This document shows, in pieces, positions 1 to 64,000 of a stretch of DNA of 64,000 nt (positions within the stretch are counted from its first letter, which is position 1; each line of letters opens with the position of its first letter). This DNA is from Candidatus Caldarchaeum sp. (lineage in GTDB: Archaea > Thermoproteota > Nitrososphaeria_A > Caldarchaeales > Caldarchaeaceae). Where the stretch lies: positions 91,150 to 155,149 of the forward strand of contig JAVQUC010000002.1 in NCBI GenBank assembly GCA_033580815.1, written 5' to 3'. A model generated the notes under the pieces. The model was not told the origin of the DNA, ran no database searches, and saw only the letters and a program-made list of their open reading frames with translations. The position numbers were made by a program, and so were the translations under genes.

Positions 1-1
1 C

Positions 2-1354
2 CGAACCCTTGAACAAGCCGTCAACGTCGCCACGTTACCCGGTATCGTGAAACAATCGACGGTCTTGCCTGACGCACACGAGGGTTATGGTTTTCCGATA
101 GGAGGTGTTGCGGCCATGGATGCTACCGAAGGGGTGATTTCACCCGGCGGCGTTGGATACGACATCAACTGTGGAGTGCGTTTGATGGTGACCAATTTAA
201 CTCTGAACGAAGTTAGGCCTCGCATCGTTGAGTTGGTCAACACTGTTTTCAGGAACGTTCCAGCCGGGCTCGGCTCTAGGAGGAAAGATTTCGCCGTAAC
301 TCATTCCGACCTTGATAGGATAGCGGTTGAAGGAGCACGCTACGTCATCGAAAAATACGGCCTCGGCTGGTCAGAAGATTTTAAGAGGATGGAGGAGGAG
401 GGGCGTTATCCATCCTACAAATCGGGGAGCATCCCGGACCCGGACCCATCTCTTGTGTCAAGAGAGGCAAAAGCGAGGGGCGAATCGCAAATAGGCACCC
501 TCGGAAGCGGCAACCACTTCCTCGAAATACAACGCGTAGACAAAATCTTTGACCCGAAAGCAGCCAAAGCTATGGGGATTTTCCAAGAAGGCCAGATAAC
601 TGTTTTGATTCATTGCGGAAGCCGTGGTTATGGGCATCAGATATGCAGCGACTATCTACGGGTGATGGAAAGGGCGGTCTCGAAATACGGATTACGGTTG
701 CCGGACAGAGAGCTGGCCTGCACACCTGCGAACAGCCCCGAGGCAAGCCAGTACCTTAAAGCTTTCGGATGCGCGGTAAACTTTGCTTTCGCTAACCGCC
801 AGGCCATAAGCCATTGGGTTCGGCAAAGTTTTGAACAGGTGTTCAAGAAGCCTGCGGAAGAAATGGGGCTTCAGATCGTCTACGACGTGTGCCACAACAT
901 CGTGAAGCTGGAGAAACACAAGGTTGACGGAAGCGACGTCGACGTGTTTGTTCATCGAAAGGGTGCGACACGGAGTTTCCCAGCCGGTCACCCCTTGATT
1001 CCACAGGTTTACCGCGAAGTTGGGCAGCCCGTTTTGATTCCGGGCTCGATGGGGACGGCTAGCTGGGTTCTACTTGGAAACCCGAAGGCCATGGAGCTGA
1101 GCTTCGGCAGCACTGCACATGGTGCAGGCCGTGAATTGAGTAGGAGCGGCGCCAAGAAAAGATACCGAGGCGACCAAGTCCTCCGTGAACTCGAAAGCAG
1201 AGGCATATACGTGAAAGGCGACAGCATGGAAACAGTCGTGGAAGAGGTCGACGCTGCCTACAAATCCGTCGACGAAGTCGTCGAGGTCAGCCATCAGGTC
1301 GGAATAGGGACAAAAGTAGCGCGTCTAGTTCCGATCGGAGTAGTTAAGGGATAG
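2..1354 (+). CDS. rtcB: RNA-splicing ligase RtcB (5' end cut by window edge)
   Basis: The frame is open from nt 2 (RTLEQAVNVATLPGIV precedes the first Met at 47). RtcB motifs are present: PDAHEGYGFPIGGV, GSGNHF, HCGSRGYGHQ, HRKGAT. TAG stop at 1352-1354. Confidence 0.93.
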   Translation, partial: RTLEQAVNVATLPGIVKQSTVLPDAHEGYGFPIGGVAAMDATEGVISPGGVGYDINCGVRLMVTNLTLNEVRPRIVELVNTVFRNVPAGLGSRRKDFAVTHSDLDRIAVEGARYVIEKYGLGWSEDFKRMEEEGRYPSYKSGSIPDPDPSLVSREAKARGESQIGTLGSGNHFLEIQRVDKIFDPKAAKAMGIFQEGQITVLIHCGSRGYGHQICSDYLRVMERAVSKYGLRLPDRELACTPANSPEASQYLKAFGCAVNFAFANRQAISHWVRQSFEQVFKKPAEEMGLQIVYDVCHNIVKLEKHKVDGSDVDVFVHRKGATRSFPAGHPLIPQVYREVGQPVLIPGSMGTASWVLLGNPKAMELSFGSTAHGAGRELSRSGAKKRYRGDQVLRELESRGIYVKGDSMETVVEEVDAAYKSVDEVVEVSHQVGIGTKVARLVPIGVVKG

Positions 1355-1429
1355 AAGGCGTCAAACGCCGGACGAGAAACATACCGTATCCTCGGAACAT
1401 TTTTTAACTGATTCTCCAAAACTTTGATT

Positions 1430-2953
1430 ATGGGCATCGAGCTGAGCAGAATATTCGCCGATATCTACGAAGAGGATGAAGAAGGTTTTCCAGTCTTTGG
1501 TAGCTATGTTGCTGGAGTTTGGAATACTAAGCCCCAAAAGACTTTCGATGTCATTTCGCCCATCGACGGCTCGATTATAGCCAGAGTTCAGAGATGCGAC
1601 ATAAGCGATGTGGAAAAGGCGGTCAAATCTGCGAAAGAAAGCCAGCATAAAATCCGTTCCCTTGCCGCCATAGACCGGATAGATATAATGGACGAAGCCG
1701 CGCGTTTGCTCAAGCAGCACAGCGAAGAATTTGCGAGAACAATTACGTATGAGATGGGGAGGCCGATAGTTGATTCGCCCGGAGAGGTGAACGCGTTGGC
1801 GGAGAGGCTTCGGCTTTCCATGGAGGATGCACGAAAAATTAGCGGAGAATACATACCGGGTGACTGGTCCCCCGACACGGTCGGCAAAATCGCGATTGTT
1901 CTACGAGAACCGGTTGGTGTGGTCGGCGCAATCGGTCCCTTCAACTATCCACTGTTCATTCCCGGGGCAAAAATAATACCTGCGCTTCTGGGAGCCAACT
2001 CGGTCGTTGCGAAGCCAGCGAGCTCAACGCCGATCACACTGCTGATGTTCGCCCGAATCATGCAGTTGGCCGGTCTGCCTGATGGTGTTCTCAACGTGGT
2101 GACCGGCCCAGGAGAGATAGGAAGACAAATCGCGAGCCATCCAGACGTAGGAATGATTTCTTTCACGGGCAGCACAGAAGTAGGAAGGGACATCGCCAGA
2201 CACGCAGCCAACAAAAGACTGCACCTCGAGTTGGGAGGAAAGGGCTACGCCATCGTGCTCGAAGACGCGGACCTAGACCTCGCCGCCAGAAAATGCATCG
2301 AGGGATCGTTGCGTAATGCAGGCCAAAGATGCGATGCCATAAGCATGGTTTTGGTTGAAAAGAGTATAGCGCACGAATTTTTGGAGAAAGTCTTGAAATA
2401 TATTCATGAATGGAGGCTCGGCGACCCTCGGCAGCCGTCTACCAAGGTTGGGCCCTTGGTGCATGAATCGGCGGCGAGGAGAGTTAACTCGATGGTGGTC
2501 GACGCCGTCCAGAAAGGTGCGAAGCTAGTTCACGGTGGTTCGGTCGAAGCCGCCTACCATCAGCCAACTGTCCTAGACAAGGTGCCGGAGACCGCTTCCA
2601 TCGTTTGGGAGGAAACCTTCGGCCCCGTCATCCCAGTAATGGAAACCGAAAACGAAAGCCATGCACTATCTATTGCTTCGCGCTCAAGATACGGACTCGA
2701 CGCTGCAGTTTTTACCAACAACTTCTACAAAATGTGGAAAGTGGCTAAGGGACTGTCCGTTGGCGAGGTTACGATCAACGACTTTCCACGCCATGGCGTC
2801 GGCTACTTCCCATTCGGCGGGGTGAAGGATTCGGGCATAGGCAGAGAAGGAATCGGGTATTCCATAGAGGAGATGATGGTCCTCAAAACCATCGTCTTCA
2901 ACCTTGAGCCCGCCGGGTTGGGGAAGCTCAGAAGACCGAAACATCCAACGTAA
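1430..2953 (+). CDS. NAD(P)-dependent aldehyde dehydrogenase, GapN-like (non-phosphorylating G3P dehydrogenase or acetaldehyde dehydrogenase candidate)
   Basis: ALDH superfamily motifs: FNYPL, FTGSTEVG, ELGGKG, and catalytic Cys in GQRCDAIS (the QRCDA form is typical of archaeal GapN). ATG at 1430 lies about 27 nt downstream of a TTTTTTAA box; the ORF track starts at TTG 1424. Confidence 0.8.
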   Translation: MGIELSRIFADIYEEDEEGFPVFGSYVAGVWNTKPQKTFDVISPIDGSIIARVQRCDISDVEKAVKSAKESQHKIRSLAAIDRIDIMDEAARLLKQHSEEFARTITYEMGRPIVDSPGEVNALAERLRLSMEDARKISGEYIPGDWSPDTVGKIAIVLREPVGVVGAIGPFNYPLFIPGAKIIPALLGANSVVAKPASSTPITLLMFARIMQLAGLPDGVLNVVTGPGEIGRQIASHPDVGMISFTGSTEVGRDIARHAANKRLHLELGGKGYAIVLEDADLDLAARKCIEGSLRNAGQRCDAISMVLVEKSIAHEFLEKVLKYIHEWRLGDPRQPSTKVGPLVHESAARRVNSMVVDAVQKGAKLVHGGSVEAAYHQPTVLDKVPETASIVWEETFGPVIPVMETENESHALSIASRSRYGLDAAVFTNNFYKMWKVAKGLSVGEVTINDFPRHGVGYFPFGGVKDSGIGREGIGYSIEEMMVLKTIVFNLEPAGLGKLRRPKHPT

Positions 2954-3002
2954 CCATAAAACCTTAAATTAAAACACAGCGATTTTTAATTCACGGGGGT
3001 AC

Positions 3003-3077
3003 AGCGGGGTAGGGTAGCCAGGTTAACCCGCCGGGCTCATAACCCGGAGATCGGTGGTTCGAGTCCACCCCCCGCTA
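3003..3077 (+). tRNA. tRNA-Met (CAT), archaeal initiator type
   Basis: 75-nt cloverleaf AGCGGGG...CCCCGCT-A. A1:U72 pair, three consecutive G:C pairs closing the anticodon stem (CCGGG-CTCATAA-CCCGG), T-loop GGTTCGAGTCC. CCA is not encoded. Confidence 0.9.
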
Positions 3078-3162
3078 CGCGATAGAGTGGATAGGCCAAC
3101 TTTTCGCGGCGGGTTCCACGATTTGGATTGAGAGGTCGATGGCCGTTTCAGTTGACAAAAGA

Positions 3163-4707
3163 TCATGCGCCGTCTGCAACGGTTTTTACTCCAGTCATCA
3201 TTCTCCCGACCGTCTCGACTGTCGCTTCTGTGGATTCAAGAACTCCTACAATCCGGCCTTCGAACATCACGGCTATCCTGTCGCTGAGGAGAAAAATTTC
3301 TTCCAAGTCTTCAGACACGAGTAAGATGGCCGACCCCTTGCCTCTAAGCTCCATAAACAGGCTGTGTGTCTGGCTCAGCGCCTTGAGATCGAGCCCGTAG
3401 GTGGGATGAAAAGCTACGAGCAATTTAGGCTCCCGCCACAGTTCACGGGCTAGAATTAAACGCTGGATGTTGCCGCCTGAAAGTATTCTAACTTCTGTTT
3501 CCCAGATATCAGGCGTGAGAACCCCGAATTTACTTACCAGCTTTTTGGAAAGTTCAGTGACTTGACGCCTGTTCAATACTCCATAAATCGAAAACGGTCT
3601 TGTCTTGTATTCTCTGATGATTATGTTCTCGGCTGTGTTCATCTGTTCTACGACTCCCGACCTTCTTCTCTCCTCTGGGACGTGCCGCAGCCCGAGTTCT
3701 GAAAGCCTACGAGCGTTCGAGTTCGTAACATCGATTCCGTCGAAGATTATTCTTCCTCGTTCTACCTTCCTCAGCCCAACAATTGCTTCGACGAGTTCCC
3801 TCTGGCCGTTCCCAGAAATTCCCGCGATGCCAAAAATTTCCCCTTCCCGAACCGTGAAACATACTTTCTTGACCGCTTCCCTTCCGTCGTCAGCCAAGAC
3901 GCATAAGTTTTCGACTGTCAGGACGGGTTTGGCCGTTGAACGAACTGGACTTCTTTCATACCGTACCGGAGTAATCTCACCAAGCATCAGCTTCAACAGC
4001 TCAGTCTCGTTCGTTTCCGAGACGTTCAGTGTGGCCATCTTTTTCCCAAGTCTTAAAACGGTGACCCTGTCGGCAACCTTGAAGACCTCCTCGATTTTAT
4101 GTGTGATGAAAACGATACCCTTGTTTTCTTCCGCCATCTTACGCAGGACTCGGAAAAGCTCGTTCACTTCATCGACCGTGAGAACTGAGGTAGGCTCATC
4201 GAGTATAAGGATGCTCGGCTCCCAGAACAATACTTTCAGAATTTCAACCCTCTGTCTTTCACCCAGAGAAAGTTGCTCAACCGGTTTGCGCGGGTCAACC
4301 TTCAAACCATACTTCTCGGAAAGGACCTTCAGTTTTTCCTCTACTTTCTTGATGGGGTAGCTGAACGGGTTGACTTGTCTCAAAGTCAACGCCACGTTTT
4401 CGACGACTGTGAGTGGGTCGGCGAGCGTGAATTCTTGATGAACCATCCCGATTCCGTGACGTATCGCATCCATTGGAGATTTGAATCGGACGCTTTTGCC
4501 TCGAACTAAGATTTGACCGGCGGAAAGAGTGTAGAAGCCTGAAAGGATGTTGGCTAAAACGGTTTTTCCTGCGCCGTTCTCTCCGAGAAGAGCGTGCACC
4601 TCACCCGCTCTGACATCGAAATCTATGTGGTCTAGGATCAGATGCTCCCAGACTCCGGGAAAGGATTTGACAACTTTTCTCGCTTCGACTAGTACTTCCC
4701 CAACCAA
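3163..4707 (-). CDS. ABC transporter ATP-binding protein with two fused NBDs (BMP/nucleoside-sugar uptake type)
   Basis: 514 aa. First Walker A GENGAGKT, LSLGERQR signature, ILILDEP Walker B. Second NBD has GISGNGQ, LSGGNIQR and LLVAFHPTYGLD. TTG start at 4707. Confidence 0.9.
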   Translation of the reverse strand: MVGEVLVEARKVVKSFPGVWEHLILDHIDFDVRAGEVHALLGENGAGKTVLANILSGFYTLSAGQILVRGKSVRFKSPMDAIRHGIGMVHQEFTLADPLTVVENVALTLRQVNPFSYPIKKVEEKLKVLSEKYGLKVDPRKPVEQLSLGERQRVEILKVLFWEPSILILDEPTSVLTVDEVNELFRVLRKMAEENKGIVFITHKIEEVFKVADRVTVLRLGKKMATLNVSETNETELLKLMLGEITPVRYERSPVRSTAKPVLTVENLCVLADDGREAVKKVCFTVREGEIFGIAGISGNGQRELVEAIVGLRKVERGRIIFDGIDVTNSNARRLSELGLRHVPEERRRSGVVEQMNTAENIIIREYKTRPFSIYGVLNRRQVTELSKKLVSKFGVLTPDIWETEVRILSGGNIQRLILARELWREPKLLVAFHPTYGLDLKALSQTHSLFMELRGKGSAILLVSEDLEEIFLLSDRIAVMFEGRIVGVLESTEATVETVGRMMTGVKTVADGA

Positions 4708-4733
4708 TTTCCATCGGCTGAGGCCTTGACTTA

Positions 4734-4741
4734 TTTATAAA
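4734..4741. promoter_or_regulatory. Palindromic TATA box (TTTATAAA) shared by divergent genes
   Basis: Only AT-rich element in the 53-nt spacer between start codons at 4707 (minus) and 4761 (plus). It lies roughly 24 and 30 nt from the two starts, which is archaeal TATA geometry for leaderless or short-leader mRNAs. Confidence 0.4.
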
Positions 4742-4760
4742 CATCCATACCACCATACCT

Positions 4761-5585
4761 ATGATGTTTACCTCATTACATGAACTTTTTGGGGTTGTCA
4801 AGCCAGTTATCGGCATGATTCATCTTCCGCCTCTTCCCAGCTCGCCGGCTTATTTTGGTGCGGACATCGGGTACGTCGTCGAGCAGGCGTTAAGAGATGC
4901 CGAGGCTTTGAAAGCCGGTGGAGTCGACGGAGTTCAGGTCGAAAACATCGCCGACAAACCTTTCATGAAGCCTGCGGAAATTGATCCTGTTGTCGTTTCT
5001 GTTGTGGCGTCTGTGGCGAAAGAGGTGCGGAAGTCTGTTGGGCTGCCGACCGGTGTTTTCGTCCTGGCGAATGCAGTGGAGGAGTCAATCCGCGCGGCGG
5101 CCGCATGCGGGGCAGAATGGGTGAGGGCCAACCTTTACAACCTCGCCTACGTAGCTGATGAAGGGTTCGTCGAAGCCTGCGCGGCCAAAGTCGAAAGGAG
5201 GAGAAGATTGTACAATTTGGGAGTTAGAATTTTCGCGGATGTCATGGTCAAGCACGGAAGCCATTTTATCGTCTCAGACCTCCCTCTCGAATACCAAGTG
5301 AATAGACTTGAGGCACTCGGCGCGGACGCGGTGATAGTTTCTGGAATGAGAACGGGCGACGAAACTCCTCTGGAAAGGCTTGTCGAAGTCAAAAATGTCG
5401 CGACGAAACCTGTTCTTGTCGGAAGCGGGTTGAACCCCGTGAACGCTGAGAAACTGCTGATGGTCGCGGACGGAGCAATCGTCGGGACCTACTTCAAGCG
5501 AGAGGGTAAACTATTCAACCCCGTTGATGCAGAACGAGTGAAAAAAGTCATGGCAGTTGTAAGGAATCTGAGACTACAGCTTTAA
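4761..5585 (+). CDS. BtpA/SgcQ-family TIM-barrel protein, paralog 1 (function unknown)
   Basis: 274 aa. Family-typical GMIHLPPLPSSP near the N-terminus, VENIADKP, VKHGSH, VSGMRTGDETP and GSGLNPVNA (phosphate-binding-like GSG). Roughly half the residues are identical to ORF 10418-11257 by eye. Confidence 0.8.
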   Translation: MMFTSLHELFGVVKPVIGMIHLPPLPSSPAYFGADIGYVVEQALRDAEALKAGGVDGVQVENIADKPFMKPAEIDPVVVSVVASVAKEVRKSVGLPTGVFVLANAVEESIRAAAACGAEWVRANLYNLAYVADEGFVEACAAKVERRRRLYNLGVRIFADVMVKHGSHFIVSDLPLEYQVNRLEALGADAVIVSGMRTGDETPLERLVEVKNVATKPVLVGSGLNPVNAEKLLMVADGAIVGTYFKREGKLFNPVDAERVKKVMAVVRNLRLQL

Positions 5586-6410
5586 CAAAGAGGGAAACAC
5601 GTGTTTTTTGCCTTTTTTCTTTTTGATCTCATCCCATTCGGCCAGAATTTTTACCGCCTCGGTTGCAACCTTAGCCGACGTTTCCTCACCCTTGACACCG
5701 AATGTATCCGTGACCCGGTTAGCGAAAACAGTGCAGATAGCCCCTGCCCTAAAACCGTAGAGAGATGCAACGGTCAGGAGGGCTGAAGCCTCCATCTCAA
5801 GGTTCAACACGTTCATGGCCTTCAAATCATCGAGAATGTTCTTGGAATAGCTCCACCAGTAATCATTGAACCCCGGCCTTCCTTGGCCGGTGTAGAAGCT
5901 GTCGGTAGAGGCCGTGACTCCCACATGATACCTTACCCCCATTGTTTCGGCTGCTTCGACAAGGGCTAGGACGACTTCATAGTTGGCGTAGGCCGGGTAC
6001 CCGGGCATTACGTATTGCTGAGTGGTGCCTTCGAGCCTCACCGCGGCAGTTGTGATTACTTGGTCTCCCAGCTCAATCTCTGGACGCAGCGCTCCGCAGC
6101 TTCCGACCCTGATGAAAGTATGACATCCAGCCCGTGCAAGCTCTTCAACCGCTATGACGGTTGATGGGGCCCCGATTCCAGTCGAACAGGCAGCTATCGA
6201 TGTTCTTCCAGCCCTGCCTTGCCAAACCCTGTATTCTCGATGAAAGGAAATTTCTCGTGCTTCGTCCCAGAACCGAGCTATTTTTGGAACTCTTTCGGGG
6301 TCTCCCGGCATCAGGACGTAGGGCGAGATTCCTCCCCGCCTTACTCGGACATGGTAAAACTCCTCACCGGCTACGGGTTCTTTTGCCGACATACTAACAA
6401 GAATCGCCAT
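5574..6410 (-). CDS. Nucleoside phosphorylase, PNP/UDP family (uridine phosphorylase-like by length)
   Basis: Motifs MPGDPERV, STGIGAPS, FIRVGSCGAL, NLEMEASAL. About 272-278 aa, as for archaeal uridine phosphorylases. The probable start is Met7 (6392), 1 nt after the rbsK stop. Confidence 0.85.
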   Translation of the reverse strand: MAILVSMSAKEPVAGEEFYHVRVRRGGISPYVLMPGDPERVPKIARFWDEAREISFHREYRVWQGRAGRTSIAACSTGIGAPSTVIAVEELARAGCHTFIRVGSCGALRPEIELGDQVITTAAVRLEGTTQQYVMPGYPAYANYEVVLALVEAAETMGVRYHVGVTASTDSFYTGQGRPGFNDYWWSYSKNILDDLKAMNVLNLEMEASALLTVASLYGFRAGAICTVFANRVTDTFGVKGEETSAKVATEAVKILAEWDEIKKKKGKKHVFPSLLKL

Positions 6411-7323
6411 GCTCGGAAATAAATTTCTCCAACTCCTTCTCGTTGGGCAGGGCTTCGACCAGCTCGCCTCCCTTAATTCTGGCGGTTAGGAAGGCACCGG
6501 CACAGCATGCGTACTCGACGGCATCGACCAAGTCAAATCCACGCGACAACGCCGCCGCCAAAGCACCGTTGAACGCGTCCCCTGCTCCCGTGCTGTCGAC
6601 CGCATCAACCCGCGGTGTTTTCACGTGAACGACTCTGCTTTTCCCCACTATTAAAGCGCCTTTCTCCCCCAAAGTGACGACGACGTTTCCGACAAACTTG
6701 ACGTATTTTTCAGCTAGCTTAACCAGGTCGGCGACGCTGTCGGCGGGCAGCCCAGCCATCACGCGCATCTCCACTTCGTTTGGTGTTATGATGTCGATTG
6801 ACTCTAGCTTTTCCGGGGGGATTTCGGTCGCCGGCGCGGGGTTGAGAACTTTCACCGACTCGCTTCTTCGTAAAGCGTCTAACGCTGTCTCGACCGGAAT
6901 CTCAAGTTGAGCGAGGACGACGTCGGAACGTTTTATTGTGTCCTCCGCGGCCGCGACGTCTCGGCTTGAGAGACGCATGTTCGCACCGAGGTCGACAACA
7001 ATCATGTTCCGGCCGTTCGGGCCGACAATTACTAGCCCCACTCCTGTTGGCGATTCCGAATCCCTGACGACGTGTGAAACATCGACGTTTTCCGTCTTCC
7101 ATTTGTTGACGGCTCTGTCACCGAAAATGTCCGTCCCTATTTTTGCTACGATTGATGTTTGGCAGTGAAGGCGTGCTGATTGTATGGCTTGGTTGGAGCC
7201 TTTTCCGCCGTGTTCGATCCTGAACCGATAACCGCGTAGAGTTTCACCCTCGACGGGCATCCTGTCGACGTGAACGACAAAACCCGTGTTGTAGCTTCCA
7301 ACAACCGTGATTTTTCCAGCCAA
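6394..7323 (-). CDS. rbsK: Ribokinase
   Basis: PfkB fold with ribokinase-specific motifs HGGKGSNQA, LNPAPA, ITPNEVE, DSTGAGDAFNGAL. Confidence 0.9.
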   Translation of the reverse strand: MAGKITVVGSYNTGFVVHVDRMPVEGETLRGYRFRIEHGGKGSNQAIQSARLHCQTSIVAKIGTDIFGDRAVNKWKTENVDVSHVVRDSESPTGVGLVIVGPNGRNMIVVDLGANMRLSSRDVAAAEDTIKRSDVVLAQLEIPVETALDALRRSESVKVLNPAPATEIPPEKLESIDIITPNEVEMRVMAGLPADSVADLVKLAEKYVKFVGNVVVTLGEKGALIVGKSRVVHVKTPRVDAVDSTGAGDAFNGALAAALSRGFDLVDAVEYACCAGAFLTARIKGGELVEALPNEKELEKFISEHGDSC

Positions 7324-7324
7324 C

Positions 7325-8026
7325 TCAGTAACCTTCCTCTTCAGCAGCCTCCAAACCAGTCACTATCTGAACTCCTCTGCTAGTCCCCAGAAGCTCGGCC
7401 CCTGCTTCGAGAAGTTTTTCCGCTGTCTCGAAATCTCTGATGCCGCCGGAGGCCTTGACCTTCACCTTTGGGCTGACCAAGCTTCGCAAAAGCTTTATGA
7501 CCTCGACAGTCGCCGGCCCGCCCTTACCCCAGCCGCTCGAATTCTTAACATAATGCGCTCCGGCTTCTTCGCAGATGCGGCAAGCGATTCTCAGCTCATC
7601 GTCTGAGAGAATGGAGGTTTCCAGTATGGCTTTTACGATTCGGCCGTCCGCCGCTTCTACTATCATCTCCACATCTTTTCGGAATTCGTCGAGGAGGCTC
7701 GACTTGAGCAGACCAACGTTGACCATGATGTCGAATTCATCACACCCATCCGCGACCATGCTACGAATCTCAACAACCTTTGAAAGAGTGGTGGAGGCGC
7801 CGATGGGGAAGTTTATGGCGGCCGAAACCTTGACACCACTTCCCTTTAACAAGCTGACTGCAGTCTTCACCCAAATTGGGTTAACAACGACTGCGTCGAA
7901 GCCATACTCCAAAGCTTCTCTGCAAAGCTTTTCGATGTCCTTGCGAGTTGCTTCGGGTGTCACGTTGGTATGCTGTATTCGTGATGCAACAAACTCCCTC
8001 GAAAACTTGGCCACGATAAAACTCAC
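7325..8026 (-). CDS. deoC: Deoxyribose-phosphate aldolase
   Basis: 233 aa class I aldolase with INFPIGAS, DEFDIMVN, KAILET, VKNSSGW and Schiff-base region VKASGGIR. The GTG start overlaps the upstream stop (GTGA). Confidence 0.9.
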   Translation of the reverse strand: MSFIVAKFSREFVASRIQHTNVTPEATRKDIEKLCREALEYGFDAVVVNPIWVKTAVSLLKGSGVKVSAAINFPIGASTTLSKVVEIRSMVADGCDEFDIMVNVGLLKSSLLDEFRKDVEMIVEAADGRIVKAILETSILSDDELRIACRICEEAGAHYVKNSSGWGKGGPATVEVIKLLRSLVSPKVKVKASGGIRDFETAEKLLEAGAELLGTSRGVQIVTGLEAAEEEGY

Positions 8027-8967
8027 CCTGCCGATCCGCCGCGAAGGACCTTGAATAACATTTCTCTGAAAAGCTTTGCGTCGGCTTCGTAACAGACATC
8101 AGAGTTGGGCTCCTGGCCCAACACTCCTAGATGATCGACAACAGACATTCCTCTGGTCAGGTCACTTGCGTTTTCGACGTCAACGAACTTCGGTTCAACC
8201 CTCTTCGCTACCCGGGGCTCAATAGCTATCGCAGTTGTAATGGTGTCGGGATGTGTGCTGCCCGTGATTCCCATAACTTTCTTCTCGAATTCGATAACTT
8301 TCCTGTTGACTTTGACGAAAAAGTCCGCTTCCTTTGTTCCCCACGTCGCGATCTCCTTGTGAAGAGTTTCTTCAACTACGCTGTATTTGACGGCAATATC
8401 CCAGCCAACCATCAAAGGCCTGATTCCGGATTGGAACACGATCTTCGCCGCGTCTGGGTCGACCCAGAAGTTGTATTCAGCGGCTGGCGTTACGTTGCCG
8501 AACCCCTCAGCAAACCCTCCCATCACATACAGTCGCTTAACGTTCTTGACAAAGTTTCTGTCCAACAATATCGCGGTGGCGATGTTTGTCAACGGCCCTT
8601 GCGCCACAATGACGTATTCGCCGGGGTTTGAGTTGACGAGCTCGAGCAAAGCTTGGACAGCATGCTTTTGTTCCGGTCTCTGCCGAGCTTTGGGAAAGTA
8701 GTTTTCACCCATTCCATCCTTTCCGTGAACATAGTCTGCGTACTTCCAGCTCTTGAGAAGCGGCCTTCTGCAGCCCGGGTAAACAGGCACGTGATAGTTC
8801 GAGAAATTCTCAACGGTATACAACGCGTTTTCTACCTGCTGGTCGAATTCAACGTTTCCGCAGACAACGGTGACTGCCTCGAGTTTCACCCCGGGCCATT
8901 TCAAAGCCAACAGAAGCGAGATCGCGTCGTCGCCGGCCGTGTCCGTGTCAATTATCAGACGGAGCAT
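8023..8967 (-). CDS. Nucleoside hydrolase (IUNH family)
   Basis: N-terminal aspartate cluster IIDTDTAGDDAISLLLAL, GPLTNIA, and a length of 314 aa are typical of inosine-uridine-preferring nucleoside hydrolases. Confidence 0.88.
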   Translation of the reverse strand: MLRLIIDTDTAGDDAISLLLALKWPGVKLEAVTVVCGNVEFDQQVENALYTVENFSNYHVPVYPGCRRPLLKSWKYADYVHGKDGMGENYFPKARQRPEQKHAVQALLELVNSNPGEYVIVAQGPLTNIATAILLDRNFVKNVKRLYVMGGFAEGFGNVTPAAEYNFWVDPDAAKIVFQSGIRPLMVGWDIAVKYSVVEETLHKEIATWGTKEADFFVKVNRKVIEFEKKVMGITGSTHPDTITTAIAIEPRVAKRVEPKFVDVENASDLTRGMSVVDHLGVLGQEPNSDVCYEADAKLFREMLFKVLRGGSAG

Positions 8968-8974
8968 AGTCTCA

Positions 8975-9376
8975 TCACCTTCTTCTGAGGCTTTCGGGTC
9001 CGAAGCTTTCGGGAAGAAGCTTCGACAGCGAAGCGACCAAGGGTTTTCCTCTTGCTCCCCTTGTGATGATTTTGATTGATGGGTTGAACTCTCTTAAAAC
9101 CTGCCTACAAGCACCACAGGGATAAACTGGGTTTGTCCTGTTCGACACCACTGCAACTGCCGCGAAATTTCTTTTCCCCTCTGAAACGGCCTTGAAAACA
9201 GCGGTTCTTTCAGCACAGTTTGAGAGGCCATAACTCGCGTTCTCCACATTGCAGCCTGTTACGATTTCTCCTTCAGCGGTGAGCAGGGCCGCGCCCACCT
9301 TGAACCTTGAATAGGGTGCATAGGCCTTTTTCATAGCTCGTGTCGCTTGATCTAGTAACTGTGGGTAGCTGACCAT
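8975..9376 (-). CDS. cdd: Cytidine deaminase
   Basis: 133 aa with zinc motifs CAERTA and PCGACRQ. Confidence 0.92.
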   Translation of the reverse strand: MVSYPQLLDQATRAMKKAYAPYSRFKVGAALLTAEGEIVTGCNVENASYGLSNCAERTAVFKAVSEGKRNFAAVAVVSNRTNPVYPCGACRQVLREFNPSIKIITRGARGKPLVASLSKLLPESFGPESLRRR

Positions 9377-9478
9377 GCCATGGCTCCGCGTAGGACCGAT
9401 TTAACCGTTAGCAAATCTCGACACGACGTGCGAAAATCATCACCAGATTTCAAGAACAACGGATAAAAACTCTGCGGG

Positions 9479-10411
9479 ATGACATGGTCGGGGGTTAGTT
9501 TGGAATCCGGTCGGGTCGTTGTGGTTGGAGATATTAACCTAGATATCATAGCTTTCCATCCTGAGTTTCCGTCAGAGGGTGGTGAAGAGCTTGCCCGAAA
9601 GGCATTCATCAGACACGGAGGTTCGGCGGCCAACGTAGCCCATGCTTTGGCGATGCTTCGCGCTGGGGTTTCGATGGTTGGCTGCGTGGGCGACGACCTG
9701 TTTGGGTCGATACTGGTGGATGGACTCGCTAAAGCCGGCGTGGAAGTCTCAAGTATACAGAAGACAGACAAGGACGTCACCGGAATCGTCTACATCGTCG
9801 TGACAAAGGCCGGCGAAAGAACGATGCTTGCCTACCGTGGAGCCAACACTCAACTCTCACAATCTCAAATTGACAAAGGTTTGATCCAAGGAGCTGATGC
9901 TGTACATTTTTCGGGATATAGTTTTCTCGAGGGGCAGCAGAGAAGGACGGCGTTATGGATTCTTGAACAAATCAGCGATAAGACATGTATCAAGACAGCC
10001 GACATGTGCATACCGCTTGCAAAACGAACAAAAAACATCAAGAAGATTCTTAAGCAGTTTGATTTTGTTTTCATCAACGTTCAAGAATTTGGAATCATTG
10101 CTCGAATCGAAAGGATACATTCGGTAAAAAAATTAGCGTCGGTTTGGGGCTGTGGGATTGTGTTAAAAATGGGAAGGAAGGGATGTATGATTGTTACAGA
10201 CAAGGGGGAAGTTGTCAAGGTTAAAGCGAAAAGGGTGAAGCCGGTCGACACAACCGGCGCTGGTGATGCCTTCGCCGCCGGATTCATCCACGAATTGATG
10301 CAGGGTTCTCCTTTGGAGAAATGCGGGAGGAAGGCCGTTGAGCTGGGAGCATTAGCCTCGACCACCGTCGGAGGAAGGCTATGTAAAGTATTTCTACCAC
10401 GACGGAAATGA
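9479..10411 (+). CDS. PfkB-family sugar/nucleoside/pentose-phosphate kinase (specificity unknown)
   Basis: VVVVGDINLDI N-terminus, GGSAANVA, C-terminal DTTGAGDAFAAGF. It lacks the ribokinase GGKGxNQA, NPAPA and TPNE motifs seen in 6394-7323. The start codon is uncertain. Confidence 0.8.
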   Translation: MTWSGVSLESGRVVVVGDINLDIIAFHPEFPSEGGEELARKAFIRHGGSAANVAHALAMLRAGVSMVGCVGDDLFGSILVDGLAKAGVEVSSIQKTDKDVTGIVYIVVTKAGERTMLAYRGANTQLSQSQIDKGLIQGADAVHFSGYSFLEGQQRRTALWILEQISDKTCIKTADMCIPLAKRTKNIKKILKQFDFVFINVQEFGIIARIERIHSVKKLASVWGCGIVLKMGRKGCMIVTDKGEVVKVKAKRVKPVDTTGAGDAFAAGFIHELMQGSPLEKCGRKAVELGALASTTVGGRLCKVFLPRRK

Positions 10412-10417
10412 CGGACC

Positions 10418-11257
10418 ATGCCTCAACCACTTTTACCGATGAAACCAAACGCATTGAAAGAACTTTTCAAAAACCCCAAACCAATCATCGCGATGATACA
10501 TCTTCCACCTTTGCCCGGCTCACCCCGCTACGATGGAACAGCCATCGAAGACATAATCGAATACGCCCTCCGCGACGCAGAAATCCTGAAAAGCGGTGAA
10601 GTAGACGGCCTGCAGGTCGAAAACATCGGAGACTACCCATACTTGAAACCGGATGACATAGGCCATGAAACCAGCGCCATTCTTGCGGTCGTCGCGAGGG
10701 AGGTGAGAAAGTCTACCGGCCTACCCGTCGGCATATGCTGTCTCGCCAACGGCGTCATACCGGCCATGGCGGCCTGCGTCGCGTCGGGTGGAAAATGGGT
10801 GCGGGCAGCTGAATGGGCCAACGCCTACATAGCGGACGAAGGATTCGTCGAAGCAATAGCTCATAAAGCCCTTCGATATCGTGCAAACATCCGAGCTTAC
10901 GATGTGAAAGTTTTCGCCGACGTCCACGTCAAGCACGGAAGCCACTTCATCATCAGCGACAGGCCTTTCGAAGAACAGGTTTCCGACGTAGAGTTCTTCG
11001 ACGCGGACGCGATAATCGTTTCTGGAACACGCACAGGAGCTGAAACACCCCTAGAACGCGTCGTGAAGGCAAAACAAGCCACATCCCTTCCCGTTATGAT
11101 TGGAAGCGGCCTCAACCCGTCCAACGCTGTCCAACTCCTACAAGTAGCCGACGCAGCCATCGTTGGGTCATACATGAGAAGAGATGGAAAGTTCTGGAAT
11201 CCAGTCGAACCCGAGAGAGTGAAAGCCTTGATGGCGGTCGTTAAGAAGCTTCGGTGA
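10418..11257 (+). CDS. BtpA/SgcQ-family TIM-barrel protein, paralog 2 (function unknown)
   Basis: 279 aa with AMIHLPPLPGSP, VENIGDYP, VKHGSH, VSGTRTGAETP, GSGLNPSNA. It starts 6 nt after the PfkB kinase stop. Confidence 0.8.
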   Translation: MPQPLLPMKPNALKELFKNPKPIIAMIHLPPLPGSPRYDGTAIEDIIEYALRDAEILKSGEVDGLQVENIGDYPYLKPDDIGHETSAILAVVAREVRKSTGLPVGICCLANGVIPAMAACVASGGKWVRAAEWANAYIADEGFVEAIAHKALRYRANIRAYDVKVFADVHVKHGSHFIISDRPFEEQVSDVEFFDADAIIVSGTRTGAETPLERVVKAKQATSLPVMIGSGLNPSNAVQLLQVADAAIVGSYMRRDGKFWNPVEPERVKALMAVVKKLR

Positions 11258-11333
11258 AGAGATGTTCACAGACTCGGCGTGCATGGGTCGGCCTCGATAA
11301 AGCTTATAAGTATTGTTTGAGATGTACTTGTCG

Positions 11334-12830
11334 ATGAACGCAAAAGGTTTAACAAGAACCGAAGCCGTTTTGGCAGTTCTTCTCGTTGTCGCTGTCGTGA
11401 TTGCCGGTGTTGGTTGGGTTCAACAGCCGCAAGTTGTCACACAGGAAAAAACCATAACCGTGACATCAACCGTGGGGGGCATGGGAGTACAGACTGTGAC
11501 GACAACGCAGGTGCGCACGGCAACAGTCACGGTCGAACGACCCATTGCGCCTGGCAAGGTCAAGATCGCCGTTGTATCAGACATTGGTGGTAGAGGAGAC
11601 CTCTCGTTCAACGACATGGCTTTCAAAGGCGGTGACGAAGCGGAGAAAGATTTCGGCGTCGTCATGGTTGAGTTGATAAGCAAGACCGAGGCGGACTATG
11701 TTCCAAACCTCGAAACCGCTGCGAGAGACCCCGACGTTAAGTTAATCGTAGGCGTCGGGTTCCTACTGAGCGAAGCTTTACTCGAAGTCGCCAAAAGATA
11801 TCCTGAGAAAAATTTTGCAGGCATAGACACGTTTACACAAGCCCTCGCAGTCAACCAGTTGGGAAAACCTCTCCCCAACATGATCGACATAGTATATGAA
11901 GAACACAAGGGAAGCGCCATGGTCGGGGCCCTAGGCTGTCTGGTCGCTGCATACCACAACGAAAAAGGCGGAAACTATCCATACATCGGAGGAGTTTTCG
12001 GAATCGAAATACCAGTTCTCTGGAAGTTCGAAATAGGGTACAAATGGGGTTGCGACTGGGGGTTGAAATGGTACGAGCAGAGGTTTGGAAAAAGAGCACC
12101 CATCATCGGAGGAGACGGCAGGTACGGCTCGGGCCCCGGCTGGAGAGATGGGCTCTACTGCCCAGAGGCAGGGAAGTGCTGGTACAAAGGCCGCGTCCTA
12201 TGGACTTACACCGGGACGTTTAGCGACATAACCAAGGGCTATGCCGCGGCGAAGCCCATGTACGAACAAGGCGCCGTGGCTGTTTACAACATAGCCGGGC
12301 CGCTCGGCTTGGGAATAAACCAAGCCGTTCAGGAACTTGCTACCGAGAAAAGGCTGACAAGCGGTCCACCGTACTGGATCGGCGTCGACGCAAACCAAGA
12401 CTGGATTAATCCCGGGTTCATCATCGCCAGCATGATGAAACGTGTCGACAGAGGAGTTTACTACGCAACGCTTCTAACCGTGATTGGAAAATTCAGGGAA
12501 GTCGCCGCCGAATCAAACGGAGTGCTGACGCTGGGCATCGGAACGAAGGTCGGCAGACTGGCTATGGAGGGGATTTCTGTCAGCACTCTAGCAGACCTCG
12601 ACGAATTCATACAGATGGGCGTAGAAGCCGAAAAGCTGACTGGTAAGAAAGTGCTCCCCATGTCGCCGGCCGAAATAAGGCAGAAAGTGGCTGAGATGCG
12701 TCAAAGCCTGCCTTCGTGGGTATGGGATGCTCTGACAGAGCTGGAGTCCAAGATAAGGAGCGGCGAAGCGGACGTCCCGATGGTGATTACTAAAGAGGCT
12801 GTGGACCGCTGGCGCGAGCTTCTCGGTTAA
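11334..12830 (+). CDS. BMP-family (PnrA-like) ABC substrate-binding protein, membrane-anchored
   Basis: N-terminal TM helix, a Thr/Val-rich stalk (VTVTSTVGGMGVQTVTTTQVRTATVTV), then KIAVVSDIGGRGDLSFNDMAFKG, typical of BMP nucleoside-binding proteins. ATG 11334 lies about 27 nt after the CTTATAAG box; the ORF track starts at TTG 11313. Confidence 0.85.
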   Translation: MNAKGLTRTEAVLAVLLVVAVVIAGVGWVQQPQVVTQEKTITVTSTVGGMGVQTVTTTQVRTATVTVERPIAPGKVKIAVVSDIGGRGDLSFNDMAFKGGDEAEKDFGVVMVELISKTEADYVPNLETAARDPDVKLIVGVGFLLSEALLEVAKRYPEKNFAGIDTFTQALAVNQLGKPLPNMIDIVYEEHKGSAMVGALGCLVAAYHNEKGGNYPYIGGVFGIEIPVLWKFEIGYKWGCDWGLKWYEQRFGKRAPIIGGDGRYGSGPGWRDGLYCPEAGKCWYKGRVLWTYTGTFSDITKGYAAAKPMYEQGAVAVYNIAGPLGLGINQAVQELATEKRLTSGPPYWIGVDANQDWINPGFIIASMMKRVDRGVYYATLLTVIGKFREVAAESNGVLTLGIGTKVGRLAMEGISVSTLADLDEFIQMGVEAEKLTGKKVLPMSPAEIRQKVAEMRQSLPSWVWDALTELESKIRSGEADVPMVITKEAVDRWRELLG

Positions 12831-12849
12831 ACATCCATATTTTTTCGTC

Positions 12850-13932
12850 ATGACTAAAATCTTAATTCATTCTCCAGAAGCCGGTAGGAAGATTCTCCGG
12901 AAGACGGCCGAGTCGGTGCTAGCGGCCTTGCTTGGGCTTTTGGGCGGAGCTTTCCTCATGGCGCTTTACGGATACGACGTGATCGTAGCCTACACAGCCC
13001 TCTTTTCAGGTGCGTTCGGCGACATTTCGGGACTTCTCGAAACCCTTGCCTTCGCAACCCCGCTCATCATGACTGCCATGACCTTCGGGGTCGGAGTCAG
13101 GTCAGGACTCTTCAACATCGGCGCTGAAGGGCAAATGTACTTAGGCGCCATCGGAGCGGTTTTTGTCGGAGGCTTCTTCACACTTCCCCCCGTGATACAC
13201 GTGGTTGTCGCCACGGTTTTCGCCATGCTTTTGGCAGCTCTCTGGAGCATGCCGGTCGCCTTTCTAAAAATAACCCGTGGTGTTCATGAAGTTGTTTCAA
13301 CCATAATGCTAAACTGGGTCGCCTTCTGGCTCGTCACTTATCTCATAACCTACCAGCTGGCCGACCCCACAAGAGCTGAAAGAGCCATGCCGGCAATGGA
13401 AACAGCTAGATACGGTGTAATCGGGGCTTCCCTCACCACCGTTTTCCCTGTCGTAATCGCCATCGCGTTGGTGATTTATTTCATCATGTGGAGGACCACT
13501 CTAGGCTACGAGCTGAGAGTCGTGGGCCACAACCCCGACGCAGCCAGATACGCTGGAATAAGCATCGCCAAGTCTACTGTGATGAGCTTTCTGATAGGTG
13601 GAGTGCTCGCGGGGATGGCCGGCGCCTCGCAGGTTTTGGGCAGGCCTCCTCACTGGACTGTTTTCGCAACGATGGGTAACCTGATTAACCTCGGTTTCGA
13701 GGGAATAGGTGTGTCGCTTATCGGCCGCAACCATCCAATAGGAATAATTTTTGCCGGCATTTTCTACGGAGGGTTGCTTCACGGAGGAAGGTTCATGGAA
13801 TTTCAAGCCGGCGTCTCTTCGGAGCTCGTCAGAGCCATCAACGGCATCATAATTCTAGCCCTCGCTTTGCCGAGCTTACTCGAGATATTCGGCAAATTGT
13901 TACGTAGAAGAAGGGAGGAGGGCCGTGTTTAA
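12850..13932 (+). CDS. ABC transporter permease (BMP/nucleoside type)
   Basis: 360 aa polytopic protein. NIGAEGQMYLGA is typical of the RbsC/YufP-like permease family. It lies immediately downstream of the BMP binding protein. Confidence 0.85.
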   Translation: MTKILIHSPEAGRKILRKTAESVLAALLGLLGGAFLMALYGYDVIVAYTALFSGAFGDISGLLETLAFATPLIMTAMTFGVGVRSGLFNIGAEGQMYLGAIGAVFVGGFFTLPPVIHVVVATVFAMLLAALWSMPVAFLKITRGVHEVVSTIMLNWVAFWLVTYLITYQLADPTRAERAMPAMETARYGVIGASLTTVFPVVIAIALVIYFIMWRTTLGYELRVVGHNPDAARYAGISIAKSTVMSFLIGGVLAGMAGASQVLGRPPHWTVFATMGNLINLGFEGIGVSLIGRNHPIGIIFAGIFYGGLLHGGRFMEFQAGVSSELVRAINGIIILALALPSLLEIFGKLLRRRREEGRV

Positions 13933-14929
13933 GAGGGTTGGTTCGCGGACCAGATTTCTCGGAGTCTTAGTGGGCTTCGCGGCGATAGCCGCTGTTCTCT
14001 ACGTTTTCCAGCTGATTGGCCTGCGGCCGGCTAGGCTTGTGGAGACGGCGCTTCTCGCAATGACTCCGCTGGCCTTGGCTGCGGTTGGAGAATGCATCAA
14101 TGAGAAATCGGGACAGATAAACATAGGGATAGAGGGGATTTTTTTGATCTCAGCCGTGGCCGGTGTTTATTGGGCTGAAGTCCTTAACTCGGGCCTTCTC
14201 GGAATCATCGCCGGCGGGCTTTTCGGCGCTTTCCTCGGCGCCATCCTCGGCCTTCTCAACACGTATGGAAGAGCGGAGCAAATTATCGCGGGTATGGCCC
14301 TCAACATCATGGGCTCAGGTCTTTTCCAATACCTACTTATGGCTATATGGGCCTTCCCGGGCATCCACATCTTTCCCAGACAGCTCGTGGTCCCGCGCGT
14401 CTCCATCCCATTTCCAGGAGGTGAGCTGGCCGTAAGCCCGATTACGCTAACTGCCATCGCTGCAGCCATCCTAGCAACGCTGTTTCTCTACCGTACGTTG
14501 TTGGGTCTGAGAATCAGGGCTGCGGGTGAGAAACCGGAATCGGTTGACGTGGCCGGCCACAGCGTAATCGGCACGAGGCTTCTCGCCAGCATCATCGGAG
14601 GATTTCTAGCCGGTTTAGGAGGTGCTTTCATGCCGTTAGGCTGGTTCGGCGGCCTCGTTAAGGAAATCACAGCCGGCCGTGGGTTTATCGCGTTGGCCGC
14701 GGTTGTTTTCGCGGGCCTCAACCCGGTCACGGCGTTGGCCGCGACCTTCATCTTCGGGTTCGCCGAAGGCGTTGCTTTCACGGTCGTCGTAACCCCTGGT
14801 GTCAAGGAAGCAGTCCCATTCCACTTCATCCAGATGACACCGTACCTGCTAACGGTGGCCATCCTCGCCGCCTTCACGGCGTCACGTAGGTTCCCGAAGG
14901 CTCTGGGTAAACCCTACGTTAGGGAATAA
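13925..14929 (+). CDS. ABC transporter permease (BMP/nucleoside type), second subunit
   Basis: 334 aa polytopic protein with NIGIEGIFLISA. It overlaps the preceding permease gene by 8 nt. Confidence 0.85.
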   Translation: MFKRVGSRTRFLGVLVGFAAIAAVLYVFQLIGLRPARLVETALLAMTPLALAAVGECINEKSGQINIGIEGIFLISAVAGVYWAEVLNSGLLGIIAGGLFGAFLGAILGLLNTYGRAEQIIAGMALNIMGSGLFQYLLMAIWAFPGIHIFPRQLVVPRVSIPFPGGELAVSPITLTAIAAAILATLFLYRTLLGLRIRAAGEKPESVDVAGHSVIGTRLLASIIGGFLAGLGGAFMPLGWFGGLVKEITAGRGFIALAAVVFAGLNPVTALAATFIFGFAEGVAFTVVVTPGVKEAVPFHFIQMTPYLLTVAILAAFTASRRFPKALGKPYVRE

Positions 14930-15474
14930 GCCGTTTCAGCGTCTGCTGCTACGAACTTGGCGAGTAAAGACGCTCTGTCCAGCCTTAGGAGATGAAGAAG
15001 CGCGGCTAGTGTTTTCTTCAGTTCTTCCCTGGGCGGGTCTATGTTTTCGAGAGCGGGCAGTAGGTGAGTGTTCAAAAACCTCAACAAATTTTTCTCGTAC
15101 ATTATCGAATTCCCATTTTTGAATCTTTTCATGTTGTATGCGTCGACTGCTAGCCTCGCCGCGAAAGCCGTCATGTTCAAAAGCCTGTCCGGTGAACTGG
15201 GTGGGATGTAGCCGCATTTTTCGATGAACGATTTTATGTGGCTTGGAAGATACTGACGCGACGTAGCGGGAAGGTCTTTTCGAAGGTCGGTTGCCGACAG
15301 GTTAGTTAAATATTCAGCCGACAGGTCGTCGACATAAGTCAATTTCACGCCCAAGCTTTCGAAAAAGACCTTCACCTCCGTAGGCGGTTCTGTCTTCTCA
15401 GCGAAACTTTTCAGTAGGAGGTGGAGCGAAACGTATAGGTTGGCTCTCTGGAAATCGCTATCCAATGACGTCAC
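14914..15474 (-). CDS. TorD/DmsD/NarJ-like redox-enzyme maturation chaperone (candidate)
   Basis: All-helical, about 186 aa. RANLYVSLHLLLKSFAEKTEPP resembles the TorD-family N-terminal R..lY..La..f..pp. PDRLLNMTAFAARLA resembles the E-P-D-H-L block, and FLNTHLLPAL resembles the family's C-terminal block. GTG 15474-15472 overlaps the TGA of the Mo-enzyme gene. The 36-codon upstream extension in the ORF track lies inside that gene. Confidence 0.5.
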   Translation of the reverse strand: MTSLDSDFQRANLYVSLHLLLKSFAEKTEPPTEVKVFFESLGVKLTYVDDLSAEYLTNLSATDLRKDLPATSRQYLPSHIKSFIEKCGYIPPSSPDRLLNMTAFAARLAVDAYNMKRFKNGNSIMYEKNLLRFLNTHLLPALENIDPPREELKKTLAALLHLLRLDRASLLAKFVAADAETAYSLT

Positions 15475-18400
15475 CACACGACATGGTGATCTGGTAATTT
15501 CTTGGTCTTTCCTGTTTTGACGATTTTCACAGGGTTGCTGTAGTACGATTGTCCCGCGCCAAGCCACGTCAGCATCGGCCATTCACCGAGGGATTCATCG
15601 GCCATCTGTATTGGGTTGGTGGTTACACCGTTAAAGCGCCATTCGTCGACCGCCAACCCCTTTTCATAGTAATCGGAGGGCCTATGAGTGAACAGGATCT
15701 GCTTGACCAGAGTAGGTAGGTTTCTAACTGGGTTTACCGCTTCCTCTGGAATGCTGACCTGTTCCGGCAGCGCCTCGAGTGCTTCACCGCCTTTCTTCAT
15801 CTTGACGTATTTCGGCTTGACCACAAGCGTCTCAACCCAACGGCCCATCCCGTAGGGAACCGCGACAACACCCCTTGCAATCGAAGTCGTAACGACCGCC
15901 GGCGCCTCGACAGACCCATACGGGCTCTCCACAGACACTACGTCACCGGTTTCAATTCCAAGACGAGTTGCATCCTCCTTGTTTATCAAAACGAAGTTTT
16001 CTGGCAATATGGTCTTCAGCCAATAATAGTTTCCGCTTCGGTGCTTTGTGTAAAGCGGCCCTGACTCGAAAACGAGCATGAACGGATATTCGTCCTCTGG
16101 GTATATTTCTCTAAGCGGTGTTCCCGCGAAAGACAACGTCTTCGTTGATCGTCCGACGGGGGCGTAAGTCGCCGGCTCGAAGTAGGCTGGGCCTCCCCAG
16201 AATTTCTTCCCCGTTACACTGTTCCGTGTTTTCGCGAGTTTTTCGTTCCAGATCAAAAGCACCCCAGTGCCGGGAACACTCCTTTTGGAGAACCCTTTCT
16301 CGTTGAAAGATTCTTCGTATTTGGTGAAGACCCCTCCCCGTGCTAGGCAGTAGGCCGCTTGTCTCCATTCGTCTTCGGGAAGAACGTTTTTGAATTTTGC
16401 GATGAGATAGTTTTCCTCTACGAATTTTACATCTTCTTCCGGAATTTCCTTCGGCACGATGCCGCGTTCGACGGCGCTCGCTCCACCGTTGGCGTACACA
16501 CGCATGATGTAGTCCCAAAAGCTGTGCAGGGGGAACCACTTGCCTTCGTGTTTACGGTCTTTGACGCCGGGGATGGCCTTGTCTCCAAACCCGGCCGCTT
16601 TCAAAGCTTTGCCGACGTCAATGAAGAACTCCCAGAATGAGGCGTAGCGTGGTTTCCCGTCCGGGCTGTCGCCTATTCGCTCGGTCAAAGGCATTATGGC
16701 CGGTGTTCGCCAAGACTCGGCCACAAACCTACCCATTCCCCCTCCGTACAGGAAATGAACGCCACTCGTCCCTGTTTCGAGGTACGTCGTGTCGGGCACC
16801 AAGTAATCTGCGTAGAGGTATGTTTCGTTTATCGTGGTCGTTATTCCGATGAACAATGGGAGCTTCTTTGTGTCGCGCAGCACTTCGACGAACTTTAGCC
16901 CATTGTTGCTGGCGATGACTGGATTTGCGAAATAGAGGATGAGGACTTTTATCGGGTATGGGTATGCGAGGTCTATGCCGGCGAACAGCTCCGTGTAGCT
17001 TTCTTCGGGTGAAAGAGGATACCAAGGCCTTTTCGCAGGGTAGGGGTTTTCACCGCGTTTCACCTTCCGGTGGTACATGATTGTCTTCTCGTATTCGACG
17101 GCGTGTCTGTCGATGGGCGGCCCCCACCGTAGAGGCTCCCCAAACCCGCTTGCGCTACAGTTGTACAGGTAGTTGTTGTACGCGGTTAAGGATGGTCGGC
17201 CTAGGATTCCGCCGATTCGGTGGTAGTTGCCGACGAGGATGTCGAGGCAGCGGAGCGCCCAGACCGTGTATTCGCCGTTGGGATGCATCGCAACTCCTCT
17301 GTGAATGTAGGTTGAAGCCCGTGGAGCTGCTTCGCCGAAATCTTTCGCGATTTGGGCTATCGTTTCCGCGTCGACTCCGCAGATGTTCCCCCATTCCTCT
17401 ACGGTCTTGCTGAAGGCCGTCTCCTTCAGAATGCTGAAAGCTGTTTTGACGAGGACTTCCTCACCGTTTGCAAGCTTTATTTTGCCAGCGAACTCAAGCT
17501 CCGCTTTGTCAACCGCTTCGTTGACGACGAACTCGTCTCCCGACTTGACGATGGGCTTTCCGTCCTTTCCGACGCCGAGCATGGTGTCGGTGACGTGGGA
17601 GCCAAACAAGCTGTGGCCTTCTTCCATTACGACCAGCCAGGTGGCGTTGCTGTGGTACGGGTATCCGATTTTTTCCGCTGCTTTCTTGGACGGTGCCTCT
17701 AGGAACTCCCTGTTAATCCAGTTGTTTTTGATGAGGAGTTGAAGGAGGGCCATAGCGAGGGCGGCGTCTGTTCCTGGCTTAATGGGAACCCAGACGATGT
17801 TCTTGTTGGCTGAAACCCTCGGCGCAAGAGGGTTGACGTAGTAGACCTTCAACTCTCCATTGGCCGCTTTCTCGACCAGAGCGCCCTGCCCTGTCGCGCC
17901 CGGATGGAGCCTGCCGAGAGCTGCACCAGCCATGATAACGACCTTGGCTCCCATGAAGTCGGCGTTGATGTCGTAAAACCCGGACCAGAGGTAATTTCCT
18001 GCGTAGAAGGCGAGTTGGCATGATGAGGTGTGTCTCATCCAGTTGACGCTACCTATAGCCCTCACGAAACGGTTGGCGAAGGTGTCGGCGTTATCCTGCC
18101 CACGGCCCCTCATGTAGACTAGCATGTTTGCCTTCGTTCCGAGGTCTGGGTTGTCTGGATCGACCAAAACATCCTCAAGCTTTACACCTTTTTCACCGAG
18201 GGTCTTCGCCCACTTCTCCTTGAAATCGTTCACAAGAGCTTCAAGCTGTTCCACCGTCACGTTCTTGTCGGCCGCTTTCTTGACTAGTTCGTCGACATCC
18301 TTTTTGATGTTGGTCAAAATTTCTCCCGGGTTCTCAAACCCTGCGTCACGGAGCCTACCAAAAACATAGACTTCGCGGATGCCGGGCAGTCTTTCGCCGG

Positions 18401-18920
18401 TCTCCTCGATGACTCCGCCGTCAACAACTTCTTTTATCAACTGTTCCCACGAAATTACCTTCCATTTCCCGCTTCCCCGCGGCCCTGCTCTCTTCAATGG
18501 CTTGACTATCCGGTAGGGGTCGTACACGTAGTGTATGCCGTCTTGGCCTCGAGGACAGAGGGTCGACCCGATGGCCAGAGAGTTTCTGGAGGGAGTTCTG
18601 TAGTCGATTTCGCTGAAGCGGTTGAGCTGATGGTCGTTGGAAACGTATCTGTTGTAGGGATGGTATGGGTTGCCTTCGATTCTTTCGATTACTTCAGAGC
18701 CGTCGATGGATGCAATCCGGACACGGATGCCACACCTTACGTTGCATCCCAAACAAGACGAATACACGTACCTGACATCGGCGCCGGAAAGCTTGTCAGG
18801 CCTATACAGCCGAGTCGCGGGCTGGATTATCCTGTCGACCGTGCCCCAGTACCCAGCGAGAAAAACTCCGAGAGAAGCCGCTGCAACAGCGCCCTTGACG
18901 GCTGTTCTCCTACTGACCAT
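15471..18920 (-). CDS. Molybdopterin (bis-MGD) oxidoreductase catalytic subunit, Tat-exported, Ttr/Psr/Phs-like
   Basis: 1149 aa. Twin-arginine signal MVSRRTAVKGAVAAASLGVFLAG. N-terminal 4Fe-4S motif CLGCNVRC...CPRG. Length and B-C-A gene order resemble tetrathionate reductase. Confidence 0.85.
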   Translation of the reverse strand: MVSRRTAVKGAVAAASLGVFLAGYWGTVDRIIQPATRLYRPDKLSGADVRYVYSSCLGCNVRCGIRVRIASIDGSEVIERIEGNPYHPYNRYVSNDHQLNRFSEIDYRTPSRNSLAIGSTLCPRGQDGIHYVYDPYRIVKPLKRAGPRGSGKWKVISWEQLIKEVVDGGVIEETGERLPGIREVYVFGRLRDAGFENPGEILTNIKKDVDELVKKAADKNVTVEQLEALVNDFKEKWAKTLGEKGVKLEDVLVDPDNPDLGTKANMLVYMRGRGQDNADTFANRFVRAIGSVNWMRHTSSCQLAFYAGNYLWSGFYDINADFMGAKVVIMAGAALGRLHPGATGQGALVEKAANGELKVYYVNPLAPRVSANKNIVWVPIKPGTDAALAMALLQLLIKNNWINREFLEAPSKKAAEKIGYPYHSNATWLVVMEEGHSLFGSHVTDTMLGVGKDGKPIVKSGDEFVVNEAVDKAELEFAGKIKLANGEEVLVKTAFSILKETAFSKTVEEWGNICGVDAETIAQIAKDFGEAAPRASTYIHRGVAMHPNGEYTVWALRCLDILVGNYHRIGGILGRPSLTAYNNYLYNCSASGFGEPLRWGPPIDRHAVEYEKTIMYHRKVKRGENPYPAKRPWYPLSPEESYTELFAGIDLAYPYPIKVLILYFANPVIASNNGLKFVEVLRDTKKLPLFIGITTTINETYLYADYLVPDTTYLETGTSGVHFLYGGGMGRFVAESWRTPAIMPLTERIGDSPDGKPRYASFWEFFIDVGKALKAAGFGDKAIPGVKDRKHEGKWFPLHSFWDYIMRVYANGGASAVERGIVPKEIPEEDVKFVEENYLIAKFKNVLPEDEWRQAAYCLARGGVFTKYEESFNEKGFSKRSVPGTGVLLIWNEKLAKTRNSVTGKKFWGGPAYFEPATYAPVGRSTKTLSFAGTPLREIYPEDEYPFMLVFESGPLYTKHRSGNYYWLKTILPENFVLINKEDATRLGIETGDVVSVESPYGSVEAPAVVTTSIARGVVAVPYGMGRWVETLVVKPKYVKMKKGGEALEALPEQVSIPEEAVNPVRNLPTLVKQILFTHRPSDYYEKGLAVDEWRFNGVTTNPIQMADESLGEWPMLTWLGAGQSYYSNPVKIVKTGKTKKLPDHHVVW

Positions 18921-20019
18921 CTTCCCTCACCTCCAACGGGAAAATGATGGATAGGATTAGGAAGACTGCGACTCCCGCAGCTATCGGTGAAACAGTCTCC
19001 AAAAACCAGAGCCCATGGAGGTCGGCCTCCAGCACAGCCAGACCCGTTTTCGACACCAGCTGCGCGTTGATGAGGATGTTCCATTTGTTAGCGAAGGTTC
19101 CTGCAAGCGCGATGAAAGAAACTGCAACGCTTAAGCCCGGATATCTGATGGCGGCGAGTGAAACGAAGAAGCTGAGCATCAGAAGCGCAATCACGCCATA
19201 CAGGAAAGGAGTCAAAGTCTCAACCATCCGAGCCATCGAAGGCGACCAGAGAGACCAAACAGCCATCTGGAGAGCGGTCAAAGCGGCCACGGATATTGAG
19301 CCCGCCGCGTGAATTTTCAAAACGGCAACAAGAACATCCTTTTCGATTCTCTTCCAACGCCAAAAGTAGTAGGCGAGTATGAAAATGGCTGTGGCGACTA
19401 CGAACGTGTCGGCGAAGTAGACCACAGGTAAGAATGTCCAGCTTCTCCACACAGGGTTCCACGTCTGGGTGAGGAGCATCGAAGCCGGATACATTCCCCA
19501 CATCGTCATAGGAAACAGCATGGCTACGGCGAACCCCTTAGCGATTTTTTCAACCTTTCGATATTTTTCCGCGGAAGTTATGTTTAAGGAGAAAACTCTG
19601 AAAAACGTTTGTCTAAAGCCCGTCATACTGAGAGAGGCTTGGTAGGAGTAGTAGGAAAATGTGAGGAGGGCGAAGACTACCGCCAAGACCAAGCCCACCG
19701 CCCACAACAGTGATTGAATCGCTATCAGCGATATTCCCGGATTTGCCGCGCTCGACGTGAGATGCGGGTTCAAGAATATCAGTTGCGCTCTTTGCGGTGA
19801 GCCGAGGTCGGCCAAAGGCCCAAGGAGGACCACGGCGAAAAACCCTATGCCAAGCATGGTCATTAAAGGAACGGCCTTTCTGAGCGAGTTAGACAGGTAC
19901 GCAAGCGATGCGAGAATGAGCAAGTCGGCGCCAGATATCAGCAAAGTGTAAGCAAAAAGCACTGGATGCCAGAGTAGGGGCGCCGCAGCCTCGTTCGGAT
20001 AGTAGTATTCGACCAGCAT
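18910..20019 (-). CDS. NrfD/PsrC-type integral membrane quinol-interacting subunit
   Basis: 369 aa with about 8-9 predicted TM helices, located between the FeS and Mo subunits. It starts directly after the FeS gene stop and overlaps the Mo-subunit start by 11 nt. Confidence 0.8.
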   Translation of the reverse strand: MLVEYYYPNEAAAPLLWHPVLFAYTLLISGADLLILASLAYLSNSLRKAVPLMTMLGIGFFAVVLLGPLADLGSPQRAQLIFLNPHLTSSAANPGISLIAIQSLLWAVGLVLAVVFALLTFSYYSYQASLSMTGFRQTFFRVFSLNITSAEKYRKVEKIAKGFAVAMLFPMTMWGMYPASMLLTQTWNPVWRSWTFLPVVYFADTFVVATAIFILAYYFWRWKRIEKDVLVAVLKIHAAGSISVAALTALQMAVWSLWSPSMARMVETLTPFLYGVIALLMLSFFVSLAAIRYPGLSVAVSFIALAGTFANKWNILINAQLVSKTGLAVLEADLHGLWFLETVSPIAAGVAVFLILSIIFPLEVREDGQ

Positions 20020-20661
20020 TCAGCGGTTCACCTCATCGGGCAGGCTAAGATAGAAAATCATGGGTTTCGCACCCGTGAAAGGTTTCAGCACCTGAGTAGG
20101 TTTACTTTCGACCGTCTTGGACAATTCATTCTCCTCGGTCAGCGGCCCGAAGATTCTCGCCCCCGTCGGACAGGCTTCAACGCACGCCGGCAGCATTCCT
20201 TGCGCAAGCCTGTGATCGCAGAAGGTGCATTTGTCTGCAACGCCTTTGACAGGGTTCCTGTACCGAGCCCCGTAGGGACATGCTTGTATGCATGCGCCGC
20301 ATCCAATGCAGAGTTCGTCGTTGACCAAGACAAGCCCGTCAGAAGTAACATAAGTGGCTTTGGTTGGGCACGGCGGCACGCATGGAGGGTCCTCACAATG
20401 GTTACACTGCTTCGGAATAAATACCCGGGTTCCATCCGGCTTTTCCAAATACTCTATCCATGTCCTAAAAACACCCAAGGGAACGTTGTTCTCAGCCGCG
20501 CAAGCAACCACGCAGGCCATGCAGCCGAAACATTTCTCCACGTCCATCAACATGGCGTACCTCTTCCCGGAAGCTTCCGAAACCACGCTCGAAAGTAGGG
20601 GAAACGAGAGCAAAACACCCGAAGAAACTGCGGATATAAATTCGCGTCTAGACTGCGTCAT
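20020..20661 (-). CDS. Four-cluster 4Fe-4S ferredoxin subunit (TtrB/PsrB-like), Tat signal
   Basis: Tat motif MTQSRREFISAV. Cys clusters CFGCMACVVAC, CNHCEDPPCVPPCP, CIGCGACIQACP, CTFCDHRL...CVEACP. Confidence 0.88.
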   Translation of the reverse strand: MTQSRREFISAVSSGVLLSFPLLSSVVSEASGKRYAMLMDVEKCFGCMACVVACAAENNVPLGVFRTWIEYLEKPDGTRVFIPKQCNHCEDPPCVPPCPTKATYVTSDGLVLVNDELCIGCGACIQACPYGARYRNPVKGVADKCTFCDHRLAQGMLPACVEACPTGARIFGPLTEENELSKTVESKPTQVLKPFTGAKPMIFYLSLPDEVNR

Positions 20662-20772
20662 CGACTCTATATATATCGATATGCAAATTAAACTTTGTGT
20701 ATTTATTAAAATTTTACTAAGGCTGCTCTACTTATAGTGCTTTCATACAAGATTCCCACAAATTGGTAGGAT

Positions 20773-21228
20773 TCAGCGCTTTGGTTTTTTGACCTCTCCC
20801 GTGATTAGAAGGTTGAGCGGCGCCCCGTTAACCATCGTAACCTTGTAGCGTACGCCGGGTAGGTCTCCCATCGATTTGCCCATCGAGCCTCCTATGCCTT
20901 CGATGATGACTTCGTCGTGTTCGTCGACGACGTTGAGCGCCCCATCTCCGGGAAGAAAGGCGGTAACTACTTTGCTGTTCTTGATGAGCTGTACTCGGAC
21001 GCATTTGCGGACGGCGGAGTTAGGCTGCCTCGACTCAATCCCAACCTTCTGAACCACTATTCCCCGGGCCATCGGAGCGCCTTCCAACGGGTCCGTCTTC
21101 TCCTTCAGCCCAAGCCTCCTAATACGGTATTTTCGGATAGCCCATCTAAACCTGTTCCTGACCTTCTTTAAATGGCGCGCCGCGAACTCCCCATTCCCCA
21201 ACCCTATCGCCGACGCCTTATGAGACAC
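20773..21228 (-). CDS. rps12: 30S ribosomal protein S12 (uS12)
   Basis: 151 aa with [36 protein letters not shown], typical of archaeal S12. Confidence 0.93.
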
Positions 21229-21255
21229 CGGTTTCTAATAAAGGTGCACCGAACC

Positions 21256-22254
21256 TTAGCCGCCGATGGTGTGCATCGGCCTTATCAATGGTTCGACCGA
21301 TTTTTTCTTCAGCAGCGTTTCAACGCCCGCGAACTTTTTCCTGAAACTTTCTCGGATGAATGTTGCAATCTCTTCGTCGGGCGCTCCTCCTCGGAGTAGC
21401 TTCTTGACGTCGTACTCGTCGCGGCTGAAAAGGCAGGGGACAATCTTTCCGTCCGCCGTCAACCTTATCCGGTCACAGTCACCGCAGAAAGGCTGGGTCA
21501 TCGAAGTTATGATACTCACGTTTCCTTCCGAACCGTCGGCAAACTCGTAAGAAACCGCCGTGCTTCCACGCTCTCTCGGAAGCCGGACCAAACGATACCT
21601 TTCCTCGATTTTCGCGATTATTTCGGAGCCGGGAACCAGACGTGATGCATCCCATGGATGCCTTCCGTCGAAGGGCATGTATTCGATGAACCTTATCGAA
21701 AGCCCCGATTCTCTTCCCAAGTCGACGAAGTCCAAAATTTCGTCTTCGTTGCACCCCCGTATCACGACGCAGTTGATTTTCACGGGTCGGATTCCAACGG
21801 CTTTTGCCGTTCTTATTCCGTTGAGAACTCTCGCGAAGACATCTTTCCTTCCAACAATCGCTTCGAATTTTTCGGGTTTGAGGCTGTGGAGGCTAACGGT
21901 GACGCTGTCGAGGCCGGCTTCCTTTAACGCAGACGCTTTTTCAGCTAGAAAATATCCATTTGTTGTCATGGAAATCGATTCCAGTTTGGAGACTGACCTG
22001 AAAAGCCTCACGCCTTTTTCTATATCTCGTCTCATTAGGGGCTCTCCTCCGCTGAGACGGAGCTTCGTAACGTTCATGTCGGCGAGAATCCGCACCACCC
22101 TCGTCATTTCTTCGTACGTGAGGATTTCGGAATGAGGCATCCATACAGGGTTGAGAGGCATGCAGAAGTCGCATCGGAAGTTACACCGGTCTGTGACCGA
22201 TAGGCGAAGCTTCCGAGCCACCCTTCCGAAGCCGTCTACGAGGTCATCAGCCAC
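21256..22254 (-). CDS. moaA: GTP 3',8-cyclase MoaA (molybdenum cofactor biosynthesis, radical SAM)
   Basis: Radical SAM CNFRCDFC, LSGGEPL, and C-terminal auxiliary cluster region CGDCDRIRLTADGKIVPC. Confidence 0.9.
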   Translation of the reverse strand: MADDLVDGFGRVARKLRLSVTDRCNFRCDFCMPLNPVWMPHSEILTYEEMTRVVRILADMNVTKLRLSGGEPLMRRDIEKGVRLFRSVSKLESISMTTNGYFLAEKASALKEAGLDSVTVSLHSLKPEKFEAIVGRKDVFARVLNGIRTAKAVGIRPVKINCVVIRGCNEDEILDFVDLGRESGLSIRFIEYMPFDGRHPWDASRLVPGSEIIAKIEERYRLVRLPRERGSTAVSYEFADGSEGNVSIITSMTQPFCGDCDRIRLTADGKIVPCLFSRDEYDVKKLLRGGAPDEEIATFIRESFRKKFAGVETLLKKKSVEPLIRPMHTIGG

Positions 22255-22302
22255 GGATTATGACTTGCTTTTTCATCTTAAAAATAATTCGTCTTAAAAA
22301 AA

Positions 22303-23688
22303 TTAGGCAGTTTGGGGAGTCGGCGCCCTTGTCTTTGCTTCGACCGACTGCATGGCGTGGCGGTAAATGTGGGCTATCAACCCGAAAATCATCACGATAA
22401 CGCCGAGGTTAAAGAGGGAGAGGTTCTTGAGGCCTTCGAGATAGTTCTGGAACGCGACGAGGGCCAAAATCCCGATGACCGCTAAAAGCCCCATGATGAT
22501 TCTGACACACCATTCATAGGATAGTTGGAAAGTGATTTGCCTCGTCCTCATCGGCGGCTTAGCCTGTCTCGCCGACGGCGGCGGCGCGATGAATTTGTAG
22601 CTGATTACGAACGTGGCTGCTACGAGGAAGACAAGCACCGGGTAGAAAACAAGCGGTTCGATGTAGACAGCTGTGAATGCGTCAACCCTAGGCACTGTGT
22701 AGAATCCCCACACGGTGGTGACCACGATGAGAACGATGGAAGAAAGTCCCGCGGCCGTGAAGAACGGTCTCTCTTTCCAGCTCAGCTTTTTTGACCTGTC
22801 GACAAAGGGGATCAGCAGGAAAAACATGATGAAGAGGAGTGGCAAAAGGGCGCCTGATGTGAATCTTTCGAGCCCGGTTCTGATGAAGGCGTAGATCGCC
22901 GACAAATACCATTCAGGAACTTCGACGATGGCTCTCGTTGGGTCATATTTGATGCCCAAATCCACTGGGTAAAGTCCTCCAGCGATCAAAATGGCGCCTA
23001 TGACCCCTGCGACGACCGGTGGGTCGAAAACGAGGTTCCGTGGAAAATGAACCAAGGCTAGCAAAAGCATCACCATCGGAAGAATGAAGACGTGAAGCGC
23101 GTATAACCTTAGTATCAGGTCATACAAACCTCCGCCTAAGAGGATGGGTGCCAGCTGAGGCCCGAGTATCGGCGCCGCGTTGGTCAGACCTACAGCTATG
23201 TTGATTGCGAGCATCGCTCTCTGGTTAAGAATTAGGTCATAGCCGGTGAAGGCTTCAAGAACCGTGACTGTGCCGAGAATGACGCCCGTGACCCAGATCA
23301 CCTCGTTTTTGACCTTGTACCTTCCGCTAAAATACTGGTAGAACAGATGCGCTATCGCGAGGAAAACCATGGCGTTGGATGCATGGTAGTGGATGTTTCG
23401 GATGAAGAACCCGAAGGCGATCTTCTCCTCGATTTCTTTGACGCTGTTGTAGGCTAGGTTGACGTCCGGCCTGTAGTACAGCATCAAAAGCGCACCCGTG
23501 ATGCCGAGAAGGGCGAAAACTATGCCCGTCAGAGTTCCCAAATATCCGAACGGGCTGACCGCCACCCTCGGAATCTGAAACCTGAACGTCACGATGGGCG
23601 TTCTTTCAAGCCGGTCGACAAGCCATTTAACAAAATCATCGAAAACCCGGCCGAGCGGACCGGCCTCTGCTTTCTGTTGCGACATCAA
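22303..23688 (-). CDS. Di-haem cytochrome b (bc-complex type) with extra C-terminal TM helices
   Basis: 461 aa. RNIHYHASNAMVFLAIAHLF and LYALHVFILPMVMLLLALVHF supply the two His pairs of cytochrome b/b6. Further TM helices follow. No Rieske protein gene is present in the window. Confidence 0.8.
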   Translation of the reverse strand: MMSQQKAEAGPLGRVFDDFVKWLVDRLERTPIVTFRFQIPRVAVSPFGYLGTLTGIVFALLGITGALLMLYYRPDVNLAYNSVKEIEEKIAFGFFIRNIHYHASNAMVFLAIAHLFYQYFSGRYKVKNEVIWVTGVILGTVTVLEAFTGYDLILNQRAMLAINIAVGLTNAAPILGPQLAPILLGGGLYDLILRLYALHVFILPMVMLLLALVHFPRNLVFDPPVVAGVIGAILIAGGLYPVDLGIKYDPTRAIVEVPEWYLSAIYAFIRTGLERFTSGALLPLLFIMFFLLIPFVDRSKKLSWKERPFFTAAGLSSIVLIVVTTVWGFYTVPRVDAFTAVYIEPLVFYPVLVFLVAATFVISYKFIAPPPSARQAKPPMRTRQITFQLSYEWCVRIIMGLLAVIGILALVAFQNYLEGLKNLSLFNLGVIVMIFGLIAHIYRHAMQSVEAKTRAPTPQTA

Positions 23689-23707
23689 TAATCACAAATG
23701 GCGTTCA

Positions 23708-23716
23708 GTATATAAG
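23708..23716 (-). promoter_or_regulatory. TATA box candidate for the cytochrome b gene
   Basis: GTATATAAG is centred about 24 nt upstream of the start codon at 23688. Confidence 0.35.
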
Positions 23717-23746
23717 AATATTTTATCTTCACGCATGTGAATTAGG

Positions 23747-23755
23747 CTTATATAC
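23747..23755 (+). promoter_or_regulatory. TATA box candidate for pyrB
   Basis: CTTATATAC is centred about 25 nt upstream of GTG 23776, implying a leaderless or very short-leader transcript. Confidence 0.35.
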
Positions 23756-23775
23756 GCTGAACGTTTTGTGCCGAC

Positions 23776-24693
23776 GTGTTGAAGCATGTAATTTCGGCAA
23801 GACAGTTCGACGCCGAAAGCGCGTTGAAAATTTTCTCCGAAGCGAAAAGGATCAAAGCATTCCTGAAAGAAGGCAAGTCGCTAAAGTTGGCTGAAAACAA
23901 GATTTTGATGACTGTGTTTTTGGAGCCGAGCACCCGAACGCGTCTGAGCTTTGTATTCGCTATGAAGAGGCTGGGCGGAGACGTTGTGGATTTCGGTCCT
24001 GAAGAAATCACCAGCAGAGCGAAGGGTGAATCGTTCGAAGACACGATGCGGATGCTCGACGGATATAATCCCGACATTATCGTCGTTAGAAGCAAGGAAG
24101 TCGGAGCGGCGGAAAAGGCATCGAAACTTGTGAAGTGCTCAGTCATTAATGCCGGGGACGGATGGAACGAGCATCCCACACAAGCTCTCCTCGACGTCTT
24201 CACGATTTGGGAAATTTTCGGTAAAGTCGACGGCCTTCGAATAGGAATCATGGGAGACCTGAAATACGGGCGGACACCGAGCAGCCTGTCCTTCCTTCTT
24301 TCAAAGTTTAGGGGTGTATCCTTTCACTATATTGCTCCTCAGGCTCTCCAAATACGAGAGGAGGTGTTGAAAGAAGTACAGGCGTTCGAAGTTCATATCC
24401 ATTCGAGGCTCGAGGAAGTAGATGAAGAGCTCGACGTTTTGTACGTTACACGTCTCCAGAAAGAAAGGTTCACGAACCAGAGAGAATACGAAGAGCTTAA
24501 AGGAAGCTATGTTGTCACCGTTGACTTGTTGAAGAAGCTCAAAAAAATCCCCGTCATCATGCATCCGCTGCCGCGAGTCGATGAACTCTCTACTGAAATA
24601 GATCGGCTACCTCAGGCGAAATATTTTCAGCAGGCGGAGAACGGGGTCTACGTGAGGGCTGCGTTGATAGCCATGCTACTGGGCAAAATTTAG
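23776..24693 (+). CDS. pyrB: Aspartate carbamoyltransferase catalytic subunit
   Basis: Motifs STRTR, HPTQALLD and HPLPRVDE. 305 aa. Confidence 0.93.
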   Translation: MLKHVISARQFDAESALKIFSEAKRIKAFLKEGKSLKLAENKILMTVFLEPSTRTRLSFVFAMKRLGGDVVDFGPEEITSRAKGESFEDTMRMLDGYNPDIIVVRSKEVGAAEKASKLVKCSVINAGDGWNEHPTQALLDVFTIWEIFGKVDGLRIGIMGDLKYGRTPSSLSFLLSKFRGVSFHYIAPQALQIREEVLKEVQAFEVHIHSRLEEVDEELDVLYVTRLQKERFTNQREYEELKGSYVVTVDLLKKLKKIPVIMHPLPRVDELSTEIDRLPQAKYFQQAENGVYVRAALIAMLLGKI

Positions 24694-24694
24694 G

Positions 24695-26032
24695 CTAAAG
24701 TCTCCTGCTTGAAGCTTGGACGACGAAAAACCACACGCCCGCAACTAGCGCCATCGTGTAGATGGCTATTGTCGGTGTTTTAAGAACGTTCGCGGGGTTG
24801 AAAGCGTTGGCCATTTCCTGTATACTGGGTAGGATGTTCGCTAACGATATGTTGAACCCGAGCAGTAACAATCCAACGGCCGGGATGTAGAGAAGCTTGC
24901 TCTTCGCCCAGGCCGCTAACATTCCGGACAACATTAGTAATCCGATGCAGCCGGCTGCGGAAATTAGTGTTGAGAAGTCTGTGGCTACGGATGAAGCGAC
25001 CGCGTACAAAACCGCGGCGACCGGTATGGTTTGCGCCGGCAGCCGCCTGGTTCGAGGCGGATTTTGGAGCACGGGATGGTAATGCTTTGCGATGTTTCCG
25101 AGAATGCTGAGAAGAGCGGACAACCCTAGCAGCTGGAGCAGGTGTTGAATAACGGTCGCCGACATGCTCAGAGCTGGTAGCCCAGTTATAGGAGTGAGGA
25201 GAAATGCAACCGTCTGATGGAGGGATTGACCCGCTGTAGCCAGGGATGCGGCAAGGGCGAACAATAAAATGTGGAATATCCCAGCCCCGGTAGGTTGACC
25301 AGTTAACAACATGGCCGAGGAGACCACGGGTATCAAGAGAAACGTTTCCACGCTCAGCGAAAGCTCCTGCCTTGGTTCGATCTCAACAAGGGATGAAGTC
25401 ACAACCGAAATGAAGAAGAAAAGCAAGGCGCCGATAAAAACCGGCCTCATGAAATCCCCAAGCCCGTTGAATACATCGCGGCCGCTGAAGGCGAGTGCAA
25501 ACAGAATCGACGGCAGCGCGATCGGCAACAACTCCTGCGGGAAGATCTGCATGGGCAGAGTGGTCGCAAGAAATAAACCAACCAAGGCTAAAGCAACTAC
25601 CGGGATCATGTTCTTTTTGACTTTCAAGGATACTATCGTCGAGGCTGCGAAGACGAGGAGGATCACTGGATGGATTTCGGTGTTTTGGACCGTGTTGAAT
25701 ATCGCTGCAAAGAGCAAGAGGAGGTAGGCCAGCTTCAAAAAACGAGATGATGCATTTGGTTGCACTCTATTCACCTGCAGAAAATTGAACACGGGCATGA
25801 GAAGCGACGAAGCGAGCAAAGCTGCTGCCAGGAATTCGGCGAACGAACCCATTGCCGAGGCCTGGGACATAACGACCAAGAACACATAGAAGACAGGAAG
25901 GTTGACGGGTTGAAGGATATTCGAAGAGAAAATGCGACGTCCGTGCAGTGCATAGAGGCTCGCTAAGGAGAAAGCTATTATGACGGAGAAAGTGATGAGG
26001 GGTAACAATTCCGGCATCAGTGGAAAAAACAT
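24695..26032 (-). CDS. Polytopic membrane protein, unknown function
   Basis: 445 aa, very hydrophobic, at least 12 predicted TM segments. I recognise no motif. Confidence 0.55.
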   Translation of the reverse strand: MFFPLMPELLPLITFSVIIAFSLASLYALHGRRIFSSNILQPVNLPVFYVFLVVMSQASAMGSFAEFLAAALLASSLLMPVFNFLQVNRVQPNASSRFLKLAYLLLLFAAIFNTVQNTEIHPVILLVFAASTIVSLKVKKNMIPVVALALVGLFLATTLPMQIFPQELLPIALPSILFALAFSGRDVFNGLGDFMRPVFIGALLFFFISVVTSSLVEIEPRQELSLSVETFLLIPVVSSAMLLTGQPTGAGIFHILLFALAASLATAGQSLHQTVAFLLTPITGLPALSMSATVIQHLLQLLGLSALLSILGNIAKHYHPVLQNPPRTRRLPAQTIPVAAVLYAVASSVATDFSTLISAAGCIGLLMLSGMLAAWAKSKLLYIPAVGLLLLGFNISLANILPSIQEMANAFNPANVLKTPTIAIYTMALVAGVWFFVVQASSRRL

Positions 26033-26070
26033 TGTATTAAACTACGTGTAGCTTCCATCTCGGCCGTAGG

Positions 26071-26403
26071 TCAGATTTTTTGTCTAATAGGCTTGGGTAT
26101 CTCGATTTCAATGTTTTCTCTTTTTTTGACCTCTAGCCAATAACGGTATATTTGTTCTTGGATGATGTCGATTATGTCCTGTCTTCGGGGGTCAAATAGA
26201 TGTCTGAACCTCGCCTGCCTTCTCCGGTATTCTTCCACAGGTTTCAGGATGCGGGGTACAAATGTATGCTTTACTTCGCCATGAACAGCCTCCTTCAAAG
26301 GCCATACTCCGCACTCGACGGCGAGTTTGGACATCTTCACAGTCTCTGAAGGGTCAAACCCCCAGCCGGTCGGGCATGGCGTGTAGCATATGAACAGCTT
26401 AGG
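26071..26403 (-). pseudogene. C-terminal remnant of 2-oxoacid:ferredoxin oxidoreductase beta subunit (PorB-like)
   Basis: The frame reads KLFICYTPCPTGWGFDPSETVKMSKLAVECGVWPLKE...PVEEYRRRQARFRHL, which matches only the last third of PorB-type subunits. Nothing PorB-like lies upstream of about 26403, and there are no alpha/gamma/delta subunit genes. Confidence 0.65.
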
Positions 26404-28307
26404 CCGTCGACCTCGTGGTGGCGGCTGTTCCCGCCCATGTCGTTCCAGAAGTATTACGGGAGGCGGCGGATTCTGGCGTCAAGGCGACCATCATAGTAAG
26501 CGGAGGTTTCGCTGAGGCTGGAAACCGAGACCTAGATGCAGCTCTAAAGGAAATCATCCGAAGCTCCAACATCAGGGTCATGGGGCCAAACACCCTCGGA
26601 GTTTTGGACCTCCACACAGGCGTCAACACTTTCTTCATACCCGAGTTCAAGAACTATTCTGGAACCCAAGCCGTTAGTAGCGTGGTTTATCCAAGGCCGG
26701 GCTCGATAAGCATGATCTCTCAAAGCGGGGCGCTGGCGGGATACTTCGTCGAAGCTCTCGCCGAAAGAAACGGTGGACTGAGGGCGGTGGCATGTGTAGG
26801 AAATCAGGTCGACGTCCGTGTCGAAGAGCTGGTTTCATTTTTTGCAGAGGATGAATTGACCAAGGTTCTAGCGATTTACGTCGAGGGAATAGTCGATGGG
26901 AGACTTCTGTTGAATCAGGTTCTGAAAGCTCGGAAGAATGGCAAGACGGTTGTGGTGCTGAAGGCTGGACGGTCTAAGACGACTGAGAAAGCAGCCTACA
27001 TCCATACTGCGAGCATGGTTGGCGAATGGGATGTTTTTGTCGGCGCCCTACGCCAAGCTGGAGCCATCGTCGTCGAATCCATACGAGAGCTCGTGGACGC
27101 AGCTTATGCCGCTAGCCTCACGAAACTTCCGATGGGAAGAGAGATCTTAGTTGTCGCGAACGCAGGGGGTTTGTCGGTTTTGTCCTCAGACCTTGCAGAG
27201 GTCAACGGGTTGGAGCTTCCGCGTCTTCCCGATGAGGCCGTGGAAAAACTTCTGCGGTTGAAAAAATCCGGTTTGATTCCGCCGATAGTGGTGCCGAACA
27301 ACCCGCTTGATTTGAGCGGAAGCGCGACGCCCGATGACTTCGAAAAAGCATACGAAACCGTTTCCCACATCGCAGACATCCATCTGCTGATACCGCTTCA
27401 CACAGCGCCCGCCATGAACGAAGGGGTCGTTGAAAAAATCTTTAGAATAAGCCGTAACGCCGGGAAAACGGTTCTGGGATGCGATGTCGGTACGTCGGAG
27501 TATGCTTCGCTTTTTCGGAAATTAATTTCTCAGATGGGAATTCCTGTATTCCGTGAATTGGAGGACGTTATGCGCACAGCCAGACTCATCGCAAAAAATT
27601 TCACACCTAGTCGAGAATTTTTCCCTTCGTTCAAGCCGCTGCATGCAGTGCCAGCTAATCCCGTTCCGAGACATGAAGTCGTCTCCCTGCTTCGACGGCG
27701 TGGCGTAGAGGTTGCGAAGGAGATAGTCGTATTCGACGAACACGAAGCGGTTCATGCCGCGGATGAAGTCGGGTTTCCGGTGGTGATGAAGCTGGCGACT
27801 GAAAAGCTTGCACACAAAAGCGATTTTGGCGGAGTTGTTCTGAACTTGTCCTCGAAGCAACAGGTTGTTGAGGCTTTTAGACGGTTGATGACTTTAGCGG
27901 TCAAACAAGGCGTCCACAACGATGGTGTGGCCGTTCAAGAAGCAGTTAGCGGGCTGGAATTGATACTCGGCATTAAATTTGACTCGGTTTTCGGACCAGT
28001 CGTAACGATTGGTCTAGGCGGGTTTTTTGCAGAAGCGCTGGGCGACTATGTTTCGTTGGTAGCGCCTGTGATGGAAGACGAGGTTAAGGCGATGCTACGG
28101 CATCTGAGATACTCCAAACTGCTTTATCAGGGGTTCAGAAACATCTCGCCAGCCGATATCAACTCGTTGGCGTCGACCGTGGTAAGCTTCTCCAAAATCG
28201 TTACAGAGAATTCGCACATCGTCGAAATCGAGGTCAACCCTCTCATCGTGAATGGTAGGAGATGTGTGGCAGTAGATTTTCGAGCACTCCGAGCGACCAA
28301 CACTTAA
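26403..28307 (+). CDS. ADP-forming acetyl-CoA synthetase (fused alpha-beta), apparently lacking the N-terminal CoA-binding segment
   Basis: Similarity begins abruptly at AVDLVVAAVPAHVVPEVLREAADSGVKATIIVSGGFAE, directly after an in-frame TAG at 26400-26402. It is followed by the MGPNTLGV and IHTASMVG (phospho-His loop) motifs and a C-terminal ATP-grasp domain (VVMKLATEKLAHKSDFGGV). The first possible start is GTG 26415. Full-length homologs carry about 80-90 more N-terminal residues, so this may be a pseudogene. Confidence 0.7.
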   Translation, partial: AVDLVVAAVPAHVVPEVLREAADSGVKATIIVSGGFAEAGNRDLDAALKEIIRSSNIRVMGPNTLGVLDLHTGVNTFFIPEFKNYSGTQAVSSVVYPRPGSISMISQSGALAGYFVEALAERNGGLRAVACVGNQVDVRVEELVSFFAEDELTKVLAIYVEGIVDGRLLLNQVLKARKNGKTVVVLKAGRSKTTEKAAYIHTASMVGEWDVFVGALRQAGAIVVESIRELVDAAYAASLTKLPMGREILVVANAGGLSVLSSDLAEVNGLELPRLPDEAVEKLLRLKKSGLIPPIVVPNNPLDLSGSATPDDFEKAYETVSHIADIHLLIPLHTAPAMNEGVVEKIFRISRNAGKTVLGCDVGTSEYASLFRKLISQMGIPVFRELEDVMRTARLIAKNFTPSREFFPSFKPLHAVPANPVPRHEVVSLLRRRGVEVAKEIVVFDEHEAVHAADEVGFPVVMKLATEKLAHKSDFGGVVLNLSSKQQVVEAFRRLMTLAVKQGVHNDGVAVQEAVSGLELILGIKFDSVFGPVVTIGLGGFFAEALGDYVSLVAPVMEDEVKAMLRHLRYSKLLYQGFRNISPADINSLASTVVSFSKIVTENSHIVEIEVNPLIVNGRRCVAVDFRALRATNT

Positions 28308-28334
28308 AAACACGGAAGAACAAGCTACCAAAGA

Positions 28335-28410
28335 GGGGCCGTGGTCTAGCTTGGTCTAAGACTCCAGCCTGGGGCGCTGGCAATCCTGGGTTCAAATCCC
28401 AGCGGCCCCA
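28335..28410 (+). tRNA. tRNA-Pro (GGG)
   Basis: 76-nt cloverleaf GGGGCCG...CGGCCCC-A, anticodon arm CCAGC-CTGGGGC-GCTGG, T-loop GGTTCAAATCC. Confidence 0.9.
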
Positions 28411-28430
28411 TTTTCACGTTTATTAGACGC

Positions 28431-29315
28431 GTGACCTCGAATTTGTCGAAAAGGTTAGGGATGGCTGGAAGATTCGTTGTCGAAATCGCTTATGATACTC
28501 CCCGGCTTGAAGAGAAGCTTTTGGCTAAGGCGGTCACCGCGAAAGGCCTCGAACTGCGTTTGACTAATGTTCGGCAACATGTTTTCGGGCTCCAAAAAAC
28601 ATCCGTTGACGTGTGTCTTGTCAGATGTATGTCGCTCTACAGCGCCGTACACACGGCAGCCTTGAGGGAAGCCACACTAACACTGGCCGTTAACTCTTCC
28701 GAAGCGATTCTTTATTCGGGTGACAAAATTTTGACTGTTTCGAGGCTAAAAGCGCATGGATTACCGATTCCGAGGACTGCTGTGGCTTTCAACGGCAAAG
28801 CAGCGGAAAAAGCTATAGACAAGGTTGGCTTGCCGGCTGTAGACAAACCCCCTATCGGAAGCTGGGGAAGGCTGGTAGCTCTTCTCAAGGACGTCGATGA
28901 TTTTAAGCTGGTCGCTGAACATCGGGAGATGTTGACGAGCAGTTACATGAAGACGCATCTAATTCAAGAATACATAGACCTGCCTAACAGAGACATAAGA
29001 ACCTTCGTGGTGGGAGATGAAGTCGTGGGAGCGATGTATCGTTATAGGGGGTCGGGGGATTGGAGAACCAACGTAGCTTTGGGCGGTGAACCGGTGCAGG
29101 CTTTTCTCAACGATGAGCTGATTGAGATTAGTTTGAAGTCAGCAAAGGCCGTTAACGGAGAGATCGTTAGCATCGACGTCTTCGAGACGACAGACGGCAG
29201 CTATCTCGTAAACGAAGTCAACGGTGTGCCAGAGTTTAAGGGATTGATGAAAGCAACCGGAGTAGATATCCCCGCCAAAATGGTTGATTATCTAGTCAGC
29301 CTTGTGAAAAGATAA
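28431..29315 (+). CDS. RimK/LysX-family ATP-grasp ligase
   Basis: 294 aa with KPPIGSWGR, IQEYI and EVNGVPEF, typical of the RimK/LysX/ArgX glutamate or aminoadipate ligases. No carrier-protein (LysW) gene is adjacent. Confidence 0.75.
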   Translation: MTSNLSKRLGMAGRFVVEIAYDTPRLEEKLLAKAVTAKGLELRLTNVRQHVFGLQKTSVDVCLVRCMSLYSAVHTAALREATLTLAVNSSEAILYSGDKILTVSRLKAHGLPIPRTAVAFNGKAAEKAIDKVGLPAVDKPPIGSWGRLVALLKDVDDFKLVAEHREMLTSSYMKTHLIQEYIDLPNRDIRTFVVGDEVVGAMYRYRGSGDWRTNVALGGEPVQAFLNDELIEISLKSAKAVNGEIVSIDVFETTDGSYLVNEVNGVPEFKGLMKATGVDIPAKMVDYLVSLVKR

Positions 29316-29808
29316 CTTTTTTCATGCACTTCTCGCACGGCGTCTCGCCCTTTAAATCAACGTCCCAGACCGAGTTGCTGAAGTTCATAACGCATCCGGG
29401 CGTTGAACAGTGGCGGAGACCAAGCATGTGCCCGACTTCGTGAACAGCTTCCTTCACGACCCTACGTCGAAGCAACTGATCGTCGACGCGGCCCTCTGTC
29501 CTCAACGGGTCAAGCCGGTAAACAGAAACAACCGCAACGCGACCGGGCGCATACCCAAAAACGAAGTTTAGGCCCGGAACAAAGATGTCTCTGTCGGTCA
29601 GCAACAGGAGATAGTTTTCCTCGGGCTTTATGTGGCTAAGCAGGGCCACAACGTCGTATTGTCTCCTTTTTTTGTCATAATAGTGTTCGAAGTTATCGAT
29701 CTTGGTATTGACCATTGATGTTTCGACTCCGTAGACTTGAGATATTTTTTCGGCCGCGGCCTTCGCGATCGATTGGTCGGGAAACTCGTTCAAAACCTTT
29801 AAACGCAC
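29296..29808 (-). CDS. amzA: Archaemetzincin (zinc metalloprotease AmzA)
   Basis: HEVGHMLGLRHCSTPGCVMNFSN plus a C-terminal CEKC. 170 aa. Confidence 0.88.
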   Translation of the reverse strand: MRLKVLNEFPDQSIAKAAAEKISQVYGVETSMVNTKIDNFEHYYDKKRRQYDVVALLSHIKPEENYLLLLTDRDIFVPGLNFVFGYAPGRVAVVSVYRLDPLRTEGRVDDQLLRRRVVKEAVHEVGHMLGLRHCSTPGCVMNFSNSVWDVDLKGETPCEKCMKKVIFSQG

Positions 29809-29835
29809 TCCGGCGTCACTGGAAATGGAAAATTC

Positions 29836-30411
29836 GTGATTATATGGTTATCGGGAACACCTGGAGTCGGGAAAACAGCGGTCGGAAAAAACCTTGCGAG
29901 AAGGTTGGGCTACGACTTCATTGACATTCCCGTTTTTGTGCGTGATGAGGGAATCGGTGAAGCGGAAAAACAAGGAGGTACCATTGTTGTCGAGCCGCGC
30001 GTTCTGAGGCAGAGGCTACTACGTAGAGCGATGGATGAAGTCGTCATCAGCAGTCACCTGTTGGTAAAGCTGCCAAGAAGAAAGCAAAAATGCATCGTCC
30101 TGAGACACAACCCGCTGAAGCTTGTTCAAAGGCTTCGCATGCGGGGATACAGTCTGAAGAAGGTCGCTGAAAACGTTGAAGCAGAATTCTTGGGCATAAT
30201 TTATCAGGAGGCGCTTAAAACTTTCGGAAGGCGAGGAGTTTTCCAAGTTGACACGACCAATAAAAGTGTTTCAGAGGTTTCGAGAAGATGTCTCAGTTTA
30301 TTGAGGGGGAAGAGTCGCGGCGAAAGTGTTGACTGGCTCAGAGATTTGAGTGAGAAAGAGCTTGATCGTCTTCTATTGTTTTTGGCTCGTCGTAGAGGCG
30401 TTGTTTTTTGA
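29836..30411 (+). CDS. Fap7/AK6-type adenylate kinase-like NTPase (small-subunit biogenesis)
   Basis: P-loop at the extreme N-terminus (IWLSGTPGVGKT). 191 aa, a size typical of archaeal Fap7. Confidence 0.75.
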   Translation: MIIWLSGTPGVGKTAVGKNLARRLGYDFIDIPVFVRDEGIGEAEKQGGTIVVEPRVLRQRLLRRAMDEVVISSHLLVKLPRRKQKCIVLRHNPLKLVQRLRMRGYSLKKVAENVEAEFLGIIYQEALKTFGRRGVFQVDTTNKSVSEVSRRCLSLLRGKSRGESVDWLRDLSEKELDRLLLFLARRRGVVF

Positions 30412-30486
30412 TAGCCTTTTTAACCGCGTTCTATGCCTCTTGGGTAGAAGACCGTGACAGATTTCTGAAGTCTACAGGTGTTTGGA

Positions 30487-32277
30487 ATGGTGTCTGACCA
30501 CAGGGTTGCGGTGCTTGACAGAGAGGCTTGCGACTCGAAGAAATGCGGCAACTGGCCATGCATCACCTACTGTCCTCCGGTTAGGAATAACATCGAAGCC
30601 ATTAAGATGGGTGAGGACGGTTATCCAATCATCAGCGAAACACTTTGCATAAGCTGCGGCATATGCGTCAAGAAATGTCCCTTCGAAGCGATTACAATCA
30701 TAAACCTGCCAACCGAGTTGAAGGACAGCGTCGCCCATCATTATGGTGTGAACAAGTTTAAGCTGTTCCGCCTCCCCTACCCTGAGGCTGGGAAAGTTGT
30801 CGGGCTCGTCGGGAAAAACGGGATAGGCAAATCGACGGCGCTCAGAATCATAGCGGGACAGCTCGTCCCCAATTTCGGGAACCTAGACAGACCTGTTACG
30901 TGGGAAGAGGCCTCACGTTTCTTCCGCGGGTCACTCATTCAAGAACATCTCAGAAGCATCGCAAAAGCATCGGCGAAAATTTCCTACAAACCCCAAAACA
31001 TCTCGGACATCCCCAAAGTTGTGTCGGGAACGGTTAGAGAAGTTTTGATGCGGTTGTCGGACGAGAAATCAGTTGAAATGATGATGGAAAAGCTGGATTT
31101 GAAAGGTTTAGCTGACCGAGATGTGCGTGTTTTGAGCGGAGGAGAGCTGCAGCGACTGGCTGTGGCGGCTTGCCTGTTAAGGAAAGCGAATGTCTACGTT
31201 CTCGATGAACCCTCAAGCTATCTCGACATCGGGCAGCGGTTGAAGATGGTCGAAGCAGTGAGGGATGTTGTGAACGAGTCGGTTAAAGTTGTCGTCGCAG
31301 ACCATGACCTCGCCGTCCTCGACTACTTCTCCGACGTCATCTTTCTCTTTTATGGCGAACCATCAGTTTACGGAGTCGTAGCGGGACCGTATGGAGTGAG
31401 GGAGGGCATCAACATCTTCGTCGAAGGCTACATTCCTGACGAAAACATGCGTTTCCGGAACGAGAGGATCGATTTTCAGGTGAAACCTCCTAATCGGGAG
31501 GTTGAAGCCTCGGTTGAAAAGCTGCGGTGGCCCGCCTTTTCCAAGAGTTATGATGGATTCAGGCTCGACGTTGCAGAGGGGTGGGTAGCCCGCGGCGAAG
31601 TGCTCGGCATAATCGGACCGAACGGAATCGGGAAGACGACCTTCGCGTCAGTGATAGCCGGAGTTATGAGAACCGACCAGGGATTCTCGTTTGACGCAAA
31701 AGCTGTCAGCTACAAACCTCAATACCCTGTCGCAGAAGACGTAACCGTCGAAGAATTTCTCAGGCGGGCCGCTGGACAAGAATTCGACTCGGCAATGTAT
31801 CAATCGACGATTCTGAAACCATTCGGCCTCGAAAAACTACTCGAGAGGAACATGTTGGAGCTCAGCGGCGGCGAGCTTCAGAGGACGGTCGTTGCGGGAT
31901 GTTTGTCGCGGAAGGCTGAAATCTATGTTTTGGATGAGCCGAGCGCGTTCCTCGACGTGGAAGAGCGTTACCACATGGCCAAGATTTTGAAACGGCTTGC
32001 CCTAGATTTGAAAGTTTACGTTTTTTTGGTTGAACATGATTTCACGGTGCTCGATTTCGCTTCCTCGGCTCTGATGGTCTTCGACGGCGAGCCGGGAGTG
32101 CATGGATACGCCCATCCACCCACCGACCTAAGGTCAGGGTTCAACAGATTTCTAGCCAGAATGGACGTCACGTTCCGGCGGGACCATATTACTAAAAGGC
32201 CGCGGATAAACAAGAAAGATTCGCAGCTCCACAGGCTCCAGAAAGAGGCCGGCGAATACTACTATCTTTCCGCTTGA
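30487..32277 (+). CDS. ABCE1/RLI ribosome-recycling ATPase
   Basis: N-terminal double 4Fe-4S domain (CDSKKCGNWPCITYCP, CISCGICVKKCP) followed by two ABC NBDs (GKNGIGKST, LSGGELQR twice). ATG 30487 gives the usual M..RVAVLD N-terminus. Confidence 0.93.
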   Translation: MVSDHRVAVLDREACDSKKCGNWPCITYCPPVRNNIEAIKMGEDGYPIISETLCISCGICVKKCPFEAITIINLPTELKDSVAHHYGVNKFKLFRLPYPEAGKVVGLVGKNGIGKSTALRIIAGQLVPNFGNLDRPVTWEEASRFFRGSLIQEHLRSIAKASAKISYKPQNISDIPKVVSGTVREVLMRLSDEKSVEMMMEKLDLKGLADRDVRVLSGGELQRLAVAACLLRKANVYVLDEPSSYLDIGQRLKMVEAVRDVVNESVKVVVADHDLAVLDYFSDVIFLFYGEPSVYGVVAGPYGVREGINIFVEGYIPDENMRFRNERIDFQVKPPNREVEASVEKLRWPAFSKSYDGFRLDVAEGWVARGEVLGIIGPNGIGKTTFASVIAGVMRTDQGFSFDAKAVSYKPQYPVAEDVTVEEFLRRAAGQEFDSAMYQSTILKPFGLEKLLERNMLELSGGELQRTVVAGCLSRKAEIYVLDEPSAFLDVEERYHMAKILKRLALDLKVYVFLVEHDFTVLDFASSALMVFDGEPGVHGYAHPPTDLRSGFNRFLARMDVTFRRDHITKRPRINKKDSQLHRLQKEAGEYYYLSA

Positions 32278-32312
32278 GAAGCAAAATTCGATTTTATGTT
32301 TGTCGGGCAAAG

Positions 32313-32320
32313 TTTTTATA
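32313..32320 (+). promoter_or_regulatory. TATA box candidate for cdc48
   Basis: TTTTTATA is centred about 31 nt upstream of ATG 32348. Confidence 0.35.
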
Positions 32321-32347
32321 CGTACCATGTGGGTGCATGGGTAGGTC

Positions 32348-34531
32348 ATGTCATCAACTCCGTCATCTCCCAAAAGGAAGGAGCTTAGCCTCAGGGTAGC
32401 TGAGGCGCGTCAGAGAGACATAGGTCGTAAAATCGCTCGTGTCGACAGCATGGGAATGAGGGAGCTCGAGCTCAGCCCCGGCGACCTCATCGAAATCTCG
32501 GGAAGACGGACAACTGTTGCTATCGTTTGGCCTCCCTACAAGGAAGACGATGGACAGGGAATAATCAGAATAGACGGGGAAATAAGGCGGAATTCCGGCG
32601 TGAGCGTGGGTGAGTTCGTCAGGGTTAGCAAAACAACAGCGAAACCTGCGACAAAAATCGTTTTAGCGCCTTTCGAGCCCTTGCCCTTCGTCGGAGATTT
32701 TGGAAGAATAGTCCGCAGCCAACTCCTCAACATGCCTGTGGCGAAAGGGGACATAATAGTAGTCCCCGTGCTGGGCATGGGGGTGGAGCTGAAGGTAAGC
32801 TCAACGAGTCCTTCACCCATAGTCATGGTAACCGAAAGTACGGTCGTTGAAATCAGCACAACCACAGCGAAAAGAATGGAAGAAGTTTCCGGCGTCTCCT
32901 ACGAAGACATAGGTGGATTGCACGAAGAGCTTCAGCGCATCCGTGAAATGATTGAGCTCCCCCTCAAGCATCCCGAACTCTTCAGACATTTGGGAATTGA
33001 GCCGCCGAAAGGAGTGATCCTCTACGGCCCACCAGGAACTGGCAAAACACTGATTGCGAAAGCGATAGCTAATGAAACAGGAGCACACTTCGTCTCCATA
33101 AACGGCCCCGAGATCATGAGCAAGTTCTATGGTGAATCTGAGGCAAGGCTGCGGGAAGTTTTCCAAGAAGCGGAGCAGAACGCGCCATCAATTATCTTCA
33201 TCGACGAGCTGGACGCAATCGCTCCGAAGAGAGGTGAAGTAACCGGTGAAGTCGAAAGACGTGTGGTTTCTCAGCTTCTGACCCTCATGGATGGCTTGAA
33301 GAGCCGCGGTCAGGTTGTCGTCATCGGTGCGACGAACCGGATCGAGGCCATCGACCCGGCACTCCGGCGGCCTGGCAGGTTTGACCGCGAAATCAGGATA
33401 GGCGTCCCCGACAGGAACGGGCGGAAGGAGATTTTGCTCATCCACACACGCAGGATGCCTCTCGACGAAGACGTGAACATTGACGAGCTCGCGGACATCA
33501 CCCATGGATTCGTCGGCGCAGACATCGCTGCTCTCACGCGGGAAGCGGCCATGAACGCGTTGAGACGATTCCTCCCCCAAATCGACTTGGAGAAGGAAGT
33601 AATTCCTGCCGAAGTTCTCGAGAAGATTAAGGTTACGCGAGAGGATTTCGCAAATGCTCTGAAAACCATACAGCCTTCAGCGCTCCGGGAGGTCGTGCTC
33701 GAGATTCCTAACGTTAAATGGGATGACATAGGAGGCCTTGAATCGGTCAAGCAGGAGCTGAGGGAAGCTGTCGAATGGCCTCTGAAATATCCCGAAGTGT
33801 TCAAGCGGCTGGGCATAAGGCCGCCACGAGGGATTCTCCTGTATGGACCGCCTGGAACTGGTAAAACATTGCTGGCTAAAGCGGTTGCTACCGAAAGCCA
33901 GGCCAACTTCATAAGCGTGAAAGGGCCGGAAATTCTTTCGAAATGGGTGGGAGAATCAGAGAAAGCTGTCCGCGAGATCTTCAGGAAGGCAAGGGAAACA
34001 GCACCGTGCATAATCTTCTTCGATGAGCTTGACTCGATAGCTCCGAGGCGTGGAATTCACACAGACGCCGGCGTAACAGACAGGATCGTGAACCAGCTTT
34101 TGACGGAAATGGATGGTATGCAGTCTCTAAAAGGAGTTGTAGTGATGGGAGCCACGAACAGGCCGGACATCCTCGACCCGGCCCTCCTTAGGCCAGGAAG
34201 GTTCGACAGAGTATTGTATGTGCCTCCACCCGACAAATCGGCCCGGTTAGCGATATTCAAGATCCACACACGCGAAATGCCTTTGGACAAGGACGTCGAC
34301 CTCGACATGCTCGCCAGCGTCACGGAAGGGTACACTGGTGCTGACATCGAGGCGATTGTTAGGGAGGCGGCTATCGTTGCTGCGAGAGAAAACATAAACG
34401 CCCAAGTGGTTTCGATGAAACACTTCGAGAAAGCACTGGCCAAAATCAAGCCGAGCGTCGGACCAGAGGAAAAAGCCGAGTACGACAGAATCGTCACCAA
34501 CTTCAAGAAGTCGATGGCTTACATCGGCTAA
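32348..34531 (+). CDS. cdc48: Cdc48/VCP-type AAA+ ATPase (N domain plus D1 and D2)
   Basis: 727 aa. Double-psi-barrel N domain (LRVAEA...[18 protein letters not shown]). Two AAA modules, each with GPPGTGKTL and second region of homology. Confidence 0.93.
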
Positions 34532-34566
34532 ACCAACTATCCACGTATAACCAACATAATCCTTCG

Positions 34567-35250
34567 ATGTCCAGACGTGGTCAAGCGATAAATACGCCTT
34601 ATCGCGGCCTCGCAACCGAGGTAAGAAAAATGCGTATGCCTTGGAAAAAAGAACCCGTCGAAAGACCTGTCCACGTCCAGCCGATCAGCTACCAAGACCG
34701 AATGCTCGAAATTTTGACGCAGCTGAAGATTCAGAACGAGAAACTCAACAGGACGATCGAGAGGCTGAAACACCGTGGAAAAGAGCTCTTTGAACAGTGT
34801 GTGAGGGCTGAGCAGGAGAAGGACACGGCGAGGGCGACGATTTATGCGAACGAGATCGCACAGCTGAGAAAGATGACGAGGACCCTTCTAGCCAGCCATA
34901 TGTCCCTCGATAAAGTTGTGCTGAGGCTCGAGACGGTTAAGGAGTTCGGAGACGTGATGCATGTCCTGGGACCGGCCACGCAGATCATCAAGCAGGTTCA
35001 ACACGAGATTTCAGGAATAGTTCCCGAAGTGGCCCACAGCTTGAGAAGGGTTGACGAAATGCTTGAAAGCATTATCATCGAGGCTGGCAACGTAACGGGC
35101 GGAAGCGTCTACGTCTCGGTCAGCGACCCGGAGGCACAGAAAATCATGGAGGAGGCAGCGGAAGTAGCGGCACAGCGGATGAAGAGCAACTTCCCAGAAC
35201 TTCCCGAAACCTACCAGCATCTCGAAACAGCGGCGCAGAAAACCGACTAA
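34567..35250 (+). CDS. ESCRT-III / Snf7-superfamily protein (CdvB-like)
   Basis: Basic N-terminus, then a long helical hairpin (LTQLKIQNEKLNRTIERLKHRGKELFEQCVRAEQEKDTARATIYANEIAQLRKMTRTLL...LETVKEFGDVMHVLGPATQIIKQV) matching the Snf7 pattern. An acidic C-terminal part ends in KIMEEAAEVAAQRMKSNFPELP, as in crenarchaeal/thaumarchaeal CdvB. The start is ambiguous (34567 or 34630). Confidence 0.55.
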   Translation: MSRRGQAINTPYRGLATEVRKMRMPWKKEPVERPVHVQPISYQDRMLEILTQLKIQNEKLNRTIERLKHRGKELFEQCVRAEQEKDTARATIYANEIAQLRKMTRTLLASHMSLDKVVLRLETVKEFGDVMHVLGPATQIIKQVQHEISGIVPEVAHSLRRVDEMLESIIIEAGNVTGGSVYVSVSDPEAQKIMEEAAEVAAQRMKSNFPELPETYQHLETAAQKTD

Positions 35251-36140
35251 AAATCTTCAATTTTTTTGTATGATTCTTCAGGGGCAACCTGTCTGAAGAT
35301 ATCCGGATGAATGATTTCGGCTAGAATCAACGCGGCGTCTCCTATCTGCGGACCGTGACGGCTAAAATATTTGTTGGCGTCGACCGCGTATAGCTCGCCG
35401 TTTATGGAAGCTTGCAAACGCTTAACCCATGACTGAGATTTGAAACGAATCATTTCTTCCGACGTCTTCTCGAGCCCGTAGCCGCATGGCCCGGCAACAA
35501 TTTTAGCCGGCTGGAAAGCTTCGATCTCCTCCGGCTTGACGCGTCGCGAATGTTCGCCTTTTACACCGAAATCCATTCCTCCCGCAATTTCAACTAGTTC
35601 GGGAACCCAGTGGCCACTACAGTAGGGTGGAAAAAGCCACTCTAGAAACGCCGTCCGAATTTTCTCAAGGCCTACCGTATGTTCTCTGATACGTTGAACC
35701 TTTTCCAGATTCTTTTCGACGATGGCTCTGGCCTCGTCGTATCTTCGAACGTACTTGCCAATAACTAAAATGTCGTTCAGTATTTCATCCACGTTTTTGG
35801 GATGAAGTTCGATGACCGGCGCAATATCCCTGAGAAGCGAGTTCACTTCGTCGGCTGTCGCCGCGCAGACGTCGCACAGACTCTGGGCAAAAATTAGATC
35901 GGGTTTCAAATGCCTGATCCTTTCCACGTCTATTCGGTAGAGTGATCTACCCGTTCTGCGGGCGCTCGAAATGACGCGGTCGATCTCTTCGGACGAAAGC
36001 CCCTCTGTCTTCAAGGTTGGCTCCACAACCACTGGCCTATCTTTGAGGCTGCATGCATACGTAACACCCACGATTTCGTCGACTGCCCCCAGCTCGACCA
36101 AGACATCAGTAGCGCTGGGAACCAGTGAAACGACCCGCAT
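35247..36140 (-). CDS. Type-2 periplasmic-binding-fold protein (BtuF/FhuD-like) without signal peptide
   Basis: MRVVSLVPSATDVLVELGAVDEIVGVT is the typical N-terminus of cobalamin/siderophore-binding proteins. There is no hydrophobic leader and no adjacent permease or ATPase gene. Confidence 0.7.
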   Translation of the reverse strand: MRVVSLVPSATDVLVELGAVDEIVGVTYACSLKDRPVVVEPTLKTEGLSSEEIDRVISSARRTGRSLYRIDVERIRHLKPDLIFAQSLCDVCAATADEVNSLLRDIAPVIELHPKNVDEILNDILVIGKYVRRYDEARAIVEKNLEKVQRIREHTVGLEKIRTAFLEWLFPPYCSGHWVPELVEIAGGMDFGVKGEHSRRVKPEEIEAFQPAKIVAGPCGYGLEKTSEEMIRFKSQSWVKRLQASINGELYAVDANKYFSRHGPQIGDAALILAEIIHPDIFRQVAPEESYKKIEDF

Positions 36141-36215
36141 CGTAGAAACACGTCTGTAGGATAATTTATCGGTTGTTGTTGTAAAAGTATTATAGGAGTT
36201 GACGATTGGCTAGCT

Positions 36216-36989
36216 GTGGATTTTTCCGAAGCGGTTTTGCTTGGTCTCCTGCAGGGTTTTGCTGAATGGCTTCCCGTTAGCAGCGAAGGCCTGATATCCT
36301 TGGTTTCCAAACTTTTTTTCGGACGTGGTCTCGAGACGGCGTTGGCTTCCGCCATATGGCTGCACGTCGGAACCCTGTTCTCGGCTCTGGTTTATATGAG
36401 GAGGGAGGTTTGGTTAGTCGCGCGAGGGTTCGTCGAAAAGGGAAGGGGTCGGAGGTTGCTGATTTTCTTGTTAATTGCTACGGCTGGTTCGGCGGCGACG
36501 GCCTTGCCCGTGTTCATGGCTTTTAGGCAGGTCTTGGTTTCAGATTGGTTGTTCACTGTCTTGGTCGGGTTGTTCCTGATTTTGACCGGGTTGATGCCTC
36601 GAAAGCCGCTGTTTTCCGGCGTTGATGAAAACATCAAGACCGGCATCGTGGTAGGTTTGATCCAAGGTTTTTCAATCATCCCAGGGGTCAGCAGGTCCGG
36701 CATTACGATATCTGCTCTGCTGCTTCTCGGGGCGCCGCCTCACGAGGCTTTCCGCCTCAGCTATTTGATGAGCATTCCAGTCGTTGCGGGCGCACAGGTT
36801 TTGCTACCGCTGTTGCTCGAAGTAAGCACACTCACTGGCGAGATGTTGGTCGGGGCCGCCGCTTCCTTCGTCGCTGGATTGCTGACAATGAAGTTGCTTC
36901 TGACTGCGAGCGCGAAGCTCAATCCAAGACTGTTGATGATACCGATGGGATGCTTGATTTTCTCGCTCGGCCTTTGGATGGCTGTCTAG
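36216..36989 (+). CDS. uppP: Undecaprenyl/polyprenyl-diphosphatase
   Basis: LGLLQGFAEWLPVSSEG and PGVSRSGITI motifs. 257 aa polytopic protein. Confidence 0.88.
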   Translation: MDFSEAVLLGLLQGFAEWLPVSSEGLISLVSKLFFGRGLETALASAIWLHVGTLFSALVYMRREVWLVARGFVEKGRGRRLLIFLLIATAGSAATALPVFMAFRQVLVSDWLFTVLVGLFLILTGLMPRKPLFSGVDENIKTGIVVGLIQGFSIIPGVSRSGITISALLLLGAPPHEAFRLSYLMSIPVVAGAQVLLPLLLEVSTLTGEMLVGAAASFVAGLLTMKLLLTASAKLNPRLLMIPMGCLIFSLGLWMAV

Positions 36990-37600
36990 TATGGTTTTCT
37001 GAGCAGGTAGAGGCCTCCGGTTTTTCGGCGGCGAGCATATTCATTCACCATCCGGTATACAGCGCCGTGCGGAGCACCCTTCACCAACGTTATCACAGCC
37101 TCCTCAGCCGCCCGCACGTCCTCATATTCTCCGATGATTGAGACTGTGTCCCCGTAGACGGAGACGTCGACATGGCATGCTTCTTCAATGATTTTCCTGG
37201 TTTTTCCCTGGGTTCCTATGATGCGGGCTTTCACCCTGGTCAAATGACTGACGTTGTTTCCCACGTAATCCGTGAGGTCGACGACAGATAAGCTGTATCC
37301 GTCCCGGGCGAGCTTCAGGGCTTTTTCCGGCGCAAAACCACGGCCCACGGCCGTGACTATGTCTCGTGCTTTGAAGAGGGCAGTTGGGTCGCCTCCTTCA
37401 GAAACAGGTTTCGCGAGGTTGATTACAACGGTGCCTTCGCGGCTGTCGATGTCCAGCACCACCCCCAGTGACCTCTCGATCTCCGACTTGACGGAACCGC
37501 CTTCACCAATCAAAACACCGATCCGTTCTCTTGGAATGTTAACCACGAACGACGACTGCGTTATACGAGAAAAAGACGGCCCTTTAGCCATATTCTTCAC
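36986..37600 (-). CDS. KH-domain RNA-binding protein (Dim2/Pno1-like)
   Basis: Two KH modules (IGVLIGEGGSVK, RIIGTQGKTRK). It overlaps the rio1 stop by 4 nt, the conserved archaeal Rio-KH pairing. Confidence 0.82.
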   Translation of the reverse strand: MKNMAKGPSFSRITQSSFVVNIPRERIGVLIGEGGSVKSEIERSLGVVLDIDSREGTVVINLAKPVSEGGDPTALFKARDIVTAVGRGFAPEKALKLARDGYSLSVVDLTDYVGNNVSHLTRVKARIIGTQGKTRKIIEEACHVDVSVYGDTVSIIGEYEDVRAAEEAVITLVKGAPHGAVYRMVNEYARRRKTGGLYLLRKPY

Positions 37601-38400
37601 CTCGTGGTCATTACTCGTTTGAGCATCGATTCGCTGTCTGAAAATACTCCATGTCTGTTAAAAAAGTTGCACAAGGCCTGAACTCCCTTGACGAGAAGGC
37701 TTTCCGCTAGTGGATGTGTGCGTTTGACCGCTTGCGCGAAATCAATCAAATAGACTTTTAAGTCTCTGGCTACGATGACGTTGTATTCGCTCAAGTCGCC
37801 GTGCACCATTTCAGCCCTTGAGTATAGGGTTTGGATGTTGTCGAAGAGTTGATCTCGGATGTTTTCGAGTTCGTCATGCTCGAAGTCTTCCTCGACAAGC
37901 AGAGGAAATCTTCTACCGTTGTCACCGAGAAACTGCATCACTAGGACGTTTTCTCTTTGAACGAACGGCTTCGGAACAGATACGCCGCCGTCAAATGCTT
38001 CGACGAGGTTGGCGTACTCCCTCTTCGCCCAAAGATAGATGAATTTTCTGAAGTCTTGTGGGATCGTTTTGAACCGCGGGTCTTCGACGACATACTGGAG
38101 ACGATGACGTCTGAACTCCGCTGATGTGACGAGATAGATTTTGACTGCTGCCTCGGCCCCTTCCCCCGTTACGCCGTGATAGACCCTCGACTCCTTGCCG
38201 GCGCTGACAACACCCATCACTTCCCGAAGTTTGCCGGTGTTCAGGAGATCGTACAGGTTGAGAAGAGTCCTCTGGTCGAATACTTCCTCGAGCGATTCAT
38301 CCAGCTCCGACCGCTTCTCCAGATACCTCTGCTTTTTCTCCTTCTCAAACTCTTTCTGTCGCAGACGTTTCTCGAGCTTTTCCACGCCACCCCTCAACAA
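37597..38400 (-). CDS. rio1: RIO-type serine protein kinase (Rio1)
   Basis: GKESRVY nucleotide loop, AVKIY, and catalytic region HGDLSEYNV...IDFAQA. Confidence 0.9.
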   Translation of the reverse strand: MLRGGVEKLEKRLRQKEFEKEKKQRYLEKRSELDESLEEVFDQRTLLNLYDLLNTGKLREVMGVVSAGKESRVYHGVTGEGAEAAVKIYLVTSAEFRRHRLQYVVEDPRFKTIPQDFRKFIYLWAKREYANLVEAFDGGVSVPKPFVQRENVLVMQFLGDNGRRFPLLVEEDFEHDELENIRDQLFDNIQTLYSRAEMVHGDLSEYNVIVARDLKVYLIDFAQAVKRTHPLAESLLVKGVQALCNFFNRHGVFSDSESMLKRVMTTR

Positions 38401-38419
38401 CTCACCTATTGTGAAAAGG

Positions 38420-38543
38420 TCCCGCGGGCAGGATTTGAACCTGCGACCACCCGGTATCCATGTAGCCTGGCGGGCTGAGCAAACGGCACAGCCTTGGGCT
38501 GACCGCTACAGCCGGGCGCTCTACCAGGCTGAGCTACCGCGGG
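38420..38543 (-). tRNA. tRNA-Tyr (GTA) with a 50-nt intron at the canonical 37/38 position
   Basis: Exons give CCCGCGG-TA-GCTCAGCCTGGTAGAGC-G-CCCGG-CTGTAG/A-CCGGG-TGGTC-GCAGGTTCAAATCCTGC-CCGCGGG-A. The C1:G72 pair is the archaeal Tyr identity pair. Confidence 0.88.
38456..38505 (-). other. tRNA-Tyr intron
   Basis: Intron sequence CGGTCAGCCCAAGGCTGTGCCGTTTGCTCAGCCCGCCAGGCTACATGGAT. The internal CUACA can pair with the exon UGUAG (anticodon region), as expected for a bulge-helix-bulge substrate. Boundaries are accurate to within 1-2 nt. Confidence 0.7.
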
Positions 38544-38556
38544 CCTTCTTCGATAT

Positions 38557-39096
38557 TCAAGCCTTTTTGATGTTTTTTAGTTTTTCGAAGGCTCGAAGCC
38601 TCATGCGCAGCACATATGCGTTCAATGCAAGCAATGCGACGGCGGCGGCTGTGAGGTAGGGGCTTAAGGCGGTGATAAGACCGACGCCGAATAAGGCTAA
38701 TGACGCGGGCCATCCGCAGCAGACGTAGCCGAAGCTGATGACGCTGGCGAGAAGGCCGCCGACGCCGCTCCAAGCGGACCCGACCAGACATGCACGCAAC
38801 AATCGTTTCCGGGAAAGGGTGAAAAGAATTCCGGCGTTGTATCCGACAAGTAACGAAATCAAGACGCCGAGCAACGCAGGATAAACTCTTATGTTAAGAA
38901 CGAAGCCTTCGCCAACCACTTGTAGAAGAGGACCTGTGTAGAGCTGTGTTTCGATGAACGAGAAGATAACCGATATCGACTCGATCCCGATCCGTGGTGT
39001 CTGGAAAAGCTGGGCGGCAGCCGTGAAAAAGAGGTAGAAAAGATAGTAGGCGATGGTCGAAGCAGCGGCTGCGACCGCTAACGTCTTATCGGTCAT
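38557..39096 (-). CDS. Small polytopic membrane protein with vicinal Cys pair (unknown family)
   Basis: About 179 aa with 5 predicted TM helices, and a YVCCGWP motif inside a TM segment. ATG 39096-39094 overlaps the TGA of the Sco1 gene (ATGA). The ORF track start 39111 lies 5 codons upstream. Confidence 0.6.
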   Translation of the reverse strand: MTDKTLAVAAAASTIAYYLFYLFFTAAAQLFQTPRIGIESISVIFSFIETQLYTGPLLQVVGEGFVLNIRVYPALLGVLISLLVGYNAGILFTLSRKRLLRACLVGSAWSGVGGLLASVISFGYVCCGWPASLALFGVGLITALSPYLTAAAVALLALNAYVLRMRLRAFEKLKNIKKA

Positions 39097-39701
39097 TTGC
39101 TCAGAAGCCACTCAACGGTTTTTCGATAGTCTTCGACATCTGTGTCAGGTGTCAACGCCGCCCGCAACACATGGTTCTTGTCAGCTCCCAACACCAAGGC
39201 ATAATGGTCCACTATATAATTTCCCTTCTCGTCGGGAGGATGTTTTTTGGCGTAAACGTTGTAAAGGGCCATTACTTTTTCGATTTCTTCGGGAGTTCCG
39301 GTTAAGGCGATGATCTTAGGCGAGTAGTATGAAACATAGCGTCTCATCGCTTCAACTGTGTCTCTTTCCGGGTCAACTGTGATAAATATTACGGCAAACC
39401 TATCCGCCTTATCACCCAAATCCTTTAATGTCTTACCAAATTTGCTCAGAACCAATGGACATACGTCTGGACAGTTTGTGTAGCCGAAATAGAGAAGTAC
39501 TGCTTTGCCCCGAACGCTTGAAAGGCTGAAGGGTCTCCCGTTCTGGTCAGTTAGAGTGAAATCGGGAAGAACTTTTTCACCAGGAATGGTGATCGGAGGA
39601 TCGTAGCCGGAGAGCATTTCACGGCTTAAGACCGCCGCCATCGCTCCAGCCGCGACTCCCAAGACCGCAACCGCCACAAAAAGCAAAACCTTAGGCCTCA
39701 T
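39093..39701 (-). CDS. SCO1/SenC-family thioredoxin-fold copper chaperone / thiol-disulfide protein
   Basis: N-terminal TM anchor, FGYTNCPDVCP (CxxxC) and a downstream DHYALV histidine. ATG 39701 lies about 30 nt downstream of the GATATAAAG box; the ORF track starts 15 codons upstream at 39746. Confidence 0.82.
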   Translation of the reverse strand: MRPKVLLFVAVAVLGVAAGAMAAVLSREMLSGYDPPITIPGEKVLPDFTLTDQNGRPFSLSSVRGKAVLLYFGYTNCPDVCPLVLSKFGKTLKDLGDKADRFAVIFITVDPERDTVEAMRRYVSYYSPKIIALTGTPEEIEKVMALYNVYAKKHPPDEKGNYIVDHYALVLGADKNHVLRAALTPDTDVEDYRKTVEWLLSK

Positions 39702-39778
39702 AACATCATACTGAGTGGCCCATGTCGATATAAAGATTGGCAACATAAACAGAAAATATTAGTCCACCCACGTCAAAG

Positions 39779-42334
39779 GTGGAATTGCGGAAACTGCCGC
39801 TAAAAGTAGTCAAAAGAGATGGCCGAGTCGTCGATTTCGACGACAACCGAATACGCGAGGCCATCCGCAAAGCCATGACATCTCGTAGAATCTATGATAA
39901 CACAGTCCTCGAGTCGGTGTTGAACTCCGTGTTGGAAAGGCTTGCTGAAAAATACGGAGCCGAAAGGATTCCGCATGTCGAGGAAATACAGGACATCGTT
40001 GAATCGGCTTTGATGGACCATGGGTTGAAGGAAGTAGCCAAGGCCTACATCCTATACCGTCACGAAAGAAGTCGAGTCCGAGAAGAGAAGAAGAAAATCC
40101 TCGAAGCCTCCTACGTTGATGAGGTGGACAAAAAATTCTCAGTTAACGCAGTTCGGCTAATGGCTGCTCGATACCTACTCAAGGACAAAAACGGTAGAAT
40201 TATCGAAAAGCCCAAGCAAATGTTTCAGAGAACAGCCTCTTTGATTGTTTTAGCCGACATCATCTATGACCCAGCGTTCTTCGAAATTTCAGGTGGGCAG
40301 AAAAAACATGAGGAGGATGTGGATCTCTCTGATTATGTCGATAAGGTCGGTGTCGGGCCTTCGAAAGATGAAATAGAGACGCGGTGGAACATCCACCATC
40401 TTGAGAGGCTTGCCGCTCTCTACAGGCGGCTCAACGAGAGAGGACACATGAAAAAATCGCTCAGAGAAATTCTAGAGTTTCTACGGGAAAATCCACACGC
40501 CTTCTACAGCCAATACAGGCGGTACTATGATTTGATGGTTGAGAAAAAATTTCTGCCGAACAGCCCGACGCTCTTCAACGCTGGCACGGTTCTAGGCCAG
40601 TTGAGTGCCTGCTTTGTCTTAGACGTTGAAGACGACATAACCTCGATTATGCGGACTGCTGAAGAGGCTGCGATCATTTTCAAGACCGGAGGGGGAGTCG
40701 GAATCAACTACTCCAAGCTCCGGCCGGAGGGAGATGTTGTGGCCTCGACCGGCGGCGTGGCATCGGGTCCGGTTTCGTTCATGCGGATAATAGATGTTGT
40801 TACCGACGTCGTCAAACAGGGAGGTAGGAGACGTGGAGCTAACATTGGAGTTCTCGAAATAAGCCACCCGGACGTGGAGAAATTCATCGCGGCAAAACAG
40901 ACCCCTGGATTCTTGGAGAACTTCAACATCTCCGTGTTAGTCAAGGAAGATTTTTGGACACATTATGAGGAAAACAAGCCTTATCCGCTCGTCAACCCAA
41001 GAGACCGTTCCGTATGGAAACTCGTCGAGCCCCGGACCCTTTTACGCCTAATAGCCGAGAACGCGTGGAAAACAGCAGACCCGGGCCTCCTCTTCCACGA
41101 CAACATCAACAAGCTCAACCCGTTACGCGAAATCTACGGCGAAATCAACTGCGTAAACCCGTGTGGCGAACAACCGCTATACCCCTACGAATCATGCAAC
41201 CTCGGCTCAATCAACCTGCATGCACTCGTCAAAGACGGCTCGATAGACTGGAAAGAGTTAGGCGAGGTGGTTGAAACAGCGGTGATGTTCCTCGACAACG
41301 TCGTAGACTTGACTAAACATCCCACCGATGCAATCGAAAAGATGACTTTGAAGACGAGGCGGATCGGTCTGGGTATCATGGGGCTTGCCGACATGCTGTA
41401 TGAGCTCGGCATACCCTACAACAGCGAAGAAGGGTTCGAAACCATGTCAAAAGTGATGGAGTACATCGCCTACAAAGCGGTCGAGACATCAGTCAAAATC
41501 GCTGAAAGGAGAGGCCCTTTCCCGGACTTCCAACGCTCGCTATGGGCCAGAGGGATCATCCCCTTCCAAGCACTCAACGAGGAAAATGATTACACGATGG
41601 ATTGGAGAAAACTGAAGCAGGAGGTCATGAAAGGCATCCGCAACAGCCATCTGCTGACGGTCGCACCTACCGGAAGCATATCGATGTTAGCCGACGTGTC
41701 CTCCGGGCTCGAACCTCAGTTCGCCCTCGTCTATCGCAAACAGGTTACGGCCGGAGTGTTTTACTATGTTGACAAGGTCTTCGAAAAATACCTCGAGTAT
41801 TCAGGACTGCCGAAGGACGTCATTTTGAGAAAAGTGGCCGACAACGGAGGGTCGGTTCAAGAAGTTGAAGAAATCCCAATTGATAAGAGACGGGTTTTCG
41901 TGACCGCTCTCGACATCCCTTGGTGGGACCACTTGAGGGCGCAGCACGAAATTCAGAAATGGGTAGACGCGTCCGTCAGCAAAACCATCAACATGCCTTC
42001 TTGGGTGACTGTGGAAGATGTCCTAAACGCCTTCATCGTGGCTTACAAACTTGGGCTCAAGGGAGTGACAGTTTACAGGGACGGCTCAAAGACCGCGCAG
42101 GTTCTTTCGACACCAACCCACAAGATGGGGAGATATGTTGCCGAACCCAACAACAAAACCGTCGAAATGCTTCGAAAGCTGGGAATCTATATCCAGTATG
42201 TCCCGGTCAAGGCCATCCCGCCTGCTGCGACTAGTTACACAGTTTGCCCCGTCTGCGAAAGTAAAGACGTGGTTTTCCAGGAGGGCTGTCAAAAATGTCT
42301 TGACTGTGGATGGTCTAGCTGCGTTACTGCGTAA
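39779..42334 (+). CDS. nrdJ: Ribonucleoside-triphosphate/diphosphate reductase, class II (adenosylcobalamin-dependent) with ATP-cone
   Basis: ATP-cone VVKRDGRVVDFDDNRIREAI, active-site region NPCGEQPLYPYESCNLGSINL, and a C-terminal Cys-rich tail CPVCES...CQKCLDCGWSSC. No intein. Confidence 0.9.
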   Translation: MELRKLPLKVVKRDGRVVDFDDNRIREAIRKAMTSRRIYDNTVLESVLNSVLERLAEKYGAERIPHVEEIQDIVESALMDHGLKEVAKAYILYRHERSRVREEKKKILEASYVDEVDKKFSVNAVRLMAARYLLKDKNGRIIEKPKQMFQRTASLIVLADIIYDPAFFEISGGQKKHEEDVDLSDYVDKVGVGPSKDEIETRWNIHHLERLAALYRRLNERGHMKKSLREILEFLRENPHAFYSQYRRYYDLMVEKKFLPNSPTLFNAGTVLGQLSACFVLDVEDDITSIMRTAEEAAIIFKTGGGVGINYSKLRPEGDVVASTGGVASGPVSFMRIIDVVTDVVKQGGRRRGANIGVLEISHPDVEKFIAAKQTPGFLENFNISVLVKEDFWTHYEENKPYPLVNPRDRSVWKLVEPRTLLRLIAENAWKTADPGLLFHDNINKLNPLREIYGEINCVNPCGEQPLYPYESCNLGSINLHALVKDGSIDWKELGEVVETAVMFLDNVVDLTKHPTDAIEKMTLKTRRIGLGIMGLADMLYELGIPYNSEEGFETMSKVMEYIAYKAVETSVKIAERRGPFPDFQRSLWARGIIPFQALNEENDYTMDWRKLKQEVMKGIRNSHLLTVAPTGSISMLADVSSGLEPQFALVYRKQVTAGVFYYVDKVFEKYLEYSGLPKDVILRKVADNGGSVQEVEEIPIDKRRVFVTALDIPWWDHLRAQHEIQKWVDASVSKTINMPSWVTVEDVLNAFIVAYKLGLKGVTVYRDGSKTAQVLSTPTHKMGRYVAEPNNKTVEMLRKLGIYIQYVPVKAIPPAATSYTVCPVCESKDVVFQEGCQKCLDCGWSSCVTA

Positions 42335-42365
42335 AGCCTAAAAACAGCATAAAAATGAAGTAGGC

Positions 42366-42806
42366 ATGTCTGAGGTAGTTAGCAGGGCTAAGGCTGTTTG
42401 GGAAGGAGACTTGTTCCACGGAAAAGGACAGGTGAGCTTCGATAGCGGAGCATTACCGACCCGCGAAGTGACTTGGGCTGCTCGCTTATCTAAAATAGCT
42501 GGAATGACAAGCCCCGAAGAACTGCTCGCCGCGGCCCACGCCAGCTGCTTCGCAATGGCTCTTTCAAACATTCTCGCAAAGGAGGGAAAGCCGGCGAAGA
42601 AGTTGGAGGTGACGGCTGACGCAGTTTTTGCGAAGACCGACGACGGATTCCGCATCACTGAAGTCAGGATAAATGTTCTGGGCGACGTTCCAGGAATGAC
42701 GGTAGATGGTTTCCAGAAGGCCGCTTCAACGGCGGGAGACGGCTGCCCCGTATCAAAGGCTTTGAAGGGAAACGTGAAAATCACCGTGGCCGCCAAACTT
42801 GTTTAG
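42366..42806 (+). CDS. osmC: OsmC/Ohr-family peroxiredoxin
   Basis: 146 aa with the two conserved Cys contexts AAHASCFAMAL and GDGCPVSKAL. Confidence 0.85.
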   Translation: MSEVVSRAKAVWEGDLFHGKGQVSFDSGALPTREVTWAARLSKIAGMTSPEELLAAAHASCFAMALSNILAKEGKPAKKLEVTADAVFAKTDDGFRITEVRINVLGDVPGMTVDGFQKAASTAGDGCPVSKALKGNVKITVAAKLV

Positions 42807-43359
42807 CGCCGTTAGGGCATTACCTATAACTCTTTTAATAGTGATGCTGACTTTTATAGTCTGGAACCTATCAACCGATGTTCGCGACCAACAGAACACC
42901 AGCAGTCTCCTCACTCAAGGGTTGGAAGATAATCAAGTTACCGCTAGTGTTACATCTGCGACGACCAGTGAAACCGTTGTGCTACCTTACGTAAGGATAA
43001 AAAACTCGACCTTCGTCGTGGAGATAGCCAAAACCGATGTGGAAAGGGGTAGGGGGCTTTCGGGGAGGAGTTCCCTTCCCGAGAACGCCGGCATGTTGTT
43101 TGTGTTCGACTCCCCTGGTCTCTACGGATTCTGGATGTACGGGATGACTTTTTCGATTGACATCATCTGGATAAGCGAAGAAGGCAAGATCGTACACATC
43201 GTTGAAAAAGCTCCTCCCTGCCAACCAGATGCAACGTGCGAAGTTTTCCGTCCAAGGGAAGAGGCAAAATACGTTTTGGAAGTAAACGCAGGTGTGTGTG
43301 AGAAACTTGGTTTAAAAGTGGGGGATTTGGTCGAGTTTTGGCCCGGTTTAGCCGACTGA
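42799..43359 (+). CDS. DUF192-family protein with N-terminal membrane anchor
   Basis: [19 protein letters not shown]...[15 protein letters not shown] matches the DUF192 (COG1430) core. It overlaps the osmC stop by 8 nt. Confidence 0.75.
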
Positions 43360-44748
43360 GCCGGACATCTCGAGCTCGATGAGCCTATTGAACTCGACGG
43401 CATATTCCATGGGTAGCGTTTTCGTGAATGGTTCTAAGAACCCGAGGACGATCATGTTAAGCGCCTCCTGCTCGGTAAGGCCTCTGCTCATCAAGTAGAA
43501 GAGCTGTTCCTCCCCGATTTTGCCGACAGTGGCCTCGTGTGTGGCGGTTGTGTCCTCTTCGTTGATTTCGTTGTATGGATAGGTGTCGGTTCTGGATATG
43601 TCGTCGAGTATCAGGGCGTCGCATCTTACGCTCGATTTGACGCGTTTAGCTCCTTTCGCCACGTGCAGCAACCCACGGTACGACGTTCTTCCCCCGCTTT
43701 TGCAGACCGATTTCGACGTGATGCGTGAGGTCGTGTCTGGGGCCAGATGAACCGCCTTAGCCCCCGTATCCTGATGCTGTCCCCTACCAGCGAAGGCCAC
43801 GGACAAGATGTCGGCTTTCGCTCCTCTACCTAGGAGGTAAACGCTTGGATATTTCATCGTGACTTTGCTTCCTATGTTCGCGTCAACCCATTCGACCGTA
43901 GCTTCTTCGTAGGCATGGGCCCTTTTTGTGACCAAGTTGTAGACGTCGCTGCTCCAGTTCTGCAAGGTCGTGTACCGGACGTATGCTCCTTTTTTGGCGA
44001 CAATTTCGACCACGGCGGTGTGAAGTGATGAGGTCGAGTAGATTGGGGCTGTGCAGCCTTCGATGTAGTGGACCCGGCTGTAGGGCTCGGCGATGATCAA
44101 CGTTCTTTCGAACTGGCCGACGTTTGCTGCGTTTATTCTGAAGTAGGCCTGCAGCGGGTACTGAATTTCAACTCCTTCCGGAACGTAGATAAAGCTTCCG
44201 CCGCTGAAGACCGCGCTATTCAACGCCGCGAACTTGTTATCCTCCGGTGGGACCACTTTGCCGAAATAGGGCCTAAATATATCTGGATATTCTCTGAAGG
44301 CGGTGTCTGGGTCGACGAAGATTACACCCTTTTTCTCAAGCTCCTTCTGGAGGTTGTGGTAGACAACTTCGCTTTCGTACTGTGCTCCCACCCCAGCGAG
44401 GAATTTTCGCTCCGCCTCCGGTATTCCGAGGCGTTCGAAAGCTTTTTTGATGTATTCGGGAACTTCGTCCCAGCTTCGTGCTTTCCGGTCGCTCGGCTTG
44501 ATGTAGTAGTGGATGCGGTCGAAGTCGACGCCAGAGAGGTCTGCACCCCAAATCGGCATGGGTTTCCGGTAGAAAATTTCGAGGCTTTTGAGCCTAAACT
44601 TACGAAGCCATTCCGGCTCGTTTTTCTGTCTTGAAATCTCTTCAACGACCTCGGTTGAAAGGCCAGGTCTAGATTTGTAAACGTAGATTTCCGGGTCTTT
44701 GAAGTCGTATTTGCTGTAGTCTATTTCGAGGGTTACTTTTTCTCCCAT
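43348..44748 (-). CDS. sufB: Fe-S cluster assembly scaffold SufB
   Basis: 466 aa with the typical C-terminal beta-helix region [13 protein letters not shown]...[14 protein letters not shown]...RCDALILD and ending [11 protein letters not shown]. Confidence 0.92.
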
Positions 44749-44798
44749 TTTCGATATAACGCCGTTATACTAGGATAAATACATTTTACAACAACACA

Positions 44799-47057
44799 TC
44801 ACAAATCAGTTGGCTTTATCGGGAGCTTTCTGACCCTTTTTCCCGTGGCGTCGTAAACAGCGTTTGCTATGGCTGCGGCTGTCGGGATGCATCCCGTTTC
44901 GCCGATTCCCTTCGCCCCGTAAGGACCTTCCGGGTCGGGTGTTTCGACAAAAACGGCCTTAATTTCAGGTGTTTCAACCGATGAAGGGAGGAGGTAGTCC
45001 ATGAAGGAAGCGTTAACAACCCGACCCTTGTCTATTACGAGCTCTTCGTACAAGGCGTAGCCTAACCCCATAGAAACTCCTCCATGCACCTGCCCCTCAG
45101 CCGCCGCCGGGTTGAGAATACGGCCTGAATCATGAACTGAAACAACCTTCAACACCTTGACCGACTTCGTTTCAGGGTCGACTTCAACCAATGCCGCCTG
45201 AGCGCCGAAAACATACGTCGCCGAGATGTTTCCCATCCATTTTTCGTCCTGCATCTCGGTTGGTGGGTCGTAGTAGTCCGTGACGATAACGTTGCTTCCA
45301 CCTTGTCTGAAATGGATTCTCCGCACGAGCTTGTCGAACTCAATTTTCTTTGACGGAAGGGTTCGGTCGTATACGATTCCTCTGTCGAACACGAGTTTGT
45401 CCGCCGAAGTATGCAGCTCTTCCGCTGCAGCTTTACAAAGAATTTCTTTCGCCTTCCGTGCCGCGCGCAACGCCGAATTGCCTGCTACGAAGGTCGCCCT
45501 ACTTGCATGGGTGCCGACGTCCCAAGGCCTGATTGATGCATCATCGTTGATTATCCGGATTTTTCCGACATCTACGCCCAATTCCTCCGCCACGATCTGT
45601 GCGATGGCCGTGTCGCTCCCTGTTCCTATGTCCGTGGAACCTGTTACGACGGTTACGAGCCCAAAATCATCTATCGAGATTATGGTGCCGCATCCGTCGG
45701 AGCGGTACACCCGTGCGCCCCCTCCGACATGGAAGAAAGCACCGAACCCAATCCCGCGGTTCAGACCGGCCATCCCCCTCCCTCTCCAACCAATCAGCTG
45801 CGCAGCTCTCCGGAGACATTCTCGGAGTTCGCAAGTCGTTATTTTCATGCCTTGAGGCGTTACCGAGTTTGGTCTGTTGGCGTTGAGGATTCGGAATTCG
45901 ACAGGGTCCATTCCCAGCTCTTCAGCGAGGGAGTCCATTTGCTGTTCGATGGCGAAAGTTATCTGTGGGTTTCCGGCTCCTCTTTGAGTTCCCGTGTATG
46001 GGTTGTTCGTGTAAACGACCGTTGCCTCGAACCGGACATGGGGCACGTCATATAAACCCGATGTTGTCGCCATCATGACCCGCGCGTCAAATGGTCCCCA
46101 TGACACGTAAGCTCCAGCGTCAAGCACAACACGGGCTTCTCGAGCCAATAACCTTCCATCTCTGTCCGCGGCGGTGCGCATGTAGATTACGGCGGGCTGA
46201 CGAGGCGGGGCATACTGGATTTCCTCTTCGCGGCTGAAAATCAGTTTCACCGGTCTCCTGGTCTTAATTGAAAGGGCGACTGCAATGGGGTCCAGCGGAT
46301 AAACGTCCATCCCCCTTCCAAAGGCACCCCCGATTTCAGGTTGGATAACACGTATCTTCGCCGCGTTTATTCCCGTTATTTTGGCGAGTTCGTGGCGATA
46401 TAAGAAAGGCGCTTGAGTATTCGTGTAAACAATCAGTTCACCCGACTCATTATAATGAGCGATCACCCCCATGGTTCCAAGCGGTGAAGCGTTCGTGTAC
46501 TGAACCTGATATCTATCAGAAACCACAGCATATGCTCTTTGAAAAATTTCATCGAAAGCTTCTTGCTCAATGTTTGAGAATTTCATTTTGAGGTCGACGA
46601 TGTTGCTGCCGTTTTCTTCGTGTACAAGCGGTGAGCTTGGCTTCATCGCCTCCATCGGGTCGAAAACCCCTTCGAGCGGCTCGTACTCAACTTCGATTGC
46701 TTCGACCGCTTCCTCGGCGGCCTCAGGCGTTTCGGCAGCAACGGCCGCCAGTTCGTCTCGCACCGAACGGACTTTCCCGGTTTTGAGCGGAGGCTGGTCC
46801 TGCAAAATTCCCATATTCTTCATCGGAGTGTCGTAACCGGTTATCACTGCTCTGACTCCAGGAACTTTCCAAGCTCTTTCCGTGTTTATGCGTACGATTT
46901 TCGCGTGGGGATGAACGCTTCTAAGAATTTTTCCATAAAGCATGTTAGGAAGCTCCAAGTCATCGATGTAGCGAGCCAAACCACGGACTTTGGCGACGCC
47001 GTCAACCTTCGGAACCGATTTCCCAACGAGGCGGTACTGTTCAGCGTAAGCCAGCAC
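44799..47057 (-). CDS. Xanthine dehydrogenase/aldehyde oxidase-family molybdopterin-binding large subunit
   Basis: VGKSVPKVDGVAKVRGLARYIDD N-terminus, then GGAFGRG and a later GETG region. GTG 47057 lies about 28 nt downstream of a TTTATAC box. The ORF track start 47216 would overlap the divergent aminotransferase gene. Confidence 0.82.
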   Translation of the reverse strand: MLAYAEQYRLVGKSVPKVDGVAKVRGLARYIDDLELPNMLYGKILRSVHPHAKIVRINTERAWKVPGVRAVITGYDTPMKNMGILQDQPPLKTGKVRSVRDELAAVAAETPEAAEEAVEAIEVEYEPLEGVFDPMEAMKPSSPLVHEENGSNIVDLKMKFSNIEQEAFDEIFQRAYAVVSDRYQVQYTNASPLGTMGVIAHYNESGELIVYTNTQAPFLYRHELAKITGINAAKIRVIQPEIGGAFGRGMDVYPLDPIAVALSIKTRRPVKLIFSREEEIQYAPPRQPAVIYMRTAADRDGRLLAREARVVLDAGAYVSWGPFDARVMMATTSGLYDVPHVRFEATVVYTNNPYTGTQRGAGNPQITFAIEQQMDSLAEELGMDPVEFRILNANRPNSVTPQGMKITTCELRECLRRAAQLIGWRGRGMAGLNRGIGFGAFFHVGGGARVYRSDGCGTIISIDDFGLVTVVTGSTDIGTGSDTAIAQIVAEELGVDVGKIRIINDDASIRPWDVGTHASRATFVAGNSALRAARKAKEILCKAAAEELHTSADKLVFDRGIVYDRTLPSKKIEFDKLVRRIHFRQGGSNVIVTDYYDPPTEMQDEKWMGNISATYVFGAQAALVEVDPETKSVKVLKVVSVHDSGRILNPAAAEGQVHGGVSMGLGYALYEELVIDKGRVVNASFMDYLLPSSVETPEIKAVFVETPDPEGPYGAKGIGETGCIPTAAAIANAVYDATGKRVRKLPIKPTDL

Positions 47058-47081
47058 GAAAAGTTTGAGGGACCGGACAGG

Positions 47082-47088
47082 TTTATAC
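47082..47088 (-). promoter_or_regulatory. TATA box candidate for the XDH-family gene
   Basis: The plus strand reads TTTATAC (GTATAAA on the minus strand), centred about 28 nt upstream of GTG 47057. Confidence 0.3.
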
Positions 47089-47200
47089 TTGTCGCATGCA
47101 ACAGACGTATGATGACAACCCGCCGAACGTCTTTGGATGACCGGAATACATTTAAAATTAAGACCATTCGCATACGAGAAGGGGTAATTCAGATTTGTTG

Positions 47201-48337
47201 ATGATTCCGGGTCCAACAGAAATTCACGAAAGAGTAATCCGTGCCATGGCTCGGCAGATGATAGATCATCGTTCGGAAGAGTTTAGGATGCTGATGAAAG
47301 GGCTTGTAGAGAAACTGCGAAAAATCCTTGAAACAAATTCAGACATTTATGTGCTAACCTCTTCGGGAACTGGAGGAGTTGAAGCTGCGGCCGCTAACCT
47401 CACCATGCCCGGGGATAAGGTCCTAATACTTTCGGCAGGGCTTTTCGCTGAAAGAATGGCTGAGGCCTTCGCAGCCTACGGAGCGAACGTCATCAGACAT
47501 CAGCTGGAAAACGGGACGGGACCAAACCCGGAAGTTGTGAAAACACTGCTCGAAAAGCACCCAGACGCAGCCATCGTTGGCTTTCCCTACAACGAAACAT
47601 CGACCGGTATCATCTCCCGGGACGTTAAGGAAATCGGAAAAATATGTTCTGAAAGAGGTGTGTTGCTGGTCACTGATGCTGTTACTGCTGTTGGAGGAGT
47701 TAGGGTAGCGGTCGACGAGTACAACATTGATATGTGCATCACCGGGACGCAGAAATGCCTCGCAACACCGCCGGGACTGGCGGTCGTGACAGTTTCTAAA
47801 CGAGCCTGGGAAAAAATTGAGAAGAAGAAGCTGAGGCCTCCGTATTTCGACCTAGTCAAATACCGACATTTCATGGAGAGATGGGAAACACCGTTCACTC
47901 CAGCCATCACCCTGTTTTGGGCCTTCGACGAAGCCTTGAACATTATCCACGAAGTCGGGTTCGATAAATGGCTCGGCCGACATGCCGCAGGAGCCGCAGG
48001 ACTATATGCTGGCCTCCGAACCTACAACCTCGAACTTTACGCTGGACGCGGCTACGAATCACCTATAGTTGCAGCCATGCACATCCCCCCAGGTCTGACC
48101 GACTCCGCCATACGCGAAACCATGAAAAAGCAGTATGGAATCGAGATAGCCGGAGGCCTCGCACATTATAAAGGCAAGATGTTCCGGATCGCGAACATAG
48201 GGCTAATCAGCCGAGAAAAAATAGTCAACACAATATTCGCCCTAGGAAAAACACTCCAGCATCTCGGATTAGATGTCAACCCGGCCGGCGCAGTCGAAAA
48301 CGCTGAGAAAGAATTCGACCGCTTCTGGCCTGGCTAA
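47201..48337 (+). CDS. Class V PLP aminotransferase (serine-pyruvate/alanine-glyoxylate/phosphoserine type)
   Basis: MIPGPTE N-terminus and TGTQKCL with the PLP lysine. About 378 aa. Confidence 0.85.
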   Translation: MIPGPTEIHERVIRAMARQMIDHRSEEFRMLMKGLVEKLRKILETNSDIYVLTSSGTGGVEAAAANLTMPGDKVLILSAGLFAERMAEAFAAYGANVIRHQLENGTGPNPEVVKTLLEKHPDAAIVGFPYNETSTGIISRDVKEIGKICSERGVLLVTDAVTAVGGVRVAVDEYNIDMCITGTQKCLATPPGLAVVTVSKRAWEKIEKKKLRPPYFDLVKYRHFMERWETPFTPAITLFWAFDEALNIIHEVGFDKWLGRHAAGAAGLYAGLRTYNLELYAGRGYESPIVAAMHIPPGLTDSAIRETMKKQYGIEIAGGLAHYKGKMFRIANIGLISREKIVNTIFALGKTLQHLGLDVNPAGAVENAEKEFDRFWPG

Positions 48338-48340
48338 GAA

Positions 48341-48763
48341 TTGCAGGTCGGGCAAGAGTTCATCACACGCGAACGCATCATAACCGGTTCAGACATCGAA
48401 GTTTTCGCATCAATCACCTGGGCGGCTAACCCACTGTTTCTCAGCGACAGACACGCGAGAGAAAGAGGTTTCGAGTCTAGAATCGCGCCTGGAGCGCTCG
48501 TTTTCTCCTACGCCGTCGGCCTGCTCTACCAGACCGGAGTTTTCGACCACATCAAAGCTTTGGCCGCTGTCGAAAAAATGAAGTTCAAATCACCCACGAT
48601 TTCAGGCGATTCGGTAAAAGTGTTCGCACGAATAATCGAGAAAGAAGAAACATCGGACTAGCAGAACGGCCTAGTCAGGCTTGCAGTCGAATGCATAAAC
48701 ACGACGCGTCAAACGACGGCCTTCACGGCCGAAATGCTGTTCGTAATGATGCGTAAAGTTTAA
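48341..48763 (+). pseudogene. MaoC-like (R)-hydratase hot-dog protein interrupted by an in-frame TAG (48659-48661)
   Basis: Residues 1-106 (VGQEF...DIEVFASITWAANPLFLSDRHARERGFESRIAPGAL) form the N-terminal two-thirds of a MaoC domain. The same frame continues after the TAG as QNGLVRLAVECINTTRQTTAFTAEMLFVMMRKV, the expected last beta strands, ending at TAA 48761-48763. Confidence 0.6.
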
Positions 48764-48788
48764 ACCAGGTTCTCTGATTGATTGTCTC

Positions 48789-49508
48789 GTGGAACACGGA
48801 AGGACGAGGCTCCTTTACCTAGACGATTCGTACTTGACAAATGCATCCGCTGTTGTTGTAGAGGCCGGAGAAGGATGGGTAGTTCTGGACAGGACCTGTT
48901 TTCATCCTCGTGGCGGAGGGCTGGTTTCTGATGTTGGTGAAATCCGATACGGACCAAAGGTTAGCAAAGTGATTGAGGCCGTATTCGGTGAGTCAGGCGT
49001 CGTCCACAACCTCGACGGCCCGGCACCTGAGGTTGGCTCGGTCGTTGAATGTTTTATCGACTGGAACAAGCGTTACAGGTTGATGAGGATGCACACCGGT
49101 CTTCATGTTCTCGCCGCCATAATGGTCGAAAAAACAGGCGCCCTAATAACGGGTAACAACGTTTCATTCGAATCGGCCCGCGTCGATTTCAGCCTCGAAA
49201 CATTTGACAGAGCCGTGATGGAGCAGATAGTTAACGAAACTAATTCGCGATTGGCAGAAGGTCATCAAGTTAAAACCTACTACATGGACAGAGAAAAAGT
49301 TCTGAGCACGCCCGGCATGGTTAAGCTAGCCGGACGTCTGCCCCCGGACGTCCCAAAGCTCCGAATAGTCGAAATCGAGGAACTAGACATCCAGGCAGAC
49401 GGAGGGCCACACGTCCGAAACACAGCCGAAGTCGGCCGAATAGTTCTAACAAAGCTCGAGAACAAGGGAAAAACAAACAGGCGAATGTATTTCGTGGTCA
49501 GCCCTTAA
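48789..49508 (+). CDS. alaX: AlaX-type alanyl-tRNA editing protein
   Basis: LYLDDSYL...VLDRTCFHPRGGGLVSDVG N-terminus, Zn motif MHTGLHVL, and C-terminal GGPHV. Confidence 0.82.
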   Translation: MEHGRTRLLYLDDSYLTNASAVVVEAGEGWVVLDRTCFHPRGGGLVSDVGEIRYGPKVSKVIEAVFGESGVVHNLDGPAPEVGSVVECFIDWNKRYRLMRMHTGLHVLAAIMVEKTGALITGNNVSFESARVDFSLETFDRAVMEQIVNETNSRLAEGHQVKTYYMDREKVLSTPGMVKLAGRLPPDVPKLRIVEIEELDIQADGGPHVRNTAEVGRIVLTKLENKGKTNRRMYFVVSP

Positions 49509-49534
49509 ATAATGCAGACGAATTTTCACGCTGG

Positions 49535-49597
49535 ATGATGAGACTGACCTGTTCGGAGAGCCGGAAAAGGCTCCATGAAGAACATACACCTCTCTGA
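49535..49597 (+). ncRNA. Candidate C/D box sRNA (2'-O-methylation guide)
   Basis: Intergenic. The layout is C box ATGATGA (49535-41), a 12-nt guide, D' CGGA (49554-57), a 17-nt spacer forming a GAGCC/GGCTC hairpin, C' ATGAAGA (49575-81), a 12-nt guide, and D box CTGA (49594-97). The 12-nt box spacing is the archaeal hallmark. Confidence 0.5.
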
Positions 49598-49620
49598 AGG
49601 TAGACGTTTTAAACAAGTGC

Positions 49621-50028
49621 TTGAGCAGCATTTACGTGGTAAAGTTAAGCCCTGCCGAACAGAGGTTTGTCGAGTCGAACGAGTTGTGTCGGCTTGCGAC
49701 TGCTGACGAGAAAGGACAGCCTCACGTAGTCCCCGTAGCTTACATTTTCATCGAAAACAAATTCTACATCGCCACTGATTACGGCACCAAAAAGCTGTCA
49801 AACATCAAGAAAAACAACAAGGTTTCGCTGGTGATAGACCGTTACAAACCCAACAAGGCCGTGCTGGTTCTTGGAGAAGCATCGATCATCGAGAAAGGCC
49901 AGCAGTACCGTGAAATTTACGAAAAATTTTACGAGAAGTTTTCATGGGTTAGGAAAAACCCGTGGAACGAAGGAGAGGCTCCGTTCATCGTAGTCAAGCC
50001 GTTAAGGGTGGTTTCATGGGGGTTGTAG
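49621..50028 (+). CDS. Pyridoxamine 5'-phosphate oxidase-family (split-barrel flavin/F420-binding) protein
   Basis: 135 aa with LCRLATADEKGQPHVVPVAYIF...KFYIATDYGTKKLSNIKKNNKVSLVID, typical of the PPOX-class family. Confidence 0.78.
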   Translation: MSSIYVVKLSPAEQRFVESNELCRLATADEKGQPHVVPVAYIFIENKFYIATDYGTKKLSNIKKNNKVSLVIDRYKPNKAVLVLGEASIIEKGQQYREIYEKFYEKFSWVRKNPWNEGEAPFIVVKPLRVVSWGL

Positions 50029-50075
50029 CTGGAATCAGCTTATAGAGAGGCGCCCTTACGAGTTCGTGAGCTGGT

Positions 50076-50291
50076 TTGATTTCGCCGGGAAAATGGTCGG
50101 AAGAACAGAAAATCGAGGTTCTCCGCTCAAGCGTGGGAAACGTAATGATAAACCTCAAGATTATCGCAAACAGCCATCTCGCCCACCAGCTAGGCCTCAT
50201 CGACGACAACGACAGACAAATCCTGTTGAAAGCCGCTGACGTTGCGCTTGCGATAATGAAGAGAGGGAAGGAAAAAGGTATTTTCAAGTAG
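50076..50291 (+). CDS. Small hypothetical protein (weak call)
   Basis: 71 codons from a TTG start, helical-looking, no recognisable motif. An equally long antisense ORF exists, and coding status is unproven. Confidence 0.25.
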   Translation: MISPGKWSEEQKIEVLRSSVGNVMINLKIIANSHLAHQLGLIDDNDRQILLKAADVALAIMKRGKEKGIFK

Positions 50292-50311
50292 GGTTTAACC
50301 GCGGAATTAAG

Positions 50312-50320
50312 CTTATTTAT
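50312..50320 (+). promoter_or_regulatory. TATA box candidate for the amidohydrolase gene
   Basis: CTTATTTAT is centred about 28 nt upstream of GTG 50344. Confidence 0.35.
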
Positions 50321-50343
50321 CGTCTACGACCAATGACTAAGAT

Positions 50344-51735
50344 GTGACGCGGTATCTAATCAAGGGAGGGTTCGTTGTTCCGGTTGACGGCAGCCGGAGG
50401 ATAATCCGCGACGGCTGCGTCCTCGTTGACGAAGACCGAATCGAAATGGTTGGGCCCCGTGAAGAAGTTCTCCCGTTTTCAGCTAGAGCTGAGGTCGTGG
50501 ATGCGCAGGGATGTCTGGTGATTCCAGGGCTAATCGACACCCATGTTCACTTGGCCCAAGCCCTCCTGAGAGGAGTCGTTCCGGACAATTTGACCCTCAT
50601 CCCGTGGCTGAGGGACTGGGTTTGGCGATTTTTAGGAGTTTATGACCATGAAGACGCTAAAGCGAGCGCGGCACTCTGCATCCTCGAAATGCTCAAGACC
50701 GGCACGACAGCCTTCATAGAGATTCACCTGCATTCACGGTATGGGTTCGACGGTATTGCTGAGCTCGTAAAAAAATCAGGCATACGAGGGGTCTTGTCAA
50801 AGACAATCATGGACATGAAAGGGTATGCAACTGAGGAAAACATAATGCCTCCGTCCATGATTGAAGACGGCGACGCATGTATAAGGGAATTCAAGGAAAT
50901 GCATCGAAGATGGAATGGACAGGCTGACGGACGCATCGATGTATGGCTTGGCTTGAGAAGCGCCGGCGCGGTTTCGGACAAGCTTTTCTACGAAGCCGCG
51001 GAACTCGCGAAAGAGTATGACACGGGAATTACGAACCATGTTGCTGAAGTCAGAGAGGACCTTGAGTTTTATCGAAAAGCCTACAACACGGGAGTAGCGG
51101 GATATCTCGAAAAATTCAACATGCTAGGCGAAAAACGCGTCTACGCCCACTGCGTCTGGCTCAATGAGGAAGACATGAGGAAGTTTGCAGAAACTGGCAC
51201 AACAGTCGCTCATTGTCCATCATCGAACATGAAGCTGGGGTCTGGAATAGCACCTGTTTCGGACATGTTACGCCTCGGCGTCAACGTTGGTCTCGGATGC
51301 GATGGTGGGCCGAGCAACGACAGCTACGACATGATACGTGAGATGAAGATGGCTGCATGCCTCCAGAAGGTAAGGACGTTGGACCCGCGAGTCATTTCTG
51401 TCTGGGATGTGTTGACGATGGCCACACGTAACGGAGCCCGGGCCATGGGTAAACTCAACATGCTGGGAAGCATCGAAAAGGGCAAAAAAGCTGACCTAGT
51501 CATCGTTAGTCTGAAAAGACCGTCCGTGACACCTTTGTCGAACCCGCTGTCGCTGCTCGTTTACGCGGCTTGCGGGGAAGATGTTCGTGATGTCATGATA
51601 GACGGAAAATTCGTCGTACGGAATAAAAAAGTCATTACGCTGGACGAGGAAAGAATCATCGAACAAGCTAACAAGCATCTCGAAAGAATTGTCTCAAAAG
51701 TAGACCCAAAACTGGACCTTTTCTCAACGATGTGA
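50344..51735 (+). CDS. Metal-dependent amidohydrolase, MtaD/ATZ-TRZ family (methylthioadenosine/SAH or nucleobase deaminase-like)
   Basis: IPGLIDTHVHLAQ, HVAE, HCVWL and GLGCDG metal and catalytic motifs. 463 aa. Confidence 0.82.
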   Translation: MTRYLIKGGFVVPVDGSRRIIRDGCVLVDEDRIEMVGPREEVLPFSARAEVVDAQGCLVIPGLIDTHVHLAQALLRGVVPDNLTLIPWLRDWVWRFLGVYDHEDAKASAALCILEMLKTGTTAFIEIHLHSRYGFDGIAELVKKSGIRGVLSKTIMDMKGYATEENIMPPSMIEDGDACIREFKEMHRRWNGQADGRIDVWLGLRSAGAVSDKLFYEAAELAKEYDTGITNHVAEVREDLEFYRKAYNTGVAGYLEKFNMLGEKRVYAHCVWLNEEDMRKFAETGTTVAHCPSSNMKLGSGIAPVSDMLRLGVNVGLGCDGGPSNDSYDMIREMKMAACLQKVRTLDPRVISVWDVLTMATRNGARAMGKLNMLGSIEKGKKADLVIVSLKRPSVTPLSNPLSLLVYAACGEDVRDVMIDGKFVVRNKKVITLDEERIIEQANKHLERIVSKVDPKLDLFSTM

Positions 51736-51828
51736 GATCAATAGGAAAATTATCGAAAAACTTCAAGTACACGAGCGGAGCAGCAACGCCTATAAAATTG
51801 CTCGGTGTTTTTCGTGCAACAATTGGCG

Positions 51829-51881
51829 GGACCGACAATTCGACCGCTGATGTAATGACAGTATCTATTAATAGTCGGTCC
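51829..51881. repeat. 8-bp perfect inverted repeat GGACCGAC-N37-GTCGGTCC enclosing the PCuAC promoter
   Basis: The arms are at 51829-51836 and 51874-51881. The spacer contains the palindromic TATA-like CTATTAATAG (51865-51874), about 30 nt upstream of ATG 51899. Confidence 0.6.
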
Positions 51882-51898
51882 ATCAAAAATTTTTGTAA

Positions 51899-52375
51899 AT
51901 GAAAATTGCCTACTTTGTCGTGGCCGCTGTTTTGGTGGCTGCAGGTGTGTTAGGCGTGTTTCTGTCGTTTGGCCCCGTCTTGGAAGTTTCGGATGTGGCC
52001 ATGAGGAGGGGAACGCAAGCGGGTGGTATTTTTCTTAACCTGCACAATCGGGGCTTGTTCCGAGATTGTGTCGTGGAAGCTGAGGTGATTGGGGAGGGGC
52101 CGCTTGGTGAAGTTCGGCTGAAAACTGAGCTGCACCGAACCGTGATGGAGGGTGATGTTATGAAGATGGTAAAGGTGGAGAGAATATGCGTTGAGCCCCT
52201 GAGCACTGTCAAGATGCGAGGGGTGGAGGGTGAAGGTTACCACATCATGGTGTTCGGCGACCTAGAAAAGTTTGAGAGCTTCCACGTTCATCTCAAAATG
52301 GAAAGCGGTAGGATTGTTCATTTCGACGTCGCCCCAGAGGGTCATTCAGACCACACCCACGACCATAAACACTGA
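51899..52375 (+). CDS. PCu(A)C-type periplasmic copper chaperone (DUF461) with His-rich tail
   Basis: N-terminal TM anchor, ELHRTVMEGDVMKMVKV...GYHIMVFG (the H-x-n-M-x-M...H-x-M copper motif), and a C-terminal HSDHTHDHKH. Confidence 0.75.
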   Translation: MKIAYFVVAAVLVAAGVLGVFLSFGPVLEVSDVAMRRGTQAGGIFLNLHNRGLFRDCVVEAEVIGEGPLGEVRLKTELHRTVMEGDVMKMVKVERICVEPLSTVKMRGVEGEGYHIMVFGDLEKFESFHVHLKMESGRIVHFDVAPEGHSDHTHDHKH

Positions 52376-52464
52376 ATGGGCACAGGGCAACCATACCGGC
52401 TCAGCGAAACACTCTATCGAAGCAAGAATTGTACCGCTTTTCTGTTAGTGGATGGAAGAGGCAG

Positions 52465-52473
52465 AATATATAT
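52465..52473 (+). promoter_or_regulatory. TATA box candidate for the EF-1alpha gene
   Basis: AATATATAT preceded by purine-rich GGAAGAGGCAG (BRE-like), centred about 29 nt upstream of ATG 52498. Confidence 0.4.
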
Positions 52474-52497
52474 GTCGGAACATAGGTGTTTTTAGCG

Positions 52498-53793
52498 ATG
52501 TCGGCGAAACCACATCTCAACCTGGTTGTCATAGGCCACGTGGACCACGGAAAATCGACGACGATGGGGCATTTCTTGTACAAGCTCGGAGCGATCGACG
52601 ACAGAACTCTGAAGACCTACGAGGAAGAGGCGAAGAAAATGGGGAAAGAGAGCTTCAAATACGCTTGGGTCCTCGACCGCATCAAGGAGGAGAGGGAACG
52701 AGGGCTGACGATTGACCTTGCCTTCCAGAAATTTGAAACAAAAAAGTATTACTTCACCCTCATCGACGCCCCCGGCCACAGAGACTTTGTCAAAAACATG
52801 ATTACGGGAGCCAGTCAAGCCGACGCCGCCGTACTCGTGGTTTCTGCGAAAAAGGGAGAGGCCGAAGTCGGCATAGCCCCCGGTGGGCAGACACGCGAGC
52901 ACGCATACCTCTCTTTCGTTCTGGGAATTCGCCAGCTGGTGGTTTTGATAAACAAAATGGACGACACATCGGTCAACTGGGCTAAGGAGAGGTTTGATGA
53001 GGTGAAGCAGATGGCGGGAGACCTCCTCAAGACAATCGGATACAACATCGCCAAAATCAACTTCATACCCGTGTCTGGATGGCTTGGCGATAACCTCACC
53101 GAAAGAAGCAAAAACATGGCTTGGTACACGGGACCGACTTTGCTGGAAGCGCTCGACCAGCTCGAAGAACCACCAAAACCCATCGACAAGCCGTTGAGAA
53201 TACCCATACAGGGTGTTTACTCGATTAAAGGTGTTGGCACAGTTCCTGTCGGCAGGGTCGAACAAGGCATTCTTAGGCCAGGAGAAATCGTCGCCATCTA
53301 TCCAGGCGGTTTGAAAGCAGAGGTAAAATCGATAGAGATGCATCATCAAGCTCTTCAGCAGGCCATTCCCGGTGACAACATCGGGTTTGCCTTAAAAGGA
53401 GTAGAGAAAAGCCAGCTTTCGAGGGGTATGGTCGTCACTCACCCAGATACACCTATACCAGTCGCTAAGGAATTTATCGGTCAGATCTACGTGATCTATC
53501 ATCCCACAGCGATAGCGGCGGGCTACACACCGGTACTCCACATCCACACCGCCCAAACAGCGGTCAAATTCACCGAGCTCATCCAAAAAATGGACCCAAG
53601 AACTGGCCAGGTAACCGAGAAGAACCCATCCTTCATCAAAACCGGAGACGTTGCTGTAGTTCGTCTGAGGCCGCTTACTCCTGTGGCGTTGGAACCGGCG
53701 AGCGTTTCACCGGAGCTTGGCAGGTTCGCGATAAGAGACAGCGGAATGACCGTGGCGGCCGGCGTAGTGAAAGAAATAACTGAATCCGGCTAA
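52498..53793 (+). CDS. tuf: Translation elongation factor EF-1alpha
   Basis: KPHLNLVVIGHVDHGKST, DAPGHRDF, NKMD. 431 aa from ATG 52498; the ORF track starts 4 codons upstream at GTG. Confidence 0.95.
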   Translation: MSAKPHLNLVVIGHVDHGKSTTMGHFLYKLGAIDDRTLKTYEEEAKKMGKESFKYAWVLDRIKEERERGLTIDLAFQKFETKKYYFTLIDAPGHRDFVKNMITGASQADAAVLVVSAKKGEAEVGIAPGGQTREHAYLSFVLGIRQLVVLINKMDDTSVNWAKERFDEVKQMAGDLLKTIGYNIAKINFIPVSGWLGDNLTERSKNMAWYTGPTLLEALDQLEEPPKPIDKPLRIPIQGVYSIKGVGTVPVGRVEQGILRPGEIVAIYPGGLKAEVKSIEMHHQALQQAIPGDNIGFALKGVEKSQLSRGMVVTHPDTPIPVAKEFIGQIYVIYHPTAIAAGYTPVLHIHTAQTAVKFTELIQKMDPRTGQVTEKNPSFIKTGDVAVVRLRPLTPVALEPASVSPELGRFAIRDSGMTVAAGVVKEITESG

Positions 53794-53799
53794 CACCCT

Positions 53800-54117
53800 C
53801 TATTTTGTCTGAACCTGCATCTCAATCGCGACGTCGTCGGGTATCTGGATCCGCATAATTTGTCGCATGACTCTTTGGTCTGTTATGCCGAGGTCGATGA
53901 GCCTCCGGTGTATCCTCATCTGGTGTTTCCTCCACGTTTTTGTTCCTTCACCGCACGGTGATTTGCGAGTTGGTAAAACGAGTCTCTTGACTGGAAGGGG
54001 TACTGGACCAGCTATCCGAGTTCCTGTTTTCTCCGCGATGTCTTTGATATCGTTGCATACCTGCTCGAGCTTGGTGAGGTTTGTGCTGGTGATTTTGATT
54101 CTGACCACCTGGGTCAT
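53800..54117 (-). CDS. rps10: 30S ribosomal protein S10 (uS10)
   Basis: RIKITSTNLTKLEQVCNDIKDIAEKTGTRIAGPVPLP...HRRLIDL. 105 aa. Confidence 0.93.
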   Translation of the reverse strand: MTQVVRIKITSTNLTKLEQVCNDIKDIAEKTGTRIAGPVPLPVKRLVLPTRKSPCGEGTKTWRKHQMRIHRRLIDLGITDQRVMRQIMRIQIPDDVAIEMQVQTK

Positions 54118-54165
54118 GGCTTGTTATCCTTCGCGAGACAGCTACTTCGAGGTAAAAAACTTAAC

Positions 54166-55014
54166 TTATTGGGACCTCTTCGTCACGTCGCTGTATCTAA
54201 ACTTTATCCATGCGGCAGTCAAAGGAACCGATGTGTAGGCCAGCAAGTTGACTAAGGCGAGCACGATGTTGTGTGAACCTACGCCTGCAAAGAAAAGCCC
54301 CATCCCAGGCGTGTTCAAATTTATGCCAATGCTGTTGAGTAGAACGGTTGATGTGATGCCTGCAGCGGCCCACGTAGGCAAATATCTAACGGCATAGAGA
54401 AGTGACGGATCGTTTCCTACGTTTGCCGCTATGTTTGCGTAAGTTTCCACCAACGCAGAGGCGAAAAAAACTGTTCCGCTTAAGACTGTCGACATCATGC
54501 TTCTCCTCAAGGCTTCGCCGAAAGCTAAGCCGACTGAGTAAAACGGCAACGCCGCCGCGAGAGATACCAACACCGCTGTCGGAAGGTTTTCGACCTTGGC
54601 CTGTGGTCCGAAGGCATACCATGCGATGGCCAACGATAGTAAAGAATACGTCAGTATGATTATGAAAAGCAACGCGATTCCACCGACTGTTTTCCCTAGG
54701 AAATGTTGGGCTCGGCTTATCGGCCTTGTGAACCAGTAATCTGCGGTTCCCGTTTCATATTCTTCGGCCGAGGTGGCCGAGCCGATGGTCAATGCGAGGA
54801 TGTGCAACAGGCCTGCTGAAGGCGCGATGATGCCGACGACCCAGACGACGTTTGAGAATGGGTTTAAAAGAGTGGGGGGTAATCTCGTGAGTACTAGGTA
54901 GATGCCGACTTCTAAAAGGAAGGTGACTCCGAGCAGAATCAGGATTCTCTTTCTAGCAAGGCTTTTCCTTAATTCATATTCTATCAGGGAGGTTAAGATT
55001 CTAACCGCCGACAT
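54166..55014 (-). CDS. ABC-2-type transporter permease
   Basis: 282 aa with 6 predicted TM helices. It overlaps the ATPase gene by 14 nt. Confidence 0.75.
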   Translation of the reverse strand: MSAVRILTSLIEYELRKSLARKRILILLGVTFLLEVGIYLVLTRLPPTLLNPFSNVVWVVGIIAPSAGLLHILALTIGSATSAEEYETGTADYWFTRPISRAQHFLGKTVGGIALLFIIILTYSLLSLAIAWYAFGPQAKVENLPTAVLVSLAAALPFYSVGLAFGEALRRSMMSTVLSGTVFFASALVETYANIAANVGNDPSLLYAVRYLPTWAAAGITSTVLLNSIGINLNTPGMGLFFAGVGSHNIVLALVNLLAYTSVPLTAAWIKFRYSDVTKRSQ

Positions 55015-55936
55015 GTTCTTTCACCTTTGCTATGAAAACGTCTTCGAGCGACCTCAGAACGAGTTTAAACTCTTTCAAACCATGGCCCGACACCACGATT
55101 GTTCTGGCTATTTCTTCACGTGGGTCGGTGGAGTTTGCGAGACGTATGAAAAGGGTTGTCCCGTCCGTTTGTACATCTTCCACACCCTGTATTCTTTTCA
55201 AAGCTGTAAGAAGCACGTCTTCGGCTGGTCGCCCTAGAGTCACAGAGACAATTTTCTTAGATGTCCGCAAGTTTTCCACAAGCTCTTCCAGAACCGTTCT
55301 GCCAAGGTAGATCATGCCGATTCGGTCCGCGAGTTTCTCGACCTCGTAAAGTTCGTGAGAAGAAAACAGAATTGTCTTCCCCATTTTTTTCAGTTCGTAC
55401 AGAACGTCGCGGATGTGGGCTCTTCCCACCGGGTCGACGCCGAGCATCGGCTCATCCAGAACCAGCAGAGGTGGGTCACCGATGAGGGCCTGCCCTATGG
55501 AAAGCCTCTGCAACATCCCCTTCGAGAAGTTACCCACCTTCCTTTTGGCGTGGTTGACGAGTCCCGTAAGCTCGAGAATTTGCCTGACCTCTTTGTCCGC
55601 TTCGTTTCCGTGAATTTTCTTCATGACGCAGGTTGTCTTAAGAAGCTTTTCAGCGGAGAAAAACGGCGGGAAAACTGGGATTTCCGGGGAGTAACCCACC
55701 AGATTGTTTACCTTCTCCGGTTGTTCGAAGGGGTCGAACTCAAAAACTCTAACATCGCCGGAGGAGGGCTTGAGCAGACCCAGCACCGCTCTCAGAGTCG
55801 TGGTTTTGCCGGAGCCGTTAGGCCCAACGAGACCGTAAACTTCATTCTTCCTTATGGTAAGAGAAACCGGCCCTACCTTAACCTTGTCACCATAGACTTT
55901 CGTCAACGAAGAGACTTTTACGACTTCGTTCATCAC
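55001..55936 (-). CDS. ABC transporter ATP-binding protein (ABC-2/CcmA-like, with C-terminal extension)
   Basis: Walker A GPNGSGKTT, signature FSKGMLQRL, Walker B LLVLDEP, H-loop SSHEL. Confidence 0.9.
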   Translation of the reverse strand: MMNEVVKVSSLTKVYGDKVKVGPVSLTIRKNEVYGLVGPNGSGKTTTLRAVLGLLKPSSGDVRVFEFDPFEQPEKVNNLVGYSPEIPVFPPFFSAEKLLKTTCVMKKIHGNEADKEVRQILELTGLVNHAKRKVGNFSKGMLQRLSIGQALIGDPPLLVLDEPMLGVDPVGRAHIRDVLYELKKMGKTILFSSHELYEVEKLADRIGMIYLGRTVLEELVENLRTSKKIVSVTLGRPAEDVLLTALKRIQGVEDVQTDGTTLFIRLANSTDPREEIARTIVVSGHGLKEFKLVLRSLEDVFIAKVKEHVGG

Positions 55937-56817
55937 ACGTAGTGTGCCTTCCTATGGCCGCTTTCAAAAGTTCTGCGTCCAAGCTTTACAGCCGCCAGAC
56001 CCACTGCTGCCAAAGTAGCCGCACCGACTATTCCAAACACTGCCACTCGTTCAGTTTGGTCGTTATTCGCCGATGCCGTTTTCGGTTTCACAACGTCAGC
56101 ATCAGCTTCTCGAACTGGGGCGAACGAAGACAAAACGTTATATTGGTTGAACAGCTGAGAATCTCCGGTAGTCGAAGCAAGCATCGCCGCCAAAGTTGTC
56201 GATAAACTACTGTTTGCGACTTCGGCCGTGAACTGAGTCAAATCAACGTTGCTGTCCTTTAGAAAGAGCGTGTATTCGACGGTTTTTCCTCCCGAACTAA
56301 GGCGTAAAAACAGGCTGTAGATGACGTTGGATTCTGCGATTGTTTCGGCTTTGCCTTCGATGTTGGTCGTGGAGTCGCGTTGTCTTGTAGTTGCCGATAT
56401 TCGGTAGACGTTTGTCTGATATGATATTCCGCCGACTGTTCGCTGGTTTTCACCGGTTTTGGAAACCGAAAGGCTGTAACTTATGTTTCCCCCTTCTTTC
56501 GTTATCCTGTATTCGCCCTCTAAGGACGCAAAGTCGATGATAGGAGGTTCGAAAAATCTGGATGGTAGGTTCTTCTCCACGAATGCGGTTCCGTCGTTAA
56601 AAGTTGCTTCATACCGGAGCCTGAGATTGCCGGAGCCCAGATTCTCGACGACTGACACGGTTAAGCTACCGGCGACAACTACGCTGTCGGAAGCAACGAC
56701 TTCGTAACCGTAACTGAAGAAAGAGCCTGTTTCCGGCTGAGCAGCCGCTCCTAACAGTACGCTAAGCACGACCATCGAGACCGATGCAACTGTTAAGGGT
56801 CTCCCGAGAAAATTCAT
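55933..56817 (-). CDS. Exported beta-rich protein with C-terminal TM anchor (unknown function)
   Basis: N-terminal signal/anchor MNFLGRPLTVASVSMVVLSVLLGAAAQP, a Ser/Thr/Asn-rich beta-like body, and C-terminal VAVFGIVGAATLAAVGLAAV followed by a basic tail. ATG 56817 lies about 26 nt from the TATATAAA box; the ORF track start is 56862. Confidence 0.6.
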   Translation of the reverse strand: MNFLGRPLTVASVSMVVLSVLLGAAAQPETGSFFSYGYEVVASDSVVVAGSLTVSVVENLGSGNLRLRYEATFNDGTAFVEKNLPSRFFEPPIIDFASLEGEYRITKEGGNISYSLSVSKTGENQRTVGGISYQTNVYRISATTRQRDSTTNIEGKAETIAESNVIYSLFLRLSSGGKTVEYTLFLKDSNVDLTQFTAEVANSSLSTTLAAMLASTTGDSQLFNQYNVLSSFAPVREADADVVKPKTASANNDQTERVAVFGIVGAATLAAVGLAAVKLGRRTFESGHRKAHYV

Positions 56818-56837
56818 ACCATTTCGTCTGCCGAACG

Positions 56838-56847
56838 CTATATAAAT
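56838..56847. promoter_or_regulatory. TATA box (CTATATAAAT) in the divergent spacer
   Basis: It lies between the minus-strand ATG 56817 and the plus-strand ATGs 56882/56900. It is the only strong AT element in the spacer, so it may serve one or both directions. Confidence 0.35.
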
Positions 56848-56881
56848 CTGCGCGATGTTCAACCATTTATACGATCACTGC

Positions 56882-58297
56882 ATGAAGGGGTCGTTAGAAA
56901 TGGGAACAGATAGCCTTGAGGACTTGAGACAAGATACGCGTAGGCTCGCGGTGGAGATTGTCAGGCTTTTGGCGACGCGGAGAGAGTTTGTGAAGAAAAT
57001 TGGGGAGATCAAGCGTTCGATGGGCGCGGATGTTGTGCAGCCTTCCGTGGAAGCTGCGGTGCGGCAAGCCATGATGGAGGAGGCTGAGAAGTACGGAATC
57101 CCGCATGAAACGGTTCAGCGTCTTGCAACGGTGATTTTCTCAGACGCCGTCGAACTTCAGCTTAAGCCAAAATCCAGTCTTACGCACTTCGACATCCTCC
57201 GGAGAGCAGTAGAACTCCAGCGAGGGGGCTATGAAGTGCAACGACTCGAAGTGGGCGAGCCAGACTTAGGAGCGCCGACGGAAGTAAGACAATCGGTTGC
57301 CGAAGCAGTGCTGGGAGGATTCGCGAGGTACGTTGATTCGAGGGGAATATCGGAACTCCGGTCAATGCTCGCTAAACATCTCTTCGAGAAATACGGCGTC
57401 GAAATCAACCCGAACAACATCATCGTTACTCCGGGGGGAAGGTTCGCGATATACGCAGCCGTCAGGACACTTCTCCGCGAAGGCGATGAGCTGCTCGTCA
57501 TCGACCCGTCGTGGCCGATGTACAGGCAGGTCTGTGCATTTGTCGGTGCGCGTTCCGTTCACGTGAAAACCAGTCTCAAAGACGGTTGGACACCAAAACT
57601 CGAGGACATCGAAAAACACATCAGCCCGGCGACCAAGGCTCTTGTTCTAAACTATCCCAACAACCCGACGGGAAAGATCATCGACCGAAAGACCTTCGAC
57701 AAAATCGTAGAACTCGCCGAACAGAAAAACATCACCGTCATCAGCGACGAAGTTTACGCCGACTATGTCAAGGATTCGCACGTGAGCATCCTAGGCAGAG
57801 GAAACTTAAAACATGTACTGGTTCAGTCCTTCTCGAAAAGCTACGGAATGACAGGCTATCGAATAGGATACGTAGTCGCCGACGAAGCACTAATCGCTAA
57901 GATGGCGTCAGTTTTGAGCTTGATAATGACATGCGTCCCGGAGTTCATCCAGCACGGTGCTCTGACCGCACTTTCTTTGAGGGAGGCTCCCAAACAATAC
58001 GCAGAAATAATGATGAAGAGAATGGAGATAGCTGTTCGCGAGCTTGAGAAGATAAACGTCGAGTTTTACAGGCCGGATGGAGGAATGTATGTCTTCCCTA
58101 GAATCGGGTCGGAAAACGTCGACGGAATCAATCTGGCGTTTGAGCTGCTTGAGTCGAAAGGTGTTGCAGTTGCTCCCGGCTCAATATTCGGTGGTTACGA
58201 TGACTTCGTAAGAATTTCGTTGGGAGCTCCGGAGCAGTCGATAGCCAAGGGGATAAGGCTGCTGGGAGAATTTCTGAAGGAAAAGGGAAGGGCGTAG
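56882..58297 (+). CDS. Fusion protein: AroQ-type chorismate mutase domain plus class I/II aminotransferase
   Basis: The N-terminal ~90 aa (LEDLRQDTRRLAVEIVRLLATRREFVKKIGEIKR...IFSDAVELQ) match the CM type II helix bundle. The remainder is an aspartate/aromatic aminotransferase (LEVGEPDLGAP, NYPNNPTG, SFSKSYGMTGYRIGY with the PLP lysine). The start is 56882 or 56900. Confidence 0.8.
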   Translation: MKGSLEMGTDSLEDLRQDTRRLAVEIVRLLATRREFVKKIGEIKRSMGADVVQPSVEAAVRQAMMEEAEKYGIPHETVQRLATVIFSDAVELQLKPKSSLTHFDILRRAVELQRGGYEVQRLEVGEPDLGAPTEVRQSVAEAVLGGFARYVDSRGISELRSMLAKHLFEKYGVEINPNNIIVTPGGRFAIYAAVRTLLREGDELLVIDPSWPMYRQVCAFVGARSVHVKTSLKDGWTPKLEDIEKHISPATKALVLNYPNNPTGKIIDRKTFDKIVELAEQKNITVISDEVYADYVKDSHVSILGRGNLKHVLVQSFSKSYGMTGYRIGYVVADEALIAKMASVLSLIMTCVPEFIQHGALTALSLREAPKQYAEIMMKRMEIAVRELEKINVEFYRPDGGMYVFPRIGSENVDGINLAFELLESKGVAVAPGSIFGGYDDFVRISLGAPEQSIAKGIRLLGEFLKEKGRA

Positions 58298-59160
58298 TGC
58301 AGACGTTAGGGGCCGCCGTGATCGGCGCGGGTCCCATGGGCCTCTGGACCGCTAACCATTTGGCCAGAAGAGGCTATTCGGTAAGAGTTTACGACATAAA
58401 AGGAGAGAAGATCAACAATATTCCTAGAACGGGCAGGGTATCTGCTGCGGAGAACTTCGAAGAAGCAGTCAAACATGGTTCGGTCATCTTTTCGGCTGTC
58501 GGAACGAAAAATAGCTCGACAGTCATTAGAAAAATCATCACGAACCATCAAGAAAAAATAGTCGTCGACATTTCTTCGGTGAAGACACCCGTCGTCAAAT
58601 CGCTCGAAAAAGTGACGACACGAAACAACCTGGTAGTCTTAACTCATCCTCTCTTTGGTCCTGGGACGAAGAAACTCGAGGACAAGACCGTCCTTTTCGT
58701 TCCTTTCAGAAAAAAAGCCTCTGAGTACAGAATTTGTAAAGCTCTGTTTTCGCCATGTAGAATCGTTACTGTTTCCGCCGCACAGCACGACAGAATGATG
58801 GCAGCAGCGATGGCCTTGCCAAGGGCCTTTCTTCTGACGATGCTCGACGTCTGGAGAAGGGCCGGAGTCGAAGATCTAACCTTCAGCCAGAGAGCCATCC
58901 GTTTGGCGGCCTCCACGATACTTACTGAAAACCCATCCCTCGCAGTGGAGATAATCGCCTATAACCCTTATTCGACGTTAACAATCAAGCAAGCTCTCAC
59001 GAGTGTGAAGAAGATGGTCCAAAACCCTTCTGAAAACATCAAGAACATATACACTCGTCTAAAGACTAAAACCCAAAAGCGGGAATACATCCAGATCTAC
59101 TCTCTCCTGGAAAAGTCTATGGGAGTAGTGAAAAAGAAATATGCGGGAGACTCTTCTTGA
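58297..59160 (+). CDS. tyrA: Prephenate/arogenate dehydrogenase
   Basis: Rossmann VIGAGPMGLW, plus THPLFGP and AAQHDRMMAA motifs. The GTG start overlaps the upstream TAG by 1 nt. Confidence 0.82.
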   Translation: MQTLGAAVIGAGPMGLWTANHLARRGYSVRVYDIKGEKINNIPRTGRVSAAENFEEAVKHGSVIFSAVGTKNSSTVIRKIITNHQEKIVVDISSVKTPVVKSLEKVTTRNNLVVLTHPLFGPGTKKLEDKTVLFVPFRKKASEYRICKALFSPCRIVTVSAAQHDRMMAAAMALPRAFLLTMLDVWRRAGVEDLTFSQRAIRLAASTILTENPSLAVEIIAYNPYSTLTIKQALTSVKKMVQNPSENIKNIYTRLKTKTQKREYIQIYSLLEKSMGVVKKKYAGDSS

Positions 59161-59705
59161 CTTGCGGTATGCGGACGGATGACCTTTTGTCCAAAATTTA
59201 TTCGAAGAGAGAAACGAGGGAATTTCTTGAGATGCAGGTGTCTGATGAACTGGTTACCAAGGTATTAGAGGCGGGAAGGCTTGCGGGAAGCGCGAAGAAT
59301 CGTCAACCCTGGGTTTTCATCCTCGTCCGTGAAAAAGCAAACCTCGAAAAGCTGTCTGAGTTTGGACATCATGCTCAGCATCTTCCAAGAGCTGCTTTCG
59401 CCGTCGTGATAGCGGTTCCAGACACGTACGTGCAGGATCGGTTTGATGCGGGTAGGGCCGCGCAGAACATGATGCTTGCGGCTCACGTGCTCGGGTTGGG
59501 TTCATGTCCGATAACCTTGCATGAGGAGGAGGAAGCGAAACAGTTCTTGGGTCTGCCGCCTGAACTCAGGATAGCGGTCTGCATAGCTTTCGGATACCCC
59601 AAGCCAGTCAAGAGAAAAGGCCGTGTCATCCGAAAACCGCTCGAGCAAATTCTTCATGTAGAAAAATACGGTAAACCAAGTGGTGGTGCGAGTTTAACTT
59701 TTTAG
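59157..59705 (+). CDS. Nitroreductase-family flavoprotein
   Basis: 182 aa with AGSAKNRQPWVF and QNMMLAAHVLGLGSCP, typical of the family. It overlaps the tyrA stop by 4 nt. Confidence 0.8.
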   Translation: MTCGMRTDDLLSKIYSKRETREFLEMQVSDELVTKVLEAGRLAGSAKNRQPWVFILVREKANLEKLSEFGHHAQHLPRAAFAVVIAVPDTYVQDRFDAGRAAQNMMLAAHVLGLGSCPITLHEEEEAKQFLGLPPELRIAVCIAFGYPKPVKRKGRVIRKPLEQILHVEKYGKPSGGASLTF

Positions 59706-59753
59706 ACAGGCCGAACATCAATAGAATTGCGGAAGTTGTGTCGGTGAATAGTT

Positions 59754-59836
59754 GCCGGGGTCCCCAAGCCTGGTATGGGGCTGGTCTGCTAAACCAGTGG
59801 CCTCTGGCCGCGCGGGTTCAAATCCCGCCCCCGGCG
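59754..59836 (+). tRNA. tRNA-Ser (GCT)
   Basis: GCCGGGG...CCCCGGC-G acceptor, anticodon arm CTGGT-CTGCTAA-ACCAG, long variable arm TGGCCTCTGGCCGC, T-loop GGTTCAAATCC. Confidence 0.88.
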
Positions 59837-60264
59837 TCCTCACGCATTCTCAGAATCTCTTTTATCTCATTCGCGACCTTCCTGCATGCCTTTTCAACTT
59901 CCTCAGAAAGCTGTTCTCCGTACCGGAAATCCTTTCCCTCGATACCAAAAATCAAAACTTCACCTGAAAACGTGGCTGTTTCCAAAAGCAACGCCACTAT
60001 GTCTTTGAGTGAGATTCCATGGGTTGAAAAGGCTCGGGTAGCATCCTTCCCGATGTCTGGTAGTCGTAATCGATGAATTGTTCCGGGACGCCCTCTGTTT
60101 TCTACTGCGTCGACGATGATGAGCAGTTGAACTTCTTCAGATAATTGATTTAACAGCTCGGCCGGGGCACGAGCGACGACAAGTTCGGGAATGTCTCCGA
60201 GGAGCTCAGCAACCCTGAAACCGGCTCCGTCATCACTCCTCAACCTATTGCCCAGACAAACCAC
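59818..60264 (-). CDS. NiFe-hydrogenase maturation endopeptidase (HycI/HybD family)
   Basis: VVCLGNRLRSDDGAGFRV, IIVDAV and STHGISL motifs. GTG 60264 lies 17 nt after the large-subunit stop. The ORF track's 49-codon upstream extension lies inside hydA. Confidence 0.8.
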   Translation of the reverse strand: MVCLGNRLRSDDGAGFRVAELLGDIPELVVARAPAELLNQLSEEVQLLIIVDAVENRGRPGTIHRLRLPDIGKDATRAFSTHGISLKDIVALLLETATFSGEVLIFGIEGKDFRYGEQLSEEVEKACRKVANEIKEILRMREDAGGGI

Positions 60265-60280
60265 CTTCAGCTTGGTCGCG

Positions 60281-61573
60281 CTACTGCTCTTCGTCAATGG
60301 TGAGTTTGAGGAAATGTGTTGCGCATGAGATGCATGGGTCGTAGTTCCTGATGGCCTGTTCGAAACGCCATAGGGCTTTTTCTTTCGGGAGCTTGATGAG
60401 CTTAGGCGCAAGCGCTCTTAGGTCGTCTTCGATTCTTTTCTGGTTTTGGGAAGTAGGCGCCACTATTTTTGCCGAAGTAACTCTTCCTTCCGAGTCGACG
60501 TCATAGCGGTGGTACAAAATTCCCCGCGGTGCTTCGGTGCAGCCATGTCCCCTACCAGCTCTAACCGTGAACTCAGCACGGGGCTTAGACGGTTCGCGAT
60601 AATCATCGATTATCCTCAAAGCCTCTCCGAAAGCATAGACAGTTTCCGCGAGCCTCGCCACGATGCTTTTGAACGGGTTTCTGCAAGGAATTTTAAAGCC
60701 GACTTCCTTCAGCTTCTCTCTGGTGTAGTCATCTAGCTTGTCGTAGTTGATGTTGATTCGGGCCAAAGGCCCCACAAGGTACGAGCCTCTTCCGATGATG
60801 TAGGAATGGAGAGCGTTGGCGTACGGTACCTGCTCCTCGGCAAAATGGTCTTCATATTCTTCAACTTCTATGTCCAGCCCCTTGTTCGAAACTATTCTCC
60901 CTTCGTTGAACGGATATTCAGTGGGATGCCGCAGGGCGACGAATTCGTAATCCTGCTCAAACTCGGGGAAATTCAGCTCCGAGACCCATTCGAGAAGTTC
61001 AGTCGAAAGCTGCAATCCTTCCTTCAGCACCGGCTTTAACGTCTCGAGCTCACGTCGCGTAAACAGACGATAAAACCCTCCAACACAAGCAGAAACAGGA
61101 TGTATTTCCCTTCCACCGATGAAGGCTACGATTTCGTTACCAATTTTTTTGGCCTTAAGGGCTTTTTTCACGATTTCGGGATGGCGCTTGGTCATCTGTA
61201 GGGCGTCGTCGTATCCAAGGAAGTCAGGCGCGTGCAGTAAGAACGCATGCAGTAGATGACTTTCTATCCATTCTCCGCAGTAGAACAGCCTGCGAAGTGC
61301 GCGTATCGGCGGCTCAATTTTGACATCGAATATCTTTTCCAAGGCGTGGATCGAGCTCATTTGGTATGCTACGGGGCAGATTCCGCAAATGCGGGCGGTT
61401 ATGTCGGGCACGTCGTAGTACATCCTACCTAACAGAAACGCTTCGAAAAGACGCGGGGGCTCGAAAATCTTGAGCTTCAAGTCGACGACCTCCCCTTTCT
61501 TCGTCTTAATGTAGAGCGATGCTTCGCCTTCAACGCGGGCGAGATAATCTACTTTATAGGTTCTCTCGGTCAA
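60281..61573 (-). CDS. hydA: NiFe-hydrogenase large subunit, group 3b (sulfhydrogenase alpha) type
   Basis: N-terminal Ni-binding [10 protein letters not shown] and C-terminal DPCISCATH followed by a short cleavable tail. 430 aa, matching the alpha subunit of Pyrococcus-type sulfhydrogenase. Confidence 0.88.
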
Positions 61574-62337
61574 GGCTCAGCCTCCACCTCCCTAAAACCA
61601 GGGGCCCACGCGTTGAAAAGCCTGTAGAAGTTGACCACCTCTCGTTTTTCGAGACCAAGCTCGACGAACCTCTTGGACAACGACTGGGTATTAAGTGACT
61701 CTTTCGGCCCGAAGCATCCATAGCATCCCCTTCCATAGGAAGGGCAAAGTGCCCCACAACCGGCGTGTGTAACTGGCCCCAGACACGGAATTCCCCGGGC
61801 AACCATTACGCAGACAACTCCCTGAATCTTGCACTCCATACAGACACTGTGGTTCATTATTTTCGGCGCTCTCCCATACATATAGGATGAAAGAACTTCG
61901 TAAAGCCTGTGCTTGTTTATCGGACAGCCTCGCAGTTCGTAGTCGACTTGAACGTGGTAGGAGATTGGCGTTGATTTGTCGAGCGTCTCGATGTATTCTG
62001 GCTTGGCGTAGACGTACCGCATAAATTCGTCAGAGCCTTTCCAGTTTCGTAAAGCCTGGATGCCGCCGGCGGTAGCGCATGCACCAATAGCTATTAGGAA
62101 TCGGCTCTTCTTCCTGACTTCTTTTATGGTTTCAGCGTCGTGAGGAGTTGTGATGCTTCCCTCCACGAGAGCTATGTCGTACGGTCCTTTGACTACGGCC
62201 TTGCTTGCTTCGAGAAAGTAGGCGATTTCGAATTTCTGGCCGATCGTGAGGAGTTCGTCCTCGAGGTCTAGGATGGTGAGTTGGCAGCCGTCACAGGACG
62301 CGAATTTGAAAACAGCTATCTTAGGCTTTTTGCTCAT
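61570..62337 (-). CDS. hydD: NiFe-hydrogenase small subunit (delta)
   Basis: [13 protein letters not shown] proximal-cluster motif, then GACATAGG and a C-terminal Cys-rich region. ATGA overlap with hydA. Confidence 0.85.
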
Positions 62338-62340
62338 GGC

Positions 62341-63198
62341 TCATAACTCCCTCCTGTCGAAGAAATGAGAAATGTTGCTGAACCTGAAAACCGGCCCGTG
62401 CTTGCAGACAAAGTACGGCCCAAACTGACAGTGTCCGCAAAGGCCTACGCCGCATTTCATGTTCCTCTCCATCGAGAGGAATATTCTGTCTTCGGGAACT
62501 CCTTGGTTCTTCAGCTCGAGCACGGTGAATTTCATCATGATTTCAGGCCCGCAGACTAAGGCAAACGTCTTTTTTGGGTCGAGTCGGATGCTTCTGAAAA
62601 GGGTCGTGACCACCCCGATGTGTCCACGCCATCGCTCATCGCCCCTATCAACAGTCACCAAAAGTTGTGTGTCGAGCCTGCTTCTCCAACGGCTTAGCTC
62701 TTTCTTGTAGAGCAGCTCCGGGGGGCTGCGGGCGCCATACAATATGAAGAATTGGCCGTATTTTTCCCTGTTCTCGATGATATGCCTTATCGCGGGCCTA
62801 AGCGGCGCCAACCCGATACCGCCCGCCACAACGATGACATCGTGCCCTACAGCATCCTCTAACGGCCATCCAGTTCCGAAAGGTCCTCTGACACCTATGG
62901 TGTCGTTCTCGCGGCTCCTGACGATCGCTCTGGTGACTGGTCCCACGGCTCTCACTGTGAAGAATATCGTGTTGTCTTTGGGAGATAGTGCGCTTAACGA
63001 GATGGGTGTTTCGCCGACTCCGTAAACGTATAGCATGGCGAATTGCCCTGGAAGAGCGGTGAAACGCCTGTCGTCCAAAGGCCTTACGCCTAATGTGTAT
63101 GTGTCTGGGTTTTCCTTCGTTTTAGAAGTCACTTTGAACCAGTTGATGTGGAAAGTCTCGACTCCGGGGAATGTTTCAATGGTTTGGACAACTGTCAT
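62341..63198 (-). CDS. hydG: Sulfhydrogenase gamma subunit (FAD/NAD(P)H-binding, 2Fe-2S; PyrK-like)
   Basis: Ferredoxin-reductase fold (RPLDDRRFTALPGQF, GGIGLAPL) and C-terminal CGVGLCGHCQ. Confidence 0.85.
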   Translation of the reverse strand: MTVVQTIETFPGVETFHINWFKVTSKTKENPDTYTLGVRPLDDRRFTALPGQFAMLYVYGVGETPISLSALSPKDNTIFFTVRAVGPVTRAIVRSRENDTIGVRGPFGTGWPLEDAVGHDVIVVAGGIGLAPLRPAIRHIIENREKYGQFFILYGARSPPELLYKKELSRWRSRLDTQLLVTVDRGDERWRGHIGVVTTLFRSIRLDPKKTFALVCGPEIMMKFTVLELKNQGVPEDRIFLSMERNMKCGVGLCGHCQFGPYFVCKHGPVFRFSNISHFFDRREL

Positions 63199-63680
63199 TC
63201 AGCCTTCACCGCCGGTGCTCCGTATATATCTAACAGCCTGAGCCTCGCCGCCTTCAGTCTGTCACCAACAACGTTAACGATTCTCTTGTATATCTCGCAC
63301 CCGAGACTTGCGTCTTGCTCCATCATCCTCAAGACTTTTTCGCTATCAAAAGTGATTGCGAGGGTGTTTTCCAAAACGGTCGCGCCCGCTGTCTTCTTGA
63401 ACGGTGGGATCAGCGAGGACCATCCCAAAACCTCCCCGGAGCCGACTGTTTCGAAGCGAAACTCTCCACGACCGGGAACGTAGAAATACAGCGCGACCAA
63501 ACCATAGACTATTAGGTAAAATCTCCTGTGAATTTCGTTTTCCTCGAAGACCTTTTGACCGGCCGTGAACCGTGAAAGGCTGGCGGCTGAGGCAAGCGCC
63601 TCGATCCTTTCTTCTGACAGTCCTTTAGTGAATGGGTGGTCTTTCAGTAGTGTAATCAGTTCAACGTGCTCCTGACTCAT
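63195..63680 (-). CDS. Stand-alone cyclic-nucleotide-binding-like (CAP effector) domain protein embedded in the hydrogenase operon
   Basis: 161 aa from ATG 63680. [54 protein letters not shown]...[12 protein letters not shown]...[22 protein letters not shown] follows the cNMP-binding beta-roll pattern. There is no DNA-binding or other domain. ATGA overlaps occur at both ends (with the hydB stop and the hydG start). Confidence 0.7.
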
Positions 63681-64000
63681 CTGTTCATCACCTCGGTCTT
63701 TCGTATTTTCGCGGCTTCTTCTGTGATGTCGATGCCGACCGGGCACCATGTGATGCACCTGCCGCAACCCACGCAGCCCATCATTCCGAACTGGTCTACC
63801 CATGTCGCGAGCTTGTGCATGAACCATTGCCTGTACCTGCTCATCCTACTTACCCGTATGGAACCGCCGTGAATGTATGAGAAGTCAGCCGTGAAACATG
63901 AATCCATACGCCTCCATCTCTCAACATAATCTCCGTCAAGAAATGTAGTTTCTTCGATGATGTTGCAGAAACATGTTGGACACACGAGGGTGCAGTTGGC
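63677..64000 (-). CDS. hydB: Sulfhydrogenase beta subunit (4Fe-4S, AsrA-like), 5' part beyond window
   Basis: The frame is open to the window edge ([13 protein letters not shown]...[18 protein letters not shown]) and carries the Cys motifs of the HydB/AsrA family. Confidence 0.8.

Follow-up and report, generated by a model that had tools for sequence, protein, structure and literature searches.

A conserved PfkB kinase-BtpA pair in an archaeal nucleoside island, a candidate for a step in ribose-type sugar-phosphate metabolism

Gene content of the nucleoside island

The 64-kb window (the whole stretch of DNA analysed here) comes from an Aigarchaeota (Caldarchaeum-like) genome and holds an island for nucleoside uptake and cleavage. 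Two plus-strand genes of this island encode paralogs of the BtpA/SgcQ family, as a first-pass annotation of this DNA had recognized, and the neighboring genes agree with its description: Udp, PfkB1, DeoC, IUNH, Cdd, a Bmp protein, and two permeases (Table 1). PfkB2 is the first gene of a PfkB2-BtpA2-Bmp-permease operon in which BtpA2 begins 6 nt past the kinase. The complement of Udp, Cdd, DeoC, a ribokinase-like kinase, and a Bmp-type transporter resembles that of classical deo/udp/cdd operons, but the island lacks phosphopentomutase (DeoB) and has two BtpA genes and a second PfkB gene instead. Within the window we identified no gene for DeoB, an IF-2B-family isomerase, or Rubisco.

Table 1. 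Features of the island and its flank
Feature	Coordinates	Strand	Evidence
Aldehyde dehydrogenase (Aldedh)	1424..2953		
Tandem-domain ABC transporter ATPase, CUT2/RbsA type	3163..4707	-	PF00005 x2, E=3.9e-49
Palindromic TATA-like element TTTATAAA	4734..4741	.	Read from sequence
BtpA paralog 1 (BtpA1), 274 aa	4761..5585	+	PF03437 E=3.9e-70; TIGR00259 227.2 bits
Uridine phosphorylase (Udp)	5574..6410	-	PF01048; TIGR01718 equivalog 288.9 bits (cut-off 280.3)
PfkB1, ribokinase-like kinase	6394..7323	-	PF00294 E=3.3e-55; GGKGSNQA motif
Deoxyribose-phosphate aldolase (DeoC)	7325..8026	-	TIGR00126 228.7 bits (cut-off 117.3); PF01791
Inosine-uridine-preferring nucleoside hydrolase (IUNH)	8023..8967	-	PF01156 E=4.1e-87
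Cytidine deaminase (Cdd)	8975..9376	-	NF004064 161 bits (cut-off 74)
PfkB2, non-ribokinase PfkB kinase	9479..10411	+	PF00294 E=7.5e-54
BtpA paralog 2 (BtpA2), 279 aa	10418..11257	+	PF03437 E=1.1e-67; TIGR00259 212.2 bits
Bmp/PnrA-family substrate-binding protein, nucleoside-type	11313..12830	+	PF02608 E=3.4e-30
Two BPD_transp_2 permeases	12850..14929 (12850-13932, 13925-14929)	+	PF02653 E=3.1e-37, 1.8e-32

The ABC ATPase upstream of BtpA1 has sugar and B6 ABC ATPases as its best NCBIfam matches, none of which reaches its cut-off. It presumably powers the Bmp transporter, and an ATPase adjoins BtpA1 at the same position in five related loci (L002-L004, L029, and L041). A 53-nt spacer separates the minus-strand ATPase start (4707) from the BtpA1 start (4761). 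The spacer, proposed earlier as a divergent promoter, has the length given then and carries the TATA-like palindrome TTTATAAA at its middle; a similar element, CTATTTATAAG, occurs in the homologous spacer of L003. The shared promoter function is suggested by this palindrome, which, as read from the letters, is a possible bidirectional archaeal promoter for two leaderless genes.

The BtpA proteins and their predicted fold

Family membership was confirmed by PF03437 (236.6 bits for BtpA1 and 228.6 bits for BtpA2; gathering score 30) and by the NCBIfam model TIGR00259, "BtpA/SgcQ family protein" (227.2 and 212.2 bits; cut-off 153.4). The paralogs share 157 of 274 residues (57%; BLASTP E=2e-108), far beyond chance and consistent with an initial estimate of about half. 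Their alignment contains, in both copies, the five motifs MIHLPPLPxSP, VENIxD, VKHGSH, VSGxRTGxETP, and GSGLNPxNA. BtpA2 is 47-54% identical to bacterial homologs. BtpA1 retains all polar invariants but differs from the bacterial consensus at some 12 positions that are invariant elsewhere, including W133Y, N135L, R182V/L, D190R, W259L, and W260S.

The AF2 model of BtpA2 is a confident (βα)8 barrel (pLDDT 95.6, pTM 0.93) with a predicted TrpA-like, phosphate-binding C-terminus: the A2 profile hits the β6-β8 unit that binds phosphate in TrpA, GGGPS, HisF, HPS, and OMPDC (best E=1.1e-7). The earlier expectation of a phosphate-binding TIM barrel is thus borne out at the level of prediction. Invariant polar residues lie at the C-terminal ends of the strands (H28 on β1; E68, N69, and D72 on β2; N111 on β3; R129 on β4), joined by D168, K172, and H176 on β5 and its loop, with K172 placed by the model in the β5-α5 loop outside the strand. 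About 16 invariant polar residues of the catalytic face are common to Bacteria and Archaea; R205 is not kept in a divergent archaeal subfamily. H28 and D168 occupy the strand ends that bear the acid/base pair in HisA.

The Foldseek search suggested in the first-pass annotation yielded no nearest characterized barrel that would decide the chemistry. Its matches are generic barrels (TM-score 0.50-0.59 on query length), with no close solved relative; TrpF, PriA/HisA, and HisF are among the best, and KDPGal aldolase and HPS also appear. Profile comparisons of BtpA with HisA, HisF, and SgcE were insignificant (probability <3% for HisA and HisF), so the reaction type has to be read from genomic context.

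Two relatives in the family offer comparisons. The first-pass annotation held that BtpA proteins have no defined activity, and we found no published biochemical activity for the family in the literature. However, cyanobacterial BtpA (Synechocystis sll0634; NF045918) is a factor that binds and stabilizes glutamyl-tRNA reductase (GluTR) and is needed for tetrapyrrole synthesis, as reported in PMC11449065, which cites Skotnicova 2024. The window proteins share with it PF03437, TIGR00259, a length of about 270 aa, and a single domain, but they score 205 and 177 bits against its 400-bit equivalog cut-off and are therefore not its orthologs; the cyanobacterial gene also lies outside sugar or nucleoside operons. 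Escherichia coli SgcQ is encoded within a sugar uptake and phosphorylation operon (sgcXBCQAER), whose sgcX product (M42, MH-clan metallopeptidase-like) has counterparts in the M20, M28, and M42 genes found close to other BtpA genes. The analogy to SgcQ drawn previously is nonetheless weak. SgcQ is 27% identical and lacks most catalytic-face invariants (E68, D72, N111, E141, D168, K172, H176, D181, R205, and S230), and thus represents a different subfamily. Its operon phosphorylates via a PTS and has no PfkB kinase; a phosphate supplied by transport rather than by a kinase fits a phosphosugar substrate.

The kinases of the island

PfkB2 had been classed as a non-ribokinase, which agrees with its TIGR02152 score (151.4 bits; cut-off 299.65) and with the sequence HGGSAANVA in place of the GGKGSNQA of PfkB1, to which it is 27% identical. 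PfkB1 falls just short of the same cut-off (285.8 bits) and is possibly a ribokinase or deoxyribokinase. The top NCBIfam match of PfkB2 is the haloarchaeal ribose 1-phosphate (R1P) kinase NF053626 (151.7 bits, E=2.9e-44; cut-off 330), a score about equal to its ribokinase score, with both far under their cut-offs. No close relative of PfkB2 was found among PDB structures.

Conservation of the kinase-BtpA pair

We surveyed 90 BtpA genes in 79 species-level loci, restricted to the clade with the motif ADVxVK[HF]G[SA]H. The loci cover Bacillota, Alpha- and Gammaproteobacteria, Acidimicrobiia, Mycobacterium, Chloroflexota, Thermotogae, and Aigarchaeota. A PfkB gene lies within 300 bp of BtpA in 69 of the 90 cases, in three arrangements (39 PfkB->BtpA, 23 BtpA->PfkB, and 7 divergent) and frequently with a 4-nt overlap; 13 further BtpA genes have PfkB within 3 kb, and no kinase lies near BtpA in Stygiolobus or Nezhaarchaeales. 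BtpA identity co-varies with partner-kinase identity (Spearman 0.58). The pair thus is a conserved, uncharacterized module, as had been proposed. Every scanned BtpA-adjacent kinase matches ribokinase or R1P-kinase models best, but the kinases are highly divergent (median identity 25%, versus 51% for BtpA) and so may not share one substrate.

In archaea the core consists of nucleoside hydrolase, PfkB, and BtpA. Aigarchaeota show this core repeatedly, in many cases arranged as a BtpA1-PfkB-BtpA2 operon, and Bathyarchaeia have it with a BtpA of a divergent type. The nucleoside link is kept in Aigarchaeota loci L001-L004, L029, L041, L082, and L084 and in Bathyarchaeia loci L087-L089; IUNH, BtpA, PfkB, and BtpA form a single operon in L082, IUNH precedes a PfkB-BtpA ORF in L087, and IUNH-BtpA faces a convergent PfkB in L088 and L089. 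The most constant archaeal neighbor of the pair is IUNH, not a phosphorylase, and loci L035, L083, and L088/L089 have PfkB and BtpA without any phosphorylase. Nucleoside hydrolases yield free ribose, whereas phosphorylases yield R1P.

Bacterial pairs occur not in nucleoside clusters but in operons with sugar-ABC, M20 deacylase, phosphotriesterase-family (PTE), amidase, and GntR/LacI genes; the co-occurrence with nucleoside genes, which the first-pass annotation proposed to analyze across archaea, is found in Aigarchaeota and Bathyarchaeia. The transporters are of ribose type, and a true ribokinase also accompanies the pair: Bacillota operons contain one (329.5 bits; cut-off 299.65) along with an RbsB-like binding protein. 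Other partners are GATase1-like, TenA, Amidohydro_2, and ureidoglycolate-lyase-like cupin genes. Since the pair is equally conserved outside nucleoside operons, the substrate common to bacteria and archaea is probably a ribose-like pentose rather than a nucleoside-specific intermediate. The recurring M20, PTE, GATase1-like, TenA, and amidase genes suggest, however, that the sugar is another one or is modified, or that the substrate is a conjugate. Similar accessory genes surround Salmonella RikA (STM3547), a PfkB protein with ribose-kinase activity whose true substrate its authors regard as unknown, in a four-gene cluster with GATase1-like STM3548, a DMT transporter, and phosphotriesterase STM3550 (PMC13432705). 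PfkB, PF07090 GATase1-like, and PTE genes are also present in BtpA loci of Klebsiella, Pantoea, Paraburkholderia, and Bacillota, but no BtpA gene is described for the RikA cluster (PMC13432705), and the likeness is one of accessory gene content.

Proposed function and alternatives

We suggest that PfkB2 and BtpA2, together with BtpA1, form the archaeal version of a widespread two-step sugar module that would phosphorylate and then transform its substrate. The Bmp ABC transporter would bring in nucleosides, and either the nucleoside hydrolase or the combination of cytidine deaminase and uridine phosphorylase would remove the base. The PfkB kinase may then phosphorylate the ribose-type pentose set free in this way, or a compound closely derived from it, and the BtpA barrels could grip the kinase product by its phosphate and convert it through acid/base or metal catalysis. 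The reaction that we favor is an isomerization or epimerization that would let aldolases and central metabolism use the pentose phosphate, and the two BtpA paralogs may catalyze consecutive steps or form a hetero-oligomer. That BtpA is an enzyme acting on the kinase product is likely; isomerase/epimerase activity on a ribose-derived pentose phosphate is a tentative assignment. Its recurrence in both bacteria and archaea makes the pair a well-supported candidate, amenable to testing, for an as yet undescribed step of ribose-type sugar-phosphate metabolism. A metabolic need would fit this reading: published Aigarchaeota bins, as distinct from the genome of this window, lack RuBisCO (PMC6053391). 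Points against it include the divergence of the partner kinases, the accessory genes that suggest another sugar or a conjugate, the generic Foldseek matches, and the kinase-free surroundings of some archaeal BtpA genes. In addition, the one role in the family that has experimental support, as presented in PMC11449065, is the non-enzymatic stabilization of GluTR in cyanobacteria, and plain ribose would call for no dedicated route in bacteria whose pentose phosphate pathway is complete.

The first-pass annotation placed the module on a phosphorylated pentose and named R1P, ribose 1,5-bisphosphate (R15P), and deoxyribose phosphates. The conserved pair and its archaeal nucleoside link agree with the general idea, but nothing points specifically to these compounds, PfkB2 scoring less than half the R1P-kinase cut-off. 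The bisphosphate version, so far unsupported, would amount to a new, third form of the pentose bisphosphate pathway, in which Udp forms R1P, PfkB2 as an ATP-dependent kinase forms R15P, and BtpA replaces R15P isomerase and/or a downstream step (e.g., isomerization to RuBP and cleavage or dephosphorylation), feeding glycolysis without Rubisco. Haloarchaea, themselves lacking Rubisco, have a PfkB R1P kinase in operons with R15P isomerase and uridine/guanosine phosphorylase (PMC9700705), and BtpA would take the place of that third enzyme, which is of the IF-2B family. The R1P-kinase model as top match of PfkB2, the lack of DeoB, IF-2B-family isomerase, and Rubisco genes in the window, and the invariant R129, R153, and R205, which could bind a second phosphate, are consistent with this route. 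We consider it unlikely, given that the PfkB2 score does not separate the two kinase models, bacterial partner kinases are equally ambiguous, R205 is not conserved in the divergent subfamily, and it is not obvious what bacterial hosts would do with R15P or RuBP. The island also adds a nucleoside hydrolase and a ribokinase-like PfkB1 to the haloarchaeal scheme; the hydrolase, giving free ribose, is the constant archaeal neighbor, and some pairs occur without a phosphorylase. In Bathyarchaeia L088/L089 an IF-2B-family gene lies 6 kb from BtpA, which therefore is not simply an IF-2B substitute there.

Alternatively, PfkB2 could be a nucleoside or riboside 5'-kinase and BtpA could act on a 5-phosphoribosyl conjugate, either by HisA/TrpF-like ring-opening (Amadori-type) isomerization or by N-glycoside cleavage to aglycone and pentose phosphate. 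Archaeal nucleoside kinases are found among PfkB proteins, yet the corresponding model NF041164 gives PfkB2 only 49.7 bits. The nucleoside-type binding protein in the PfkB2 operon, the Foldseek matches to TrpF, PriA/HisA, and HisF, the placement of H28 and D168, and the RefSeq label of E. coli SgcQ ("putative nucleoside triphosphatase") would suit such a role, and M20 deacylases, amidases, Amidohydro_2, and the ureidoglycolate-lyase-like cupin would be in keeping with substrates of the N-ribosyl amide or ureide kind. We judge it improbable, as the TM-scores are generic, the HisA and HisF profile comparisons insignificant, and Amadori chemistry impossible on normal aromatic N-glycosides. The binding proteins of the bacterial loci, moreover, are similar to ribose-binding protein, and the bases are already taken care of by the hydrolase, phosphorylase, and deaminase.

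Isomerase/epimerase chemistry is likewise favored over a class I (Schiff-base) or metal-dependent aldolase that would split the kinase product into triose phosphate and a C2 aldehyde. A PfkB kinase with, immediately after it, a phosphate-binding (βα)8 enzyme that uses the kinase product is a well-known design (KDG kinase/KDPG aldolase, LacC/LacD, FruK/Fba), and invariant K172, possible metal ligands (H28, E68, D168, and H176), and the Foldseek matches to KDPGal aldolase and HPS are in line with it. However, no relation of BtpA to these aldolase families was detected beyond the fold, and its lysine is in a loop. Phycicoccus L081 already carries TAL_FSA and a DeoC-family aldolase, followed by two aldehyde dehydrogenases, downstream of PfkB-BtpA, and the type-ii operons (GntR-PfkB-BtpA-X-Y-ABC) contain no aldehyde-handling enzyme; on these grounds an aldolase is quite improbable. 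Aldehyde dehydrogenase genes do occur in six other loci, but a tRNA-Met gene lies between the island and the copy in the window, and that copy is not conserved in related loci.

Least probable is a non-enzymatic BtpA that would stabilize or regulate the adjacent kinase or transporter: the cyanobacterial role described in PMC11449065 (citing Skotnicova 2024), the overlapping and apparently translationally coupled genes, typical of complexes, and the pairing of one conserved BtpA with many divergent kinases would accord with it, but the window proteins score far below the cyanobacterial equivalog cut-off, the phosphate-binding motif and catalytic face are intact from Bacteria to Archaea, and BtpA genes are embedded in catabolic operons beside transporters.

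The nucleoside island and its two BtpA paralogs

The window encodes two BtpA/SgcQ-family proteins, BtpA1 and BtpA2, within an island of genes for nucleoside uptake and cleavage. The first-pass annotation had singled out these two plus-strand ORFs, and profile searches bear this out: they score 236.6 and 228.6 bits against PF03437 (threshold 30) and 227.2 and 212.2 bits against TIGR00259, 'BtpA/SgcQ family protein' (cut-off 153.4), and cover profile positions 3-253 of 254. The two proteins, judged by eye to be about half identical, share 57% of residues over 274 positions (E=2e-108), and all five motifs quoted for them occur in both. The neighboring nucleoside genes, named earlier from sequence alone, were recovered by HMM scores, and the short distances from BtpA2 to the kinase gene PfkB2 and from BtpA1 to the divergent transporter ATPase gene are as described (see table).

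Island genes, and examples of the genes X and Y that follow BtpA in bacterial loci (coordinates are those of the window or of the locus named)
Feature	Locus	Coordinates	Strand	Remarks
ABC ATPase	window	3163-4707	-	53-nt spacer to BtpA1
BtpA1	window	4761-5585	+	274 aa; PF03437 E=3.9e-70
Uridine phosphorylase (Udp)	window	5574-6410		TIGR01718 above cut-off
PfkB1, ribokinase-like	window	6394-7323		285.8 bits vs 299.65 (TIGR02152)
DeoC	window	7325-8026		score above cut-off
Nucleoside hydrolase (IUNH)	window	8023-8967		PF01156
Cytidine deaminase (Cdd)	window	8975-9376		score above cut-off
PfkB2	window	9479-10411		6-nt gap before BtpA2
BtpA2	window	10418-11257	+	279 aa; PF03437 E=1.1e-67
Bmp-family binding protein	window	11313-12830		PF02608
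Two permeases	window	12850-14929		PF02653
X and Y	L080	13205-13861 and 13858-14175
X and Y	L086	10849-11574 and 11567-11869
X and Y	L012	10837-11875

BtpA1 and BtpA2 are new members of a known, widespread family found in bacteria and across many phyla of archaea; BtpA2 matches 3,204 clusters (50% identity) at E<=1e-3. Its closest matches, 87-89% identical, are from Candidatus Caldarchaeum and Aigarchaeota MAGs, and the window carries archaeal markers (S12/S23, RtcB, EF-1alpha, Snf7/CDC48). Scores against the cyanobacterial equivalog NF045918 (205.3 bits for BtpA1, 176.6 for BtpA2) fall below its 400-bit cut-off. We define a kinase-linked BtpA clade by the motifs ADVxVK[HF]G[SA]H and AY[VI]A[ND]EG together with a PfkB gene within 300 bp. 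BtpA2 has both motifs and lies 6 nt downstream of PfkB2; BtpA1 has the motifs, and its nearest kinase gene is the convergent PfkB1, 815 bp away. With 27% identity and 10 of the clade's invariant polar residues missing, E. coli SgcQ stands apart from the window proteins as a separate subfamily. SgcQ belongs to a PTS operon, in which the uptake step provides the phosphate. The K-12 sgcQ gene (L079:6112-6918) is labeled 'putative nucleoside triphosphatase' in RefSeq, a label for which we found no experimental basis.

In a neighbor-joining tree the BtpA1 and BtpA2 clades are sisters. Each spans Aigarchaeota, so the duplication is old, and a recent local duplication was rejected. BtpA2 is near the bacterial consensus. 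BtpA1 retains all polar invariants, and about 12 otherwise invariant positions are changed, including W133Y, N135L, Y154L, R182V/L, E186Y, D190R, F194L, L224K, W259L, and W260S, a pattern that fits a change of specificity or of interface.

On its left the island is bounded by a tRNA-Met gene (3003-3078), which separates an aldehyde dehydrogenase gene (1424-2953) from the end of the ATPase gene; no GC shift was seen across it. The aldehyde dehydrogenase was rejected as an island member because the tRNA gene intervenes and the gene is missing from related loci. Midway in the spacer between the divergent ATPase and BtpA1 genes is a perfect palindrome, TTTATAAA (4734-4741), ~19 nt from one start codon and ~26 nt from the other, and the homologous spacer of another locus (L003) has a similar element. 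This could be a single TATA box shared by two leaderless genes. Neither the window nor seven bacterial BtpA loci yielded a riboswitch.

Linkage of BtpA and PfkB genes

Sampling one genome per GTDB species yielded 78 BtpA loci with 10-kb flanks, in which BtpA and PfkB were detected by HMMs on all six-frame ORFs. The loci were located by the two clade motifs, so the counts describe one BtpA clade. Within it, a PfkB gene lies within 300 bp of 69 of the 90 BtpA genes (39 PfkB upstream of BtpA, 23 in the reverse order, and 7 divergent) and within 3 kb of a further 13; four have no PfkB in the locus, with contigs that are partly short. Same-strand gaps are often -4 to +20 nt. The loci come from Bacillota, Alpha- and Gammaproteobacteria, Acidimicrobiia, Mycobacterium, Chloroflexota, Thermotogae, and Aigarchaeota. 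That the genes vary in order and orientation points to selection for linkage and speaks against a single inherited operon. No kinase gene was found near the BtpA genes of Stygiolobus and Nezhaarchaeales, which belong to a more divergent subfamily. The first reading had envisaged a conserved BtpA-PfkB-nucleoside neighborhood; the pairing is conserved and its nucleoside context holds in archaea, but the bacterial loci are of another kind.

The gene layout of the window recurs in six archaeal loci (L001-L004, L029, and L041). In three others (L035, L082, and L084) BtpA1, PfkB2, and BtpA2 are consecutive, with BtpA1 directly upstream of the kinase. A nucleoside hydrolase gene immediately precedes this triplet in L082, where the Bmp transporter and Udp adjoin; in L084 the triplet precedes Bmp and permease genes, opposite ABC-Udp-PfkB-DeoC-IUNH. 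Independently, Bathyarchaeia repeat this theme with a divergent BtpA (~40% identical; motif ADIYSKHAAPL). Two of these loci (L088 and L089) have IUNH and BtpA genes 17 nt apart and a convergent PfkB gene, together with an ADP-ribosylglycohydrolase-family gene, two ECF transporters, a second PfkB, a PRPP synthase, and an IF-2B-family gene. Overall, nucleoside hydrolase, PfkB, and BtpA form the constant archaeal trio. All genes of the Bathyarchaeia 'riboside island', including its two PfkB kinases and two ECF-type transporters, are within 13 kb (L088:2143-15186; same layout in L089), and its IF-2B-family gene resembles isomerases of ribose-1,5-bisphosphate (R15P) or MTR-1-P.

PfkB and BtpA also occur in one ORF of a Bathyarchaeia MAG (L087:1827-3419, protein P0335), downstream of a nucleoside hydrolase gene on a 3.4-kb contig. 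This may be a real fusion or an assembly artefact, and we regard it as weak Rosetta-stone evidence because the same gene has a 1-nt frameshift that splits off the PfkB N-terminus and its closest relatives (P0356, P0357, and P0358) are separate genes. A second candidate fusion, P0211, looks like a deletion chimera and was rejected.

In bacteria the setting of the pair is non-nucleoside, with three recurrent layouts. Layout (i), in Bacillota, comprises LacI, a true ribokinase (329.5 vs 299.65 bits), a PF07090 GATase1-like protein, an M20 deacylase, an RbsB-like binding protein, ATPase, permease, BtpA, PfkB, and M20; a related form in Burkholderiales and Enterobacterales includes PTE and TenA. 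Layout (ii), in Alphaproteobacteria and Actinobacteria, comprises GntR/UTRA, PfkB, BtpA, two genes that we call X and Y, and an ABC transporter. Layout (iii), in Phycicoccus (L081), comprises GntR, an ABC transporter, PfkB, BtpA, TAL_FSA, a DeoC-family aldolase, and two aldehyde dehydrogenases. In 22 of the 78 loci, from Alphaproteobacteria, Mycobacterium, and Acidimicrobiia, BtpA is immediately followed by X (~220-245 aa) and Y (~100 aa). Neither matches a Pfam family or a PDB entry; faint similarities hint at dimeric alpha-beta barrels (NIPSNAP, DUF6616, and GYD; E ~0.005-0.02). They look like further members of a BtpA-PfkB pathway.

The accessory set of PF07090 GATase1-like protein, PTE, and PfkB is common to layout (i) and the Salmonella RikA cluster (STM3547-3550), in which the PfkB protein has in-vitro ribose kinase activity and is encoded with a GATase-like gene and PTE (PMC13432705). 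Loci of Paraburkholderia (L085:3335-11829) and Klebsiella (L068:1648-11469) share this set. The authors of the 2026 RikA study regarded the true substrate of the cluster as unknown (PMC13432705); the substrate problems of the RikA cluster and of these BtpA loci are probably one problem.

M20 or M28 genes are present in bacterial BtpA loci, and in Nezhaarchaeales (L091:7001-9162) an M42 peptidase-like gene is just downstream of BtpA, paralleling sgcX of the E. coli sgc operon (L079). Association with MH-clan metallohydrolases may be a second family-wide theme.

Predicted structure and putative active face of BtpA

BtpA had been predicted to be a phosphate-binding TIM barrel, and modeling is in accord with this. 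The AF2 model of BtpA2 is a (βα)8 barrel with eight β/α units (pLDDT 95.6, pTM 0.93). A PDB sequence search found no solved structure for the BtpA/SgcQ family, and the sole match of BtpA2 to PDB chains was a TrpA-type phosphate-binding motif (E=0.004). With the BtpA profile A2, residues ~198-281 align with the phosphate-binding part of TrpA, GGGPS, HisF, HPS, and OMPDC (best E=1.1e-7); outside β6-β8 the profile found nothing in the PDB beyond the single-sequence search. The C-terminal phosphate-binding motif is present (GSG after β7 and VG[ST] after β8), and G229-S230-G231 is invariant. The suggested search for a nearest characterized barrel gave a confident fold but no family that stands out: Foldseek returned 730 PDB matches at E<=0.001, generic barrels with TM-scores of 0.50-0.59 on query length (ThiE, TrpA, TrpF, HisA/F, HPS(-PHI), RPE, KDPGal aldolase, NanE, and OMPDC), and the top matches are TIM barrels without exception. 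Comparison of the BtpA profile with E. coli HisA, HisF, and SgcE by hhalign was insignificant (probabilities <3%).

Invariant polar residues on the C-terminal face are H28 (β1), E68/N69/D72 (β2), N111 (β3), R129 (β4), Y137/E141 (hairpin), R153, D168 (β5), K172/H176/D181 (β5 loop), R205/T206 (β6 loop), and S230 (β7 loop). In the model K172 is located four residues past β5, in a loop; the Schiff-base lysine of a class I aldolase would sit on a barrel strand, directed into the active site. The arrangement suggests an active site that binds a phosphorylated ligand, but the chemistry cannot be read from it.

The PfkB kinases

PfkB2 was described earlier as a non-ribokinase, and both its score and its motif agree: it reaches 151.4 bits against the TIGR02152 ribokinase model (cut-off 299.65) and has HGGSAANVA, not GGKG(A/S)NQA. 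PfkB1, 27% identical to it, comes close to the same cut-off and has GGKGSNQA. Against the models that serve as criterion for ATP- or ADP-dependent ribose-1-phosphate (R1P) kinases, PfkB2 scores 151.7 bits (NF053626, cut-off 330), equal to its ribokinase score, and 103.1 bits (NF041134, cut-off 500). For all BtpA-adjacent kinases scanned, the best models were ribokinase and R1P kinase, with every score below cut-off. PfkB2 is 22-32% identical to the bacterial BtpA-adjacent kinases. BtpA is far better conserved than its partner kinase: pairs of BtpA proteins have a median identity of 51%, pairs of the adjacent PfkB proteins 25%, and the Spearman correlation between the two is 0.58.

Possible roles in ribose catabolism

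Our literature search on BtpA, SgcQ, PF03437, COG0434, and BtpA with PfkB found no biochemical characterization or function. The genomic evidence supports a two-step module, in which PfkB would phosphorylate a ribose-type sugar and BtpA would then transform the product. Feeding this module would be 'unmasking' and uptake genes: nucleoside hydrolase, phosphorylase, deaminase, and Bmp transporter in archaea, and deacylases, amidases, PTE, and sugar ABC systems in bacteria. For BtpA, the context weakly favors isomerase or epimerase chemistry over aldol cleavage, because separate aldolases come after BtpA in Phycicoccus, layout (ii) operons include no aldehyde-handling enzyme, and K172 is in a loop and not on a strand.

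Two different solutions for the fate of ribose in archaea were found within the last decade (PMC9700705). In haloarchaea, a PfkB R1P kinase is encoded in an operon with an R15P isomerase and uridine phosphorylase (PMC9700705), and RubisCO is reported to be absent from Aigarchaeota bins (PMC6053391). No phosphopentomutase, IF-2B-family R15P isomerase, Rubisco, or Ru1P aldolase was found among the ORFs annotated in the 64-kb window. We tentatively suggest, as one possibility, that the BtpA barrels catalyze the missing step or steps of a previously undescribed route that carries nucleoside ribose to glycolysis in archaea without Rubisco or a non-oxidative pentose phosphate pathway, and that BtpA is also the conserved core of bacterial operons for ribose-type conjugates. 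The route would run from the hydrolase or phosphorylase through the PfkB kinase and BtpA1/BtpA2 to glycolysis. If so, this would be the first enzymatic function for the BtpA/SgcQ family (COG0434; roughly 3,000 clusters). More generally, the pathway that the window genes imply would add a variant to kinase-plus-barrel sugar catabolism and perhaps also to the catabolism of nucleoside ribose in archaea.

The first-pass annotation had proposed that the kinase and BtpA act on a phosphorylated pentose, with R15P among the candidates. The conserved pair and the phosphate-binding barrel fit the general proposal, but a role for PfkB2 and BtpA in R15P metabolism is unlikely: it gained no specific support, the archaeal context centers on a hydrolase, and the bacterial loci speak against it. 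Less likely still is a non-catalytic BtpA, although this is the sole role with experimental precedent, the cyanobacterial protein now being interpreted as a binder and stabilizer of glutamyl-tRNA reductase (PMC11449065); should BtpA prove to be a stabilizing factor only, this would be informative for cyanobacterial work too.

Returning to the catalytic module, the conserved kinase-BtpA pairing connects the archaeal island with operons in bacteria, the Salmonella RikA cluster among them, and together with this locus it narrows the candidates to a small, specific set of proteins and substrates. What the BtpA family does, and what becomes of ribose in these archaea, are questions that thereby turn into a few direct assays.

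Other features of the window

Directly past the island are redox genes (15471-22254) encoding a 1149-aa molybdopterin oxidoreductase and a 4Fe-4S dicluster protein; the same stretch includes a 369-aa ORF without a Pfam family, ribosomal protein S12, and MoaA, and is followed by cytochrome b (22303-23688). A 222-aa ORF (14914-15582) has no Pfam match, and two minus-strand ORFs, of 445 aa (24695-26032) and 309 aa (55933-56862), have none at E<=1e-5. A 124-nt Rfam tRNA match on the minus strand (38420-38543), not called by ARAGORN in bacterial mode, is probably an intron-containing archaeal tRNA. In a 480-aa ORF (56855-58297), residues 24-102 form a chorismate mutase type II domain, and the same protein has a class I/II aminotransferase domain.

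Follow-up and report, generated by a model that had tools for sequence, protein, structure and literature searches.

The 64,000-nucleotide stretch of Candidatus Caldarchaeum DNA analyzed here (the window) contains a small gene between hydB and hydG of a group 3b [NiFe]-hydrogenase operon. Its product has a cyclic-nucleotide (cNMP)-binding-like fold and is probably a HoxI-like accessory (fifth) subunit of the enzyme, docked on HydB and co-produced with the diaphorase half. HoxI is a homodimer bound to the diaphorase module of the soluble hydrogenase of Cupriavidus necator, where it provides the site for NADPH activation and is needed for this activation (PMC3702609, PMC3189943). Judged from its sequence, the window protein is a member of a widespread and previously unnamed family, which we define here and refer to as the GWS family.

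The operon had been read in the first-pass annotation as hydB, an additional ORF, hydG, hydD, hydA and a protease gene, all on the minus strand. Pfam and NCBIfam matches of the individual products bore out this order, and the following features were assigned.

63677 to 64000, minus strand: hydB, beta subunit, 4Fe-4S diaphorase/AsrA-like, 3′ part (PF17179 Fer4_22, 104 bits)
63195 to 63680, minus strand: gene for a stand-alone cNMP-binding-like domain, 161 aa (PF00027, AF2, Foldseek, family HMM)
63417 to 63425, minus strand: Gly86-Trp87-Ser88 codons of the same gene, the family signature (HMMER alignment to GlxR 'FGELS')
63387 to 63395, minus strand: Lys96-Thr97-Ala98 codons of the same gene, at the position of the canonical Arg-Thr/Ser-Ala (aligns to GlxR 'RTS')
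62341 to 63198, minus strand: hydG, gamma subunit, FAD/NAD(P)-binding and 2Fe-2S domain (PF00175, PF10418)
61570 to 62337, minus strand: hydD, delta subunit, small hydrogenase subunit (PF01058, Oxidored_q6; NCBIfam sulfhyd_HydD, ShyD)
60281 to 61573, minus strand: hydA, alpha subunit, [NiFe] large subunit (PF00374, NiFeSe_Hases; NCBIfam ShyA, HydA)
59818 to 60411, minus strand: HycI-type hydrogenase maturation endopeptidase (PF01750; TIGR00072, 100.9 bits)

The hydB gene continues past the end of the window and has sulfhyd_HydB and ShyB as its best NCBIfam matches; complete orthologues encode 372-380 aa (L001, L004 and L006). The hydG product matched the NCBIfam models for cytochrome-c3 hydrogenase gamma, ShyC and HydG as well as the gamma subunit of sulfhydrogenase 1 in the PDB (9nez_C, E = 1.4e-46), and the hydA product matched 9nez_D and 5yxy_A (E ~1e-65). 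HydB, HydG, HydD and HydA are all present with sulfhydrogenase models as their best matches, which places the operon in group 3b on the basis of Pfam, NCBIfam and PDB matches. As would be expected of a distant lineage, the Hyd proteins score lower than the Pyrococcus equivalog cut-offs. The interval given for the maturation endopeptidase is its maximal ORF. The gene holds the same position in L001, L004 and L006, and its true start probably lies downstream of 60411, overlapping the end of hydA as in the orthologous loci.

The TGA of hydB (63677-63679) overlaps the ATG of the cNMP gene (63678-63680), the minus strand reading AACAGATGAGTCAG, and the TGA of the cNMP gene (63195-63197) overlaps the ATG of hydG (63196-63198), where the minus strand reads GCTGAATGACAGTT. 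The junction letters therefore confirm the ATGA coupling claimed for both ends of the 161-codon ORF. The hydG and hydD genes are separated by 3 nt. An ATGA overlap had also been claimed for hydD and hydA, but the junction is actually TTGA, with TTG as the hydA start codon. Conservation across 15 orthologues, which show 55-99% identity and have 40 invariant positions in common, shows the 161-codon ORF to be a real gene. An exact-sequence look-up of the 161-aa protein returned no record. Scans of 59500-64000 for sigma-70 promoters and intrinsic terminators, using models not suited to an archaeon, gave matches at chance level.

The protein scored 43.5 bits on PF00027 (gathering score 27.5, E = 3e-11), the alignment running from position 3 to position 89 of the 89-position model, and no further domain was detected in the Pfam search. 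Its AF2 model (pLDDT 83, pTM 0.77) has the topology of a CAP-type eight-stranded β-roll with N-terminal helices, followed by a 30-residue C-helix. This helix spans residues 124-154, and the chain ends ~7 residues later. The top Foldseek matches were GlxR, Mtb CRP and 3gyd (TM 0.69-0.77, prob 1.0), and the best PDB sequence match was 3mdp, with the CRP/FNR/GlxR effector domains next. Pfam, AF2 and Foldseek revealed no HTH or other output domain in the 161-aa protein. The profile match above threshold and the CRP/GlxR-like structure agree with the earlier proposal of a stand-alone cNMP-type fold that lacks an output domain.

The GWS family consists of CAP-effector-fold proteins of ~155-165 residues, most of which are stand-alone. 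The window protein scores 195 bits on the family HMM, carries the GWS motif and R141, L142 and R146, and is encoded at the hydB-hydG position. The order hypA-hypB-hydB-X-hydG-hydD-hydA-hycI, with X for the cNMP gene, was found in four Caldarchaeales/Nitrososphaerota genomes, one of them that of C. subterraneum. Relatives with 30-42% identity occupy the same hydB-hydG slot in Acidobacteriota and other bacteria. When GTDB was scanned with a smaller alignment (A3) as the seed, the 103-sequence alignment (A2) being too diverse for this use, relatives were present in at least 587 species genomes. Gene neighborhoods were counted in the 80 loci with the best match to the cNMP-family query, which come from more than 12 phyla. 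A survey for an ORF between the beta and gamma genes had been suggested in the first-pass annotation, and such a gene was present in 66 of these 80 best loci (65 separate genes, some cut by contig ends, and one fused gene). In five others the gene lies beside hydrogenase genes in a different order, and the remaining nine are orphans outside any hydrogenase locus, indicating that the family is not solely a hydrogenase subunit. The junctions of the cNMP gene were overlapping or <20 nt in most of the sampled loci. The window copy belongs to an archaeal subgroup that reads GWSS...K-T-A, and most bacterial copies read GWSW...W-x-F. A weak homologue (P0016, 29% identity), which has an acetyl-CoA hydrolase/acetyltransferase gene and no hydrogenase as its neighbor, was left out of the family. 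At L088, a family member follows a HoxH-like large subunit that is 38% identical to C. necator HoxH.

The family is tied to HydB in several ways. Natural HydB-cNMP fusions formed 13 protein clusters (90% identity) with a mutual identity of 49-100%, and a further read-through fusion, in which the sequence at the junction differs, was found at L048. In the fusion lineage, L096 and L098 retain a second, free paralogue between the fusion gene and hydG, which hints at a domain dimer. The correlation of pairwise distances peaked with HydB (r = 0.70, Mantel p = 0.001), a value partly due to common species phylogeny, and the mean divergence of the cNMP protein (0.49) was similar to that of HydB (0.46). 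The AF2 model of a natural fusion (pTM 0.61) contained a disordered, low-confidence linker and gave no confident domain-domain arrangement. Because the slot is kept in 66 of the 80 best loci, fusions to HydB occur and the protein co-varies with HydB, we favor the reading that it is a physical partner of the diaphorase half of the enzyme. The first-pass annotation had proposed a fifth, ligand-sensing subunit or an assembly or regulatory factor. The partner role in this proposal is favored by our data, whereas a cyclic nucleotide as the ligand is unlikely.

Functional cNMP receptors (CRP, PKA-R, PKG and HCN) carry the cassette Gly-Glu-[LIV]-[AS]...Arg-[ST]-[AS]; in this canonical phosphate-binding cassette, the Glu contacts the ribose 2′-OH and the Arg contacts the phosphate. 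The window protein lacks the canonical cassette and reads G86-W87-S88-S89...K96-T97-A98. The replacement of Arg-[Ser/Thr]-Ala by Lys-Thr-Ala had been recognized correctly and is encoded at 63395-63387. A larger departure had been missed: the canonical Gly-Glu is Gly86-Trp87, and Trp87 stands where the ribose-binding Glu would be in the HMMER alignment to GlxR. Of the 195 stand-alone relatives, 156 carry the GWS motif, which is invariant in the 103-sequence alignment. At the column of the canonical Arg, the 195 relatives have W in 87 cases, K in 58 and R in 8, and K96 is invariant among the Caldarchaeales orthologues. The top conserved positions outside GWS are R141, L142 and R146 on the C-helix (94-98%).

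These residues bear on what the protein might bind. A true cAMP/cGMP receptor, through which a second messenger would switch the hydrogenase on or off, would be in keeping with the PF00027 match and the CRP/PKG-like fold, and in the Caldarchaeales subgroup a basic Lys96 and Thr97 are available at the phosphate-binding position. However, the change of Glu to Trp and of Arg to Lys or, mostly, Trp across the family makes classical cAMP/cGMP binding unlikely, and HoxI, the sole characterized analogue, is tied to NADPH and not to a cNMP (PMC3702609). We therefore consider a receptor of this kind very improbable; the pocket is not a canonical cAMP/cGMP site, and the cyclic-nucleotide ligand implied by the first-pass annotation is unlikely. 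If the protein has a ligand, the analogy with HoxI, which mediates NADPH activation, makes a pyridine nucleotide or another non-cyclic nucleotide more plausible. The loss of the canonical ligand contacts would also suit a ligand-free structural module, that is, a degenerate β-roll whose C-helix dimerizes two HydBGDA units or stabilizes HydB. The strong conservation of R141, L142 and R146 and the domain pair suggested by the second copy in the fusion lineage are consistent with such a module. On the other hand, the invariant G-W-S lies exactly within the pocket-forming cassette, which is more suggestive of a binding site under selection than of decay, and HoxI confers a ligand-dependent property (PMC3702609). 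On balance, a purely structural role seems rather unlikely.

Maturation functions are encoded in the operon (hycI) and upstream in relatives (hypAB), some members of the family are encoded away from hydrogenase genes, and HoxI comes off its enzyme readily (PMC3189943), as it does when the salt concentration is high or the pH alkaline, all of which would be compatible with a transient assembly or maturation factor that serves the FeS/flavin diaphorase module and is absent from the mature enzyme. Covalent fusions to HydB spanning 49-100% identity are nevertheless hard to square with a chaperone, and a slot between two structural genes, with translational coupling to each of them, suggests that the protein is made in stoichiometric amounts. 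In addition, we know of no chaperone with a CAP-effector fold, and we judge a transient factor to be quite unlikely. Source annotations name the protein a 'Crp/Fnr family transcriptional regulator', and a study of Frankia uses a similar term (PMC11879354). Regulation of the hydrogenase genes by such a protein can practically be dismissed, since a DNA-binding domain is missing: the 161 aa contain PF00027 alone and no HTH, the chain stops shortly after the C-helix, and the sampled relatives are mostly stand-alone proteins of the same small size.

We thus return to a HoxI-like accessory subunit as the preferred reading. From the observed fold, gene position, conservation, fusions and pocket substitutions, we infer a model for the physical association, dimerization, ligand and regulatory effect of the protein. 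It would be made alongside the HydB and HydG subunits of NAD(P)-linked [NiFe]-hydrogenases of the 'bacterial-type' group 3b, and the overlapping stop and start codons would cause it to be translated in a fixed ratio to both. It may then dock on the C-terminal ferredoxin-like domain of HydB or close to it, with the long C-helix probably mediating pairing, as in CRP and HoxI2, and the docked protein would modulate or stabilize the diaphorase module (HydB/HydG). A bolder version, which we put forward tentatively as possible but not probable, is that the 3b enzyme is a five-component complex in hundreds of bacterial and archaeal species, whose additional CAP-fold subunit, through a Trp-lined pocket not meant for a cNMP, senses a redox metabolite such as NAD(P)H/NAD(P)+ and gates H2 production or uptake allosterically by a mechanism distinct from that of HoxI.

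Hydrogenases of group 3b count among those with the widest distribution in soils, sediments and hot springs, and are supposed to balance NAD(P)H by producing or consuming H2. Models of these enzymes have been built on the four-subunit Pyrococcus enzyme, a picture that would be incomplete for much of group 3b if the five-component reading is true. The occurrence of the fifth gene in many phyla, at times fused to HydB, suggests that the common form of the 3b enzyme has an accessory, possibly regulatory, component. We suggest that 'HoxI-like accessory protein of the 3b hydrogenase' replace 'Crp/Fnr transcriptional regulator' in annotations, and we offer Trp87, Lys96 and the C-helix arginines as residues for testing.

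Among known proteins, the effector domains of CRP, FNR and GlxR share the β-roll and C-helix topology with the window protein. CRP and GlxR, however, are ~225 aa long with a C-terminal HTH, whereas the window protein has 161 aa and no HTH, and it differs from GlxR in having Trp for the cassette Glu and Lys for the Arg. The closest functional parallel is HoxI of the NAD+-reducing soluble hydrogenase of C. necator (Ralstonia eutropha) H16, a group 3d system (Burgdorf et al. 2005, as cited in PMC3189943, PMC3702609 and PMC12319191). HoxI, a stand-alone PF00027 protein of 167 aa, is encoded in the hox operon; like the window protein, it is a cNMP-domain protein that has no output domain and whose gene belongs to the operon for a cytoplasmic, NAD(P)-linked [NiFe]-hydrogenase of group 3, and it also lacks the canonical cassette Arg, reading ...GELGFIDQTPHSLS... 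at this site. Unlike the GWS family, which has Gly-Trp, HoxI keeps Gly-Glu. Moreover, hoxI follows hoxW at the end of its operon, whereas the window gene sits between two diaphorase genes, and HoxI partners the Complex I-like HoxFU, whereas the neighbors of the window gene encode the AsrA/AsrB-like HydB and HydG. BLASTP of the window protein against HoxI gave nothing significant, hhalign of the family against HoxI gave a probability of 10.5% (E = 0.003), and on the family HMM HoxI reached 46 bits, whereas unrelated stand-alone cNMP proteins reached 84-89 bits. After this null BLASTP result and marginal profile comparison, orthology to HoxI was dropped; because no specific sequence kinship was found, we treat HoxI as an analogue.

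Compared with the hydBGDA-encoded SHI of Pyrococcus furiosus and Thermococcus (9nez, 5yxy), which serves as the reference enzyme for group 3b, HydG and HydA of the window are clear homologues, and HydB and HydD are recognized by the NCBIfam models for sulfhydrogenase subunits. The P. furiosus SHI structure (9nez) contains four types of subunit, whereas the window operon has the additional cNMP gene, and no hydrogenase structure in the PDB includes a chain of the GWS family. The first-pass annotation had called a small-molecule-sensing component of this kind undescribed. This does not hold because HoxI has been characterized and the gene is already in print: Francci3_4499 of Frankia casuarinae is a cNMP gene reported to separate the two diaphorase genes in a group 3b cluster and termed a small transcriptional regulator (PMC11879354), a cNMP-domain gene is listed in the group 3b cluster of Rhodococcus equi (WP_013415449.1; PMC13332983), and the cNMP gene in the group 3b cluster of the methanotroph 'M. 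acidophilus' 29 has been named HoxI (PMC12319191). Position and annotation suggest that these three genes belong to the GWS family. Both a gene in this slot and the HoxI analogue are thus already known, and the cNMP gene represents a kind that is known already, not a novel mechanism. The bacterial loci analyzed here have the same five-gene order as the window operon, with a cNMP gene of the same family.

At the end of the window, a minus-strand operon reads hydB-ORF-hydG-hydD-hydA-HycI-type protease. The neighbors of the 161-codon ORF matched four sulfhydrogenase-like group 3b [NiFe]-hydrogenase subunits and an endopeptidase in Pfam and NCBIfam, and a PDB search agreed with the group 3b assignment (Pyrococcus furiosus sulfhydrogenase, SHI, gamma, E 1e-46; alpha, E 1e-65).

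Genes of the hydrogenase operon
63677-64000, minus strand: hydB, partial (Pfam/NCBIfam)
63195-63680, minus strand: cNMP ORF, 161 codons (PF00027)
62341-63198, minus strand: hydG (Pfam/NCBIfam; PDB, P. furiosus SHI gamma)
61570-62337, minus strand: hydD (Pfam/NCBIfam)
60281-61573, minus strand: hydA (Pfam/NCBIfam; PDB, P. furiosus SHI alpha)
59818-60411, minus strand: HycI-type maturation protease ORF (Pfam/NCBIfam)

The junctions read ...AACAG-ATGA-GTCAG..., where the ORF ATG overlaps the hydB TGA, and ...GCTGA-ATGA-CAGTT..., where the ORF TGA overlaps the hydG ATG, exactly the two-sided ATGA coupling claimed by the first-pass annotation. The ATGA overlap it also placed between hydD and hydA is in fact TTGA, with TTG as the hydA start; a gap of 3 nt lies between hydG and hydD. 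The operon is followed directly by a tRNA-Ser (GCT) gene on the other strand (59753-59839, plus), which shares ~20 nt with the 3' end of the hycI ORF.

Elsewhere in the window, an archaeal tRNA with an intron is the most likely explanation of a 124-nt Rfam tRNA match (38420-38543, minus; 57.8 bits) without an ARAGORN call. Three genes make up a compact module for aromatic amino acids: a 480-aa ORF (56855-58297, plus) in which chorismate mutase type II (PF01817, residues 24-102) is joined to an aminotransferase of class I/II (PF00155), then a prephenate-dehydrogenase-like gene (58297-59160), then one of the nitroreductase family (59157-59705). The 309-aa ORF at 55933-56862 (minus) had no Pfam match at E<=0.001.

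As had been proposed from the sequence, the ORF encodes a genuine cNMP-fold protein that lacks an output domain. It matched PF00027 over the whole model (43.5 bits; gathering score 27.5), and no other Pfam domain was matched in its 161 residues. An AlphaFold2 model built with 16 orthologues (pLDDT 83, pTM 0.77) had helices at the N-terminus, then a beta-roll, then a C-helix of 30 residues that stops ~7 residues short of the C-terminus. Foldseek matched this model to GlxR, Mycobacterium tuberculosis CRP and the stand-alone cNMP domain 3gyd (probability 1.0, TM 0.74-0.77). With no room for a helix-turn-helix, the protein is misnamed in the databases as a 'Crp/Fnr family transcriptional regulator'.

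The nearest proteins (55-99% identity) came from Candidatus Caldarchaeum and other Nitrososphaerota MAGs, and these close orthologues share 40 invariant positions. C. subterraneum (BA000048) and three further genomes kept both the order hypA-hypB-hydB-X-hydG-hydD-hydA-hycI, X being the cNMP gene, and the 4-nt or 1-nt overlaps. Within this archaeal order the ORF is therefore a conserved part of the operon and not an insertion restricted to the window genome. Downstream of the operon, C. subterraneum carries hypF/hypCDE, whereas the window carries the tRNA-Ser gene and unrelated genes.

A profile search returned a second tier of relatives (155-160 aa, 30-42% identity), and hydB-X-hydG-hydD-hydA was present in all three of their contexts looked up (Bryobacteraceae and two metagenomic bacteria). 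Among the matches listed by HMMER against 1.84 billion cluster representatives were >100 stand-alone ~155-aa clusters (E 1e-25 to 1e-40). A GTDB scan with one genome per species gave at least 587 confirmed relatives, of which the best 80 loci were analyzed.

Position of X in the best 80 of at least 587 loci
hydB-X-hydG(-D-A), part ending at contig edges: 65
HydB reading straight into X (L048): 1
X-hydB-hydG-hydD(-hydA): 2
X and the operon in divergent orientation: 1
hydB/hydG-like pair with X 3 kb upstream: 1
HoxH-like large subunit followed directly by X (L088): 1
no hydrogenase gene within 5 kb of X: 9

These 80 loci came from Acidobacteriota, Chloroflexota, Armatimonadota, Bacteroidota, Planctomycetota, Verrucomicrobiota, Actinomycetota, Gemmatimonadota, Deinococcota, Proteobacteria, WOR-3 and Kryptoniota, with one archaeal member (Bathyarchaeia); genes in the bacterial loci overlap or lie a few nt apart. 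The family is large, occurs mostly in bacteria and is tied to hydrogenases of group 3b. The nine orphan members (L028, L031, L036, L039, L040, L041, L045, L072 and L081) are mostly from Chloroflexia, plus one Mycobacterium MAG, and their neighbors include genes for acyltransferase, nitroreductase, RtcB, a DctP-type binding protein and aldo-keto reductase. In P0139, a cNMP domain is fused to an acyltransferase.

Several observations connect the cNMP protein with HydB. HydB-cNMP fusions of ~540 aa formed thirteen 90%-identity clusters (P0138, P0226-P0237). Because these are only 49-100% identical to each other, the fusion is inherited and not an assembly error. A further read-through fusion, joined at a different sequence, is encoded at the deltaproteobacterial MAG locus L048. 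Its HydB ORF looks partly frameshifted, and the next stop-free frame (5454-8093, 2.6 kb), spanning the hydG-hydD region, may represent an additional fusion or else a frameshift in a high-GC assembly. The fusion loci L096 (6001-8184) and L098 (5001-7181) carry a second, free paralogue of 133-154 aa between the fusion and hydG, with GYC where GWS is expected, and thus encode two different cNMP-like modules; we infer that this would fit a module that is dimeric, as CRP and HoxI2 are. When pairwise distances were compared across 55 complete loci, those of the cNMP protein correlated best with those of HydB (r 0.70, Mantel p 0.001; HydG 0.62, HydD 0.62, HydA 0.55; mean divergence 0.49 for the cNMP protein and 0.46 for HydB), which fits co-inheritance within the hydrogenase unit, with a contribution from shared phylogeny. 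An AlphaFold2 model of one fusion protein (pTM 0.61) gave no confidence in the inter-domain geometry.

The phosphate-binding cassette departs from the classical one. HMMER aligned F-G-E-L-S...P-R-T-S of GlxR to L-G86-W87-S88-S89...K-K96-T97-A98 of the ORF. Among 195 stand-alone relatives, G-W-S was near-universal (GWS in 156, GFS in 18), and the Arg column held W in 87, K in 58 and R in 8; GWS was the sole invariant motif in a curated 103-sequence alignment. Both residues on which cyclic-nucleotide recognition depends are therefore replaced: Trp stands in for Glu, and Lys or Trp for Arg. The first-pass annotation had seen the Arg to Lys change and overlooked the Glu to Trp one. The pocket is not a classical cNMP site, and a cyclic nucleotide is probably not the ligand. 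The conserved aromatic residue argues for either a pocket selected for a different ligand or an occluded one.

The observation made by the first-pass annotation is thus upheld, and its interpretation in part. On balance, we favor the reading that the ORF product is a fifth, diaphorase-associated accessory protein. That it is a family-specific, non-cNMP allosteric sensor gating 3b hydrogenases seems rather unlikely. What is new here is the family's scale (at least 587 species, many phyla, both domains of life), the HydB fusions and the GWS signature; together they make a coherent case that group 3b hydrogenase in its common form contains an uncharacterized extra component.

The solved 3b enzymes 9nez and 5yxy lack a cNMP protein, whereas the window operon carries its gene. 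A PDB sequence search found no chain of the GWS family (the 3b-linked family with the Gly-Trp-Ser signature) alongside a hydrogenase; the best match of the ORF product was 3mdp, an orphan structural-genomics protein. Such a gene has been noted before. In Frankia casuarinae, Francci3_4499 is reported to lie between the two diaphorase genes of a group 3b cluster (PMC11879354). A cNMP-domain protein (WP_013415449.1) is included in the Rhodococcus equi 3b cluster, its accession falling between those of the FAD/NAD(P)-binding and 4Fe-4S proteins (PMC13332983), and 'HoxI' is said to be encoded in a methanotroph 3b cluster (PMC12319191); these mentions come without a functional test. Because of these mentions and of HoxI itself, the earlier suggestion that such control is undescribed does not hold. 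HoxI of Cupriavidus necator pHG1 is, like the ORF product, a stand-alone PF00027 protein (167 aa) encoded in a hydrogenase operon, after hoxFUYHW. BLASTP between the two gave no significant match, hhalign gave a probability of 10%, and the family HMM scored HoxI at 46 bits (window protein 195, unrelated cNMP proteins 84-89); HoxI does not belong to the GWS family, and that the ORF product is HoxI is unsupported. In an Acidobacteriaceae MAG (L088, 805-2901), a GWS-family member (223 bits) lies directly 3' of a HoxH-like large subunit gene, whose product shares 38% identity with C. necator HoxH and 30% with the window HydA; the family therefore extends beyond 3b enzymes, and this copy occupies a HoxI-like position. 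HoxI is described as a homodimer that sits on the diaphorase module and provides the site of NADPH activation, which is confined to the six-subunit form of the C. necator soluble hydrogenase (PMC3702609). HoxI is the closest functional precedent, and by analogy it is plausible that the ORF product works like HoxI.
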